Source of the DNA: Paecilomyces variotii
Taxonomy: Eukaryota
NCBI GenBank assembly: GCA_004022145.1
Contig: RCNU01000013.1
Reading direction: 5' to 3' (one strand)
Length of the DNA: 64,000 bases
The notes under the pieces were generated by a model that saw only the letters and a program-made list of their open reading frames with translations, was not told where the DNA came from and ran no database searches. The position numbers were made by a program, and so were the translations under genes. Positions 1 through 64,000 of the stretch are shown in pieces. The number at the start of each line of letters is the position of its first letter. Positions within the stretch are counted from its first letter, which is position 1.

Positions 1-659
1 TATAAATCTCGAAGGTATGTCACTCTCAGCTTGAGAGTGCTTATTACTATTTTGATAATAATGCAGCTCGGTGAGGCCTATCCCAAAAGGGGATCTACTG
101 CTCCCATAAATAGCACGCCTTGAGCAAGTCGAGGCTAGACGTGATATCTCGGTCGAGAGCTGTCCATACGCGCCACGAAGAATTCTTCTCGACGCTCGTT
201 ACTGGAAGCTTAAGCTGGTTCGAGAAGCCAGATGTAGAATGGAACCAGACTGAGGCTCAACACAGCGACCACGCACACAACTTGTGACTGTTCCAGTCGG
301 GAATTTTTCTAGTCCATACAATTTCCAATATGGATGGAGATGCTCCATGAAAATCTTTGATTTCTCTCTTCTCACTTAACTGATGTGGAGATCGAGATCG
401 TCGAACAGGAAGTCATTCGAACCCTATCTATTCGTAGAATTCTATCAATCCAACGAGGGTATCAATAGGCATGTTATAAGTCGGGGGCTCGAACATTGTC
501 TACTCCAAGAAACATATGATGCATCCTCAAATCAGCACCGTGAATGCCGAGGTCGTGCAACTGTGCGTGAGTATCTGATAATGTATTCCTGTGATGCATG
601 TAATGTTATTTCAAAACACCACAACTACCTACTATTCGTATATTGAGCGCAATGGGAAC

Positions 660-1163
660 TCATTGAGGAAAACTCGTCGGCTCAGTCAGGATCCTCCCTG
701 CCCTCGAGCGTATGATGTAGACAACAAAAACAGGGTACGTCTGCGTCGCGCGCATAGAGCGATCTCGAGTCTCTCTTTCGTGAATCGCATCGAGCGCCGC
801 GGGCTGGAGGACTTCTTGCACCAGCTGAGTCACCTCAATACTGTCTGTCTGCAGCTGCGCCGGGCTCGAGCCCAGGGAACCATTCCGCAGCTTGCGGATT
901 CGTGTCTCAACGTCATCAAGGAAGCTGTTCGCAGTCTCGCCATCTCCAACGTGAAGTGTGACCGCGCCGATTTGCTCGCGCCCTTGCTCTCTGGCTCCGC
1001 CGTCGCGGAAGGTGGTCCTGGAGGATGTAATGCTGAAGCGTTCGATGGTGCCGTTCTCGGGAAGGAGATGAAGAACATTAATTGTGGCACCAAAGTTGCC
1101 AACAACAAGGAGCACAGATGGAGTGGTAGAGGGGGTAAATTTGTTTATGAGACGGGCAAGCAT
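660..1163 (-). CDS. Hypothetical protein (167 aa)
   Basis: Intronless ATG-initiated ORF with coding-like GC content between AT-rich flanks; no recognisable motif. Confidence 0.5.
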   Translation of the reverse strand: MLARLINKFTPSTTPSVLLVVGNFGATINVLHLLPENGTIERFSITSSRTTFRDGGAREQGREQIGAVTLHVGDGETANSFLDDVETRIRKLRNGSLGSSPAQLQTDSIEVTQLVQEVLQPAALDAIHERETRDRSMRATQTYPVFVVYIIRSRAGRILTEPTSFPQ

Positions 1164-1559
1164 GATTATGTGAGTTGAAGATTATTGAATGAAGAGTTAT
1201 TGATTCTTGATTCACTTGTAACTTGCCAAAGGTTATAAAGAAAGAAACCTACACTTAGTCACAGCGAAGGTTGACGTGGCCGCTACTTCAACGCCAACTA
1301 CCTACCTACCTACTGTCTCAATATAAAGCGCCTGCCCAACAACTATACCTATATTACCTAAAAGCAGAAGGAGACGAAGCAATTTAATGCTGAAAAAGTA
1401 CTATATATTAATGAGTAGTTCTATAAGCTTAATAGTCTAATCCGGATATACAATTTTGGCCTTGCAAATATCTCAATTTTGACGAAACATGTTTCTAACT
1501 TAGCCAGGGAAAGCCTTAAAGGGTTGCTACAAAGTATGAGCATAATAATTCTATTCCAA

Positions 1560-2560
1560 CTAGTGGGAAATCTGAATTAGTGACCTCAGTTAGATGTATT
1601 GCTACAGGTAAGGGGGGGTAATAGCACAACTCTTTATCTGACGTCTAAGCATACCTAGGTATTCAACACCATTTCTCGCTCCTTACTAGGCATATAAGCC
1701 AACCTCTCTCATCGAACCTTTTTTCTTCGTGTTACATAGTTCCATTTGCCACACCGATAGATAGACACCATTAGGCCGACGTATTAGCTCGGAACCCCAG
1801 CATATTTCTAGGTCTGGGATCAATTCCTACACCTCACTACTAGGAAAGTAGTGACTTTACGTACTCGTTTTCGTTCGATTCCTTTAATTTCTTTCGGATG
1901 GCACACAACACGTGCTATGAACACAGTGAGATCGTTGTTAATAGCCAAACAAATCGTGCCGCATTGATCTCGGAAGTATTCTTATCGCATCCCACCAAGC
2001 CCCCCAGTACTTAGCCTTCAATGACCCAGGAAACTGTTCAAGAATATAGTTAAATGACCGCTCCTAGCTCTGATTTCTTAAAGCCATCTTCCAAAAGAGG
2101 TTGTCCAAGGAAGAGATAAGCCAATGGCATACTAATTTCCATCGAGTTCAGCAAGCACAGCATATAATTCCATCCCGGCATTGTATTAGTACCATATGTC
2201 GCATCCATCGCCAACTCCTTTCGCCGATGCAAGCCTGGCCATTGAATGGCGAATATATATCGCAAATCCGCGCGTTCTCCTAGAGACATATGTCGAGCAA
2301 CGATAACCATCTCCTAAGTCGGCGAGAAGGAATGTTGAGTTTATCCGGACCCTTCTCATCCGAGAGAGACCCTGATACAACTGCGATCTTCGAGAGATGG
2401 TCACAACTTCAGCTTGCTTTCAGTATAAGTAGAAATCGCTCTAGATATTATTCGCCGGACATCGCGTTTTTCTTCCGCAGCAGATTTTTCCTCTTCCCTA
2501 GCGCTGTCCTGGCTACAATAGATAGTATTCATATACCAGGCCTACTTAAATACTTTGTCG
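1560..2560 (-). mobile_element. Degenerate Mutator-like (MULE) transposase remnant
   Basis: Minus strand reads KELAMDATYGTN (MDATYGTN at 2208-2185), then after a frameshift NAGMELYAVLAELDG..MPLAYLFL, then GCDKNTSEINAARFVW...LCS*HVLCAIRKKLK (~1992-1883). These match MULE DDE-domain motifs (D-x-T-Y-x-T-N, second catalytic D, C-x-W-H) but carry stops and frameshifts. Boundaries approximate; no TIRs identified. Confidence 0.75.
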
Positions 2561-3330
2561 TCTTCTATGCGCGAATCGGTAGCCCCTAACTTTCTAGATA
2601 AGATCAAGGAGATCCCTCATCGCTTAATGTAATGTAAGGGCCCCCGATCCGAAATACAATCCTAGGTGCATCTCTCTGAAAAAAGGCCGAACCCGGTGTA
2701 GGCGATTAGTCAAGGTTCAGAATATACTTGGCATTAAGAGGATTTTGTTCTGATTTTAATAAAATTAGTTCTTATATTTATAAAGCGCCACTTGCAGATA
2801 TATTGACTTATTCCAGGCCCGAAGTTCGTTGATAAAGGTATGCTATTTATCTGTAGGTAGGAAGCGCTTTTTCATTTTTCATGCCTTTGGCAAGTTTTAT
2901 TTTTTTCTGTTTCCCTTGTTTATTCCGTCTAAAGTCATCCGTTGGACGAGGGCAGCTATAAGAACTACACTAGATCTGATTTTCATGATCTATTGGTAGT
3001 TAACTAATGTGCACTACGGCCTCAAAGAGAAGAATACGTTAGTTATGCCAAGAAGAATAATATGAAGGGGTCCCAGAAAACGCATATAGTTCTTGAAGTG
3101 GTGTAGCTGTTCTTGTCTTGTCAATGTTGATTGATGTGGTAGGATATACAAAATTGAGGGAGGGAAGTAAGCCATAAAGAAGCCGCGTCGTACTCCGCAG
3201 AATAACGACTGTTAGTTTCGTCGAATGCAGCTATATAGAGTAGTCTTAAGTCCGCATCATGCCCATGCTCAACCCTCATGGACGACAGCAGGGGTTAATC
3301 CTGGCGTCTGCATCCTACCGTGCGCAGAAG

Positions 3331-3369
<39 letters not shown>
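3331..3369. repeat. (CAT)13 trinucleotide microsatellite
   Basis: Perfect tandem CAT repeat read directly; intergenic. Confidence 0.95.
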
Positions 3370-3371
<2 letters not shown>

Positions 3372-6300
3372 AGAACTGCGAGCGAATAATCGACTCCAAC
3401 GGACGGGTGATTCGAATGGATTGCCAATGCTTCCATCATTGAGCATTGGTTAATACCTGTTCCGGGTGGCAAAAAAGCATGATCACGACGCAGGGGATTT
3501 TAAAGCACAATAAAATAATGAAAAATCCCCGATCGAATCTCCGCTCACCACGTTGTTCAGCCTGAGAGGGCTAGCCAGATCTATGAGCTGCAAGGTCTTA
3601 TTGCGTGGTCATGAGGAAGGGAAGAAGTATTATTATTATCATCATCTACTCAAAATGAATCAAATCCAACCTCCTGTGACGCGCGCATGCGAGAGAGACA
3701 CACACAGAGAAAGAGAGAGGAGCGTGCGTGACGGCTTCTGAGTGTGTCCCACCATGATCATCGCGCCTCACGATCCGGGTTTTGCTTTTGCTTCTAGACG
3801 TGCGTGTGTGGCACTGGCTTTGAATTTCTCCAGGCCCGTAGGCGAAGCGAATCTCGCGATGGCTGAGACACAGCTTGTGGGATCTTCGATGGAATCGATT
3901 CCTGTCGATTCACCTCGTGGAGCCAAGTCCGATAGCCAAGTGGACAATTGGATCGATTGGCGATCTGTGGTTGGACGGGAATTCCGCACCGGCCAGGGAT
4001 CATCAGGAGTCGAAGCCATTCTGGGAAACGCGGCGTTGTGGACGCCCGCGGGAGATCTATCATATGGCGGGCGAATGATAAATTAGTCTTGGATGCTGCT
4101 TTGAGGCTGGGCGATTGGAGCTTTTTCAATTGGAGATGAGACAGCTGTAAGGTACATACAGCATATTTTATATTTCATTTTGGATTCGTTATTAGCCAGT
4201 TTTACAGAAGACTCCGTTGGTTGAGAACGATTCAGCTTATACTCTGTTCCTGACGTACCTAGGTAGGTACTACTACTGTTAATTTAATCCTTAACTTGGT
4301 TAAAGTGCTTAGTCGGCACTGCAACCGTGGCTTGACCATTGGTGGCGGTGTTTCCCGTCCGAAGGGAAAATAATGGCTTACCATATAAGCCAACGCGAGT
4401 CAGGAACCGCAATCTTTCTTTTTTGCCCGTTCTGTTTAACCGGGACCACTGAACACTCCCCTTATTATTATTACGTCGATGGCGTCCGGTAAGCTGAGAG
4501 TTGTCGACTCTCAGAATCCGCGCGGTGGATTCACGGAGTCGCAGGATTAATATTAATATTAATATTATTATGATTCGGATTATACATACTTTCAGGACAA
4601 GACCTTGTTGTTATTATTGTTATACCCACCCACACACACCCTTTCTCTGGATGGTTGGGGAGGGGACGAGGAGGGGAAGGGGAGGGAGCTAAGAATAAAA
4701 ACGATAGACGGGAGGTAAAACCAGTGGTCGAGTCGCAGTTGTCGCAGTTCTTAAGATTCGAACTGATAGTTACGATACGAATCAGCAATGATCTCTTGGC
4801 CTTATCCTGGCAACATGGCGCAGAGAGTTTGAAACCCGTGCACATGCATGTCGCAGATGGTTCTGGATTGTTTGGTTTCCATTGGCCGACTCGATGGGCT
4901 TTCCCCCGCGCCCAAGTCGTTATCGTCGACGGTGATGTGCCGAAGTTCGCGGCAGAAGCCTCTGTAGTACCATAGTAGTACTACTATAATAGTATGCATC
5001 TGGATATGCAAGAGTATGACCAAGACGGAAGACATGAGGAGACAGCCCCGCGAGTGCGCGATGCTCATCATCGAACTTGAGGATGGGATTAATATTGAAT
5101 GGACCTCTGTGGCAAATCCGGCCTGGCCATTCAGAGATTCGTACTGGTCTGGGTGAAACTTGGGGTCCCGTACCAATGTGTGCAGCCATGCTCCGGCCAC
5201 ACATCAGGTCTGCTGTCGACCATCTTGATGGTATTTATTTATTTATTTAAATAATACTCGTCTCAGTCTCGTTGGGAACTGACCATGATGATTATTTTTG
5301 TTGCTCTCTGGTCGCGCTGACCGACGGGACCGTACTCGTAATAGTTCACCAGCCATGTCGGTCGCTAGGGTCGCTCGGGGATACTAGCTCTCCTCTAGAG
5401 CGTCAGCCACTGCTCGGATGCCGGTACAGCCGCCCGCGAGAGAAGAACTATGGAAGAATTTCAAACAGTTGCATGGGCGACAATGTGACTGCTGAGGGCT
5501 CAAGTAGTATGATAGGAGTATCCGAGTAACTATACATACTATAGTTAGTAGTACATAGTGTCAAGGGCTGACGTGCACCCTATCAGTCGCATCATTCCTG
5601 GGGGGACGCGGAACCGATCATTTCCCTTGCGGGCGGCGCCATGGTTGCTGACGTGCCAACTTGGAATGTCCCGTGGGCTGCCAAATGCCAACTTTTTGCC
5701 CCTGCTGGCGGACCATGGCGGCACGTCAGATCCGGAGATGGTTCAACCAGCCGATATTATTATTCAGGGAGAATACTAATAAAATAAGAAGAATAAACAA
5801 AAGAGACTTTATAGTTAACATTGCTGTTGGAATGGTTATGTAATATGTAGTATGAACCTTATTGTCTTTTATGATCTTATTATTGTTTATGATAGAATAA
5901 TATGATACTTTCTTTTTCTTTTCCTATCTATCCATCTATCTATCTATCTAATTTACCCGATACTAGTACGAGCCCTGATCCATGAATCCGTTCGGTGCTA
6001 GAGCCGATGCCAGAACTCCAGGGCCGATCGGTGCGTCGTCCGGTTCTGGCCCTGAGCGTGGGTCGGTGGATCGAGCTTTCTGCGGTACCAGATGAGCGCG
6101 ATGGCCAACCTCACCGCTGGGGATTGCCTGTTCCAGCTGGCCAGAGCGAGAAGGGGCCGCGTACTTGTTGTCTGTGTGTAGCACAGTATGGTACATAAAT
6201 AGAGTATGAAATAATCAGACTTAGCAGGAGTGAGTGATCTTCTCTCTGTCTATGTGAAATTGCCTGGCTGTATGGAAAAAGAAAAATAAGCATCAGATAG

Positions 6301-7751
6301 CTCAACCATAGAGTACCATAGAAGGAAAAACAGAACTAAAGTATGGTAAACAGACTAATCAGACCGCAAATAACTACTCCCCCGGTCTGTACCATAAGAG
6401 AGAGAGAGAGAGGGATATCCGGGCCAGCCGCGCCCAGCAACTCAGCAATAATGTGACAGGCCTGGCGCCCTTTCCCGATGCGGTCAGACTTGGTGGCAGT
6501 CTTTTTTTTCTTCTCTCTTTTGCATCGTACCCCAACGCGGGATTATCCCTTGACGGTCGTACCATGGGAAGAATGGTGTGTCTCTGGGGGATCGTGTGAT
6601 GATGACTGTTGTGTACCTAGAGTAAGTAGTAGTATGTAGAGTTAATCAAATGTACATAGACAACTACTAGGAAGAGAGTCGAGTACAAAGCAGAACCACG
6701 ATGACAGCGGTACGTTGTTAGCACAATCTAGTGAACGGTAGAATCGTCTACAAGAACGCCAGGTGGACCGGGATCGGGTCGACGGCGGCCCCTCGCACGC
6801 CGTGAACCAGACGAAGAGAAGCATCGCTCGTAGTCACCAAACCAAGACCAAGAAATCAGAATCTGGGCCAGCACCCACTTCCCGCTTCACAGCAGAAACA
6901 AGCCCTCATCCCGTCTCTGCTGTGCTTTGCTTTGCTCTGCTTTGCTCTACTCTCTCGTCCCCTCCTCCTCCACTCACGATCTTCTTCTCTTCCTTTTTTC
7001 GTTTCCCTCTCTCTCTCACTCTATCTCTCTCTCTCGATCCCTCGATCCCTTCTGCGTGCCACACCCACTCTTTCTCGTCGTCCTCCTTCCCGGTTCCGTC
7101 GTCTCCCACCGGCTGTACCCTCGTTACGCTTGTTTTCTTGCGTTTAGGTGCCGTCCCGGGCGACGATGCCCTCGATCTTCTGACAGCTTGTCCGCGATCG
7201 TCGATCATCGAATGCCTCCGCCTTAAAGTCCAGGTATCAGTGCAGGCAGGTGGGTGGCAGGCACATTCGAAAAGGAAACAAACAACGATTATTCACAGGG
7301 TAGGTTGGAGGATTGTACTGCACCATAGCGGATAATATTACCTTGGGCTAACACCGCCGCTCTCAATGTTGAAGGGGATCCTCGTTGGCGCAGAACACAC
7401 TCGTTATTGTTTTGTTTGACGACACCACCTAGAGAAAAAAAAAAGGGAACAGAAAAAAAAATTGTTTCTTTTCTCCGACACTCACGACATTGATACACGT
7501 GCAGGAGTCCGGACTGGGTCATTGTTTTTCACCAAGCCACGCTCCGTTTGAGGTGCTAGCCGATCGTGTCGTCCAACATTCAACTCTCGAAGAAAAAGAT
7601 CAAAGGGTTACTGGTACAGACTGCCAACATCGATTGGAGGCGTTCAAGGGTCACCGTATCGTGAGGGACGGGTGCTCTCGACATCTACTGGGTCGACAGC
7701 TCCCAAAACAGGATCTGTTCTGTGACGCGGCGCGGGATTTCACTGTCCGCC

Positions 7752-9168
7752 ATGACTGTCGCTCCGATCTCGATAATGCGGCTGGCGCTGCTGGCTGCGG
7801 TGGCCATGCACAGCGTGCTAGCCTCGGAAGACATCTCCTACTGCTCCTCGCAAAACACAGGCTCAGATTTCGATGCTAGTATGTGGTACCGAAAATCCCC
7901 TTCGGTCGAGTAAATTGCTAACAAGAATCTACAGTGGCATCCACATACCAATCCTACGGACTGTGCGAGCAGACCTGTAATGCCGATTATGCTTATGCTA
8001 TCTTGCAAGGACATGACTGCTGGTGTTCCAACTATGCCCCGAGCGAGACGACCTCGGCCAGCGATTGCTCCGAATCTTGTCCCGGCTACCAAAGCGATAA
8101 ATGTGGAAACGTTTCAAAAGGCCTCTACGTTTATTATCAGATGGCAAACGTTCTCCCCTCGGGTACTCAATCATCCAGCAGTAAAACCGCTGCTGCCACC
8201 TCCAAGGCGGTTAGTTTCACCCCAGATCCTTTTAACTTTTTTGGTCCGCGTCGTGCGATTCTTGCGAGTCTTTCTGCAATGTGATACCCAAGCGTTTCCT
8301 TTCTCGTCATTGTACATGGTTTTGACGACAACCAGGAGAGTACTACTGTTAGTGCTGAGCCTGAGCCCGTGACTGTGACGGTGACTGCGTCGAATGACCA
8401 GACGAACACCGTCGTCACAGTGACCCCTAGTTCTTCAACTTCAACATTGCCTACTACTGTACGGGTTACTCTCCTTCGAATGTTGGAATTCGCACGACGC
8501 ACGGACCAAATCATTTGTGATGAATGTTGGGGAATGTAAGCGCTAACTTGTGCCATAGACATCCAAGTCGTCTTCTAGTAGCAGCTCCAGCTCGGAGTCG
8601 ACTACCGCTTCACAGACTGTTCCGGCAACCACTAGCAAGCCATCTCTTTCCGTGCAGACGGTGGCTGGTCAGCCAGTGACGGTCACCATCCAAAATCCGG
8701 AGTCGACAATGGCGGCTGGCCAGGAAGGAACCCACAAGTCCACCAGCAGCTCTGCATTGAGCGGCGGTGCTATTGCAGGAGTTGTCGTCGGCTCTCTCGC
8801 TGGAGCTGGTGTTCTCCTCGGTTTCCTTTTCTGGTTCTGCTACGCTCGCCGCCGCTCCGCTGCTAGCGACGGTTCATACGACCCCAGCATCCAAGGCAAC
8901 CTGCTCGATGGACGCCGTCACAGCAAGACTTCGCAGATGAGCATAATGAGAAACATTCCCTCATCACCAACTGGGGCGGCTGCCTTCACAGATAACCGCA
9001 TGAACAAGGAGGCGACTCTGTATCCCAACGGGCATCGCCTCAGCAACGTTTCCCTCCAGGATAACCAGGATTACTCACGACCCGTCCTCCGGGTAAGTAA
9101 CACTGATGTTTCTTACTACTCGTGAAGTCGACATGCTAACGTTCGTCTAGCTTACGAACCCCGACTAA
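7752..9168 (+). CDS. WSC-domain cell wall integrity sensor (type I membrane protein)
   Basis: Signal peptide (MRLALLAAVAMHSVLA), Cys-rich WSC domain (YCSSQNT..LCEQTC..YAILQGHDCWCSNYAP..CSESCPGYQSDKCG), Ser/Thr-rich stalk, TM helix (GAIAGVVVGSLAGAGVLLGFLFWF) and conserved C-terminus DYSRPVLRLTNPD. Introns ~7879-7933, 8210-8335, 8459-8558, 9093-9150. Start is 7752 or 7776. Which Wsc paralog this is cannot be determined here. Confidence 0.9.
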
Positions 9169-9970
9169 GTCAACGTATTCAATTACGGTAGCGACCTACC
9201 ACTGTAATCAATTTCCTTACCCTATTTGATTTGCACAGCATGGCGAACACTGTGGTGTTATGATACCCATCTTCTTTTCCAACACAACTTGTTTCCTTGC
9301 TCCAATCTGCTTGTGCGCAGTCATCGCTTTGACTGACTCTCTTTCGCGGATGACTTCCGAGAAACGCAAGCTGGTAGTCTACTGCTGTGGTCTATCCTTT
9401 TGCATTCAGGGGAGGTTGTTTTCCCCTGACACGTGTATTACGACCTCATGTGCCTTCGCATCCTCGTCGGGATTGTCGATGACTTGGTTGGCTATTCGCC
9501 TTCCCGTCTTGTTGCCGCACTCCACGATGTGTGGCATTTAATCGCTTCTCGGGAACACAACTGCAGCATATCCGCGCATTTATCTTTTCCTGAGACCGCT
9601 CTTTTCAACCCTCTTTCATTCCTTCCAAGAGAACATAGAATTCTTGAACACGACGAACCGGATTGGTGGTTTGCTAGGGTGGGAATAATGGTGTATACCG
9701 AGGTGGAGCTTCTTTGCAGATAGTCCTGGGATCCAGAAGGCGTTTTTCGAGTACATACCTCCTACATATCATACGAATGCTATGCCCTTGAATTATTGAT
9801 TTATGTACCGAGCAGTTATTATAGTGGACCCTTTGTTCGAGTGCATCCTTTGAAGAATATACAACTGGATTCCGGAAATAATTCAATTCATTCCGCTGTC
9901 ATAACTGCGCCTTGGGTATCTAACTCGTACATCAAACCAATCGATCAGTCTTCCACGATCCTTCCGCGTA

Positions 9971-11200
9971 TCACAACCATGCTCTCGCCTGCCAGGGAGA
10001 CTGCATGGTCCGCACGCTATCTTCGTGACAACGCTCAACAGCCAGGTCGATGGGAGTCCTGCCGTGGCGGTCTCTGACAGTCGGGTCCGCGCCAACAGCA
10101 CACAATACCTCGACGATGTCTCCGCGGTCGTACATGGCTGCCAGATGCAGCGGCGTCTCCCCAAACCGATTCGGCCAGTTCACCCATGCGCCGCGACGGA
10201 TCAGCAGCTGGATAATCTCACAATCTCCCCCGTTGACGGCATAGTGCAATTCGGAGTCCCTATTCTCCCCAGCGAGATTGATGCGCACTCCGGCCCTGAG
10301 CATGAACCTGACTGCCTCCGTCTGACGGCTCAGCGCAGCCTGATGAACGGCCGTTCCACCCCATCGATCCCTCGCAGTCAGAACAATCCCCGCATCGAAC
10401 AACAACTGAATCGTCTTGGGGTTCTGCGCATAACACGCATTCCACAACGCCGTCTCCCCATTCGGCTTCCTCGCAGACACAACCTCTCTCAGTCCCAACC
10501 CGAGCAAATACTCCGTCACTCGATGATCGGAATTCCTCACCGCAGAATGAAGAACCGTTCCCCCTTCCTCAACCTCCCAGATATCCGCCCCTTTCTCAAC
10601 AACCATCTTGACAATCCCAAGAGCGCAATTCTCCGCAACCGCATGCATCACCCCAGGTCCAGTAACATCCGCCCCAGCCTCAATGAGTCTCTTGACCATC
10701 TCATCCGAGCCCGCTGTCGCCGCAGCACCCAACGGAACAGCACTATCCCTCTGTCCCACATCCCCCAGACACGGATCTGCCCCAAACTCCAGCAAAAGCT
10801 CCGCAATATCAAATCGGAAATGATACAACGCACACTTCAACATCCTCACCCCCGTAACCGTATACGCATTCGGATCGACGCCAAACTCGAGGAATTTCCT
10901 CACGCTTCCGTACCGCCCATCCACGATGCAGGTGACTAGTGGTTCAACGGGGTGTTTTTCCTGTCTGGCTCGACGCCCACCAGCTGTCGTCGCTAGGAGG
11001 GCCCATTTCTCGTAGTCGGCTGGGCTGGCGAGGGCGTAGAGCTTGCCTGCTTGGTGGAGACAAGGGCGGAGAAGATGGTTGATCCGACGAGACGTCGCTG
11101 AGAGGTGGCATAGGTCTTGCACGGAGAGGTAGTCGGAGACGAGGATGATTAGTTCTGGTGGTAGGGAGGTGAATTTAGTGAAGGTGGCCATTTTTTGCAT
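9971..11200 (-). CDS. F-box and ankyrin-repeat protein
   Basis: N-terminal F-box-like motif (FTSLPPELIILVSDYLSVQDLCHLSATSRRINHL) followed by many ankyrin repeats (GGTVLHSAV, GETALWNAC, GGTAVHQAA, GETPLHLAA, GRTPIDLAV); intronless 409 aa. Confidence 0.88.
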   Translation of the reverse strand: MQKMATFTKFTSLPPELIILVSDYLSVQDLCHLSATSRRINHLLRPCLHQAGKLYALASPADYEKWALLATTAGGRRARQEKHPVEPLVTCIVDGRYGSVRKFLEFGVDPNAYTVTGVRMLKCALYHFRFDIAELLLEFGADPCLGDVGQRDSAVPLGAAATAGSDEMVKRLIEAGADVTGPGVMHAVAENCALGIVKMVVEKGADIWEVEEGGTVLHSAVRNSDHRVTEYLLGLGLREVVSARKPNGETALWNACYAQNPKTIQLLFDAGIVLTARDRWGGTAVHQAALSRQTEAVRFMLRAGVRINLAGENRDSELHYAVNGGDCEIIQLLIRRGAWVNWPNRFGETPLHLAAMYDRGDIVEVLCAVGADPTVRDRHGRTPIDLAVERCHEDSVRTMQSPWQARAWL

Positions 11201-12696
11201 GGTTCGAGTAGATAGATAGATGGATGGATGGATGAGGATGGCAGATGGCAGATGTAATGCAGTATGGATATTTCGAGATGTTCGAGTTCGAGTTCAAGTT
11301 TGGTTCAAGATATGAAGCTCCCAAGAAGATGGCCCTGCTGATCTGCTCTGCTCTGCTCTGTTATTGTATGTTCAAGTCCAGTTCTGAACAAGACAAGACA
11401 AGAATAGCATGAACAACACCACTATCAATCACCCTGGGGGGATGAATTCCCCGACAAACTTCACATGACAATAAAAGAAAAGTGAATATGTGTTTTGGAA
11501 AAAGCCAACGATGAGGAAGGAAAAGAAACAAAGCATCCTGAACATAACATCCTACAGATAGAAATTGACGGTATTCCCAGCCGCCATGATATGCTATAGG
11601 ACCCGCTATATGTATCGTCGGGGACAACAATCACCATAAGGACAAGGACAACAATAACGACAACATCTTGATTGTGTATATATGTGTATATGTATACATG
11701 GAAGGAATAGATAATAAGATGTATGTGAATGAATAAGTCTGGCTTTGTGCTATGCTATGCTATGAATGATAGTATAAAGGTAGGAGGAGATTGCCTTCTT
11801 TTCCTCTTCTCCTTTGTTGTTGGATGGGTTAGTTTAAGTTACTAGTGATATTGACTATTTTTATATTGTTTATACTACAGATTTTGTGGGATTATCTGGC
11901 AATGCTATATCTATTTCGTTAATTCCGCTAATTTGAGTAGAGTTACTTGTGCTAGGGATTAGAGAGGGAGAAATGAATTTGTGAATGGACTATGTATGTA
12001 GATAAGCTGTGGAGTTTGAGTAGGAGTTCTTCAACAATAAGTATTATTTCTTTCTTTCTCTTAAACGAAAGCCAGAAGTTTCATAAAGTATATCTAGCAC
12101 AGGGTAAATCTCTGGGCCGAGGCAGTTGCAAAGATAAGTCTACTGCGCATATGCATTTAGATGTAGCCGACCCCAGTTCAGACACTGATGCGCTATCCTA
12201 ATGGGTGATATCTTCATCCATCTCTACACAGAGTCATTTAATGTTCTCCCAGAATACTAACCTCTAGGCTAGAGCTACTTGTTTACTTGTATACTACCTC
12301 TGTTGTGCCTGAACTCTATGTCACGTGATCAAAGATCTTTACCTGCCGCGGGGGTCCGCAGACTGTCATAGACTCATAGGTCCCTGTTACCAGGTCAGTT
12401 GGGACCACCGATATTTGGTTCTTATTGAGCAATTAAAATAGCTGCGGACTGTGCAGCTGAATCCGATCGATCTCTTCGGCCCTCGCCGCCGAAAAGGGTT
12501 TAAAGGGATCGGGTCCACGAGATCGCGTCTAGCCGGCTTTAAGTCGCATGTCGTTTTTGAGAGTCCAACGCGCCAACTACTGTTCTACGCGTCTTTCTAT
12601 GCAAACAGTTCCTTACCTGTTTGGGTCTATTTGAAGCTATTCGTGACTGCTGCTTTTGCTATTTGATCTTCTTACCTTCATATTAATATAACGATC

Positions 12697-13638
12697 ATGG
12701 CATCAAATCCACCGACTGAGCCACCGAGCTCGAACGCGTCGACCGCGACGCCGACCGCGCCGACATCAAATCTCATAACTATCCCCCCCGAACTCGAGAC
12801 GTTTCGAGAGAAGCTGTTCCATTTGGATAAACATTCCCCATATACGATGTCATCCGCGCAATTCCACCACCTGTTCCCCTTCGTCGATAATATGTTTACC
12901 CGAAATCGCGTCACCCCGAAGGCTGATGGTAGAGTAGTACACTACTATTGGTGCCGGCTATGGAGGAAGACGGAGCGTCCGACTGTTCCACCCGAGCAGA
13001 GGCAACGGCAGCGGACATCGCGCAAGCCGCAGGCCTGTCCCTTCAAGATGAAGGTCCAGGATAATGGGGTGACAGTGGTGATTGAACTGACTGCTGGTGT
13101 TCATAATCACGACTATGAGTTAATGGCGCATAAAGCCACCACTGCAGTGCGACAGCTTGCTGCGCAGGAGGTTGCAAAAGGCTATAAACCTGCAGAGGTC
13201 AAAAAGATGCTGTTTAACCCCCAAAACGGAAATCGGGAAGCTATCCTCGCCGCTGGTGGAACGAAATTCAATATCCAAGATATCCACAACGCCGCTCAGG
13301 TACATGCGAAAAGAAAACAAGCTGATGTCAAGCTTGACGAAGAGATCTGGCCACTTCCGCGCCGGAGGTTTGAACTTCACAAGATTCTTGATGGGATTCA
13401 GTATGCGTACTATAAGATCGAGGCAGAGACTGCTAACTGGCCTGAGGCTCTTTGCGATAGGGCGATTAAAAGATGGATCCAAGACGTACGTCAGGTCACT
13501 GAATCTATACGACGTCAAGGGGCAGAAGAGCTGAGAGCGCAATTGCGAGCGGAGGATCGGGAGCTGCTGAGAGAGTCGCCCCAAAGTTCCGTGGTTGAAA
13601 CTACAAATATTGGAGGGCTAGATTCGAGGCAGACCTAA
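12697..13638 (+). CDS. MULE-transposase-derived protein with FAR1/WRKY-GCM1-like Zn-binding DNA-binding domain
   Basis: Intact intronless 313-aa ORF; YYWCRLWRK...RQRTSRKPQACPFKMKV...GVHNHDYE fits the C..C..HxH WRKY/FAR1-type domain of fungal MULEs; no DDE catalytic motif visible. Confidence 0.65.
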   Translation: MASNPPTEPPSSNASTATPTAPTSNLITIPPELETFREKLFHLDKHSPYTMSSAQFHHLFPFVDNMFTRNRVTPKADGRVVHYYWCRLWRKTERPTVPPEQRQRQRTSRKPQACPFKMKVQDNGVTVVIELTAGVHNHDYELMAHKATTAVRQLAAQEVAKGYKPAEVKKMLFNPQNGNREAILAAGGTKFNIQDIHNAAQVHAKRKQADVKLDEEIWPLPRRRFELHKILDGIQYAYYKIEAETANWPEALCDRAIKRWIQDVRQVTESIRRQGAEELRAQLRAEDRELLRESPQSSVVETTNIGGLDSRQT

Positions 13639-15300
13639 CTGAGGTCAACGCTGTGGATATTCTGCATCGGAAGATGCCTTGACTGAGCGGTGCAGGATCT
13701 AGGAGATGGCGATTCCATCTCGTTTGATCTTGTCCTTTTCATGATCCAACCTTGGGGTGGTCGACCCGCCGCCGATAGCTGGTCTGCAGCAGCAGACCAC
13801 TACGACTTTGTCAAAGAACATCGTCTGTCTCAACTCTTCGAGGGACTTGTCCGCGCCGTTGTTTGGGATCGCTAAAATGATCTGACGACGGAAATGCAGA
13901 ACTTGGGTGTCACTTTCTCTGACATCTTCTCTCACCTGCACCCTACGCTTGAGCGACGTGTTATTGCAAACAAGAGAAAATGCTACTAATTTATTGAGAG
14001 CTTGTCATAGAAAAGCTATAACCTGCAAGCATTATATGACAAAGGTCGATTAGTATGGATGTATCCATGTATTATATAATTCTTCTCTTATTTTCTTTTA
14101 TTTTCTTTCTTTTTTCTTCTTTTTTTTCCCTCCTGATTACCTTCACGACTCCGGCCTACGGTAACTAGCTATCAATGATTATCAATTTATTTTGCACAGC
14201 TCTCTTCATGGCGGTATGCGATCGGCCTGATAATGATTGCTCACGGGACAGTTTTACCGGATCGGGAGTTGGCTCCCCTCCAGCACTTTTCCTCTTTGGT
14301 ACAGCCGGTCCAGCGCCAACTGTATTCGAACCACGTCCAAGCAATCGCCATGCTCGAAGTCATTATATTCGCCTCTCTCCGCGCACCTGCCAGTCCGGGG
14401 GTGTGCGATGCGAAGGGGCACCGTTGTCGAATCACGGGGAACTGATGACCGGCTATTTGAAGCAACAAACGACGCTCGAATGCGAAGGAAATGGAAGGAT
14501 AATGCGACTCGGAACTTTGGTATGGAGAGAAGCTGATGGCGAGAGAATGAGGAGATTCAGTCGACGAGTAATCAATCGCGCGCCTGAATCAGAATGCTGC
14601 GATCGGATGGTGATTAGATTCTGCTCGACTATAGCTCAACAGTGTACGACGGCACAGTACTGCATTAGCAAACCATGTCATGAATGAGATGATGCGAACC
14701 AAGAGAGGCCATACGCTTCACGACAAGCGGTATCTTTGCAGTATGCCATCCAGCACCAGCACCAGCATCCGCTCGATTCTTTTTCCGCTATCTATCCCTC
14801 CGCAGGTCAACCCAGGTCAATCAATCAATTCTCTTGGACAAAACCAGCCAGCCGCTGGGGCTAACCCCTCAAGAGGTAATTGATGCCATTTACGTGTGGG
14901 GAGCTGCGCTTATCAGCATCTCTTATCTGCATCTCCTCACCCAACATAGTAAAACCATTCGACAGGACCGCTGGACGCTTTTCCAGTGCAACCGCGGTGG
15001 GACATTCGTCTGTCGTTCAATCGTAGCTAGACTGCGAGAGGCTGCAATCTACACACCGTCTTTAAAGTCCTCGTCTCCGGCTCTTTGCTTTCCGACAGAA
15101 TGTACATATCTGCTCCTGCGCCATTCGCTACTGCTATACTCTTGCCCGAAGGACGAGACTCCTCTGGATTTGATGCCGATTATTCTTGATTGATCATTTA
15201 TAATATATTATCATATTCCATGTTAGCTTAGCTGTTCATACCTCCCTCGCTAATTGATCTATACATATACACTTCCGCGGCAGCCTGCCGCACCGGCGAG

Positions 15301-16976
15301 ATGGCCTACTTGGAGACGCTCAAAATGCTGGACCCCATGTGGGTAATCGGGGTCATCATGCTTTCAATGAGCACAGTGTATTTCATCACGAATAAAGCAC
15401 AGCGTGTTGCCCTCTTCGATCGCGTCAGCTTCCGTGGCCGCAAAGCCTCGACGGCCGCTACACCACCGCGTTCGCTATCCCCCGAGAAGAAAGGCAGTAC
15501 AGCTCCTGTATCACCGCCGAGCTATAGCGATACTCTACCGCCTCAGCGCCGGGAGGTTCTTCCAATTCTTGCGAAAGAACTGCCCGACACGCTGGGAAAA
15601 TTGCCCTGCAGGGCTGTCAGCGAGGAGGAAGTCAAAAAACACATCCTCCCGATGACCGCGAACTATATGACGAGTGAACCGAACAAATATACCCCAACTG
15701 GCTTCTCGGCGGAAGAGATCCGAGCTATGGGAGATTTCCCAAACTATGCGGAACTCAGTGGTGTACCTTTACCACAGGCTTATGCTGAATTCGATATTGA
15801 TAAGGCTCGCCCACGACCTTATCGTCCGTTTAGATGGGCCTATCACCAGACAATGTGTATGTCTTGCTAGCGTTATTCTCTCGAAACACCCCCCCTTCCA
15901 GGGCCAATAGACTAACATCTCAACTCTCAACAGCGTTGAAGAAAATGGAACCCGACTGGTGGATCGAATTCGAAAACACCTACAAGGAGCGACTCGCGCA
16001 GCGAAAAGCCCTATACGCAAAGCACGGCAAAGCCGTGCTCGATTACCTCCCCGGCTCCGAACTCGCATGCAAAGAACTCATGGAAATGGTCCTTCAATTC
16101 ATCTGCGCTCGCTACCCGCAGTATTTCAGTCTAATCGACAAGCGGATTTTCAAGAACCGGATCCTAGGCACCGAAGTCGTTATCAAGAGCAAGCATCCGC
16201 TGGAGATCCTCATGGATAATGTCCCCGAGGACTTTGGTATCGTGCTGCGTGACGATCAGACGGGGTTCTATTTCTTCCGTGCTGGTGTGATCTGTTCGTC
16301 GTTGGGATGGAATGTTGCCACGAAGATTGGGATGCAGTTGCATGAGATTCATGCCCCTATTCCGGATTATAAGGAGAAAATGCAGTTTTCTATGGATCGG
16401 TATGATCCCCCTCCCTCTCCCCCAAAATCCCAACTATCATTTTTCTTCCTCATGATATGTATATGTATATGTATATAATCTAACCTACTCAATAGCTTCT
16501 TCTCCAAAATGCCCACCGACAAACCCATCCAACGCGGCTCCTGGGGTCTCGAAGTCGACCAGCCTCTCTTCATGCCTCCCGGCGACCCTCACGAAGCCCT
16601 CCGAAGTGTCCAAAACCCCAACCTTCGTCTCGAAGACTGCCACCTCCGGGTAGACTGGCAAACACTACGCCGCCTCCCTCTCTCGGCCGCCATCGTATTC
16701 AATTTCAAAGCCCTCTTCACGCCCGTTACGGAATTCCGAAACGAGCCATGCATCCCTGCTCTAGTGGCTACGTTGCTGAAAGAAGGGAAAAAGAGCCTCA
16801 TGGAGTATAAGAGTACATGGCATGTGGAACATGTTGTTTTGCCGAAGATGGAAGAGTGGAGTAAGGAGCAGGAGGAGAATGGGCTCATGGAGAAAGGGTG
16901 GAAGGTTGAGACGCTGGATGAGAGTCCGTGGTTTAAGGGGTGGGAGGAGAAATGGCATCGGCAGCAGGGGTATTAG
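15301..16976 (+). CDS. DUF3445 / heme-dependent oxidative N-demethylase-like (HRQ family) protein
   Basis: Motifs PRPYRPFRWAYHQTM, EPDWWIE, VPEDF, GWN..KIG..LHEIHAPIPDY, PIQRGSWG, LRVDWQTLRRLPLS and C-terminal WHRQQ; N-terminal hydrophobic anchor; introns ~15857-15933 and ~16400-16495. Confidence 0.85.
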
Positions 16977-17810
16977 GTTGATGAATTTTGGTTTGGTTAT
17001 CAGGGATTATTTCAATGATGAGGGGGAAAAATGAGAGGAATGGAACCATGATGACGATTGACGTTTGGTTCTTATTGCAATGAAGAATATACCGGATTCG
17101 TTTGTTTGTATAGGTGGCTATTTTGTAGGAGTCGGGGACTTCTCGATACCATTTTGGTACTTGTCTTTTGTGTACTGCGTCAAATATGACTATGGAATAT
17201 GGATATATTATATTTCCAGTGATAGATATCTAGAACAGGGTATATCTATATAAGCAGAAGCTTCGTCTCCACTTTTGGTGAATCAGCTCCCTGATATTTG
17301 CTAAAGAGATCCCCTCTGCTCGACAATCCTTTCACGGCGCCACCTGTCATGTACAGTAAGTACATCGGACCATTGTTCGCTTCTGCGTTCCAGATGTTCT
17401 CGGGCAAAGCCAACTCACGTTCTGGAGATGTCCCTGACAGGCCGAATGGTACGGATGGAATTGCCGCATGAAGAGCCTGGATGCTCGTGTCTTTGTTTTC
17501 CCCGATATGTCCCCATTCCGAGGCAGAATGATGGTCTGATTTCGGATCCCCGGGACCTTGGGATATCGCTGTGGGAGAGCAAGTAAGGCTCAGGAACGGA
17601 AGGACGCTGGAGAGTGTCGATCTATTGGCTTCACACAGCTGTAGCTGAGTGACTAGCGTCTGGACATGCAGTGCTGTCAACGGCAACAGACAAGACAACC
17701 GTAAGCGGCAGGTCGGAAGAGAAAAGAAGTAGCCCGTCAGTCTGAGTTTCTACTCCCTCGTAGTGTTACGCCTTGGAGTCCAAGATTCCCGCGACTCGAT
17801 TCAGAAAAAA

Positions 17811-18557
17811 TCAGTCCTCGCTAGCGTGTCCGGAGGATTCAGCATCACTGTGTCGACTGCCTTCGTTGCTGTGGTCGCTTTCGTTCTCTAGCTCTTCGAG
17901 CTCATCAGCCAACGGGCTGACCCTCTCTTCCAACAAGTCCAGGTCTTCCAGCTGCTGTCTAGACGGAATTTTCCAAAGACTCGTCGCGCACACGCGATCC
18001 TTGGTCAACAGATCGTCCACGAACTGGTCGATCGTTGTCAGCACGAATCCCTCTCGCATCCTGCGTCTCAATTTCCGGTAGTCCAACAGCAGCGGTTCTA
18101 GCGACTTGTAAATATCGACAGGATCAAAGGTTAGTCGGATATAAAACGCTGCCAGTGCGCGCAGATACTTGAAATCGCCACGGGATTTCACCACACCGTT
18201 ATCCGCGTCCTCTGCTGTGTCGCCTTCCGCATCACTCCCTGGATCGGTGAAATTCAGATACTCCAACACGATGTCCTTCTCTGGCGCGAGCTGCAGCATC
18301 TTGAACGCAAGACACAGGAACGGTGTTGGTTTTTGCCCAACGCCATACGTCCCTCCGATAGAGGTCAGTTCCGCTGCGCGATCACACAGAGTGGCGGCAT
18401 TGAGACCGAAGCATTGTTCTTTCCAGTAGTATGAGTCCGTGATGCGGTCGCGGACAGCCTTTTCGAATAGCGTCGCGGGGTTGACACCGCGGATTAGGGG
18501 ACCCGTGTAGCCGCGGTTGTCGAGGAGTGCGCTGGCATCGGCACGGTGGGTTGCCAT
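17811..18557 (-). CDS. PRP38: Pre-mRNA splicing factor Prp38
   Basis: GVNPATLFEKAVRDRITDSYYWKEQCFGLNAATL, GGTYG..KPTPFLCLAFKMLQL, FKYLRALAAFYIRL, LEPLLLDYRKLR are characteristic PRP38 family motifs. Confidence 0.95.
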   Translation of the reverse strand: MATHRADASALLDNRGYTGPLIRGVNPATLFEKAVRDRITDSYYWKEQCFGLNAATLCDRAAELTSIGGTYGVGQKPTPFLCLAFKMLQLAPEKDIVLEYLNFTDPGSDAEGDTAEDADNGVVKSRGDFKYLRALAAFYIRLTFDPVDIYKSLEPLLLDYRKLRRRMREGFVLTTIDQFVDDLLTKDRVCATSLWKIPSRQQLEDLDLLEERVSPLADELEELENESDHSNEGSRHSDAESSGHASED

Positions 18558-19129
18558 CTTGATGCTGGCTCTGCTCCTTGTCTCTTGGAGTCTGTGACTG
18601 CAAAGAAGCTCGTTCAAGGCTGGTCCAAAGGAAGGAGGGCTGAAGCTCTCTGTGTGGCTTCTCGGTCACTGCTCTGTAAAGCCGTGTAAAGAGGGGTGAG
18701 GATCAAAAGAAGCAGCACGCACACACCCAGAGAGAGAGACGGCAGCTTCTCTCTAGCCAAATGACGTTGGGGCTGTGGTCAAGATCGATGTCGCAAGCTG
18801 AAAGTCTGGAGCGGTCGTGGACCGAGCTTTTTTGCTTGGGGAAAACGCCACGCCGCTTATCGATAGTCGCGCGGACAACCGATCAGGGTAAACACAACGC
18901 CATCCGGTTTCACAGCGGGATCGAGACGGCCATGAGGGCGTCGAGAGTCGGTCGGTTTATTTCTAAACATTTAATCAGACAGTCTATAAAATCAAAACTC
19001 TTTCTGTATCGTCTCTAATCCATCAATTTCACGTATTACCTCGTTTCTGTTGATCTCATCCTGCGCTGATCTCAAATCTGGCATACCTCTAAGTCTAGGG
19101 GCATTCATGTCACGCATGCGCCCACAGCA

Positions 19130-20176
19130 ATGGTGCTCGTAACGTCCTCGACTATCTCTGTCATCCTATCATCAAGCGTGGTATGCATCTTCACATTCCT
19201 GCTCTTCCTGTCAGGCTACGTGCTCCAGCAGCAATCTGTACGGAGTATACAACATGCGATCCGTCCACCACTCGACTCTCCGCATAAGATATCCCCGCAT
19301 TTGGTAGCGAGAGATCGGGGTGCAGATGACCAGTTGTACCTGAATGAAGCTAGCAGCAATTACGCGCAGGATGTCCTGTCAGGGACACGAGACGAGGACG
19401 ATATACTCTCCAATCCAACAGGAGACACAGCAGGAAAGGGCAATTATGCCTATCTGCAACTTGTCTCCGATCCGGATCCTTCGAATATCTGCTCTGCAAT
19501 TCTTTTCTTCAAGACTCTTTCCAAGTCGCGTTCGTCCGTTCATGACCGTCTCTTCATGTACCCGCAGGTCTGGGACATGATGAACGAACCCTCAAAACAG
19601 GTTTCCACGGCCCTCTCTTTACTTCGCGACGCGAGTACCAAATATGACTTTTGGCTGCTCCCCATCGACATGTCGCTAGCAACTAAGCACGGGTATCAAA
19701 TTACGGACTCGAAACTTCTCCGCCTTGGCCAGATCCAATTCCTCCAGTACGACAGCGTGCTATATCTTCAATCACCGGGGTTGCTTCTCGATGGCGAGAA
19801 GTTAGATCAAGTACTGCTCTCTCGACCTCTTCCTCTAACTTATAACAAGGATAGGATCGAGTCATACAGGAATGATGCCTGGATCGCTATGCCTTTGAGG
19901 CCGGAACGAGAACCTAATCTCCCGCCCGTGTACCTCATTGCTGTGAACAACATGGGAGACCACGTCGAGGCGCGAACACATATTCCAAATGTCGCCATTG
20001 CAGGATTCGGAGAACTGGTTACCGGGCCCTGGGGCGGAGAGAACCCCGATGCAGCGTACGTGTTCTTCGAGAAAGATCGTGACGGACACGTACGCTGGGA
20101 AGATAATCCACTATTTGGAACCTGGCGGGCGCAGCAGAATGAGGTCTGCGAGGGTTTAAACCTGGATGTGAATTGA
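19130..20176 (+). CDS. Type II membrane protein, distant glycosyltransferase family 8 (Gnt1-like) fold
   Basis: N-terminal TM (VVCIFTFLLFLSGYVLQQ); YAYLQLVS..NICSAILFFKTL..S..DRLFMYP and QYDSVLYL resemble GT8/Gnt1 N-terminal elements; 348 aa, intronless. Confidence 0.6.
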   Translation: MVLVTSSTISVILSSSVVCIFTFLLFLSGYVLQQQSVRSIQHAIRPPLDSPHKISPHLVARDRGADDQLYLNEASSNYAQDVLSGTRDEDDILSNPTGDTAGKGNYAYLQLVSDPDPSNICSAILFFKTLSKSRSSVHDRLFMYPQVWDMMNEPSKQVSTALSLLRDASTKYDFWLLPIDMSLATKHGYQITDSKLLRLGQIQFLQYDSVLYLQSPGLLLDGEKLDQVLLSRPLPLTYNKDRIESYRNDAWIAMPLRPEREPNLPPVYLIAVNNMGDHVEARTHIPNVAIAGFGELVTGPWGGENPDAAYVFFEKDRDGHVRWEDNPLFGTWRAQQNEVCEGLNLDVN

Positions 20177-20826
20177 AAATTGTTTTTATTTTTTTGGGAA
20201 AGGAATTTCCTACAGCGATCACTGCACTTATGATGTGTCATTGGGACTATATGCATTTCATTTCGGAATTACAATTGTGAACATACGAGATTGGGGGGAA
20301 AAGGAAAGGACGTATTTGTAACATGCTGGCGTTGTTACACGCGTGATATATTTTCCCCTATGGGGCCAGGTGCGATTTCTATATACCTCTTTTTAAGGTA
20401 TATTTGAAGGGACTTCGTTTTGTTTTGTGAATATGATTTATGAAGGACGCTGTGACAGCAGCAAGGAAGGCTTTTATGTACGATGGATTAGATGAGAAAT
20501 TAACATATAGTACATGTCAAGAGAACATGTATAACCACACAAAACATGCACTTCGTATAATGTATGATATTCTTCCTGGAGTCTCTTGTTTTACGGGTAT
20601 CACGAGCCCCTTTCTAAGATTCATATTAAAATGATGTAATGAAGGAGTAAAGAACTATCTTTTCTCCTGAGGGGTAATCGACTTTTCCGTTCCTCCTCCG
20701 CGCCACCAAATTCCTTTCCGGAAGCGACACGATGTATGGGGATGAAAATGCATAGAACTAGGCCGCATGAAAGAAAAGCGACAATCCAAGACCAAATTTC
20801 CACTTCAAGAGATTGGACCTCGATTA

Positions 20827-22901
20827 TCATGGAATCGGGGTGATTTCGTAACCCAACAGTACCTCAGTGGAGTTACCCTCCCAGCCTCTATTGCCACTGG
20901 TCGAGATCATGAATCGACATGCAGGATCGATGTAAAGCTGTGAGATGACGCCGGTCCGGTGGCCGGGTATGATAAGAAAAGGAACGGTCGAGTGGCGTGA
21001 GGACTGCTCATCTTTGAGGTCGTATAGACGAAGGATATCGTGAGAGGCGCTGAGCGAGGTGGGTTAGTGATTGCAGACACAGACGCTATAAGGGTGTATC
21101 GGTAGCATTATGACGACAAGGGGATGCTACTCACCAAACAAGGTGTCGTCCATTAGGCATGGGATGCAGTGCAGTCACTGCGCCACTCCCTTGAGGGAAT
21201 TTGAATACGCGCTCTGCGCTGCGCAATCCTTTGTGAAGAGAGAACTCTTCGACCGTTCCATTTCGACGGCCCGCGTAGATGTAGTTCCCATCAGGAGACC
21301 AGCAGGCGTTCATACACCATGGAGGAACGTTGCGAGGGCTGATGCGAGCTACAGGGTCTGGCTGTCTCCTATCCCACACGCGGATCGTGCCATCAATGGA
21401 GGCTGCCAGGAAGGTGGTGTCGTTTGTGATATTGGATTCGGATAGTGATGGTTGGGTGAGATCGAGGTCCATGGAAGACGGTTCTAATTGCTCTGCATGG
21501 GGTAGACCATTGACCACAGGCTCAGATATTCCGTTTGGAAGGGCCGCACCAGGAACCGCTTCTTGGCCCTGGCCTGCAGATTCTGTCGATGTCTCCAAGG
21601 TTGGAAGCGTGGAGTCCCGCATACTGTTCGACTGGTCCATAAAATCAGGCTCGCCATGCGCATCTTCCTCCGAGTGTTGGGCTCCGTTGGCAAGCGCGCG
21701 ACTGAGCTCGTCCTCTGCATCTGTTCCAAAAGCGCCCCCTGAAGGCGCTCCGCCGTCAATAGCACCCCCATCGGCATCCCCGAATAATGAATCTGCTCCC
21801 CCAAAAAGTGAGTCAGCTGGCGAACCTGCTTCTGCGGTTGCCCCTAGTTGACCCTCCTGGCTCTCGTTTACGCCATTTGTAAAGCTAAAGCTGCCTCCGC
21901 CACTAGCCTGGTAGTTAGACGAGTACGTCCCATTGGGTTGCGGAACATCTGGAATATCTTGCGGTATTGGTAGGCTTGACTCCGGACGTATCTGGATAGC
22001 AGAGATCTGTCCAGCACTGGCGCTGAAGAGACGCCGACTCTGTCCCGTGTTTAGATCCCAATCGATAACCTTTTTATCCCAGCTGCCTGACAGGAGCGAT
22101 TTTTCATCCGAGGTGAGATGTAAGGCCGAAACTGCAGATGTATGCTGCTGTAGAAGAGCAACTTCCTTGCTCTCTTCGTGACGGATCGTTTGGAGACGAA
22201 TGTTGCCCGATTCGAGCCCAGAAAGCAGCCACAAACCCTGGCTTTGGGCCGCCAATGAGTAGACTGGAGATAGGACATTCCCATCCATGTTTTCCCAGTA
22301 TGTCATCAACACGCCCGCTTTGATCACACTGTCAACGAAGGGATGTCTTTGCGCGACGGTCAACATGAGCTTGCTGTTGATCGAATCTACCCAGTTGAAC
22401 TTCCGAACATAGCCATCGGCTCCTCCGCTGAAAACCCATCTCATATCAGCCGTTGCCGTCACCGCATTGATCGACGTACTGTGAGGGGCCGCCGTGGTAG
22501 GTACGATGTCGTATGTAGATGCCGTGAGACATTCGGCGCGCACAGTAGGACGAAACGCAGCGAGCGGATCTGATAAAATATTTGCAGCATTTGGAGATCC
22601 AGCAGCAGCATTCGACTGCAACGCTCCGCCCGCTCCTTCAGACGTTTGACTGGCATTCGAAGGGCTTTCAGCATCTGGTTCTTGGTCGGCATCGGCGTCA
22701 GCGTCAGCGTCTGGGTCGTTATCGCCGTCGCCGTCGCCATCGTCCACATCTCTCATCGTATCGTCCATATCATTATCAGAACTTTCATCTTGCGATCCTA
22801 TGCAATGTAACACCGGGGTCAGCCTTCCGAAGAGACGGCGCGGAAACTGGTCACCTACCCACGAGATCGCGGTCGTCCTCCTCCTCTCCAATTGAAGGCA
22901 T
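20827..22901 (-). CDS. SPT8: SAGA complex WD40 subunit Spt8
   Basis: Acidic N-terminus, TYDIVPTTAAPHSTSINAV, FSGGADGYVRKF, LTVAQRHPFVDSV, SGSWDK, PPWCMNACWSPDG..YAGRRNGTVEEF, C-terminal SGNRGWEGNSTEVLLGYEI; introns ~22799-22858 and ~21052-21134. Confidence 0.93.
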
Positions 22902-24292
22902 GGTCACATTAGGTACTCAGATATAGTGTTGTGAGACCACGCTGCTATCAGAGTAACAACTGAGGAGATGTCGAATCTTGCGATACGTTGTTCTTGGTCG
23001 TGGCCTGCGGAGCTGATACCGGCGCAAAAGCGGATGAACTGCGGCCCTTCACAGGGACAATGCAGATAGATTATAGAGCCATCTGCGTGCGCTCTTTCTG
23101 TGAAGGCGTGTATGAGGCCAGCCAGCCATAGACTGGCACAGCGCTCTAACAAATCGATCAAAAGAGAGAAAAGCGCTGTGATTACCCTTGATCCTTGGTT
23201 GTCTTTGATTTCTCCCACTTCCCCAGGCGCTCTCTCCGCTCCGCTGTTGGCCTGAGGCTTTGAATCTCCCGTTCTGGAATAGTGTGTCTATGCTTAGTCA
23301 TGATTGTAGTTCTGAAGGATTTGGATCCTGATGAATTATTCTTGATCATGAGCCTCAGCTCTGGAATTCCTCTCATCTGTACTGTTTTTGGCCCATGCAC
23401 TCTAACTGTAACCCGATTCCTAAGCTGATATTTGCATGTAGCCATAGACCATACTATGGAGTCAGTCTGCAACCTGGCTGTCACGAGCAGTTAGTATCAG
23501 ATTTTAAGACCACTTAACCAGAAAGAGAAATTTCCTCTTCGTCGTACTGTCATATCCAAAACTCTGTTTGCTTTGCAAAGTACAGGTTCTCTAATCATAT
23601 AGAGATATTTTACAACGGGCAGGTAAACCCAAAAGGCAGGTTACCGCTGTCGCTACCCGTTTCTGTTTGTCATTGCACTTGCATATGAACTTATGAAGCT
23701 TGCTGGACATATTCTTGACCTGGCAGCATCCAGTCTCATGGCTCCATATACATAGCTTGATAAATATACTGTGTAGGATCATAGGGGGGTATATATGATA
23801 TGTAGTTAGATTTGGATCTTTGTTGATCTCCCCAGGGGGAGTCCTTAATGGAATTACCCTGCAGGGACCCGCGTGTGCTGTTCTGTGATATCTCGAGATA
23901 GAAAGCGATAATGAACCCAGTGAATGAACCAGAATCAGTCACATCTTATTGCGGTTGTCCTTTTACCCAGCAAGATTTCCAGCCACAACAGAATCCTTTG
24001 TCTTACCTGTGACCCGCTGAGAACCAGAAAGCACTTGCCAACCTGCAACCTGCCAGCCGCTTCATCATGACCCATTCATGGTTTCCTTAGCCTTATTACT
24101 GGTCTTCCTGCAATATCTGGACACAGCTATTAAACGAACTCCTTTCATCGGAAAGGAACTAAGAACTGAGTTTCATATTCAGGTGGAAACCTACCGTCTT
24201 GGTCTTTCCTCCCAGCACCTCATTTCTGCGCGGGGCGTTCTTCAGTCTCTCAGTGCTACACTTCCTCTTGATTCTCCAATACCGGTATCACG

Positions 24293-27200
24293 ATGAGGGA
24301 TCAGCCGAATCCTAAAGGTCAATATGGGTTTGAGACGTCCCCTCCACCTTCTGAGGATGCCGGTCTGCTTGGGCTGAACAAAGACATACGGCAGTACGTT
24401 CGCAAGAAGGACGCAGAAGGGAGAGACGATGAGCCATGGCTATCGAAGCAAGAACTTCCTTCTTCTGATGAGATCATGGGCACAGAGATGGAAAACGATG
24501 ATTGCGTCGCCTTGATGCCTAATAGAATACTTGGTCCATGGCCGTCAAGTGGCGCATACCTGAGAGCACATTATGAGCTTCTAAGGGAAGATGCAGTCGC
24601 TCCTTTGAGAGATGCAGTCGCCTACGTCAAAGACGACCCACACATGATGGATTCACCGCTCCTAAACATCTACGAAAAGGTACGTGGAGTGCGAAGCGAG
24701 TACAAAGATCTTCATTCGGAATTCTGATGGACATCAGGTGTATATTACAGGAATTACTTTTGCGCAGAAAGGTGTGGCCGTAAAGGTCCGCTTCTCCACT
24801 GCACGAGCAGGAAAGAACATTGTGTGGGAATATACGAAACGGCTGATGAGCGGCACTATAGTTGCTTTGTCCCCAGCAAATGACTGCTTTCAGTCAAAAT
24901 GTGTAGTGGCTGTGGTGGCTGCCAGGCCTCTTGAGGGAGTAAAGCAGCAACCTCCCGAGATTGATCTACTCTTTGCTCGTGCAGAAGATGCGGACTTCGA
25001 TCCTCAGCAGGAATGGATCATGGTAGAAGCGAAAACCGGTTATTATGAGGCGCATAGACATACAATGACAGCTCTTCAAAAGATGGCTACAGAAAGGTGA
25101 GTCCCGTATTGTCACTTGGGAGGATGCGGCTGACATATATCAGCTTTCCTCTTGCGGAACATATTTGTCGTCTTGGTCTGGAATTGCAACCTCCAGAGTA
25201 CTTAACCGCTGATCCGCGTGTTAACATGGAGCCTATATTCCCGGATGATGCTGGAACGGACGAAATCAATGTGCTGGAAGCATGGCCACAGACACCCATG
25301 GGAAATCTAGATTCTTCTCAATGGGCTGCTCTCAACCAAATCCTTACGAAGGAATTGGCCCTCATTCAGGGACCCCCAGGCACTGGAAAGACGTTTGTAT
25401 CGGTAGTCGCTCTCAAAGTCATACTCACCCACATGCGGGAAGGAGATCCGCCTGTCATTCTTGCTGCCCAGACAAATCATGCCCTCGATCAGCTTCTACG
25501 CCATGTGTCTATGTTTCAAGGAAACTACATCCGCCTTGGCGGAAGAAGCACTGATGTCGATATCAAAAAACGCACCTTATTTGAAATCAGGAAGAAGCTA
25601 CCAATTCAAGTAGTCCCTGGGGGGCTTCTGGGACCTGCAAGAAAAGAACTTAGAAGACTGATTGATGAGATTTCCGCTCTCCTCAAGCCATTCAATCAGG
25701 AACGTTCTGGTTCACCACTTCCAGCGTCTTTTTTCCTAAAAGTGGGTGTTCTGTCTCAGTCACAATTCGATTCTCTCGAAAGAGGAGCCCAAGGTTGGGT
25801 ACGAGGTGGTTCAGGAAGCGATTCAGACCCAATAGTAAACTGGTTGGGTGACTACATATCAAAATTCGAAGTCGTTTATGACACCGAGAATTTCGGTTTT
25901 TCGGAGGATGATATTGACCTCGAGTACGAACAGCTCAAAGAGCTAGAAGCGGAACAGGGTATCGAGGACGATGATTTGGAGATCCTTCGAGGCACATTTA
26001 CCCATCTGAAAGAAAACTTTATGGGCCGCGGAATACCTTCTCTTTCTGAGAAGACGATTCAGGAAGTACACCTCAGACGTCACGACTTGTGGAGAATACC
26101 CGCCAATGTCCGCGGTTCTGTGTACAATACTCTTCGAAGGCTCGCCAAGGAGAAAATAACTGGGAAACTTCGGCAGTTCTTGCGCCTATACGACGATTGC
26201 TGTGTTGATCTACAGATTGGGAAATGGGAGCGGGACTACAATATTCTGAAGAGCGCCAAAGTAATCGGAATGACTACTACGGGGCTGAGCAAGTACCGAG
26301 CCCTGGTCTCTAGCCTCAAACCAAAGATTGTTATGGTTGAGGAAGCTGCAGAAGTGATTGAAGGTCCAGTCGCAGTGGCCTGCATCGAGTCTCTACAGCA
26401 TCTCATACTTGTCGGCGACCACAAGCAGCTCCAGGGCCATTGTTCTGTACAGGAGCTTGAAGGGGAACCTTTCTTCCTCAATGTATCCATGTTTGAAAGG
26501 CTCGTCCACAATGGTATTGATTTCAGGACCCTGACCAGACAGCGGAGAATGGCTCCCGAAATTCGCAAACTACTGAGTCCGATCTACAGCGATCTGCAGG
26601 ATCATCCTTCCGTCTTGGATCGCCCCAAAATCCCAGGTATGGGAGATATCAATACCTACTTCTTTCATCACACATGGCCAGAGAGTTCCGATAACCTTTC
26701 GTCCAAGTACAATCAGGATGAAGCACAAATGATGGTCGGTTTCTACTTTTACCTCGTGCTGAATGGAATGTCGGTGAATGACATTACTGTGCTTACGTTC
26801 TATAATGGTCAGAGGAAGAAGATACTGAAACTACTAAAAGATCACCAATACCTTCAGGGTCAGTATGTCAAGGTTGTCACCGTCGATTCCTACCAAGGAG
26901 AGGAGAACGAAGTTGTTATCTTATCACTTGTTCGGAGTAGCGAACGTGCGAACATCGGCTTCTTGTCCATTGAGAACAGAGTTTGCGTTGCTCTGTCCAG
27001 GGCGAAAAGAGGATTCTACATATTCGGAAATGGAGAGGCAGTTTCCCTCGCTGATCCACTATGGTGGGAAATCGTCTGCATTATGGGGGAAGATCAGTCA
27101 GGTCAACGAAGATTGGGTCGTCGTCTGCCGCTGACATGCGTCAAACACGGGAGAAGGTTCTATATTCGAGGTAACTTCTATATTTTGCGTTTTTCAATTA

Positions 27201-27934
27201 GATTTGCGACTAATCACTTTGTGTAGAATTAAAGGAGTGGCATGCTATCAATGGAGGTTGCGAGCTCAAGTGTGGAGAAGTTCTCTCTTGCGGTCACACT
27301 TGCGAACTTCGTTGTCATAGGTAGGTATATCGCGACTCCCATATTGGATGCATCATTGACGAGTCTCAATAGTTTCTCCCACGATCAAGTGAGCTGCAAT
27401 CAGATTTGTGGGAAACCACTTGCATGTGGGCATGTTTGTCGTGAGCATTGCTCCACCGGTCACCCGTGCCATTGCGAATGCAAACCACCTGCCGTCGAAC
27501 ATGTCACCATTGAGCGTCTCGCCATCGAACGTCTGGCTATGGAAGAAGTACGCCCGACTGTCAGAAGAACTGCTACAAACTCTTCTATCCCTGAGGAGAA
27601 GCACACCGAGCTCGTCCAAAAGTACCATAAATTCGTTAACGGCGGCGCTCAGGAACAAGATGCGTTCCTGAATGCCAGGGCCAAGGACATGGCTTCGGAA
27701 GAGTTGAAACAGCAGCTGGACGACGAGGCATTCAGAGACCTCTTCGGTGGCGAGAACGAGAATACTGCTTCGAAATCGTCTAAACCCCGTAGGGCGCCTT
27801 CGACGAAGCGCGTTCCTGATGGTAAGGGCGGTTACAGAGAGCGGTACGTCGACTATTTCAGCGCACGCACAACTCCAAGCAGAACGTCCAAGGAAAGTTC
27901 CCCAGGACAACACCTCTTGGATAATAGTGATTAA
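24293..27934 (+). CDS. UPF1-like SF1 RNA helicase with NF-X1-type zinc-finger region (Hrr1/ZNFX1-like)
   Basis: YLRAHYELLREDAVAPLR, Walker A QGPPGTGKT, QTNHALDQLL, VEEAAEV, LVGDHKQL, QRRMAPEIR, TVDSYQGEEN, RVCVALSRAKRG and Cys/His-rich CGHxC repeats; introns 24680-24737, ~25097-25143, ~27171-27226, ~27321-27372. Confidence 0.9.
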
Positions 27935-28585
27935 AGGTCCATTTCTTCCACTAGACCTCGAGAACTGGATGACTCTCAGCGGCTTTACTCACATTGCCGA
28001 CAAAAAGATGCTGTCTCACGCCAAGCTACTGGTAGAATAGAGGTCAAGTGGATAGAACCGGATACTGATGCACAGATATCATTTCGAAAAGCTCCAGGCC
28101 ACAATAGATGTTTTTAGTAATTGCATATTCCAATTCAGAAACATTCATTCCCAGATAGATACCTACTACTTACTAGCCAATTTGATGTATCGCGAAAGGC
28201 CCGGCTGATTCAGGGACGTCTCAGTGGCATCTACGCAGATCATCTTCGTCTTGTGACAACGTTGACAGGGATTGCCTCCAGAGCATCTGTAGCCTCTTCG
28301 AAAACAAGCGTCGCATTTCGGGAAAGTTGACGGAGTGATAGACAGAAGCTCCGATACCCTTGACTTCTGTGTCCGCCGCTGCGGTTTCCCTTCCCAAACA
28401 CTAAACGCATATTGAGGACTTTCTGCTCGGGATCAGTCCGACAGTTTGATCTGCTTGCGAGAACGCGATGAGGGTGGGGGCTAGAGCGGAGGTTTCCTTC
28501 CTACTGAGTCATTACCATGTTGCGCCCTCATCGCGTTTTCTTTCTGGGATGCTTGTTGGAAGTACTGGGTTATGTATGTACTTAG

Positions 28586-29532
28586 TCAGATTCCCGTGTA
28601 GTCTGTCATGGAGTTATTTACTTCCGCCCAGAACTCATACTCATCTGAGGCGAGAATCGAAGATGAAAGCTCTCTCCATGATGGCTCATCAGTTGCCCAT
28701 TTCAATCCAAAGTGTTCCCTTGAAGCGACACTGTACCCCGATGCACCCCAGTCAATAATACCAGTTATCTTATCATCGTCGATGATGATGTTGGTGGGAT
28801 GCAAGTCACCATGGGTGAAAGTCTTCCTCTCATCTTGGCCATTTTCCCCAGAGGAAAGGATCCTATCCGCTAGGATACAATCTCTTTTACCAATCAGTCG
28901 ATCATTTGGTCTTGATCTCTGGAGAGCAAGAATAATGCCTGCATTGAACTCTTTCCTGGTTTGGAACGGGCCGTATCGATAGGGCTTGGTTCCCCAGGGA
29001 TGCTTGAATATGACATCTTCACAAGGGCCGCCATCCACAGACCCAAAGAAAGTACCTTCAATTCTGCGCCATTGCTGTACGTAATCTTTGAGCTGCTGCA
29101 CGATAGATTTTCGAGCAGCGATAGACAGACGATCCCAGCATTCTTCGAGAGGAATACCTGGCATCCTCTCCATTAAAATAAACCCAATATCTTCAATCAT
29201 ATAAGCATTCAAAACTTTCGGGACAAGGCACATCGCTTCCGCTTCTCCCATTGAAACCCCATACCCCATTTTCAAAATCATAGACCCGCTAATCTCCAGG
29301 ATTTTACGACCACTAACCCTGTGGGGGCACAGGTCTCTCCCATTCCGAATTTCTTCACAAGTAACGATAGGTCGGGCTTGGTCTCTCATTGAAGGGGCAA
29401 AACGAACGTCGATAGGCGAGGATAATATATGGCAGACATATTCTCGAACATTATATTTGGTGGGCTATGAGACGGTTAGGTTGTAATCATGCTTGTGCTG
29501 TGTATTGTACTTACCTTGTCAACTTCTGCCAT
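28586..29532 (-). CDS. Aminoglycoside phosphotransferase-like (APH/choline kinase family) protein
   Basis: Brenner motif FTHGDLHPTNIII and Mg-binding IIDWG; GEAEAM..VPKV..ILMERMPG. Probable short first exon MAEVDK (29532) with an intron to ~29465 restores the frame. Confidence 0.85.
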
Positions 29533-30314
29533 TATTGTTGCTTCTCGAGGAAATTTTCATGTTGTTGTTGTTGTTGTATTTATTAAAGGCTACAAGAGAT
29601 GGGTAAAGCCTAAAGGCAAAATAGGAGAGAAGGGTAAGGGCCTTACTTAAAGGCCACATGACTTAGTGTGTCAAGTCAAATTGGTAGTATCTTCTTTTTC
29701 TACGGTCAACAAAAGACAAGTTGTTAAGGCTTATTTTCCTTCGTGTTGACCCTCTTTTTGAATTTCGCAGCCTTTATTGTTTCGCATAGAATTAAGGCCG
29801 TACGTTTGATTATTACCCCAAGCATCTCCCGAGTTGTATGCCCGCCCTTGTTGCCGCCTTCGAAATCGATGAGAATGGAATGGAAGACATCGAGGCTGAG
29901 ACTTACCAAAGGGTATCTTCCTGTAGCTAGTTGCATGTGATTAAGATCGCTAAGTACTTAGTCTAGGTCTGTTCGAATGAACGAAGCTAATGCATGTGCA
30001 TTTCGGCCGGTCCATCTCTACTGCATTTCCTGCTTGAATATACCGTACCATTGGGGGCCAATTTCCCTCCGCTCTTTCAACAAGCGAGGGGGCCGAAACT
30101 TGCCATTTGCAGATGGCCTTGAGCCATCGGAGACGCATGCATAGGCGCTATAAACAGCAACCTTCAGCTGAGGCCAGGAACGGCGCGACCTATTAATCCA
30201 CGGAGAAGTTGTCTGCTGGATAACAGCAGCTACAATTGTTTTAAATATAACTGCGCAATCCCTGCTGTTGTGTCTCTTCATTAAAACTCCTTAGGCGATA
30301 TACCTAGTTCGAAG

Positions 30315-32135
30315 ATGCTTTCGCGAATTTTCCGGGTATGGAGGCCAATCCTCCTCCTCTTCCTTAACCTGGTTCTTGCGGTGCATTCCACATCGCCTAA
30401 TTCGACATGTCGCTGTTTTCCGGGCGACAGCTGTTGGCCAACCATTCAGCAATGGCAGCAATTCAATGAGACAATTGGAGGCAGACTGATTGCCACGATA
30501 CCCATCGCCAGCGCCTGCCATAACGATGGTTTTTCGCCGTACAATGAAACACAATGCGCCCAGTTACAATCTGTCTGGGGATTTCCAGAGACTCATTATG
30601 AAAGCTCCTCTTCGATCATGGCTCCGTTCTTCGCGAACCAGAGCTGTGATCCATTCCTTCCTAAAGAAGCACGCTGCATCATCGGGACCTATATCCAGTA
30701 TGCAGTGAATGCGAGTAGCGCATTGGATGTCCAAAAGACGATCGCCTTTGTCAAAGGGCACAACATTCGCCTTGTCATCCGCAATACAGGCCATGATTAT
30801 CTCGGGAAATCGACGGGAGCAGGTGCTGTCGGTATCTGGACTCATCATATGAAAGATATTGAATTCCTCGATTACCGGTCTCCATCATATACCGGGAAGG
30901 CAGTCAAAGTGGGAGCCGGCGTGCAGATATTTGAGGTAAACGAAGCTGCGCACGCCCAAAGCCTCGTGGTGGTGGGAGGCAATTGCCAAACTGTAGGCAT
31001 TGCCGGAGGCTACTCCCAAGGAGGAGGGCATGGTCAACTCGCCTCCAAGTTTGGTCTTGCAGCAGACCAGGTACTGGAATGGGAGGTTGTCACAGCAGAT
31101 GGAGATCTTGTGACAGCATCGCCATCAGAAAATGCGGACCTTTACTGGGCCCTGGCGGGTGGTGGAGGTGGAACATATGGGGTTGTCTTGTCTATGACTA
31201 GCAAAGCCTACCCAGAACTTCAGACGGCGACAGCAAACTTGACTTTTACTAATACCGGCGTCTCTCAAGAGACTTTTCTTGAGGCTGTGCAGACATTCGT
31301 TACTGGTCTCAATCCCATACTGGATGCTGGCGGGGTGAGCATCTGGTTGTTGACCAATTCATCGTTTTCCACGACACCCACCACTCTTCCAGGGGGGACA
31401 AAAGCTGAATTACAGAACCTTCTGAGCCCGTCCCTCAAAGCATTAGAGAAGAGCAATATCACCTACAGTAAGTCATGAATGAATCTCCTGAATAGAAGGA
31501 TAATCGCTGATTCTCGCAGCTTATTTCATTGATGAGTTCTCGACTTATTATGAAAGCTACCAAGTGATGAACCCAGTCGCGAATATCACTGAAGCACAGA
31601 TGGGAGGACGACTCATTCCACGTTCTCTGATAGATTCGAATGCTGAAGCGCTCACGACCGCCTTCCGGAGAATTCTCGCCTCTGAGACTGGTGTGGTCCT
31701 TTCGGGAATCTCAGTAAACGTTTCGCGACAAGACGCGCCAGACAACGCTGTAAATCCTTTCTGGCGTGAGTCTGTACTGGACCTTGTGATTGGGACGTAT
31801 GTTTTTTTCCCTCCTTAAAGATTCTCTGAACTTGACTGATTCCCATATGCAGACCCTGGAGTTACACTGACTGGGATCACGACCTTGCTGATCGGAATCT
31901 AATCACCAATGAACTTCTCCCTATCCTCGAAAGATTAACTCCCGGAGGGGGCGGTTACCTCAACGAGGCGGATTCTGACCAGCCACACTGGCAACGGGTC
32001 TTCTATGGGTCGAACTACAAGGCCCTCTCCGCAATAAAAGAGAAGTATGATCCAGATCACATCTTCTACGCAGTGACCGGAGTAGGTAGTGAAAGGTGGA
32101 TACAGAAGGCAGATGGGAGGTTATGTAAGTTGTAG
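30315..32135 (+). CDS. Secreted FAD-linked oxidoreductase (berberine bridge enzyme-like)
   Basis: Signal peptide, CRCFPGDSCWP, RNTGHDYLGKSTG (flavinylated His), GGNCQTVGIAGGYSQGGGHG, DLYWALAGGGGGTYGVV, C-terminal BBE domain GYLNEAD..FYGSNY..L..IKEKYDPDHIF; introns ~31468-31519 and ~31797-31852. Confidence 0.92.
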
Positions 32136-32348
32136 AAGGCAGATAATTTGAGTTGATCCTGCAAATCTATTCAAGGTAGTACATAAGATGACAATTCCGA
32201 ATTTATGTTAGCAGATTTGAGCTTCTTCCTCTAATTCCATCCCTGTCAATAATACCACAGACTGCGATAAGCGGATAACCATCTTCTCCCATAGACATGG
32301 ACAGAAGAATGAAGGTCTCACAGGTATCCATTAGTTCCCTAGGTTCTC

Positions 32349-33335
32349 CTATGCAACTCTAGCACATAATGGCATGACATATACAGTCGTAATCCAGAGG
32401 TTCCAAATAATAAATGTTCTCTTATCGCTTCTCACATTGCGGAAGAGGAGTGTTCGAGCGGCAACGGCCCACGCCAATGCACAGCTTACACTGGCAAATA
32501 TAACATGGACATTCCAGAATATCGGACAGAACAGGCCCCATGCTAGCATTGGGACAGCAATACTCCATCGTGCTGCTCTGTCGCCAATCACCAATGGTAC
32601 TGTGCGACGTCCCCGTTCTGCGTCGCCTTCCTGATCATAAATATCCTGCGTATGGACTGTCGATATGATGATTCCCGCGACAACGAGCAGCCACGGCAAA
32701 AGACGTTGGGAGGAATAGAAAGGAAGAGGACCTCCGCCTAAAGCAACCTCCAACGCTCCTGATATGAAGCATAGATACCCCAGAGCATTGATGAGGTTCC
32801 GAACTAGAGGATTTGAGTCGGCGCCACCCATGTTGTTGTACCAGGTGCCGAGGACGAGTAGGCCCAGCGACTGGCGAAGCCCTCCGCTGAATAACAGACT
32901 GTATGTCTGAGCTGCAGCATAGAAGACCAACATCGTGTACTTTGCTTGTCCCGACGTCATGCGTTTGCTCGGAAGTGGTCTCCAAGGTTTATTCACAGAA
33001 TCCTCAGCAATGGCAGAGATATCGCGCTGGTTATTTATCGTGAACGGGAGAAGATTGATCCAGACCCAAACAAGAACAGCGGGGGTCTGTTGTAAAAGAA
33101 TATAAAAAAGTTTGGATTTTAGCGTCGGCGGGAGTGATAACGAGGGAAGGCCATAGCTCGGAGCTGCCAACGAGTTTGCGATCCCAAAGATAGTACTCGG
33201 GATTAAGATGGTCTTGAGGTCACTGAAAGTGAAGAGCCAGATAGAATATGAATGGTATAGCGAGTGGGAGAACAGTCCGATCAGGCTCTGACTGACGCCT
33301 GCGATAAAATAATGTATACGGACCTTTTCTCTCAT
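32349..33335 (-). CDS. UbiA-superfamily membrane terpene cyclase / prenyltransferase (Fma-TC-like)
   Basis: Multi-TM 328-aa ORF with IWLFTFSDLKTILIP, NQRDISAIAEDSVNKPWRPLPS, WYNNMGG..RNLINALGY and second Asp-rich motif HTQDIYDQEGDAERGRRTVP, as in fungal UbiA-type sesquiterpene cyclases. Confidence 0.85.
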   Translation of the reverse strand: MREKVRIHYFIAGVSQSLIGLFSHSLYHSYSIWLFTFSDLKTILIPSTIFGIANSLAAPSYGLPSLSLPPTLKSKLFYILLQQTPAVLVWVWINLLPFTINNQRDISAIAEDSVNKPWRPLPSKRMTSGQAKYTMLVFYAAAQTYSLLFSGGLRQSLGLLVLGTWYNNMGGADSNPLVRNLINALGYLCFISGALEVALGGGPLPFYSSQRLLPWLLVVAGIIISTVHTQDIYDQEGDAERGRRTVPLVIGDRAARWSIAVPMLAWGLFCPIFWNVHVIFASVSCALAWAVAARTLLFRNVRSDKRTFIIWNLWITTVYVMPLCARVA

Positions 33336-34204
33336 GTTGCCGTCCAGAAGAGTCAGAATGCCGCGGCTCGTTCCTATTGATTTTCTGAGCTAAAGGTTGT
33401 TTTTCATTATTTTAACAGGGGGAGGTAGGTGGCCTATTAATGGGTTCTAAGTACACTGAGCCATTCATTTTCTTGTATGTTCTTGGGCCCCATGGCCTAG
33501 TAGGCAATCGCCTACCTCCTTCACTTTGGGGCCTAGCCCAGAGCACAGCTTATAGTTATAGCTAGATAGCTGCTGGAGCTGGAGCTCGCTCTCTCCTAGG
33601 GAATACAAGCCCTTGACCAGTCCTTTCCTCTCTAGCGGCCATGATATCTCAATCCAAAATGCGTCGCGCCGACATAATGGAGACGACCAGAATACCCGTG
33701 CACCATGCTAGCAACTTCCGTTTTATCTAATAATATATGCAATGGTACCAGATAGACTTAGTTCCAGATATTTTGGAATACCATAGCGCCAGTGCTCGTC
33801 TCAGCGCCTACTAAGTCCCTAGTTTGTAAAAGTCGACACCCAACATTAGCTGCCAATTGCCAATCCGCAGTCTACGCACTAATGTATGCATCATGCCGAT
33901 CGGTGTACATAGCCACTATTTTTCGATTTTCAGCTAACATGGTAACATGCCGGCGGATATTCTAAGAAAAAGGGCCCCCAATCTGCAGCATCGGTCTGCA
34001 GGGATAGGATCGACGAGTCAGGTTCCAATGTGAATGTATGAGCTATTGAGCCTAAGCCTAATATTTATGCTCTTGTTTTTTGGGGCCCTGATTGGACAGA
34101 GATTGTTGAATGTCTCAAAATTGCCGCGATATATCTAGAGATTCTACCAGCAGAGAGCTCCTCACCATCCATCTTAATGTTCCCATAGTTACTGTACGAA
34201 AAAA

Positions 34205-36170
34205 ATGTTGCGAAATAATGTACTTGCAGCCGCCCTAGGTGTGCTCGCACATCAAGTTGTTTTCATACACGGAGAATGGCATTTGAGAGCGCCGGCCGTC
34301 GTCATTGTCCATTTTCTTATTGGTATATTCATATATACAACCGAGATATCGAAAGACGAACAGAATGGGCTCTTGTCTGCCACTGTTCTCGTCTGTCTAT
34401 ATCTTGCCTCTCTCCTCTCAAGTATCTCGATTTATCGTCTATTTTTCCATCCTTTAAGGCACTTTCCAGGTCCACGACTAGTAGCATTGACCAAACTATG
34501 GCACGTCTGGAAGTGCCGTGATTCCCGCGGCCATCATGTCTTGGATGAATGGCATAAGAGCTACGGAACCTTCGTGCGTACAGGTGAGTATGGTATTTGT
34601 CGAGTGTTCAATAAAACTTCGATATTAAAAACTTAGCACAGGTCCTGCAGAAATCACAATTTTCCATCCAGTAGCCTACCAGGCGATGGATGGACCCGGA
34701 AACCAGAACACTCGGTCCGACTGGTATGATCTTCTCTATCCACGGATTTCATCTATCTTTACTCGGGACCGAAAACTGCACAGCTCGCGCCGCAAGTTGT
34801 GGGAGCGGGCATTAAGCAGGAAAGGTGAGTCGTGTTCAGCCCGACTAAGTAACTAAGTAGCCAAAACCACGCCTGTACTGACACAAAGAGTCAAGCTCTC
34901 ATGGAATACTATGAAAGAGTTCGGGAAAAGGTTCATACTCTAGAAAGTCTAGTTATGTCCCAGAACTCCCGACCAGTGGATATCAACAAGCTGATGTACT
35001 GGTTTGCCTTCGATTCCATGGGAGATTTTGCCTTTAGTGAAGATTTCGGTATGATGAAGAACAAGGCTTGGCACCAGAACATTGTCATGCTGCGTTCTGC
35101 TCTCGCATTATTGGGGCCCTTGAGCCCGGCAATTTGGATTCCACGGCTGGGGTTCGCATTCATTCCTGGTCTTTGGAGAGTACGAGACTGGTTCCAAATG
35201 TTGGCCTTCTGTGACAAGTGTATGGAACGACGGATGAAACGGAAGGTTGAGAGCAAAGATATCGCGTCGTGGTTTATCGAGGATCATTTAACCCGCGAAC
35301 ATGATAGTAATCGACATCGCTGGCTTAGTGGTGATACTGCCACTCTCGTCGTGGCTGGAAGGTCAGTATCTTCTCACAGATCACTTGAAGCAAAGCTAGC
35401 AGCTGATTTATCTATGATAGTGACACAACTGCCCCCAGTCTCTCTATATTGTTTTATTTCCTGGCACGCTATCCAGAGCATGTTGAGAAGATCAACTTGG
35501 AGATCATGTCCGTCGACCACGAAGATCCAAATGCCTTGGCGGCCTTGCCGCATCTCAACGGCACTATCAACGAGGCAATGCGCCTTCTGCCAGCGGTGCT
35601 TACATTCAGTTCTCGAGTAACGCCCCCTGAAGGTATCACCGTTGAAAACACCTTTATTCCTGGGAATACTAAAATCTGCGCCCCACGCTATACGATTGGA
35701 AGACGTGAGTGAAGCTTGCTTCGAACAAAGATTGTATGACTAATTGTCTGGAATAGTTGAGTGTGCTTATGAGCAACCGAATGATTTTATTCCTGAGCGA
35801 TGGTATAGTCGGCCAGAACTGATCAAGGACAGACGTGCATTTGCTCCCTTTGGAGTCGGTACGCATTCTCTTCATTCCCTTCTTCTTTTGTATGACCCCC
35901 TCGAAACAACTCTTAATAACAACAACACTAGGTCACACGAGCTGTGTCGGAAAACACCTCGCCATCGCACAGATCCGGCTTGTTGCTGCCAACCTGATCG
36001 CTCGGTATCGTATCGAGTTTGCTCCCGGTGAAGGTAGTGGAGAAGCAGTCGAAAGAGATATGAAGGATCAGCTTACCGCTCGGCCTGGACGATTCCATCT
36101 CATTTTTGTGCCACGAAGGATGGATACTTTGCCTGTTGGAAATGAAGAAAGTAAAGGTCTTGTTCAATAG
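34205..36170 (+). CDS. Cytochrome P450 monooxygenase
   Basis: N-terminal TM, HPLRHFPGP, I-helix VVAGSDTT, ExxR (NEAMRL), FIPERW and heme motif FGVGHTSCVGKHLA, assembled across 5 GT-AG introns with consistent phases. Confidence 0.95.
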
Positions 36171-36262
36171 CTATTTCCGGGAATAGGAATTTTGATAAAA
36201 TATGATTGTTTCTTGGTTCTTGCATTATAATGACAGAGTTTGAGTATAGAAGATCTCCTTGT

Positions 36263-37162
36263 TTACGGATTTGGAAGGAATCCCCACGAGACATGAATGT
36301 CAAACCTCACGTAGCAACCCGACTGGATATCTGCCTCTGCTTGACGCTCCAGTTCGTCCAGCCGTTCTGAGCTCAAGGCGCCGGGAGCGCCCTTCGAGGC
36401 CATGAGTCGTGCCCACGAGAATATCGCAGTCATTCCGTTTGCTGTCAGGGCTTTACGCGTTTCCGGGAGTCGATCCGAGCTGACAATGTCCTCCTGCACC
36501 TGCTCCAATCCAGCGGCCTTCATATCCTGCGGCAGAGTAGACCAGCCGTGTGAGAACCGAGTCTGCAGGCCATCCCGGAACAAACGTCCCATGAAGCGTG
36601 CCGCTGCGACTGTCGATTCCGGCTGGCCACGATAGTGTTGGACTCCAATGAAATTGCACTCCTCCCACTGCATCGCACCCCCAGGCTTCAAAAGCTGTGC
36701 CAAGTTCTGTACTACGCTGCTCCATTCATCTGGCTGCAGACCAGCTGCTATCAAGCGAACATGCACTAAGTCATAAGTGCCACGTAATGCCGGAGGCACG
36801 GGCTGCCGAGCATCCAGGGTAGATAGGTTGACGTTAGGTGGGCGGCTAGAGGGAGGATAGAATAGGGCTGGCGAAAGATCATATCCATCTAGCGTGGCGG
36901 ATGAATAAACGGGCGCTAACATGTGGAGGAAGATCCCCGTGCCAGTGCCCACATCGGCGATCCGAGGATTTGGGGGCAGCCGCTGGGCGATTTCAGGATG
37001 CACAAGGTAACTCAGGTTTCTGTGCTCGTTGCTAATCAGTAACGATGAAGAAATTTGGCCTGCCTCCGACGGAACTCACTTGGTGAGCAGATCAAACTGC
37101 TGATCGAGTCTAGAAGCTTCAGCTTGGTGACGACTCATGACTTCCACGTACGAGTCGGACAT
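36263..37162 (-). CDS. Class I SAM-dependent methyltransferase (LaeA-like family)
   Basis: EASRLDQQF, SAM motif IADVGTGTGIF, YDLVHVRL, LLKPGGAMQWEE; one intron ~37022-37079. Confidence 0.9.
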
Positions 37163-37819
37163 GGTGGATAACTCAGGGACCAGTCAACGAATAGATGCGG
37201 ATGGTATAGTTGATGGATAAGAACTTAGACTCCCGTGAAGGTGCAACAGTTCCTAAATATGCCCCGTCACTCGCAGAATAGAATGCCTACTAACCGCCAG
37301 GGTTTCCTGGTATACATCTGCTCCGGGTCATGGCGGCGGTATGTTCGCAATGGAAACTCGAAAAGGTAAGGGGTGTTAAGCTCTCAAGTTGCGCTATCGG
37401 CTTCTGCACATCAGATAAACAGAGAATAGTTCCTGATCCGGGGTTCTTAATGCAGATTGCCGCAGGGTGCATATGGCCCCCAAACTAAAGACATCATCTC
37501 TTCTTTCCGACCAACACTCAAGCATCAATTGCTAGTGCAACCGTAGTGTATGCATGCTGCATACACTGCTGTTGACATGGATATGAGACGTAATGTCATG
37601 TATTCCCGGATGTTACGTGGGGGCCGTTATGCACAGTTGATGTTGTACATAGTGTACAGACTGCATACTCAGGCCCCCAACACTCTGCGCTTTCCCAGTC
37701 GATCACCTTGATTATCATTTCACGGACAGATATATCTCTGATAATATGGTGTCGACTTTCTGGAATCATGTTCATTCGAAACGGGGAGCAAGGTTCTGTC
37801 TAGGAAGAAGAGAGCAACC

Positions 37820-39132
37820 ATGGCGTACATGGGCTCGCGTGGACCAGCACTGATTGTTGCCAGCCTGGTGCTGCTCGTCCTGGCCGCAACCGCTGTCATT
37901 CTTCGCATCATTTCTAGTCACATTCGCAAAAAGCCCTTCAAAGTCCATGACTATCTCGTTTTTCTATCACTGGTAGGTTTCCCAGGACGATTCCGGTCTC
38001 CAAATCGTTACTGACGCCTTGACGGTTGTAGTTCTGCTTGACAGGATATGTAATTGACGTTATCGTCGGTATGACTCTCCATCATGTTTTCTGGTAGTAG
38101 GCTTTGTTGACCATCCACAGGAGCTGTTGAGGGCGGGTATGGCGACCATGTCTCGGATATGCCGCTTGACAAGTTGACAGTTGCCCTCAAAGTAAGTCAT
38201 CATCTCGTGTATCACATTAGCCGGCTTACTTGCTGACATTTCAGATATTCTTTGTGTCAGAATGGCTCTGGGCGATCGCGGTGGCTACCTTCCGTTTGGC
38301 CATTATTGCGCTCTACGTTGAAATCTTCCAAATAACTACCTTCTACTGGGTCGCGATGGGGACCGGCACTGTAGTTTTCCTCTATTGGGTAGCCACCGTT
38401 TTTACCATCGCGCTTCTGTGCCGGCCTATTTCCTATAACTGGGACCGAACGATCCATGGTGTTTGTGGAGAGGTCGTCTTAACTGAATATGCATCAGCTG
38501 GGTTTAACATGGGAATCGACTTGTGGGTCGTCTCCTTGCCATTGCCCATGGTATGGCGCCTGCACATGGCAAACCGCAAGAAGTTGGGCGTCACGGGCAC
38601 CTTCGCGCTAGGAATTATGTACGTATTCTTTGCTGTCCTACTCGCACGATGGACCGTCTGGATTAATCCCAAGCGATACAGAACGGCGGGCATCAACCTT
38701 GGCCGGGCGATTCAGACCAAGGTCTGCCCTTCTGACGATCTCACGTATTGTGCGCGGGACAGCTCGATTCTTGTCATCGCCGAGATGACCGCGGGGATCC
38801 TTGTTGCTTGTGTTCCGACCTTTGGGTCAGTACTATTCCGACGCAAAAATGACAAGAGTTTACCGCGATACGACGACGCACCCCCAACCATTGGATCAAA
38901 ACGCCGCCGCGACCGACCTATTCCACCGGGCGAGTTCTCGTTTGACGACGATTTTGCGATCAAATCACCTGGGATGCAAGGCCCAAACAAGATAGGCCCA
39001 GGCGCGCACATTGAGCCGGGTAAGCCGGGAGGCGGGCGAGGTCCCTGTGAAATAGTCGTGACAAGGGACTTGGATGTCTCGAGCATAGACCTACAGCCGC
39101 TGACAATGGAAATCCCAAGAAGTTCAGTATAG
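37820..39132 (+). CDS. Pth11-like / fungal rhodopsin-domain integral membrane protein (no CFEM domain)
   Basis: Multiple TM helices, VILRIISS..HDYLVFLSL, GGYGDH, LLCRPISYNWD..GVC, FNMGIDLWVVSLPLPMVWRLHM..KK, AEMTAGILVACVP; 4 introns. Confidence 0.88.
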
Positions 39133-39969
39133 CGTGTAAAAATGGGAATGATTCTTTTTCTTTTTTTCTGTCTTTCTTTTTTTCACCCCTGCTCTTGTGT
39201 TGTATATACTATACTGTGCTGGTTCCAACAATCAGAGACAGATCCTGTCCCAGTCTGTAGCAATATGCGAATCTGATAGCAGTAGGCGCCGCCCATAATC
39301 GAGTCCACATCCTGGCTAGTTGGTCTTTGAGTCGTCTATATAGAGTATGGCCCATGCGTTGGATCAATTGTGTACTCGTCGAGACGAACTGACTGAGACT
39401 TCAGCGAGTGTGGGGGCCAATGACTCACATAGAGCAACCTGACGCTGTGATGTGTTTCTGTGGGTTTGATGACAGGAACTGTTTCTCCTCCATAATTCAG
39501 CCCCAAACTGTGTCTGCATGCGGAGTGAGATTTTGAATTTGAATCCCTGCTTAGTTTCTTGCCAGGTGGGCCAAGTGTCAGGACATCAGATCAGAACCCC
39601 TCACAAGCCTCGAGTGCTTCTGATAGTCACAGGAGCCACATGCATGGGGTGAAGTTCTTTGTCTGTATCCAGGCCATGCCCTTCTGCCTCGACAGATAGA
39701 CCTCCCGGTGCAAATCATTGACTATTGACCATTAATAACCATCGCACAAACCAGACGAACTCTAGTCTGCCCCTCCAAGGCTCGGTCCTTTGTTCTGAAC
39801 TAGTTCAAGGTCAGCGTTGCAGGAAGCAGGAAGGCGCAGGGACTGGGTGAATGAAACTCATATATTGAGCTCCCCTCCCCGCGCCAGTGTCTTTCTCCCT
39901 TGTCAGTGGCACACCTACATTCAGACCAGTCAAATCGAGTTGGTTGTCGACCGGTTGCTTGACATTATC

Positions 39970-40886
39970 ATGGACAGTTCTCTTGCGAATCTGGCTGTGG
40001 TCGTCTGCCATGGATCGTACCACACGCCTGCCCCCTATGAGGCCTTCCTCCAGGCAATAAGGGCCCGCGGCATCGAGGCCTACTGTCCGCAGCGTCCATC
40101 CAGCGACCTCAGCAAGCTCAATGTTGGCGATGTCAATAATCCCGATTTCGACCGGGGGCCTCCCGAGGGAGGCTATCCCACCGAAGCCGACGATGCAGAG
40201 GTTATCGTCGAACTTCTGAAAAAGTTGATCGACGAGGAGGGCAAATGGGTATTGCTAGTTGGCCACTCGTCTGGCGGCTGGGTGGCTACTGAGGCGGCCA
40301 AGCCAGAATTACAAGCAACCACTCGCAAAGCTGAAGGAAAACAAGGCGGCGTGGTTGGGATTTTCTATATGGGCGCGTTTATCATCCCCGTTGGAGAATC
40401 GGTGCATAGCTTCTTCCAACCCAAGGATCGCCCCGTCGTCGCTCCGCCATTCATGAGATTCCATGTGAGTCTCTGTTCCAGTGTCGTTCCTTTTTGATCA
40501 ATGCTAATGGTTCTGTGCGCTTATTGCAGAAGCACGGTCTTGATGGCCTGGGCACAGTCACAGATGCGCGCCAGTATTTTTTCAATGACCTTGACGAAGA
40601 GTCTGCAAAGAAATGGGCTGCAACCTTGACGGCGGGGGCTGTGATGCCTGTGCGCCTCACAAACAACGCCTATGCAACTGTTCCCTGCGCATACCTCGTT
40701 CTTGAGAAAGACCAGACTCTTTCCCCAGAATATCAGGAGGGCATGGTGGCCCTGCAGAACCAGAAAGGCACACCCCCCTTTACCATGTATTATGCACCAT
40801 CTGGTCACGCACCGTATCTCAGCTGGACGGAGGGACTCGTCGGTAAACTGGAAGAGTTTGCAAGAAAGGTTCTGCCATCCCAGTAG
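39970..40886 (+). CDS. Alpha/beta hydrolase (AB hydrolase_6-like)
   Basis: Oxyanion motif VVCHGSYHTP, nucleophile elbow VGHSSGG, candidate Asp (EKDQTL) and His (SGHAPYLS); one intron ~40465-40530. Confidence 0.9.
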
Positions 40887-41426
40887 AAATGCTTGAGTGT
40901 ATTTGTTAGCTGCATGTTCTCTGCAGAAATAAGACAGAATCTTAATCGGTCCGATATACACATCCACGACATCAAAGTAGCTAGAGAGGATTGACTCGGC
41001 TAGGATAGCAACATCGCTCCTTTGAGCGGCCAGGAGTAGATCGATCCCAGAGAAGCAGTAACCATAAGTTCGCTTTTTGTGCGCAAGCCACCCCTCGAGG
41101 CGAAAGAGAAACTGTCGCTACACCATTTCTTAGAGTTATATCTAGATCACTTCACTTTACACATCACCAGCAAGGACGACATAACAATGAAAACACTCTC
41201 TCTACACAACATCAAGCGGGGAAGTCTGAGATAAGAAAGGAAGCCCCACAGTATTAGAAATACAGACTGCGATAACCACGTGTAACTATGGCCTAAATTC
41301 AAAGCACATACATACATATACTGTATGTTTGAACGATATATAATTCTGAGGCTTCTCCCTCTTCTCAGCTAACTCACTCTGCCTGGTTTCCGGCTCTCTG
41401 CTTTTTCCAGCATCTCCGCTTCCGCC

Positions 41427-42485
41427 ATGCCCAACTTCGGGAAAATCAACGGCCCCGCCATCTTTGTGGCGCAATACCTCTCAGATGAAGCACCATTCAA
41501 TAGCCTAGACGGAATTGCTCAATGGGCAGCAAGTCTCGGATTCAAAGGAATACAGATCCCCGTCGACGACAGGTTGATTGATATCGAGAAAGCCGCAAAC
41601 GACCAGGCATACTGCAACGATTTGTTAGCCACACTCAAACACCACAACATCCAGTTGACAGAGCTATCCACACATCTTCAAGGGCAGCTGATCGCTGTTC
41701 ATCCGGCTTATGATATCCTATTCGATGGTTTTGCACCACAGGATGTCCGCGGAAACCCCCCGCGACGGGAAGAGTGGGCTCGAAAGATTCTCTTTTCAGC
41801 AGCCAAGGCTTCCAAAAACCTCGGATTGACAGCTCATGCCACATTCAGCGGATCACTCTTATGGCCATATATGTATCCCTGGCCACAGCGGCCGGAGGCA
41901 TTGGTTGAGAAAGGGTTCAGCGAACTTGCGGCTCGCTGGAAGCCGATCCTTGATGCGTTCGATGAAGCGGGCGTTGATCTCTGCTATGAAATCCACCCGG
42001 GAGAGGACCTCCATGATGGAGTCTCTTTCGAGCGATTCCTCGCAGCAGTTGGTGGGCATCGACGAGCCTGTATCCTTTACGACCCTAGCCATTTCGTACT
42101 GCAGCAGCTCGATTACCTTGGCTTTCTCGATTTGTATCACGACCGCATCAAAATCTTCCATGTCAAGGACGCAGAGTTTCTGCCAGACGCACGCCAAGGT
42201 GTCTATGGTGGATTCAGTTCCTGGACAGAACGAGCCGGTCGGTTCAGGGCTCTCGGAGATGGCCAGGTAGATTTCAGAGGCATTTTCACAAGACTGATAA
42301 AGAACAGCTATAGCGGATGGGCCGTTTTGGAGTCTGAATGTGCATTTAAGAACAAGATGACCTGCGCTGAAGAGGGGGCTAAGTTTATAGCAAGCCACAT
42401 ATTCCCTGTTGCGGAATCGAGCTTCGATGACTTTGCTGGATCGGAAATCAGTGATGACCAGGTTTCCAAGATATTGGGGATTTGA
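41427..42485 (+). CDS. Xylose isomerase-like TIM-barrel sugar phosphate isomerase/epimerase (bacterial-type)
   Basis: Intronless 352 aa; GPAIFVAQY..APFNSL, STHLQGQLIAVHPAYD, YPWPQRP, YEIHPGEDLHDG, YDPSHF, FHVKDAEF, GRFRALGDGQVDF metal-binding TIM-barrel motifs. Confidence 0.88.
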   Translation: MPNFGKINGPAIFVAQYLSDEAPFNSLDGIAQWAASLGFKGIQIPVDDRLIDIEKAANDQAYCNDLLATLKHHNIQLTELSTHLQGQLIAVHPAYDILFDGFAPQDVRGNPPRREEWARKILFSAAKASKNLGLTAHATFSGSLLWPYMYPWPQRPEALVEKGFSELAARWKPILDAFDEAGVDLCYEIHPGEDLHDGVSFERFLAAVGGHRRACILYDPSHFVLQQLDYLGFLDLYHDRIKIFHVKDAEFLPDARQGVYGGFSSWTERAGRFRALGDGQVDFRGIFTRLIKNSYSGWAVLESECAFKNKMTCAEEGAKFIASHIFPVAESSFDDFAGSEISDDQVSKILGI

Positions 42486-42751
42486 TATATTGTATATAGT
42501 GAGAGTCGACTCGCAGTTAATACAGGTATGTACGCTCTCCGAGGCTATCCTTCCGTGCGGGCAACCGAGGTCCGCGTACTCACATGGGGTAACAAGTAAC
42601 TCAATTGAGATCAACAACATTCACAGTCCTATAACTAAATGCTACAAGTTCAATACAGCTATCAATTTCAAACAAAAAAACTAAAGACGCGGTCGAAAAC
42701 AAGCCCGGATATTCAACTTATACCGAACGACATAGATTTTGAACCTCCAGA

Positions 42752-44938
42752 ATGTCCGCGTCGATCGTGAAGCGACCCGTGAGAATATGTGTTCGTCGAT
42801 GAACTCCCCTCTGTATTTCATTGCCACGACATTCTGACCATATTACGCTAGGGAGTAAGCGGCTCTGTGCTGGACCGGCGTCATGGATTCAAAATGGCAG
42901 CAGAAGCTGAAGAGCAAATTGATGTCATCATTGGTGACTGGATGTCTGAGGGGAATATGGTCTCTGCTGCTTTTCGCAAGTTGGGCCGAACAGGTAAGTA
43001 AATAGACCTACTGCAACTCCACAACTCGAGAAACGATGTTAACTGGTCCCCACAGACGACGGGCAGGGAGATCCTGGATATGAAAAGTCATTCCTACCAT
43101 CTATTGCGAGCTCCCTACCGACAATCGCCCGAAAGGGAATCAAGGTAGTTGTGAACGCTGGCGCTAGTGATCCAGAGGCTCTCTCCGTCGCAGTATCTGA
43201 GGTCGTTCAGAAACAAGGCCTGAGTCTCAACACAGCCTGGGTCACTGGGGACGAAGTTATCGACCAGATTCGCGATGGCCTGAGACGCGGAGAGCCGGTG
43301 CTCTACAGTCTCGAGACACATGAACCTCTCCGGTCCCTACCAGAGGACATCGTCTACGCCCAGGCTTACTTGGGAGCTGCTGGGATCTCCGAGGGGCTTC
43401 GTCAAGGTGCCGATATTGTCATTTGTGGCCGTGTCGCAGACGCCAGTCTTGTAGTAGGAGCGGCAAACTGGTGGCATGGATGGACGCGCGATCAGCATCA
43501 GCAACTCGCTTCTAGCCTTGTGGCCGGCCATCTGATCGAATGTTCCACTTACGTGACGGGGGGGAACTTCTCAGGCTTCAAGTCTGTTCCAGGTCTAGGA
43601 AACCTAGGCTTCCCCATCGCGGAAATCAGCCATGATGGAGATATCATCATCACTAAATTGGCAAAAACAGGGGGACACGTAACTACAGATACCGTCACGG
43701 CACAGCTTCTCTACGAGATCCAAGGCCCTCTGTATGAATACTTGCCCTAACAGAAGAAACATTCCCAATCCAATTTCTAACCTATGGAAAAAGCTACTTC
43801 AACTCAGACGTCACAGCCCGACTTGACAATATATCCCTAACACAACTCGGCCTCGATCAAGTCCGCGTCCAGGGAATTGGTGCCCTACCACCTCCACCAA
43901 CGACAAAGGTCGGCCTTACCGGGAAACGACGATACAAAGCCGAAATCCACTGGTCATTAGTTGGCCTAGACATTGCTGAAAAGGGAGAGCTGCTCAAAGC
44001 CAATATCTTGACCAGTCTAGGACAAGAAGCCATATCGCGTATCTCTCTGCTCAAGTTCGATACCTATGGCGTGTGTCCCGAAAACCCAGACTCACAGAAT
44101 GCGGCTACAGTCGATTTTAGAGTATTTGCACAAGCTGCGTCGAGAGAAGCTCTATCGCCAGAGTTCTTCTTGCAGCCAATACTGAATGTGATCATGTGCT
44201 CGTGAGTCCCGGCCCTTACTTACTTAGTCTATAGCATTCGAAGTCAATACTGATGAACTACATTCTAGATATCCCGGAGCAACAATGCAACCGGTATGAA
44301 CACACACACACACACACACCTCTCTAAACTAAACTAAACCCTTTCACTCATTCATCCCACAGACAATGCTAACATCTATCTCATTATCAAAGTCCCTCGC
44401 ATCCGCACTCCCCCAACCATACAGTGAATACCACGTTACACTCATCCCACAGAACAAACTAAACCACACAGTCCACATCAACGGACAACCACACCCTATC
44501 CCACCCCCTCCTCTCACACAAACCTACCCACCAGAACAAAAAAGCCACGACCCCCTCAACCCCCCCGACATAAGCAGCTTCGGCGAGACAATCCCAGGTC
44601 CAATCGGATGGATCGTCCACGCCCGCTCCGGCGATAAAGGCTCCAACGCCAACGTCGGCTTCTGGGCCCGAGACGACGAAGAATATACCTGGCTTTGTAG
44701 TTTTCTAACGGTTCGCCGGATCCAGGAGCTATTGGGAGCGGAGTATAAACCAGGGAGTCGAATTGAACGGGTTGAGTTTCCTGGCCTGCGCGGTGTTCAT
44801 TTCGTGTTAAATGGACATTTGGATCGTGGTGTGAATAGTACGAGTACATATGATATTTTGGGGAAGAATGTGGCTGAGTATTTGCGTGCGAGATATGTGC
44901 CGCTGCCGAAGAAGTTTTTGGTTAAAGGGAAGATTTGA
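42752..44938 (+). CDS. DUF1446 / acyclic terpene utilization AtuA-family protein
   Basis: RPVRICGVSGSVLDRRH, IGDWMSE, VVVNAG, AQAYLG, GADIVICGRVADAS, AGHLIECSTYVTGGNF, TVTAQLLYEIQGP, ARSGDKGSNANVGFW, DILGKNVAEYLR; about 5 introns. Confidence 0.9.
44300..44319. repeat. (AC)10 microsatellite inside a DUF1446 intron
   Basis: Read directly just after the GTATGA donor. Confidence 0.9.
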
Positions 44939-45422
44939 TGAAATCTTATCTATGTGTGCATGATTCGGCGAGCGGTAAATACTATCGAGGGGTGAAATGG
45001 CCGAAGAGAATGGGCATAGGGGTCAATATCATAGCAAATCCGTAGGGATGTCATGGTTAGAAGAATGGAACTCTCATTACTATTGACTTTTCCCTTATCA
45101 GCTCTGGTCTATCAATCTATATAAGACATGTCTGGCGGTGGCGAAAGTTCCGGTGATAAAGCCGGGAAGTATACTGGCCTCAAACAACGTCCCTGCTAGA
45201 GTTGGAAAAAGATTAGACATGAATCGACCAAGCGTCCGAGGGTGCGCCAATGGGCGGCTAGGAATAACAAGCTAAAAATCAAACAGCCTCCCAGAAATAG
45301 ACATTCAAAAAGGAAACGAAGAACGTCATGAAACTAAAAGGTCATCGTACCCGCACACAGACGCAGCAGGCGTAGACGCGTATAAACGATGGTACGGTAT
45401 ATTCAGGGAATATGCAGTGCAT

Positions 45423-48400
45423 CTAAGAATCATCAACAAGCCTCTTCTGATCCCAGGCCTTCTTTGCACCGTCCAGAAGGACATCCATGTTACCACTGTT
45501 TTCACACATGCCACGGAAGCTACCTCCTTCCTTGCTGATCAACGTCCACGGGTGATCGAACTCGACGACCTCACCATGGTCCAACACGAGTACTTTATCA
45601 TAATCAATGATCGTCTGTAGACGATGAGCGATGGTAATGATAGTGCTGTCCTTTAGTTCTCGAAGAGTTTCTTGAATCTTGGCATCGGTGGCATAATCGA
45701 TGGACGCTGTTGCTTCGTCCATCATCAAAATCCGCGGGTTCTTCAGAAGAGCTCGGGCCATGCAAAGCAGCTGACGCTGGCCTTGAGAGAGGTTAGAACC
45801 AGACTCTGACACCGGGGTCTCCAGGTTGCGGAATATGTTCTTATTGTCTTGAAACACAGCAGCAGTACCGTCACTTCCGTTGGGTGTAGGAGAGGCGGTC
45901 TCGGCCTCGGACAAATTGCTGGTCGTCGGTGTTGCTGACCCTGATGTATCAGAGCCGAGCAGGTGCACCCGGCGTAACGCCGTGAGAATCTGCTCGTCCG
46001 TGAACAGACCGAAGGGATCAAGATTGCTACGGATGGTTCCCGTGAAAAGAGTGGGATCTTGAGGGACAATGGTGATTGCCTCGCGCAGATCCTGCAGGCC
46101 GATCTTCCCAATATCCACATCATCGATGATAATTTGCCCTTTCTCGGCTTCAAGACCGCGGAAAAGAGCAAGAGCAAGAGAACTCTTACCAGCGCCAGTG
46201 CGACCAACGATCCCCACCTTTTCGCCTGCCTGGACCGTGAAAGTGACGTTTTTGAGCACCGGGTCAAGGTCTGGTCTGTACCGCGTAGTGTAGTCAATGA
46301 ACTGCAGAGAACCCCTAGTCGGCCAGCCAGGTGGTGGACGGGAGTCAGGAATGACCGCGTCTGCCTCTTGGTCCACCTCGAGGTATTCCTTAACACGTTC
46401 AACCGAGTTCATGTTCTGCTGAGCTTCTGCATAAAGTCGGACGAGCCAAAGTATATTCTCCGTGAAGGTAACGGCGTATGTCAGTGACAGACCAGCCGCT
46501 CCTGCGTCAATCTTGCCGACACTCAGGATCACAAATGTCGCTGAGAAGAAAGAGACCAGGGCACCTGTCATGTCAACGCGGTATGCGAGCCAACGGTTGC
46601 AAGCCCATAGATACAGGTGAGGACGATTGTATGAATTTATACGGCGATGGTTGTCCAGAATGAAACGTTGTTCATCCCCGTATGCACGAATAGTGACAAT
46701 TCCATGCAGAGTCTCGCCAAACTGTTGGTACAGAGGGCTCCGTTGCACCGATTCAAGTCTCTTCAAATCCCGGGAGGAGTTTAAGTAGACCGCTCCAAGC
46801 GCTGCATATACCATAGTGATAAAGATGCCTGCTATCAGAAACCCCGGCGTGATGACGGAAATGAGGATCACAATCATGATCACTGAGGCCATGCAGTGAA
46901 GCATGCCGATTGCGACAGGGGCGACCTCCTGATCCACGGCCTCCACGTCCTTTGAAAATCGATTCATCAGTTGGCCCAAGGGTGTAGAATCGAAGAATCG
47001 GAACTTAGCGTGAAGAACAGCCTTGAGGAGACGCCCATGTATCTTCCACGATGCATGCAACGAACCCCAGAACAGGACGGCCTCCCTAGTCATGGAGATG
47101 ATCACGTATGCGATACCCAGAAGTGCATAGACCCCAAGGTAGTACGAGACGTTAACATTGCCATCAGTTGAGCCGTTAGAATTCATATTGAGCTGGTGTG
47201 CACCCCATGACGTTGTTCGTGGCACACTCCCAGAGATGAAAGACGGGAACTTGAAGTTCGCAACGGCGGCATATGTGCCAGCAGCATCCGGCTCGGCCTT
47301 CTCATTGTGGTACGCGTTCGCCCACTGTCTGATCCAGATATTGGTGGACACAGAGCCGAGCTGCTGGGCACAGAAGACGGCGACAGCGATAATCCAGAAA
47401 TACCAGGGGCCCATGGAGTCAAGATACATCTTAATTGTTGACATCTTGACACTGCCAACAGCCTTCGACTCCGTCAAAGCAGACTTTCCTGCCTTCGATG
47501 CTGAGCCATTTGCTGTACCATCTGCATCACCATTCGGTTCGTGTTCACCATTGGCATGCTCTAACTGCTCCTCAAGATTGGACGGGACCCGCGATGACAG
47601 ATGAGAGCCGCCTCTTGAAGTTGGCCTTGACTTGAGAAGGTCTTCTCCGAGAGCTCCGGAGGCTGCCACTTCATCCGGTGGACCCTGCACCGAGATTCTG
47701 CCGTTATCAAGAACAACAACATGATCAGCTTGGGGGGCAGTCAAGGCAACATTGTGCGTAACGAGCACGCAAGTCCGGTTGAACATCAGTGGCCCCATTA
47801 TTGCCTCCTGGAATATGTGTTTAGCGGTGTGAGAGTCGACAGCACTCAGACAATCGTCTAGAAGAAGGTGCCTGGCTCTACTATACATGGCACGAGCTAA
47901 TGATATCCTCTGCTTCTGTCCGCCAGAGAGACTGATTCCCTTCTCACCGACGAGCGTCTGGTCTCCAGCATCTAGAATAGAAAGATCACGTTCGAGGGCA
48001 CATGCTTTGATCACAGAATTGTAGCGTCGCTTGTCGAAAGGTGACGCGAAAACAATGTTCTCTTTAATAGTGTCATTGACCAACCACGGTTCCTGAGCAC
48101 AATACGCAACACTCTCTGTGAGCAATGTCTCGGGGTCTAACGGGATCTCTGCGCGACTGCGACCACCACCTGGCAGATAGACCTTTCCTTCGATGAGATT
48201 CATCTCTCCCAACAGAGCCATCAGTAGTGATGTCTTCCCTGATCCAGTTGGGCCCGCAATCACGTTGAGCTTTCCAATTTGGAAAGAAACATCCAGGTTG
48301 ATCAAACGGAAAGAGTCTGCGATGTTCTCACCCGAGCGGTCATGGGAGTCTTTCTTCGGAGCGGCCCAGGTTAGCGTGGCTCGTTCCAAGGCGATCTTAG

Positions 48401-50448
48401 GCGGCCCTTCCACACTGTCACGGAGCTGGTCGTACTTTTCAGTTTCGTCCTCATTGAGATATTTCTCTACTCTGTCAATCGAGACCTTGGATTCCTGCAC
48501 GTGGGCGACCATATCGGCGAGCTGATCCAATGGGACACGAAGCAGGGAGAACATCGACAGAGCCGGGAAAGCAATCGACGGAGTCAAGCGCTTCTTTTCG
48601 ACAACGGTGTAGAGGAAGAATGAGGTGAATGTGATCAGGATTGGTGTCCCGTACCATACAGTCGCAGCAATAGACCAAATAATGTAACGTCGGCGTAGGG
48701 CCTTGAGTTCCGCTCTCCTCTTCTCGTTGACGATATCCTCGAACCGTTGCTCCCAGGCGAAGTACTTGATGATTCGTATGTTCTGGAGGACTTCGTTGGT
48801 GGAGTGAATTCGGGCATCCGTACTCGCCAAGATCTTATTCTGGACCTGTCTGAACATGCGCGCGATGTAGACGTTTACGGGAAGAATCAGGACCATCAAT
48901 GCGATGCCGGCGAAGGAGCTAAACCCGAGGATCCGATACAACAGAACCACCGCCATAATAACCTGTACGGGGACACTAGCCCACAAGAAGTGCAGGTAAG
49001 CGCCTACCTCACTGACCTTGAAAGAATCGATCGCCATCAGGTTGATGATAGTCCCCACGTTGGCTTGCGCGACGTCTTCGGCCTTCTTCACAAGTTCACT
49101 ATCCGTCTTGACATCGGCTTTCTTCTTTCGCCCAAAAGAGAGGATCTTTTTCTTCAACTTTTGTGGCTCATTTTCCTTCTTCTGCGGCGCGTCAGGGGAC
49201 ACACCCGCCTTCCGGCGCAGCGCTTTGGAATAGATCTCACCGATAATGATCGCTCGCAGCTTCACACCCAGCTTTCGCCCGATCCAGAGAGCCTGTCCGT
49301 CGGCCGTACCTTGTACAGCACCCGAGCAGAAGAGCAGAATGGCGTAGAGCCAAGCCGCATTGCGTGGGGTCGAGCGTGGATCTTCCACGTATTCAAGGAT
49401 CGCCTTCAAAAGCAGAGTCGGCATAAATGTGAACAGGTTGGAGAATATCGTCCACGCTCCTTGCAGCAATAGCATTCTGCGGAAGTAGGCTAACAGTCTC
49501 CAGACAAGTGCTGTTGTCCTCCCGGCACGACGGAAGTCTTCGAGTACCGTAGCCGCCTGCTGCCCAACTGTCAGGTTCCATACGTCCTCGAGTTCCAGCG
49601 CCCTCCTGTATCCCTTCAGCACGAGCGGGTCCAGCCATGAAAAGGTAGCCAGCGAGAGCAAGCTCGCCCTCGGATCCCTTGGCGGCTCGAGTCCATCTTC
49701 ATATTGAACCAAAACACTCTTGTTTCCTCTTCGCGTGGTCAAGGCGATTAACAATAAAACTGTTGATAGAGCGAACTCTGTAGATGTAAGGATAACTGCG
49801 CGTTTGGACAGCGGATGGATAATGGCCGATCGGAACACGCTGACGGTCAAGAGCCACTGGATGCCGTAGAGGATGGCGGTATGGTTCCAGATCCTTGGGA
49901 ATGAACGAAGATTCAGCGCGGAGAGCAAAAACCTCAGCGAGACCAAAAATAACAAATAAGACCATGAGACCAGTCTGGCTATGGCTGGCACGGTGCCATG
50001 ACGTCCCCACCCATGAGTACTAAGAGCTGCGATGCTGATGGCGACTTCTCCGGTCAAAGCGATCGCTTCCAAAGCCACGAAGGTCAGCTCTCCCCGCGGA
50101 CGATCCAATTCGTAGTGTACATCCGAGTCTCGCTCCGCCTTCCGCAGCACCGGTTCCTCCTCCTCACCATCATGGCTGGTCTCTGGGACTGCACCGTTTG
50201 CGATTGGTGTGTATGCGAACCCTTTCGATGACGAAAAACGGCGGTACACGAACTGGGCGAGAAGGAAAAATAAGGAGATTCCGCAGGCCGTCAAAGGAAA
50301 GATAGTTTGCAGATAGCTGCCATTAGATGTTAGAGCTCCCTTGGTTCTTATGCGACGCAAAGATGCAGGATGAGGTCACTTACTTGCGCTGAAAGCAACG
50401 GCTAAGGTCGTCAATGACCCAGACGGGGCCATGACATTGCGATACCAT
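45423..50448 (-). CDS. ABCC/MRP-type ABC transporter, Ybt1/Bat1 vacuolar bile-acid transporter-like
   Basis: TMD0 plus two TMD-NBD halves; Walker A GPTGSGKT and GRTGAGKS, signatures LSGGQKQR and LSQGQRQL, LLLDDCLSAVD, MDEATASID; short first exon MVSQCHGPVW..CFQR then intron ~50318-50383. Confidence 0.93.
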
Positions 50449-52119
50449 TGCGGGCAACACAGATGGCGACAGAGTACGAGCAGGAAATTGAAGTTTTCCC
50501 AGCTACTCCTCTGGCATCGAGTCGTTGGTGTTACAGACCCTCCAGTGAAGACCGTCTCAACCAGTAAGCGGCGTTATTGCCAACTACCTTCCGCAACGGA
50601 CACCCCGGACAGAACTGGCATGGCAGGACTGTGGAGGAGTCGCGGAGCGTCAGTCTGATCAACCGCACGACGATCGAGCAGTTGAAAATCGCACCTGTTG
50701 GGATTGGATGGTGTGAAAAGAAGAGAAACGATGGGGGAGAAGTTGGAGTGACGCGCAGGAATAATGGAGCGGCCAAGGTCGAGACTACAAGCAGGATCGA
50801 CGGGCAACCGAAGGGCGTCACGAGCGACCCAACTGTGTCTCTCTTTTTTTTCTTTCTCAACTCCACCGCTATGAAGGGGTCCGCAGTAGGATTCTACGAT
50901 CCCGTATCTGCTAATAATGCTAGCTCTATGCTAGTCTACCAGAGAAAAGGACAGGTTGATACCTATTATGACTGTATTTGCTCCCAAGGGCAATGGTTCT
51001 GCTCCAGACCGCGCGAGACTAACTATGACTCTATGGATCTCCGATAGATAGTTTAAGTACATACATACATTCTCCAGGGCGTTTCTGGCTGAGCAGCAGA
51101 ACCTGCTAGCTAACAACTACCCCACCACTACTAATCCTCTATGCTCTATCAGTCGACCGGGGAAGCCGGAGACGCCGTCAGTACAAAAAGTTCCCCCAGC
51201 CAGAGACTTCGCTTAGCGACGCTAAGTACTGTACACTACGACTCTGGCATCAAGGGGACCCGTTGGAAGGACGATCGATGTTGGGCTAGACTAGAGCTGA
51301 GGGCGTGTCGTTGATGATAGGCGATAACGACTCAAACCGACTCTCTTCGTCTTCTTTTGCAGGGCGTTCTATCCCCCGTGATGCCATCGACTACCTACGA
51401 GTATTTTGCAATGAGGGTTTCAAGAGCAATCGTCCGACGCAAGGCCCCGTCACGTCAATGGCGCAAGACATTCTTCCTTTGAGGTCTTCGGGTGGGAACG
51501 GGCCGTTTAATGGTTCATCTGGTCGGAGTCCACATACAGTAATGGAGGCTTGCGCGACTAAAAATAATACTCCGTACTCTGCAACGCTCCCGGCAAGAGA
51601 AAGTCTCTACTCAGCGGTGGCGACCGATGGGAGCAAAGTCTGCAGAGAGCATACATCTCAATAGGAGCGGAGGCTCTGTGGGTTCCCGATGGTTCAGTTG
51701 TTGGGGAGAAATAATGATGATTTGTCCTGTTCATCATCTGGTTGCAAAAGGTATTAATTATTATTATTGATTAATGAACGGTGAAAGAAAGGGCCGGATG
51801 ATCTGCTAAGCCCTTTGTCCGTGACTCTCACCGCTCCACCCCCCATCGCCACTAAATAAGGGCCTCCTGCCCATCCGGGCTTTTCTAAGATAACATAGCT
51901 GCGTTCCTATCGCCACTAACGCATTCACTCACTGCAACACTTCCCACTTCCCCCCCCCCCCATTCTGTTCTCCCAGCCACTTCGAGGGCTACTGTGCTGC
52001 TGTCAGGGCAAATAATTCGTACCAGCCGTTGGTCTCAACGGAAGTCTGTGCCTGAATCGGTCACATTCCGCTCCCTGGTCAGCCACGCAGCGGGGAACTA
52101 GAATACGTGCGGAGCAGCC

Positions 52120-52909
52120 ATGGCTGAACGGATACTCATGAACGAGTATAAGTCTTTGGCACAAGAGAAATGGGTCAATATTGAGGTCCGTCATGTCTAT
52201 CCCTCCTGTTAGGAACTTCGAGGAACACAAAGAGTCGGTTATGCTAACACGGCGGGGTTATTAGTTGAACGAGGATGACATCTTCAACTGGAACATTGGA
52301 CTTATTGTCCTCAACCCGGATTCTCTGTACTATGGCGGTTACTTCAAAGCCAAGATGACTTTTCCCAACAACTACCCGTACTCACCACCAGGTAAGGAAC
52401 TACGCTCTAGGATCAACCGGTGAGGTCGCACGCTGACAAGGGTAACTCTAGAATTCCGGTTCCTGCGCCCCCTTTACCACCCGAACATCTACGAGGACGG
52501 CAAGCTGTGCATATCGATCCTTCATGCTCCAGGTGAGGATGAAATGTCGGGTGAATTGGCCGCAGAACGGTGGTCGCCAGCGCAGCGGGTGGAGTCGGTG
52601 CTGATATCCATCTTGTCGCTCCTGGATGATGCAGAAGTGTCTTCGCCGGCGAACGTGGATGCCGGAGTGATGTTGCGGCGTGAGCCCGAGAAATACAAGG
52701 AGATCGTGAGGGAGAACGTGGAGGCGTCTAAGAAGGACATCCCGGAGGGCTTCGTCATGCCGACCCACGAATCTACCATGAAGCGTCCCGTCGAGAAGAC
52801 GGATGATCTCGACTTCTGGGCTGACAGCGACGACGACGATGTGTTTGGCGGCAGCGACTCTGATGAGGAAATGAACTTCGACAGTGAGGACGAAGAGGAG
52901 AGCTCTTAA
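52120..52909 (+). CDS. Ubiquitin-conjugating enzyme E2, Cdc34/Ubc3-like (acidic loop and tail)
   Basis: MAERILMNEYK, YYGGYFKAKMTFP.NYPYSPP, YHPNIYEDGKLCISILH (active Cys), acidic insert APGEDEMSGELAAERWSP, acidic C-terminus; introns ~52186-52264 and ~52392-52451. Confidence 0.93.
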
Positions 52910-54792
52910 CTGATGCTACTCCGCAGGTCCTCACGTCCAGAGGGGTGGTCAGTAGTTATTTCGCAGCTACCGTTGCGTCCTCGGTCGGTAATTCTCGACA
53001 GTTAGTCCATGGGCGATGTTTCCATTTCAATTGCATAGCGGGAGGCGCATACGGATCGGGCATGCATACAATAACTCCATGTCGTTCCGCAGATACCACC
53101 TGTCCCTCATCAGGTTTTGCTCATGGGTTGGCATCTGCAGTTTTCTTTCATTCCCAGGTTGAGAGACGCCCATGCCTCATCTCAAGCTTTCCTATCATCG
53201 GTAGCGGCATATTACAGGGAAAGGCGTTGAGAAGATGGCGTTTTGTTCTGTTCGGGATCTCTTCCATATATTCAAGCGTTGACAACTAGATACCTCCATT
53301 AATTTACTAGAATAATTTCCTTTTTTTGATTTTTATCCGAACGTTCAAGTACCTGTTCCCGTCTCATCCGATCTAGTGGCATCGTCCCAGGTACCGCCCA
53401 GGTCATCCCTGTTCCCCCGCCCCACGGTGTTCATCCGATGTCGCTGTACGATAAGTATCAAGTGTTTTCCCCCTTTACAGGTCTTACTTCGGATGAGACT
53501 GACTACACCAACCTCCATCTGGCTTGCCCATACCATCCCCTCTTATCTTATCACACGCGTAGTAGGGATAATATGCAGTAGACCGATCACACGACCATTA
53601 CTGCCCCGCGCATCGTGCCCGTCAAGGGTTGAATCCGATTATCCCTGTCCTTTGTTTCTGACTAGTTGTGAGCACGTGCCCCAAAATCGAATTCCAGATT
53701 GTAGATATCCTAGCTGTCATTATCTGAATAAAAATGCGCTGATATTGAAGGCAAAAGATATAGCACTCCTATTTTTCTTTCCTTGACTCGACATGCTCTA
53801 AATAGTGGGTGTACCGAAATACGATCCTGATCTTCCACGCCGTACCCATTCTTATCCGCGCTCCAAAGATCGCGCAGTGGGTACAAACATTCCACATCTA
53901 TCTAATTTTGACCCTCTATCCAAAAGACCATCGAGATTAGACGCGGGATTGCGGGTACCATACATGTAAGGGATCCGATCCCTAACCTGGTTCTAAGCGT
54001 AAGTTACCAGCCTCCTGGGAACGGAATCTTGTTTTTTTCCCTGGAATAAATACTCCGTAAAAGTGCTCGCGATCTACAGACTTTATCTACGTCACGGTGT
54101 CCATCCCCTGTTTCCCCGGATTTACAGAAGGTTTTGTTGATGATTGGGCTTAGGAATGTTGTCGCACTGGAGATGGGCTTAGTTATGACTTGTTGGATGT
54201 AACTACATAGAATATGAAATGGGCCTGTTAGTTTCTAGTAGTTTGGAAAGGCTATATATAATGCTGTCTGTTTATGGATATGGATAGTAGTTAGTTGTCT
54301 TGTCTCAGTAATAAATGGATCTTGCTAGTTACTTGCTGAGGAAATATAATATCCTATCCTTATATAAGTATTCCGACTCACATCTTATCAATGGGGATAG
54401 CGAAAATAAAATCGGTGGAGTGTATTATGGAAAGAATTGAGGGATGTCGCCAGAACTAAAGGACGACGCCCAATAATAGATCACACTACAAGGTTCCTGT
54501 CCAGCGTCTGCTGAAAAGTCTGATCTCATCATGTCGAATATTGAATGGCACTAAAGCAACGTCTGTCCTGACCTCTTGAACATCACACTAGTGTTTCTGT
54601 AGTCTTTATATGTTCCTGCGATCTATATAACCGGTGATAAATTATTATGGACTACAGAACCAACTCTATGTTATTACTGCCTCGCAGACATTACGTAGCC
54701 CTTATAAAACGAGTCGGAATCATGGGAGCGAATCGAAGATTCTTATATGTTATTGAGATAGATACTGCCACACGACCTTCCAATTCCCACAC

Positions 54793-56698
54793 TTAAGTTG
54801 TATACCTAAACGTTACATTCTGCTTGTCTGTAAAATCCAAGAAATCCGCTGAATGCTCATCAATAGCGTCTTCTGATATGGACGCGCATGATTTTTCTCT
54901 CTTCGCATTTTGCATTCTGCATACGATACCGTAAGCTAGAGCAAGGACTATGCATACTGCGTAGCACAGCAGCATTGCGACTGTCGCTCCAATATACTTC
55001 GGTGCTTGGTCTTCGAGGAAGGTCTGGGGTCCTAAAAAAGAAATCAGTTGAAGGTCTTGCATATCACATGGAACTATAAAGAAGGCTTTACCAATAATAT
55101 TACCGACAGCATATGCGACGTAGTCCATTGCGTTTACGGTTGTCTTCTTCGTGTGACCTGCTGTATTTGCCTGGAACATGGCAAGACCACAGACGTATGG
55201 TGCCCAGTAAACGTAGAGCATATAAAGCCCAACTAGTTGGCCAGCGGCATTGCTTCTCGGGAGTACTTTATTTTTATATCTATCAGCATGATTCCAGTTG
55301 AGGTTTGATGAATTATAATGGTATGCAATGTCGAGAGAGATACCATAAACGACGATAGTCCCGACTAACGGGATGATCAAACTCGAAACAGTGACCAAGG
55401 AGCGGTATTTTCGGGTTCTTCCCACGAAGTAGCTGAAGAAAATACCGCTGATAGTCGATATGACTCCTAAATCTTATAAGTTTCGTACGCAAGTGGAACG
55501 AGAACGAAGAAACTTACCTGTAGGGATGGTCATCAAAGAAGAGTCCAAAGCGCTAAATCCAAGGCTATTGATAATTATTGTACTGAACTAGAATATTGTC
55601 AGTCCTCTCACCATATGAGAACGTACTCTGCGTTCAACATACCGCGATGAGACCCCCATTTGGGATATTGACAGAAATGAAGAAGAACCACAGAATCCAG
55701 TTCTTCCAGTCTGTAACGGCCTCGTATGCCTGGGGCCACTTCCATGTCTTGTTTTCCATCCCCAGCTTCTCATCCCTTAGTCTCTCCACAGCTACCACCT
55801 TTTCCCTGTCTGAAAGCCATTTAGCATCTGCAGGGCTGTCCGGTAGTACGAAGAACATCAGCGCGCCATACAGCACGGTAAATGCACCAACTGAAAGGAA
55901 TATATACTTCCACACTGCGATTGCGCTGTGTCTAAGGTGGCCAAACCCAAATGAGATCAATCCGTTTCCGATGGATGAAGTTACAGAGCATATGATGGCG
56001 TTTCTGACCGGTTGCTCGGACTTTTTCCACCACATAGTGGCGATAATTATCATTGCTGGAAGATCACAGCATTGAAACAGACCCAGGAAAAAGCGACAAA
56101 CAAGGATACCCGCAGGGTTAGTACATGCTGCATGACACATTTCTACTACTCCCCAGAGAAAAATGTTTACGGCCAAATACTTTCCAGTCGGAAGGCGTTG
56201 GAGGAGCCATAGTGTTGGGAATATACCAATGAGGAATGCTAATCCAGTAAGTTAGCACCAGATACACGAACTGTGCTATCATAATTCTGACATGTCATAC
56301 CGATGTACATAATAGATCCTACCCAGCTATATTGGTAGCCGGTCAATCCAAGGTCCTCTTTTAGTCCATATATAGCAGCAGTCCCGACACTATCCATTGT
56401 CTTGCTCAGTAAGGATATTCTACACCAGGTCAATTTCAGATCTAGATACTCACATAACTTTATCCCAGCCCGATAACTGGTAACAAACGAATAGCATCGG
56501 AACCATATGCCAGTCGATCTTTCGTCTCACTGCTTCCATCTCTTCTTCAGTGACAGGTCTTTCGTCTCGTGCTGCAGCCAATATCTTCGCTGCGACATCG
56601 ACATCGCGGTCGTTTCTGTCGAAAAAGCCACCGTCCAGATGGGAAATGAAGGGAGTAGCAAGTGGCATAACATCCTTTCGGTCATGTGTAGAACCCAT
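54793..56698 (-). CDS. MFS transporter, allantoate/DAL5 (anion:cation symporter) family
   Basis: RRKIDWHMVP, WDK..GTAAIYGL..DLGL, YSWVGSIMY, RFFLGLF, MWWKKSEQPVR, LPDSPADAKWLS, NTAGHTKK, GNIIGPQTF, FLDFTDKQN.FRY; several introns. Confidence 0.92.
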
Positions 56699-56889
56699 TG
56701 CTCAAGAGCCAATAAGGGAGAACCAGATGTCTGTATCTAGTTATAGGAATCTAGATTGCTGAAGCTATATATATTTAAATTTTATGCCTAACAGTGACAT
56801 CGTCTCGAAATCGAACTATTTTCTGTAGGAATATCGTGTTTTGTAGATACATGAGCCAATATCGGCTATAACCGACTCGCATGGTCTAC

Positions 56890-57226
56890 GATATCATTAA
56901 GATAAGGGCGCAGGTATCCCTGTCCCTATTACCATTTTCCCGTCGAATTTATCTCGAGCTGGTCGGCACATACCGCACCCTCCCACATGATCGATCGGAG
57001 GAAAGTCCGTTCTGGGTTACATCCCTATCTGTGTCTTCCAGGGAAGGTCGATCTTTTTGTAGCTAGTGACGATCCTACGAAGTGATATCCTCCTTGTCGG
57101 AGATGAGCCGAAGAGCAGATAGGGACACAGGTCGTCCAATTCCGACAAAAGGCTCGAGATATAAATCGTATATCCTCGCTCCTATTGACTGTATGAACCA
57201 GAGTGTTCATTTGGATGTCAAGATAA
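56890..57226. promoter_or_regulatory. GATA-rich bidirectional promoter (candidate AreA/nitrogen-repression sites)
   Basis: HGATAR sites at ~56900, 56949 (rev), 57025 (rev), 57117 and 57221, plus further GATA cores, in the ~550 bp between the divergent MFS and oxoprolinase starts. Confidence 0.5.
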
Positions 57227-57245
57227 TATAATTTCCTCTGGAATC

Positions 57246-60200
57246 ATGCCGCACATCACAGGAGCCGATCAGACCAAGCTCCGTATCTATATAGGTAACA
57301 TCCTGTGTTCTTAATATAGTCTTTCCCGGAATCGCCAATGTTTTCTGACAAATCGTGATTTTGATTGACAGATCGAGGTGGTACTTTTTGCGACTGCATA
57401 GGAATAGTTCCAGGAAAAGAGGACATAGTTGTCAAACTCCTTTCCGTTGATCCTACTAACTACGACGATGCACCCACAGAGGGAATTCGTCGGATTCTAG
57501 AGATTGCTACAGGTGAACCTATCCCTCGTGGATGCAAACTCGATACTTCCAATATAGGTCAATAATCCGTCCCCCTACGGCTGATGCCTTTTCGTCTACT
57601 GATGAGTTAACTCACAGCTTCTATTCGCATGGGAACGACCGTAGCAACAAATGCTTTGCTAGAGCGAAAGGGAGAAAGGAGCGCTTTGCTAATCACAAAA
57701 GGATTCGGGGAATTGCTCAAAATCGGACATCAGACGCGCCCTAAGCTCTTTGATCTCGATATCAAAAAACCTGATGTCCTATACGCCAAGTGTATTGAGA
57801 TTGACGAACGAGTCACTATCGACGTCCCTCTTGCAGAAGATAAAGATGCGGGGACAACTGTGCATGGACTCAGTGGAGATGTTGTGAGAATACTTAAACC
57901 TCTCAGTGAGTGTAGTCAGCCTCTTTCTTAGATATACTATCTAACGCGCTTTTTTTTTCTTTTTCTTATACATAGACGAGGGAGAAGTAACACGCTCTCT
58001 TCTCCAATTATATAATGAAGACTTTCGATCAATCTCTGTGTGCCTTGCGCATTCTTATACTTATCCCCAGCATGAGCTACGCATTGCAGAAATCGCTAAA
58101 GAGATTGGCTTTACGCACATCTCTCTCTCATCCCAAGTCGCGCCCATGATCCGGCTCGTCCCGAGGGGCATGTCAGCGACAGCCGATGCATACCTTACAC
58201 CAACAGTAAAGCGATACATTGATGGCTTCACCAAGGGTTTCGAAGGGGGTTTTCAACAACCCGGGAAGACCAAGTGTCAATTTATGCAATCTGACGGTGG
58301 CCTTGCAGACTTCAGGAGGTTCTCAGGCCTACGTGCTATCCTTTCAGGACCAGCAGGTGGAGTTGTTGGGTATGCAAAAACAAGCTATGACCCGGAAGAT
58401 GGGACACCTGTCATTGGAATTGATATGGGCGGTACTAGCACAGATGTTTCCCGATATGCAGGACAGTTAGAACATGTGTTCGAAACAACAACAGCCGGAG
58501 TTACAATCCAATCTCCGCAACTCGACATAAACACTGTGGCTGCGGGAGGAGGTTCGATTCTCTTTTGGAAAAATGGACTTTTCAAAGTTGGTCCAGAAAG
58601 TGCAGGGGCTCATCCAGGTCCATCATGCTATCGCAAGGGCGGTCCACTAACTGTGACGGATGCCAACCTCTTTCTGGGGAGACTGCTTCCAGAGTTCTTT
58701 CCTAAGATATTCGGCCCGAATGAAGATCAAGCTCTTGACTATGGTATCGTGGCAGAGCAATTTCAGAATCTCACGAAGGAAATAAACGAAGAAACTGGGA
58801 AACACTTGACGCCGGAACAAGTGGCAGTAGGGTATGGATATCCAGCATTCCGTCAGATTCTTCCGGTTTCTAATAATAAATCACAGCTTCATTGAGGTTG
58901 CAAACGAAGGGATGTGTCGTCCCATTCGCTCCCTGACAGAAGGCAGAGGCTATGATGCGCGCAATCACCGCTTAGCGGTATTCGGGGGTGCAGGAGGTCA
59001 ACATGCATGTTCAATAGCACGCAATTTGAACATCAATAGTGTGGTTGTCCATAAATATTCATCCGTTCTGTCTGCCTACGGAATGGCATTGGCGGAGATC
59101 GTGCATGAGGGACTCGAACCGATTTCCGAGGTCTACTGTGCAGAGGCCCTGTCAAAGATTCGTAAACGTCTCGATGCTTTGCAAGCAAAAGTAAAAAAAG
59201 AATTGAAGGAAGAGGGGTTTGACGAATCATCTCTACGATATGAAAGATATCTCAATATGCGTTATCAGGGTACTGATACCTCAATGATGATTATGGAGCC
59301 AGAAAATGGTGATTTCGAACAATCTTTCCTCGCAAATCATCTGAGAGAGTTCACTTTCACCGTACCTGGAAGACCGATTCTTGTTGATGATCTTAGAGTC
59401 AGAGGGGTCGCGAATGACGGCACATCCATTCAGAATGTACACTTCGTCGGTCAACTGCGGGCAGCAAAGAAGCATTCGAGGGATGCAAACATTACAGATG
59501 CAGAAAATACAGCAACTGTCTATTTTGAAGAGACCGGGTGGGTTCAAAGCCCAGTGTATATGCTGGATAAGCTCCCAAGTGGAGTGGCAGTTGCAGTTAG
59601 TACAGACCATGGTTTCGAAATGTTGAAGTCGATATCTACTGACACAAGATCCAATATGCAGGGGCCAGCAATAATACTTGACAAAACGCAGACAATTATC
59701 GTTGTGCCTGGTGCGACTTCTATTATCCTTGACAAACACGTAGTGATCGATGTCGGTGTACCTACTCCAAAAGAAGTCTCCGCCGATGCTATAGATCCAG
59801 TGCAGCTTTCAGTCTTCGGTCATCGTTTCATGAGCATTGCAGAACAGATGGGCAGAACATTACAGAAGACGAGTGTCAGTCTTAATATTAAGGAACGTTT
59901 AGACTTCAGTTGTGCTATTTTTGGGCCTGACGGAGGCCTTGTAGCAAATGCGCCTCATGTTCCTGTGCATCTGGGTAGCATGCAGAATGCAGTGAAATAT
60001 CAACACGAGGTCAACCTAGGAAAACTGAAACCTGGAGATGTCCTGGTGACCAATCATCCTGGTATGCATTTTATTCCAAATTTCCTGGAGACAGGCAACA
60101 TATGATTCTAACTGACTGGCTTATAGAAGCTGGTGGGACGCACCTTCCAGACATAACCGTTGTCTCTCCCGTGTTCGATGAGAAAGGGAAAGATATCATT

Positions 60201-61693
60201 TTCTATACTGCCTCTCGAGGACATCACCGAGATATCGGTGGCTTAGGTGGCATATCCGGGAATCCGAACTGCATTTTTTTGGAACAAGAGGGGGCGCGAA
60301 TAAAGTCATTTAAACTCGCCTCAGAGGGAAAGTTCGACGAAGAAGGTATTTGCATTTCATAATCCCCATTACTCTGATGACCAGGGCTGATAGCTCCAGG
60401 AATCACGAAAATATTGGTCCATGATCCAGCACAATACGAAGGGTGCGTGGGATCCAACAGCATAAATGACAACCTCTCAGACCTCAAGGCACAAATCGCC
60501 GCAAACCAGCGCGGTTCGCTTCTCATCCAGGAGCTTTTCGCAGCATATGGGACAAAAGTTGTACAGTCCTACATGGCAGCTATACAGGGTACTGCCGAGC
60601 TCGCTGTCCGACGTTATTTGAAGAGGGTCGCAATGACACATCCGGATTCTCTGAAAGCGGTTGATTATCTCGACGATGGGACCGAAATTCATCTTGAAGT
60701 CCGCATCGACGCCGCCAACGGAAGCGCAGATTTTGATTTCACAGGAACGGGGCCAGAGACGTACGGAAATCGCAATGCGCCTTCCAGTCTGGTCTACTCG
60801 GCGATCATCTACGCCCTGAGAGCAATGATAAATGAAGAAATCCCACTAAACCAGGGATGCCTTCAGCCAGTAAATATTATCATACCGGAGAACACAGTCC
60901 TCTCTCCATCTTCCGGTGCTGCAGTTTACACCGGTAACACTCTGACGAGCCAGAGGCTGACCGACGTTGTTTTCAAAGCTTTCGGGGCATGTGCTGCCAG
61001 CCAAGGTTGCATGAATAGTGTACAGATGTACGGAGGTGAGAAAGCCGAACCTGGCGAGCCTTTCGCAGGCTTCACGTTTATGTATGGAGAGACCCTTTGT
61101 GGGGGTAGTGGTGCGGGAGCGACCTGGCGTGGAGTTTCAGGAGTACACACGGTAAGTATGGAACTATGGATATCCCTCTGATCCCAGGCTAACACAGGAT
61201 GAAGCATATGACCAATACCCGTGTCAGTGACTGTGAGATCTTGGAGAAGCGATATCCCATCCTTGTGAAACAATTTTCACTGAGACATGGATCTGGCGGA
61301 GAAGGTCTACACCCAGGCGGCGACGGGGCCATTCGTGGATTCGAGGCTCGGGCGCCGATAACTTTCTCTCTGAGCACCGAAAGACGAGTTCATCGACCAT
61401 ACGGAATGGCCGGTGGTGGCCCTGGGAAGAGCGGTAGGAATCTGGCTCTACTGAAGCTACCTGATGGGAGGGATAGGTGGGTTAACGTTGGAGGGAAAGG
61501 TATTATCAAACTGCGACGCGGAGAGCAATTGTTTATCCACACTCCTGGTGGCGGAGCTTGGGGTGCTCTCCCAAATTCTGGTATATCACCTGGAAATAAT
61601 TACATTGATGGGATAGCAAAGAATGGAGAAGAGCAACATTGGCGAGGAATGGGTAGTCTTCATAATTTTTCAACCGCACAAAATGAGGGTTGA
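57246..61693 (+). CDS. 5-oxoprolinase / hydantoinase family (fused A+B) ATP-dependent amidohydrolase
   Basis: [112 protein letters not shown]; multiple introns. Confidence 0.95.
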
Positions 61694-63296
61694 TACAGCT
61701 CTTTCCAAGCAAGTACAATTCAAACAAATGATGGATAGCATGAATCATACTATTATTTTACCCGTAACAATTCATGAAATAATGCCTATGCGTGAATTTC
61801 AATGTACCCATAACCTCTGTTTCAAAGACTCAGAATTGCTCTGAAGCACTTCTATCGCCTTGGACGACAAAAAAGAGCTGTTAAGAGACATTTCCAGTAA
61901 AGGCCATATCTGAAGAGATTAAAGAAACCCAAGTAACAAGTACCTCGATTCAAGCCAGATAGGGACTAAACCCATTTCCTCGAAGAGCCTTCCGCGCGCG
62001 TCATCGACGTCTACAGCATGGTTGGCTATCTGGAGAAGACTCAAAAAGAGTAAGTATCTCAACTAACTAGCTAACCAATCATGTTTTAACTGCAAGATTC
62101 ACAGCATCAGAAAGCGGGGTTCTTCGACTTCGAATCTTTACACTTGAATGTACATACAGTACTTAGCTGTATTATTATTGCCTAATATTAATATATCTAT
62201 AGTACCCTTCACGCCCGTTAGATCTATTTAAAGTTCAACTGAACCCCCGCCCCTCTTTGGGTGGTAAATTATAATGAAATAGTATGTACATTATCAAGGC
62301 CTGGCGTGGCGATTCCAATACATTTACCATATTTCACAATACCCCGATCTCGGTGTAAGATATCGGGCATTTACGGCGATTTAAGCTTCTTGGGTTTTAA
62401 GTCTAATGAGGGGGGGAGCACGCAATTTGCTGGATACTATTGCCCCCGCAGGTAGTTTATCGTCTCGTCATCTGTCTTCCATCTAGTTACCCCTCCTTTC
62501 AATCTTGCTAGACGCTCTTGGGATATGAATCAGACTTGTCATGCTTTCATAAATGGGGCTGTGATAATTAACGGATGGATCTACAAGTGCGGAGTTCGTT
62601 GCGAGAGAACCCACCGGTGGCTGACGCGGATAGTCTTGATTGGGTCTAGATACCACTGGAGGGCGTGATTCACATCCTGCTGATAGCCGATAGTCGATTC
62701 AATAGTCCGCTATCCAGCTGATAACCTGAGACCAGAAGCTGGTCGGGTGACGTGATTGATCATTCAACTCAAGATAGATGGGAAGATTTCCAATCCTCGA
62801 TGACAGTACTGAGATTGTAGCTGCAGGCGTTCTCCCAAGCTCGCCTTATCTGCTCTCGGATGTATTGTAACTGATAAGATAGCAATGGAGAGCTCTCCGC
62901 AGCGGCTAAGCCGTCCAACGACAGAAATACTTTGTAGCTACAACGAAACTACGACAGCAATAAAATGGATAGATGATAGTCAAAATTCTGTTACCTGGCC
63001 GCCCCAGGGCTCGAAGGCTATAACACGAAAAATTCCAATATCCCAGTCTGTCACAAACTAATACGATCTGTCTAGATCACTCCTCAAGTGGTGGGAGTAG
63101 GCAAAGGAGCACATGTGCCAACTTAATGCTAGAACCGAAAAGCAACACATACAGAGGCCGATTCAACCGATGAACCTAGGGCTCAGAGACGTCAAATGGG
63201 GAAAAACAAAAAGAAATATGGATAACCTGCGCCGCGTGTCTATTCTGCTGCCATTCCCATGCACCAGCACCTATATAGTGTCCGATCGTGATAAGC

Positions 63297-64000
63297 TTAA
63301 GAATCATTGAGTTTACACAACGACAGCGTCCTTGATCTCGCTGTAGATGGCGCCGAGTTCCTCAGTGAACTTCTCAGCCTTGTCCATGATACCGGTGAGC
63401 TTCTCCTCGAAGGTAGCGACCTTGTATCCACCCTTGGCAACAATCTCAGTGTAGTTGGCAGAGCCACCACCGTTCCAGGCGAGGACCTGATTAAGGTTGT
63501 TAGCAAGATGAACAGATCAGGAAATGGGAACCGTTTTAACTTACGTTGGCAGTGTCGGACGGGACGTCAGAAAGAGCACCCTCGGTAGCAACGGAGATCA
63601 GAGTCTTCTTCAGCTTCTCCGGGGTGATGTCGGCCACAGCGAAGGCAGAGTCCTTCGAGGGCTGGAGGGAGAGGAAGTAGGCCAGCAGACCAGCAATGTG
63701 GGGAGAGGCCATAGAGGTTCCGGAGATAGTGTTGACGGCATACTTGCTGCCGATCCAGGTGGAGAGAATGTTAAGACCGGGAGCGAAGATATCGTTGCAC
63801 TTTCCGTAATTGGAGAAGTAAGCACGCTCATCCGCGAGGGTGGAAGCACCGACGGTGACAGCCTTCTCAGCGGCAGCAGGAGAGTAGTTGCAGGAGTCGG
63901 CATTGTCGTTACCAGCAGCGACAGCGAAGTGAATACCAGCGTCCACAGCAGCGTTCACAGCCAAGTCGAGAGTAACAGACTTGCCGCCACCCAGACTCAT
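63297..64000 (-). CDS. alp2: Vacuolar subtilisin-like serine protease (Alp2/PepC/proteinase B type), 3' portion
   Basis: MSLGGGKS, VAAGNDNADSCNYSPA, RAYFSNYG, DIFAPG, catalytic Ser motif GTSMASPH, then an intron (~63488-63545) and C-terminal extension LAWNGGG typical of vacuolar subtilisins; runs off the window end. Confidence 0.92.

Follow-up and report, generated by a model that had tools for sequence, protein, structure and literature searches.

A G-rich word common to the promoters of a predicted UbiA-type terpenoid cluster in Paecilomyces variotii as a candidate regulatory site

Islands of common promoter motifs are a property of fungal clusters, according to the available text of the CASSIS paper (PMC4824125). 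The locus analysed here, part of a 64-kb stretch of Paecilomyces variotii DNA (the window), has the same form: the same short word is found in the promoters of consecutive, co-localized genes, the promoters at the borders are free of it, and its extent can be used for the cluster borders and the type of regulator, as in that text. The feature is of the expected kind, a CASSIS-type motif island, with nothing surprising in kind. It differs in two respects from the cases in the same text. For CASSIS the motif must be infrequent among promoters genome-wide, a requirement for which we have proxies only (other intergenic DNA, 18.3 kb, and 1.08 Mb of DNA from other fungi), and the present locus is anchored by a UbiA-type cyclase, unlike the PKS, NRPS or DMATS anchors of CASSIS. 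CASSIS does not require the sites to be conserved in orthologous promoters.

A second comparison is offered by Tri6 of Fusarium. In the available text of the relevant study (PMC3182926), YNAGGCC is enriched in the promoters of trichothecene genes and ascribed to this C2H2 factor, and its enrichment in the promoters of isoprenoid-pathway genes is limited to one lineage. Both systems thus have a short asymmetric word that ends in GGCC and is enriched in promoters of terpenoid cluster genes; Tri6, however, is encoded within its own cluster, whereas the present cluster encodes no factor. In electrophoretic mobility shift assays reported there, purified Tri6 left YNAGGCC unbound and bound GTGA repeats instead; enrichment alone is therefore no proof of a binding site.

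As to the genes, the preprint of the HEx study (bioRxiv 10.1101/247940) counted 326 UbiA-type sesquiterpene cyclase (UTC) clusters in fungi. These clusters, and the fumagillin pair Fma-TC and Fma-P450, resemble the present locus in having a predicted membrane cyclase of the UbiA family with a P450 alongside. The predicted cyclase gene (32349..33335, minus strand, intronless, 328 amino acids) was identified by its homologues and a Pfam UbiA match (E = 3.6e-20); its product shares 98% identity with a P. variotii protein and about 51-56% with relatives, among them one that takes its name from the fumagillin bergamotene synthase (Fma-TC). Divergent from it lies the P450 gene (34205..36170, plus strand; Pfam, four GT..AG joints), so that an Fma-TC homologue from the UbiA family of membrane proteins adjoins a P450, the combination that defines a UTC gene cluster.

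To the UTC/P450 pair the present cluster adds a methyltransferase gene (36263..37162, minus strand; Pfam, one intron with its joint at 37019/37080), a Fung_rhodopsin (Pth11-like) membrane protein gene (37820..39132, plus strand; Pfam, joints of four introns), an alpha/beta-hydrolase gene (39970..40886, plus strand; Pfam, one intron, loose poly(A) ends near 40954) and a FAD_binding_4 and BBE-type oxidase gene (30315..32135, plus strand; Pfam, two introns, spliced RNA contig). Unlike the fumagillin cluster, it has no PKS. The identities given to these genes from sequence alone were right by Pfam, with the refinement that the ‘cyclase’ belongs to the UbiA family. In RNA from run X16, each of the six genes has a contig, spliced for five and unspliced for the intronless cyclase gene; the motif-free neighbours likewise have transcripts there, and expression levels cannot be ranked from such contigs.

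An exact scan of both strands of the window found six copies of TGGGGGCC (reverse complement, GGCCCCCA), all of them intergenic and within 3.1 kb of promoter DNA. The sequence-only reading had listed these six (30052, 33973, 37475, 37618, 37672 and 39411), near-matches at 30087 (AGGGGGCC), 33527 and 34081 (TGGGGCC) and 39499 (AGCCCCAA), and an absence from other intergenic regions. Exact counting confirmed every position, the near-matches are all real, and the absence was upheld for the whole window, coding sequence included. With four close variants, the exact copies make up ten sites, which occur in both orientations, 118-638 bp 5′ of start codons, in four intergenic regions. All four of these promoter-bearing regions contain the GGGGCC core (one to four copies each), and three of them are bidirectional promoters with two to four copies apiece. 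The consensus derived from the ten sites, TKGGGGCC, has nine copies in the window, every one within 30052-39418. Three copies are additional to the earlier listing: TGGGGCC at 33486 (minus strand) and two copies within coding sequences, TTGGGGCC at 35111 in the P450 gene and GGGGGCC at 40154 in the hydrolase gene.

In the leftmost region, an exact copy (30052..30059, plus strand) lies 256 bp 5′ of the FAD oxidase ATG (30315) and 520 bp from the ATG of a divergent APH-like gene (29532), and the variant AGGGGGCC (30087..30094, plus) lies 221 bp 5′ of the oxidase ATG. The cyclase/P450 divergent promoter contains a variant TGGGGCC with four G (33486..33492, minus), 151 bp 5′ of the cyclase ATG (33335, minus strand); a variant TTGGGGCC (33526..33533, plus); an exact copy (33973..33980, minus), 225 bp 5′ of the P450 ATG (34205) and 638 bp from the cyclase ATG; and a second variant TTGGGGCC (34080..34087, plus), 118 bp 5′ of the P450 ATG. 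Upstream of the hydrolase gene, an exact copy (39411..39418, plus) lies 552 bp from the ATG (39970) and 279 bp past the Pth11-like stop codon.

The methyltransferase/Pth11-like divergent promoter has three exact copies, each accompanied by the word TATGCA in a 14-bp composite with TGGGGGCC, the composites forming nested inverted repeats. They span 37468..37482 (minus strand; exact copy at 37475-37482, 313 bp 5′ of the methyltransferase ATG at 37162 on the minus strand), 37618..37633 (plus; 37618-37625, 195 bp 5′ of the Pth11-like ATG at 37820) and 37662..37679 (minus; 37672-37679, with the Pth11-like and methyltransferase ATGs 141 and 510 bp away, respectively). On the motif strand, TATGCA lies 1, 2 and 4 nt downstream of the copies at 37475, 37618 and 37672, respectively; TATGCA beside three sites was matched in 8 of 20,000 random trials. 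At the centre of this promoter is a near-perfect 37-bp palindrome (37538..37574), with 17-nt arms that are 88% complementary and two inverted TATGCA words.

The statistical standing of the word varies with the test applied, being strong in promoters fixed independently by synteny and weak for clustering with no prior region. Dinucleotide shuffles of the window held 1.70 copies on average (maximum, 4), and none of 100 reached six; the 1.08 Mb from other fungi held 23 copies as background (1.37 per 64 kb), and the 18.3 kb of other intergenic DNA had none. A de novo k-mer search used the four promoter regions as fixed independently by synteny. GGCCCC, GGCCCCC and GGCCCCCA ranked top at K = 6, 7 and 8 (Bonferroni 4.9e-4, 5.7e-5 and 4.1e-5), and no other k-mer was significant in these promoters; 12 control sets of real intergenic DNA, run through the same pipeline, each gave 0.15 or worse at K = 8. 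Order-3 Markov simulation produced some 8-mer with at least six copies in only 1 of 3,000 promoter sets. One-mismatch variants were not enriched (40 observed, 42.5 expected), and the constraint therefore spans all eight positions.

A compositional origin was rejected: cluster promoters and other intergenic DNA match in GC content (0.464 versus 0.451) and in the density of runs of five G (2.5 versus 2.2 per kb), and the simulations agree. What differs is the context of these runs, which are followed by CC in 7 of 8 cases in cluster promoters versus 2 of 73 elsewhere (Fisher 8e-8). These results support the word as a feature that is neither random nor compositional and that belongs to precisely those intergenic regions in which the promoters of these genes lie.

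The border given by the word agrees with synteny. Across 80 homologous loci, a P450 is adjacent to the cyclase in 33, and matches to the Pth11-like protein, the methyltransferase and the hydrolase occur in 29, 14 and 7, respectively; synteny in other fungi thus singles out these five genes and, weakly, the FAD oxidase, which is syntenic in two loci only (L011 and L012, both from one lineage). None of the 80 has a match to the motif-free neighbours (APH-like, TIM-barrel and AtuA). The promoters that border the island are free of the motif, and control sets without the cluster regions show nothing. It had been proposed that the word co-regulates exactly six genes and marks the cluster limits; the extent of the island does match the recurrent syntenic set, but ‘exactly six’ is too strong, as the leftmost promoter is common to the FAD oxidase and the divergent APH-like kinase gene, leaving the left border ambiguous, and the oxidase itself is so seldom syntenic.

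The word is absent from the homologous clusters. Seven syntenic loci contain no copy, 14 homologous loci show no enrichment of GGGGCC or TKGGGGCC, and the homologous cyclase/P450 promoters have no conserved motif of any kind in common. Conservation in orthologous promoters, a test set in advance by the sequence-only reading, was therefore not seen at the lineage distances compared. The same test revealed no comparable island in other lineages, where its power is lower. The same gene set without the word in other fungi reads as a modest but clear-cut case of regulatory turnover in which gene content is conserved.

This lack of conservation is one point in favour of chance, by which a rare 8-mer would happen to occur six times in these promoters and have been noticed because many windows were scanned for such patterns. 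Another is that clustering by itself, without a prior region, is weak evidence: a GC-rich 8-mer with six copies in 9.4 kb arose in 11 of 150 order-1 and 9 of 150 order-3 Markov windows (6-7%), and a look-elsewhere cost applies because the word was picked from a very large scan. Chance is nevertheless an improbable explanation, given the a priori promoter test (1/3000; Bonferroni 4e-5), the four further variant copies in the same promoters, the context of the G runs, the coincidence of the island with a gene set defined by synteny and the placement of TATGCA.

We favour the reading of TKGGGGCC as a candidate lineage-specific site for binding by a regulator whose gene lies outside the cluster, to which we assign a probability of roughly 0.6, because the word is enriched, is placed in promoters, has no compositional or repeat origin and matches a synteny-defined set. 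The G-rich word is probably a common on/off switch site of the cluster promoters. A sequence-specific DNA-binding protein encoded elsewhere would bind TKGGGGCC and would co-regulate the FAD oxidase, cyclase, P450, methyltransferase, Pth11-like and hydrolase genes; as three of the regions are bidirectional promoters with several copies each, one factor could switch gene pairs together. Many fungal biosynthetic clusters lack their own regulator and are silent in culture. For an uncharacterised UbiA-type sesquiterpenoid cluster, a statistically solid promoter word is a concrete bait for the regulator, and it also supplies the cluster border.

A trans-acting regulator is reasonable because neither this cluster nor its homologues contain a transcription factor. 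As the sequence-only reading had it, none is found among the six genes; the syntenic block of three annotated homologous loci has no transcription factor domain, and a Zn2Cys6 signature occurs in 0 of 80 homologous loci. A Zn2Cys6 fragment that looks like a relic lies 1.2 kb past the cluster edge. The classical Zn2Cys6 site was rejected as a candidate for the word, in line with the earlier proposal, as the promoters have no CGG/CCG pair at fixed spacing in common: none of 39 gapped CGG-pair patterns occurs in more than two of the four regions (best p 0.146), the density of CGG/CCG triplets is 17.8 versus 20.8 per kb, and the 8-mer itself contains neither triplet on either strand. The core is asymmetric and G-rich, with no symmetric partner at fixed spacing. 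If C2H2 sites are taken to have typically a G-rich core of 6-9 bp that is asymmetric and lacks dyad symmetry, TKGGGGCC is of this type, and a C2H2 zinc finger is, from the letters of the site, a plausible though still less than probable binding protein.

Alternatively, the word may be the site of a regulator of broad domain, whether of carbon, stress or development (an Adr1-, Mig1- or CreA-like C2H2 protein, for example), with many targets that are merely dense here, in which case it would be neither a cluster-specific switch nor a limit marker. Compared as consensus words only, the sites resemble those given for yeast Adr1 (TTGGRG) and Mig1 (SYGGGG) in Table 2 of PMC3897899 in having a G-run core after T or K; TTGGGG occurs in six of the ten sites and GTGGGG in two. 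Moreover, many A. nidulans clusters are listed without an in-cluster factor in the available text of PMC8395729. We consider a broad regulator unlikely, as the invariant GCC tail is foreign to both yeast words, constraint extends over all eight positions and both the other intergenic DNA and the rest of the window are devoid of copies.

Returning to the candidate lineage-specific site, TATGCA next to the sites in the methyltransferase/Pth11-like promoter may recruit a second factor. More speculatively, and with considerable doubt on our part, a trans regulator, probably C2H2, could recently have captured a cluster family that ancestrally had no regulator of its own. The ten TKGGGGCC sites would then be de novo gains of the Paecilomyces lineage, with TKGGGGCC-TATGCA modules set as nested inverted repeats around the 37-bp palindrome. 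The lineage of loci L003 and L062 has instead filled the same promoter with GCATATGC palindromes. If so, the cluster family would be a natural series for the turnover of cis-regulatory islands in biosynthetic clusters, and the regulator could be sought with the 8-mer as bait.

A dispersed repeat or MITE remnant was rejected: apart from TATGCA in one promoter the flanks are unrelated, so that the copies do not derive from one repeat. Sequence history more broadly would make the copies a by-product rather than binding sites, left over from a small inverted-repeat element or spread among promoters by local duplication or by gene conversion. This reading is highly improbable, as the copies in the other three regions are alike in the 8-mer only, none lies elsewhere in the window, no target-site duplication is visible by eye and the spacing of TATGCA varies; in its favour are the nested inverted 14-bp composites, the single-strand DNA fold of the methyltransferase/Pth11-like promoter (z = -5.0, with 0 of 200 shuffles folding equally well) and look-alikes, on other contigs of related strains, of segments from two regions (33557-33644 and 30616-30652).

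The 8-mer TGGGGGCC (reverse complement GGCCCCCA) occurs exactly six times in the window on either strand, at 30052(+), 33973(-), 37475(-), 37618(+), 37672(-) and 39411(+), and an exact-match search thereby reproduces the positions claimed by a sequence-only reading that placed it in every promoter of a putative gene cluster. Dinucleotide shuffles of the window contain a mean of 1.70 copies of TGGGGGCC, with six or more in none of 100. The near-matches listed in that reading are likewise all present, and its list lacked three further copies: a variant site at 33486(-), the fourth in the cyclase/P450 promoter; TTGGGGCC at 35111, within the P450 coding sequence; and GGGGGCC at 40154, within the hydrolase coding sequence. 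An alignment of ten sites with the GGGGCC core gives the consensus T-K-G-G-G-G-C-C, in which the position before the core T is variable and no conservation extends past the word. The TKGGGGCC consensus has nine copies in the window, eight of them intergenic, and every one lies within 30052–39418. Sequences one mismatch away from the 8-mer show no overall enrichment (40 found, 42.5 expected), which suggests constraint on all eight positions. The copies lie in both orientations with start codons 118–638 bp downstream. Two sites fall in the APH/oxidase region, four in the cyclase/P450 region, three in the methyltransferase/Pth11-like region and one upstream of the hydrolase.

Genes were called by Pfam on the stop-to-stop reading frames of the window. 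These comprise an APH-like kinase (ATG at 29532, -), an FAD/BBE oxidase (30315–32135), a UbiA-family protein (32349–33335, -), a P450 (34205–36170), a methyltransferase (36263–37162, -), a Fung_rhodopsin (Pth11-like) protein (37820–39132) and an alpha/beta hydrolase (39970–40886), beyond which genes for a TIM-barrel protein, AtuA and an ABC transporter follow in order. The UbiA protein shares 98% identity with a protein of Paecilomyces variotii and about 51–56% with relatives, among them one that takes its name from fumagillin beta-trans-bergamotene synthase; these homologues suggest that the gene first read as a ‘cyclase’ encodes a UbiA-type terpene cyclase. Such cyclases with a neighbouring P450 form a general class, for which 326 clusters were counted (bioRxiv 10.1101/247940). 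RNA contigs from the metatranscriptome X16 show GT..AG splicing in the APH-like, oxidase, P450, methyltransferase, Pth11-like, hydrolase and AtuA genes and likewise cover the intronless cyclase, indicating that all of these genes are real and transcribed. Motif-free neighbours are also transcribed in X16, and contig depth cannot rank expression in this run or in X15, another of the sequencing runs compared with the window. A search of 27900–41500 against Rfam found no families.

To set a prior region, we used synteny and not the motif. Exon translations from the window were searched against 80 fungal metagenome loci around cyclase homologues, which were not dereplicated. Matches to the P450 were found in 33 of the 80 loci, to the Pth11-like protein in 29, to the methyltransferase in 14, to the hydrolase in 7 and to the FAD oxidase in 2, both from one lineage; the APH-like, TIM-barrel and AtuA genes had matches in none. 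Both the divergent P450/cyclase pair and the methyltransferase/Pth11-like/hydrolase block are kept in L004, L005, L006 and L008. The earlier interpretation is partly supported, but its limit of ‘exactly six genes’ is too strong, because the APH-like gene shares the first promoter and the oxidase keeps its synteny in one lineage only. A Fung_rhodopsin (Pth11-like) protein is recurrent beside UbiA-type cyclase genes, for example at L004:16657–18960 (window counterpart region, 37820–40886), and it may have a function in such clusters rather than being a bystander.

Clustering alone, without a prior region, is weak evidence: a GC-rich 8-mer with six copies within 9.4 kb arose in 11 of 150 order-1 and 9 of 150 order-3 Markov windows. 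For enrichment, backgrounds were the window itself or the fetched fungal loci, and the test set comprised 3149 bp of DNA in the four intergenic regions beside syntenic genes. Across all k-mers, an unbiased search ranked highest GGCCCC (10 of 27 window copies in the four regions; Bonferroni 4.9e-4), GGCCCCC (7 of 9; 5.7e-5) and GGCCCCCA (6 of 6; 4.1e-5), with no further word significant in these regions. The same pipeline gave values of at least 0.15 at K=8 for 12 sets of four consecutive intergenic regions without a cluster region (two-letter words were removed in the control-set run over all four-region sets), and 1 of 3000 simulated promoter sets held any 8-mer at six or more copies. Composition is not the cause of the enrichment, given that GC content (0.464 versus 0.451) and the density of G5 runs (2.5 versus 2.2 per kb) are similar in cluster promoters and other intergenic DNA. 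CC directly follows a G5 run in 7 of 8 cases in cluster promoters versus 2 of 73 elsewhere (Fisher 8e-8). In 1.08 Mb of the fetched fungal DNA the 8-mer has 23 copies (1.37 per 64 kb). That the pattern is a coincidence, made more likely by how much sequence was scanned, is improbable.

We consider it probable (about 0.6) that TKGGGGCC is bound by a factor encoded outside the cluster, which would switch all six genes jointly. The four promoters through which it would act comprise three that are bidirectional and one that is unidirectional. The CASSIS method assumes a shared-motif island in consecutive cluster promoters with motif-free promoters at its bounds (PMC4824125), and the cluster in the window fits this situation, with both a shared motif and motif-free bounds. 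The site could instead belong to a broad-domain factor and be merely dense here, an account that we regard as unlikely. It is highly improbable that the copies are a by-product of local duplication or of a small inverted-repeat element, as their flanks are otherwise unrelated and they are thus not pieces of one repeat. In practice, the 8-mer could serve as bait for the regulator of this cluster, which itself encodes none.

The statement that the cluster encodes no transcription factor holds for the six genes, and no factor occurs within the syntenic block in three annotated homologous loci. A full Zn2Cys6 signature is present in an 88-aa stop-to-stop frame at 28169–28432(-) (Pfam Zn_clus 23.8 bits; cutoff 21), in the 650 bp that separate the stop codons of the convergent ZNFX1-like and APH-like genes. 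No in-frame Met precedes it and the remaining protein would not fit, so this frame is probably what is left of a regulator gene; a low-depth X16 RNA contig lies over it. The fragment was rejected as an ancestral cluster regulator, because none of the 80 homologous loci carries a Zn2Cys6 pattern and the best tblastn E-value was 0.31. As neither this pattern in the homologous loci nor a factor in the syntenic block was found, the cluster family seems to be regulated in trans, in line with the sequence-only reading. Many clusters of A. nidulans are tabulated in a review as having no in-cluster factor (PMC8395729).

The 8-mer contains neither CGG nor CCG, and none of 39 patterns of a CGG-pair motif at fixed spacing was common to the four promoters (best p 0.146). 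G-run words are suited to C2H2 fingers, and a factor acting from outside the cluster could, tentatively, be a C2H2 protein. The CreA-type consensus is SYGGRG and the STRE consensus AGGGG; both were rejected, fitting only 2 and 1 of the ten sites. TTGGGG is found in six of the ten sites and GTGGGG in two, matching words tabulated for yeast Adr1 and Mig1 (PMC3897899, Table 2), but these words leave the invariant GCC tail of the window's sites unexplained. As the Tri6 case shows, enrichment of a word need not mean that the presumed factor binds it (PMC3182926). Among the matches listed in literature searches, those for TGGGGGCC and GGCCCCCA were only unrelated primer or human sequences, and none was specific to the regulation of P. 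variotii terpene clusters.

Conservation in orthologous promoters, by which the first interpretation had proposed to be judged, fails at the distances reached. The 8-mer was not found in syntenic clusters of other fungi, 14 syntenic loci show no enrichment of the GGGGCC core and no common word, alternative motifs included, stands out in homologous cyclase/P450 promoters; the syntenic relatives are distant, with cyclases at most 56% identical. The same test, at lower power, found no comparable motif island in other lineages. The lineage of L003 and L062 appears to have a promoter island of its own. Dense GCATATGC palindromes occupy the methyltransferase-proximal gap at L003:14900–15520 (also in L062), just upstream of the methyltransferase homologue, and 11 of the 14 copies of CATATGC in the locus lie within this run, which is not found in the sister lineage L004. 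Such differences between lineages suggest turnover of promoter words in the cluster family. A comparable restriction by lineage is reported for the word YNAGGCC in the Tri6 paper (PMC3182926). Two DNA contig sets are about 2% divergent from the window across the region (X8, 397 differences in 20 kb; X11, 351 in 17.4 kb), a distance that gives little power to judge whether the sites are conserved.

In the methyltransferase/Pth11-like promoter, TATGCA follows each of the three 8-mer copies after 1, 2 or 4 nt, and a 6-mer was shared likewise in only 8 of 20000 random trials. This second word may bring in a partner factor in this one promoter. The composite TGGGGGCC+TATGCA sites form nested inverted repeats at 37460–37690 around a 37-bp palindrome (37538–37574), and the single-strand DNA fold of the promoter has z = -5.0, with none of 200 shuffles as good. 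TATGCATA has been cited for a filamentous fungus as a motif of Efg1 (APSES) (PMC9562828), which we take only as a lead.

Several smaller features lie in or near these promoters. Look-alikes of two short stretches, 33557–33644 (cyclase/P450 promoter) and 30616–30652 (oxidase gene), occur on other contigs of X8 and X15, and the TTGGGGCC word is missing from the look-alike upstream of 33557. At 39411–39432, CCAAT and then TGACTCA come immediately after the hydrolase-side copy, the first a CCAAT-box word and the second of the AP-1/Gcn4 type, and the copies at 30052 and 33973 overlap CCAAT or ATTGG. Compared with the window, X8, X11 and X16 contigs have a 24-nt insertion at 29221, in the APH-like coding region; the strains thus differ in length here with the reading frame kept. 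The APH/oxidase promoter also contains a (GTT)n microsatellite at 29550–29587.

Follow-up and report, generated by a model that had tools for sequence, protein, structure and literature searches.

Terpene cyclases of the UbiA type are known to produce fungal sesquiterpenoids, but few of them have been characterised, and the studies cited here name a product for only a handful. Their signature consists of two motifs, motif I of the form N...(G/A)...D and motif II QDxxDxxxD, as opposed to NDxxDxxxD/DxxxD of prenyltransferases (PMC9835599, PMC11745945). In the HEx study, 326 clusters with UbiA-type cyclases were found with antiSMASH2, and clusters combining such a cyclase with a P450, such as TC1 and TC3, gave oxidised sesquiterpenoids in yeast (PMC5895447). 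Hence, the assumption made in a sequence-only reading of the locus described here, that clusters built on UbiA-type enzymes can be missed by core-gene-based predictors, is contradicted. In the tps1 cluster of Antrodia cinnamomea, the cyclase Tps1A, the P450 Tps1H and the methyltransferase Tps1D together yield an acid along with the corresponding methyl ester (PMC9835599). Here we report a locus of Paecilomyces variotii in which a UbiA-type enzyme is accompanied by five further genes. Literature searches turned up no characterised cluster of this composition, in agreement with the initial impression that the combination had not been described.

The window, i.e. the whole stretch of 64 kb of DNA that was analysed, contains the six genes contiguously. 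The first encodes a BBE-like FAD-linked oxidase of 570 aa (30315..32135, + strand; exons 30315-31467, 31520-31796 and 31853-32135), from which both introns were removed in the RNA runs X1, X3 and X7. The gene of the UbiA-type membrane terpene cyclase candidate (32349..33335, - strand; 328 aa) consists of a single exon and is spanned by an RNA contig of 1213 nt (32195-33407, X3). It is divergent from the gene of a cytochrome P450 of 550 aa (34205..36170, + strand; exons 34205-34583, 34642-34824, 34896-35361, 35421-35704, 35757-35858 and 35932-36170), as previously read, with 869 bp between them; five GT..AG introns of the P450 gene were obtained from X1, four of them also from X3. The SAM-dependent methyltransferase (36263..37162, - strand; exons 37162-37080 and 37019-36263; 279 aa) has one intron, 37020-37079, spliced in X1 and X3. 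For the Pth11-like 7-helix membrane protein of the Fung_rhodopsin family (37820..39132, + strand; exons 37820-37972, 38032-38068, 38121-38191, 38245-38618 and 38682-39132; 361 aa), three introns were defined by joints in X1/X3 and the fourth by loose ends in X1 together with GT..AG borders. The last gene encodes an alpha/beta hydrolase of the Abhydrolase_6 family (39970..40886, + strand; exons 39970-40464 and 40530-40886; 283 aa from the ATG at 39970); its intron 40465-40529 follows from a loose end in X1 and GT..AG borders, and X3 has a poly(A) loose end at 40954-40956.

Spliced RNA contigs thus define 13 GT..AG introns in the cluster, and none of the six spliced coding sequences contains an internal stop. 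Pfam matches, the motif check and the open spliced frames confirm the six intact genes with the positions, domains and motifs initially assigned to them. Transcripts of all six genes were present in an RNA run from a pure culture and in the metatranscriptome of a food fermentation, with the five intron-bearing genes spliced; transcription and splicing of the cluster were seen in runs X1 and X3. These RNA data are contigs, which show presence and splicing rather than level or co-expression. Because the genes are transcribed, there is no sign of a silent cluster, and the label 'cryptic', if taken as silent, is not supported.

A Pfam scan covered 15 ORFs within the region 28.4-43 kb and 133 stop-to-stop ORFs outside it, of which 132 had at least 90 aa and one had 88 aa. 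None of these ORFs, all about 90 aa long or longer, matched a domain of a PKS, an NRPS or a class I terpene synthase, as the sequence-only reading had claimed for the window; because of this size range a small exon could escape the scan, a PKS or NRPS could not. A transcription factor or transporter conserved with the cluster was not found. Two described cluster types were considered and set aside: a polyketide-derived meroterpenoid cluster, as NDxxDxxxD is absent and no PKS was found, and a cluster of the fumagillin/ovalicin type, as the scan of the window found no domain of a PKS, acyltransferase, dioxygenase or MetAP2 resistance gene.

The Pfam p450 domain was matched on three exons of the P450, whose spliced frame is open. 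The methyltransferase matched Methyltransf_12/25/23, and its model has the same length as the database protein P0156, from which it differs in one residue. The Pth11-like protein matched Fung_rhodopsin (PF20684) with E 4.1e-33 and a score of 115.3 bits (cut-off 27); its model has the length of database protein P0274 and differs in three residues. Its structure model shows seven long helices, with a tail that is disordered from residue 269 onwards, and its PDB matches were GPCRs, but weak (E 3e-3, TM up to 0.57). Both families are narrow, with 117 matches for the methyltransferase and 27 for the Pth11-like protein. The hydrolase matched Abhydrolase_6 (1.2e-12 and 7.3e-05) and shows the features of a serine hydrolase, a GxSxG elbow (GHSSG at residue 99, in a numbering that starts one residue before the ATG) and a C-terminal histidine (SGH near the C-terminus). 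Its orthologue in the related locus L004 is 59% and 51% identical over two exons, with GHSAG and SGH kept.

The FAD oxidase is the weakest member of the cluster. It matched FAD_binding_4 (E 1.8e-21) and BBE (1.3e-12), and its N-terminus resembles a signal peptide. The best solved relative is MtVAO615 of Myceliophthora thermophila (PDB 6f72), a VAO-type flavoprotein (E 5.5e-101, residues 24-383). To our knowledge, MtVAO615 is not known from any terpenoid pathway and its substrate is not established. The oxidase gene is transcribed and spliced, with an open frame, but orthologues (59-63% identity) were found near UbiA in only two of 19 distinct related loci, and these two groups represent one lineage because they are sister groups in the UbiA tree.

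For the analysis of co-conservation, 80 related metagenome loci were assigned to 30 distinct UbiA groups, and the 19 groups of at least 10 kb were counted. The P450 homologue adjoined UbiA in 16 of the 19 (with at least 35% identity in 13 of those 16), followed by the Pth11-like protein (11), the methyltransferase (6), the hydrolase (4) and the FAD oxidase (2), whereas seven flanking control genes of the window occurred in 0/19; three groups were without any of the partners. The gene set thus shows an ancient co-conservation with UbiA across distant fungi. In the closest group (UbiA 55-56% identical), identities were 44% for the P450, 55% for the methyltransferase, 44% for the Pth11-like protein and 60% for the hydrolase, and partner identities followed UbiA identity across classes. 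A Pfam scan of seven related loci found the same families. In L004, the block of methyltransferase (-), Pth11-like (+) and hydrolase (+) genes has kept its order and orientation, although on the other side of UbiA. Locus tags of UbiA and methyltransferase differ by one or two genes in P. variotii, Penicillium odoratum, P. verhagenii, cf. Caloplaca and Usnochroma, and in P. alfredii the UbiA and Pth11-like genes are three locus tags apart. Among the 120 best UbiA homologues, the longest contig had the same size as that of a methyltransferase match in 22 cases, 14 of them below 120 kb.

The 8-mer TGGGGGCC is the sole 8-mer common to the four promoter regions of the cluster, where 0.005 would be expected. 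All of its six occurrences in the 64 kb window fall into these regions, which make up 5% of the window; 1.7 occurrences would be expected in the whole window, and 0/100 shuffles reached six. One element precedes the oxidase ATG by 263 bp (30052..30059, +), one lies in the bidirectional UbiA/P450 promoter 33336-34204 (33973..33980, -), three in the bidirectional methyltransferase/Pth11 promoter 37163-37819 (37475..37679, at 37475 on the -, 37618 on the + and 37672 on the - strand) and one upstream of the hydrolase gene (39411..39418, +). The element is absent near UbiA in the relatives' loci and hence supports co-regulation in P. variotii only.

The patchiness of all partners except the P450, by far the most constant one (16/19 against 11, 6, 4 and 2), could also mean that the neighbours are held together by descent and that only the UbiA/P450 pair cooperates, the other four genes being unrelated in function. 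The resemblance of the oxidase to MtVAO615 would fit, and fungi of this kind have many Pth11-like genes. Nevertheless, we regard this as unlikely, given that partner identities track UbiA identity across classes, that the three-gene block is preserved in L004 even on UbiA's other side, that the narrow methyltransferase and Pth11-like families are UbiA-linked in the genomes named above, and that TGGGGGCC marks all four promoter regions but no other part of the window, with the seven flanking controls at 0/19.

The UbiA protein, which has 98% identity to one protein of P. variotii, matched Pfam UbiA (PF01040) with 72.6 bits against a curated cut-off of 34.2 (E 4.1e-20). The motifs NQ..ED..NKPWRP and QDxxDxxGD reported earlier were recovered by the motif check. 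Motif I reads N102-Q103...E111-D112..N115-KPWR, with S107 in the G/A position and a distance from N to D (N102Q-x7-E111D112) equal to that of Pb_BisA (N95...D105). Motif II reads Q230-D-I-Y-D-Q-E-G-D238. Alignment A1 shows no variation at the residues of both motifs, including D231, D234 and D238. The canonical NDxxDxxxD was not found in the window's UbiA protein, in any of the 80 related loci or in any of the 120 best homologues, which had motif I in 118/120 and motif II in 116/120. According to its AlphaFold model (pLDDT 90), the protein has the predicted all-helical intramembrane UbiA fold. All ten PDB matches at E <= 0.001 were chains of the UbiA superfamily (6m31/7bpu and chains of 4tq3-4tq6), and 4od5 and UBIAD1 (8djk) followed at weaker E-values, with TM-scores up to 0.67. 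In the UbiA tree, the protein falls into a clade of 21 rows with 100/96 support, comprising Eurotiales, Sordariomycetes, Dothideomycetes and lichen-forming Lecanoromycetes; its branching order is broadly that of the taxonomy, and the members of the tree are all uncharacterised proteins. A relative with 53% identity, P0019, was named after the A. fumigatus cyclase af520 (Fma-TC) by its annotators, while P0059 from A. fumigatus itself (51%) and its cluster bear no fumagillin-synthase name. A grouping with proven cyclases is suggested by the motifs and by one annotator's name for P0019. As to the earlier assignment as a terpene cyclase, the cyclase-type motifs and the absence of NDxxDxxxD speak for it; the cyclisation of FPP is predicted.

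A cyclase of the same family might use another chain length, e.g. GGPP for a diterpenoid, as does the cyathane synthase EriG, a diterpene cyclase of the UbiA type that shares these motifs (PMC9835599). Substrate length is not readable from sequence. However, a prenyl diphosphate synthase domain was found neither in the window (ORFs of about 90 aa or more) nor in the scanned related loci, and fungal diterpene clusters are usually accompanied by dedicated GGPP synthases. Moreover, the characterised ascomycete members named in PMC5895447, PMC11745945 and PMC9835599 make sesquiterpenes, and we consider a diterpenoid product improbable. That the enzyme is a prenyltransferase, acting on an acceptor made elsewhere in the genome so that the cluster tailors a meroterpenoid, would agree with its membership in PF01040, its UbiA prenyltransferase fold, a cyclase activity that is only predicted and the frequency of UbiA-type prenyltransferases in fungal meroterpenoid clusters with methyltransferases and membrane proteins (PMC4205913), but with NDxxDxxxD lacking here, in 120/120 best homologues and in 80/80 loci, cyclase-type motifs in its place and no PKS or other acceptor source in the window or in seven Pfam-scanned related loci, it is very improbable.

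We favour the reading, with a probability of about 0.65, that the six genes constitute one P. variotii biosynthetic gene cluster for an oxidised sesquiterpenoid. None of the metabolites of P. variotii is known to be linked to this cluster. The following route, from the substrate and the activity of the cyclase to each reaction and the sequence of the reactions, is inferred. The UbiA-fold membrane enzyme would ionise farnesyl diphosphate (FPP) at its Mg-binding motifs and then cyclise it. By analogy with all characterised UbiA-type sesquiterpene cyclases, the reaction would most likely pass through the bisabolyl cation and end in a hydrocarbon of the bisabolene or bergamotene type. The divergent P450 would oxidise the hydrocarbon, possibly from a methyl group to a carboxylic acid, and the methyltransferase would methylate an oxygen function, as in the cyclase/P450/methyltransferase triad encoded by tps1 of Antrodia. 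Later intermediates may be the substrates of the serine hydrolase and the FAD oxidase, and the Pth11-like 7-helix membrane protein may be a conserved accessory.

A far more speculative reading, to which we give very little credence, is an ancient, self-contained sesquiterpenoid signalling module instead of a toxin or antibiotic pathway. A putative sesquiterpenoid methyl ester resembling juvabione or juvenile hormone would arise through the UbiA cyclase, the P450 and the methyltransferase, the hydrolase would inactivate it by de-esterification and the Pth11-like protein would be its putative receptor. The linkage of the genes would predate the divergence of Eurotiomycetes, Sordariomycetes, Dothideomycetes and Lecanoromycetes. 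It is allowed by the co-conservation of the gene set across four classes, the methyltransferase beside an esterase-type hydrolase, the GPCR-like topology of the membrane protein in its model and the juvabione-like methyl ester produced by the Antrodia triad (PMC9835599).

The locus of the favoured sesquiterpenoid cluster is well defined, intact and transcribed, and it belongs to a food-spoilage mould that is amenable to genetics; its boundaries are set independently by co-conservation and by the promoter element. As the gene set is found again in fungi from lichens to Penicillium, the elucidation of a single cluster would annotate the whole family; it would also provide the first function for a Pth11-like membrane protein travelling with a biosynthetic pathway.

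Compared with known systems, the locus resembles the fumagillin cluster of A. fumigatus in its membrane-bound UbiA-fold cyclase, there Fma-TC (af520), beside a P450, there a multifunctional one. The fumagillin cluster also has a methyltransferase and an enzyme of the alpha/beta-hydrolase fold. With HEx TC1 (Trichoderma virens) and TC3 (Botrytis cinerea) it shares an ascomycete UbiA-type cyclase and a nearby P450 (PMC5895447). Pb_BisA of Penicillium brasilianum is likewise a UbiA-type protein of the Eurotiales, with motif I N95QRHPGSVAED105 and motif II QDMYDQPGD at equal spacing; its function was assigned by phylogeny and qPCR, not by assay, and the P450 Pb_BisB was proposed as its partner, as is the P450 here, but the words methyltransferase and hydrolase occur 0 times in the available text on the Pb_bis cluster (PMC11745945). 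The tps1 cluster differs in that it is from a basidiomycete, its cyclases are placed in a separate subclade, and a Pth11-like protein and a hydrolase are not mentioned in the available text. Yet, by the kind of enzymes and the motif pair, it has the same cyclase/P450/methyltransferase triad, and its conversion of a methyl group to an acid and on to a methyl ester may serve as the mechanistic template for the P. variotii cluster (PMC9835599).

All six genes that the sequence-only reading had placed at 30315-40886 were present there, namely an FAD oxidase (+), a UbiA-type enzyme (-), a P450 (+), a methyltransferase (-), a Pth11-like membrane protein (+) and a hydrolase (+), and a Pfam scan confirmed every family claimed for them (FAD_binding_4 with BBE, UbiA, p450, Methyltransf_12/25/23, Fung_rhodopsin and Abhydrolase_6). 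RNA contigs from a pure-culture run (X1) and from a food-fermentation metatranscriptome (X3) skipped 11 short stretches within these genes, all with GT..AG ends, and two more introns were marked by loose contig ends, giving a total of 13. With these introns removed, all six coding sequences are open, in agreement with their description as intact. The models encode a 570 aa oxidase, a 328 aa UbiA protein from an intronless gene, a 550 aa P450, a methyltransferase of 279 aa (equal in length to the database protein P0156, with 1 residue different), a Pth11-like protein of 361 aa (equal in length to P0274, with 3 residues different) and, from the ATG at 39970, a hydrolase of 283 aa. The X1 pieces listed had zero differences from the window and the X3 contigs were 97-98% identical to it; one X3 contig of 1213 nt spans the UbiA gene at 32195-33407. 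Transcripts of all six cluster genes are thus present in no fewer than two independent samples; the contigs report presence and splicing only and carry no information on expression level.

Run X2 was rejected as evidence of transcription. It is labelled RNA, but its 7.5 kb contig at 34890-42351, covering five genes at ~98% identity, is unspliced with all introns retained, which is most simply explained by DNA carry-over into the library. Stretches uncovered in X2 and in a further run, X7, were left out of account. At 29465-29965 a long X1 contig aligns on either side and not across, with ~397 contig letters against 501 window bases and a skipped repeat reported at 29550-29587; this gap could stem from a difference between strains, from a repeat or from the assembly.

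The window comes from P. variotii: its UbiA protein shares 98% identity with a protein of this species, and of the 14 sequences in the corresponding 90%-identity cluster, the 11 that are named all belong to P. variotii assemblies. Both motifs attributed to the UbiA protein beforehand were found (N102-Q...E111-D112..N-K-P-W-R and Q230-D-I-Y-D-Q-E-G-D238), and the prenyltransferase motif NDxxDxxxD is absent from its sequence. According to passages in the papers on Antrodia cinnamomea tps1 (PMC9835599) and on Pb_BisA (PMC11745945), the same motif pair separates UbiA-type terpene cyclases, among them Fma-TC, EriG, Tps1A/2A and Pb_BisA, from UbiA prenyltransferases, and Tps1A activity was lost on mutagenesis of the aspartates (PMC9835599). 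Among the best 120 homologues, motif I occurs in 118, motif II in 116 and the canonical motif in none. An AlphaFold model (25 sequences; pLDDT 90) gave ten PDB matches at E <= 0.001, all from the UbiA superfamily (archaeal DGGGP synthase, AfUbiA), with ApUbiA and UBIAD1 following at weaker E-values; no solved structure of a UbiA-type terpene cyclase was among these matches. The family comprises 337 representatives of 50%-identity clusters (E <= 1e-30), Atlas names of its members are generic UbiA only, and no fumagillin-synthase name occurs within the sequence cluster of the A. fumigatus relative P0059 (51% identity). The protein is most likely a UbiA-type terpene cyclase, its membership being judged from motifs and not from a functionally anchored tree.

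Co-conservation had been named among the checks on the proposed cluster, and the partners do recur beside UbiA. A UbiA-alignment scan of metagenome contigs yielded 80 loci flanked by at most 10 kb per side, forming 30 groups at 95% UbiA identity, 19 of which contained at least 10 kb of DNA. In tblastn searches (E <= 1e-5) with the six spliced proteins of the window and, as controls, seven queries from its flanks, the P450 was matched in 16 of the 19 groups, the Pth11-like protein in 11, the methyltransferase in six, the hydrolase in four and the FAD oxidase in two; each of the seven controls scored 0/19, and in 3/19 groups none of the five UbiA partners was matched. The closest group consists of nine loci with 55-56% UbiA identity and partner identities of 44% (P450), 55% (methyltransferase), 44% (Pth11-like) and 60% (hydrolase). 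There, P450 and UbiA are divergent as in the window, and the methyltransferase(-)/Pth11(+)/hydrolase(+) block keeps its internal arrangement on the other side of UbiA.

The same Pfam families were found in seven representative related loci, some of which carry additional genes for SDRs and an AMP-binding enzyme. A gene of ~400 aa without a Pfam family lies a few kb from UbiA in three distinct related groups (L004:11459-12647, L021:6171-7379 and L035:5803-7005); its copies are 65-72% identical among themselves and have no counterpart in the window. In one close relative (UbiA 51-53%), the UbiA gene is followed by an SDR and by an ORF of 821 aa that contains an AMP-binding domain (L008:5108-9166); acylation or some other extension of the terpenoid may take place in that lineage.

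Named assemblies gave a similar picture. Locus tags of UbiA and methyltransferase are 1-2 apart in P. variotii, Penicillium odoratum, P. verhagenii, cf. Caloplaca and Usnochroma; three tags separate UbiA from the Pth11-like gene in P. alfredii, and the methyltransferase adjoins the Pth11-like gene in P. fimorum. For 22 of the 120 best UbiA matches, the longest contig is exactly equal in size to that of a methyltransferase match, 14 of these pairs being on contigs <120 kb. Both of these families are narrow: 117 matches were obtained for the methyltransferase and 27 for the Pth11-like protein. One P. variotii Pth11-like protein (P0275, tag DTO271G3_6233) is only 71% identical to that of the window, other strains being near-identical; it may come from a diverged allele, from a paralogue or from a gene model that differs.

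A maximum-likelihood tree was calculated from 49 UbiA proteins (30 locus representatives, 18 named matches and that of the window), with a matched UbiA stretch of at least 250 aa as the entry rule, by which no locus group was dropped. The window's protein falls in a 21-row clade (support 100/96) of Eurotiales, Sordariomycetes, a dothideomycete and lichen-forming fungi, with branching roughly by taxonomy. Taken together with the co-conservation, this branching speaks for an old cluster that would have been inherited mostly vertically.

We searched on either strand for k-mers common to the cluster's four promoter regions, of which one lies upstream of the oxidase gene, one between UbiA and the P450, one between the methyltransferase and Pth11-like genes and one upstream of the hydrolase gene; together they account for 5% of the window. 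A single 8-mer, TGGGGGCC, was common to them, against 0.005 expected (200 shuffles). It has six sites in the 64 kb, all six inside the four regions; 1.7 were expected, and six were reached in 0/100 dinucleotide-preserving shuffles. In the boundaries that it marks, the element agrees with co-conservation, and it suggests a common regulator. Since it is absent near UbiA in 15 related loci, where only four scattered sites in three loci were found, it is evidence in this species only. The four regions contain no CGG-N-CCG (Zn2Cys6-type) sites.

Outside the cluster region, 133 stop-to-stop ORFs (132 of at least 90 aa and one of 88 aa) were scanned against Pfam. As the sequence-only reading had stated, no PKS, NRPS or class I terpene synthase was found among the window ORFs, nor was a prenyl diphosphate synthase domain (ORFs of at least 90 aa and the one of 88 aa). 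The left flank begins with the housekeeping genes PRP38, SPT8 and that of a ZNFX1-type helicase. Next come, left of the oxidase gene and with RNA contig cover, a short Zn2Cys6 ORF (28166-28432, -) and the ORF of an APH-type phosphotransferase (28589-29464, -), neither of which is conserved with the cluster in the 19 related locus groups. The genes directly to the right encode a xylose-isomerase-like TIM barrel (41373-42485), an AtuA-family protein ('acyclic terpene utilisation'; gene at 43043-44935, with splicing seen in X1, X3 and X7) and, in an ORF of 1650 aa, an ABCC transporter (45426-50375, -); these three are without TGGGGGCC and have no counterpart in the 19 groups. A ubiquitin-conjugating enzyme, an MFS fragment, a 5-oxoprolinase and a subtilase are also found on this side. 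Far outside the cluster, a two-exon gene at 15834-16973 resembles HODM_asu, the haem-dependent oxidative N-demethylase alpha subunit (Pfam E 9.5e-58 and 4.5e-38).

Among the accessory proteins, the oxidase has MtVAO615 (6f72) as its closest match (E 5.5e-101) and a single, signal-peptide-like hydrophobic stretch at residues 5-24. The hydrolase appears to be an active enzyme of the serine esterase type, with GHSSG and a C-terminal SGH, both retained in the orthologue of locus L004; its N-terminal HG..H motif presumably resembles that of plant methylesterases. Searched against PDB sequences, exon 1 of the hydrolase gave no match and the methyltransferase gave weak generic matches only (CyaF, juvenile hormone acid methyltransferase, E ~1e-3), which were set aside. 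The Pth11-like model has seven long helices and a tail that is disordered from residue 269 onwards (mean pLDDT 68.7), with weak GPCR matches and no enzyme in the structure search; a predicted complex with UbiA scored 0.00 in a run without controls and carries no weight either way.

For the pathway we infer every step. Most likely, the UbiA enzyme would cyclise FPP; the characterised UbiA-type sesquiterpene cyclases named in passages of PMC11745945, PMC12434612 and PMC9835599 all give bisabolyl-cation products (bergamotene, bisabolol, bisabolene). The hydrocarbon would then be oxidised by the P450 and the oxygen function methylated by the methyltransferase, on the model of Tps1H and Tps1D, which after Tps1A are described as producing first an acid and next the corresponding methyl ester (PMC9835599). 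Hydrolase and oxidase would act in later steps.

For the gene combination, which the first reading had not recognised as described, searches of open-access main texts found no characterised match, and none in P. variotii; the Penicillium rubens tag prefix Pc22g226 gave no paper. A CRISPR system is reported for P. variotii (PMC8017634). As counterparts, the lpg cluster (PMC13213483; AsR6-type cyclase) and the sydonol pathway (a class I cyclase, according to parts of PMC12434612) were set aside, and surveys of Hypoxylaceae and P. nodorum offered nothing specific. As a class, UbiA-type cyclase clusters are already known. The claim that predictors miss them was too strong, because the HEx study found 326 with antiSMASH2 and expressed 13 (PMC5895447). 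The analysis adds three things to the first reading: the apparent age and the breadth of the cluster family, the Pth11-like protein as its constant companion, and the promoter element.
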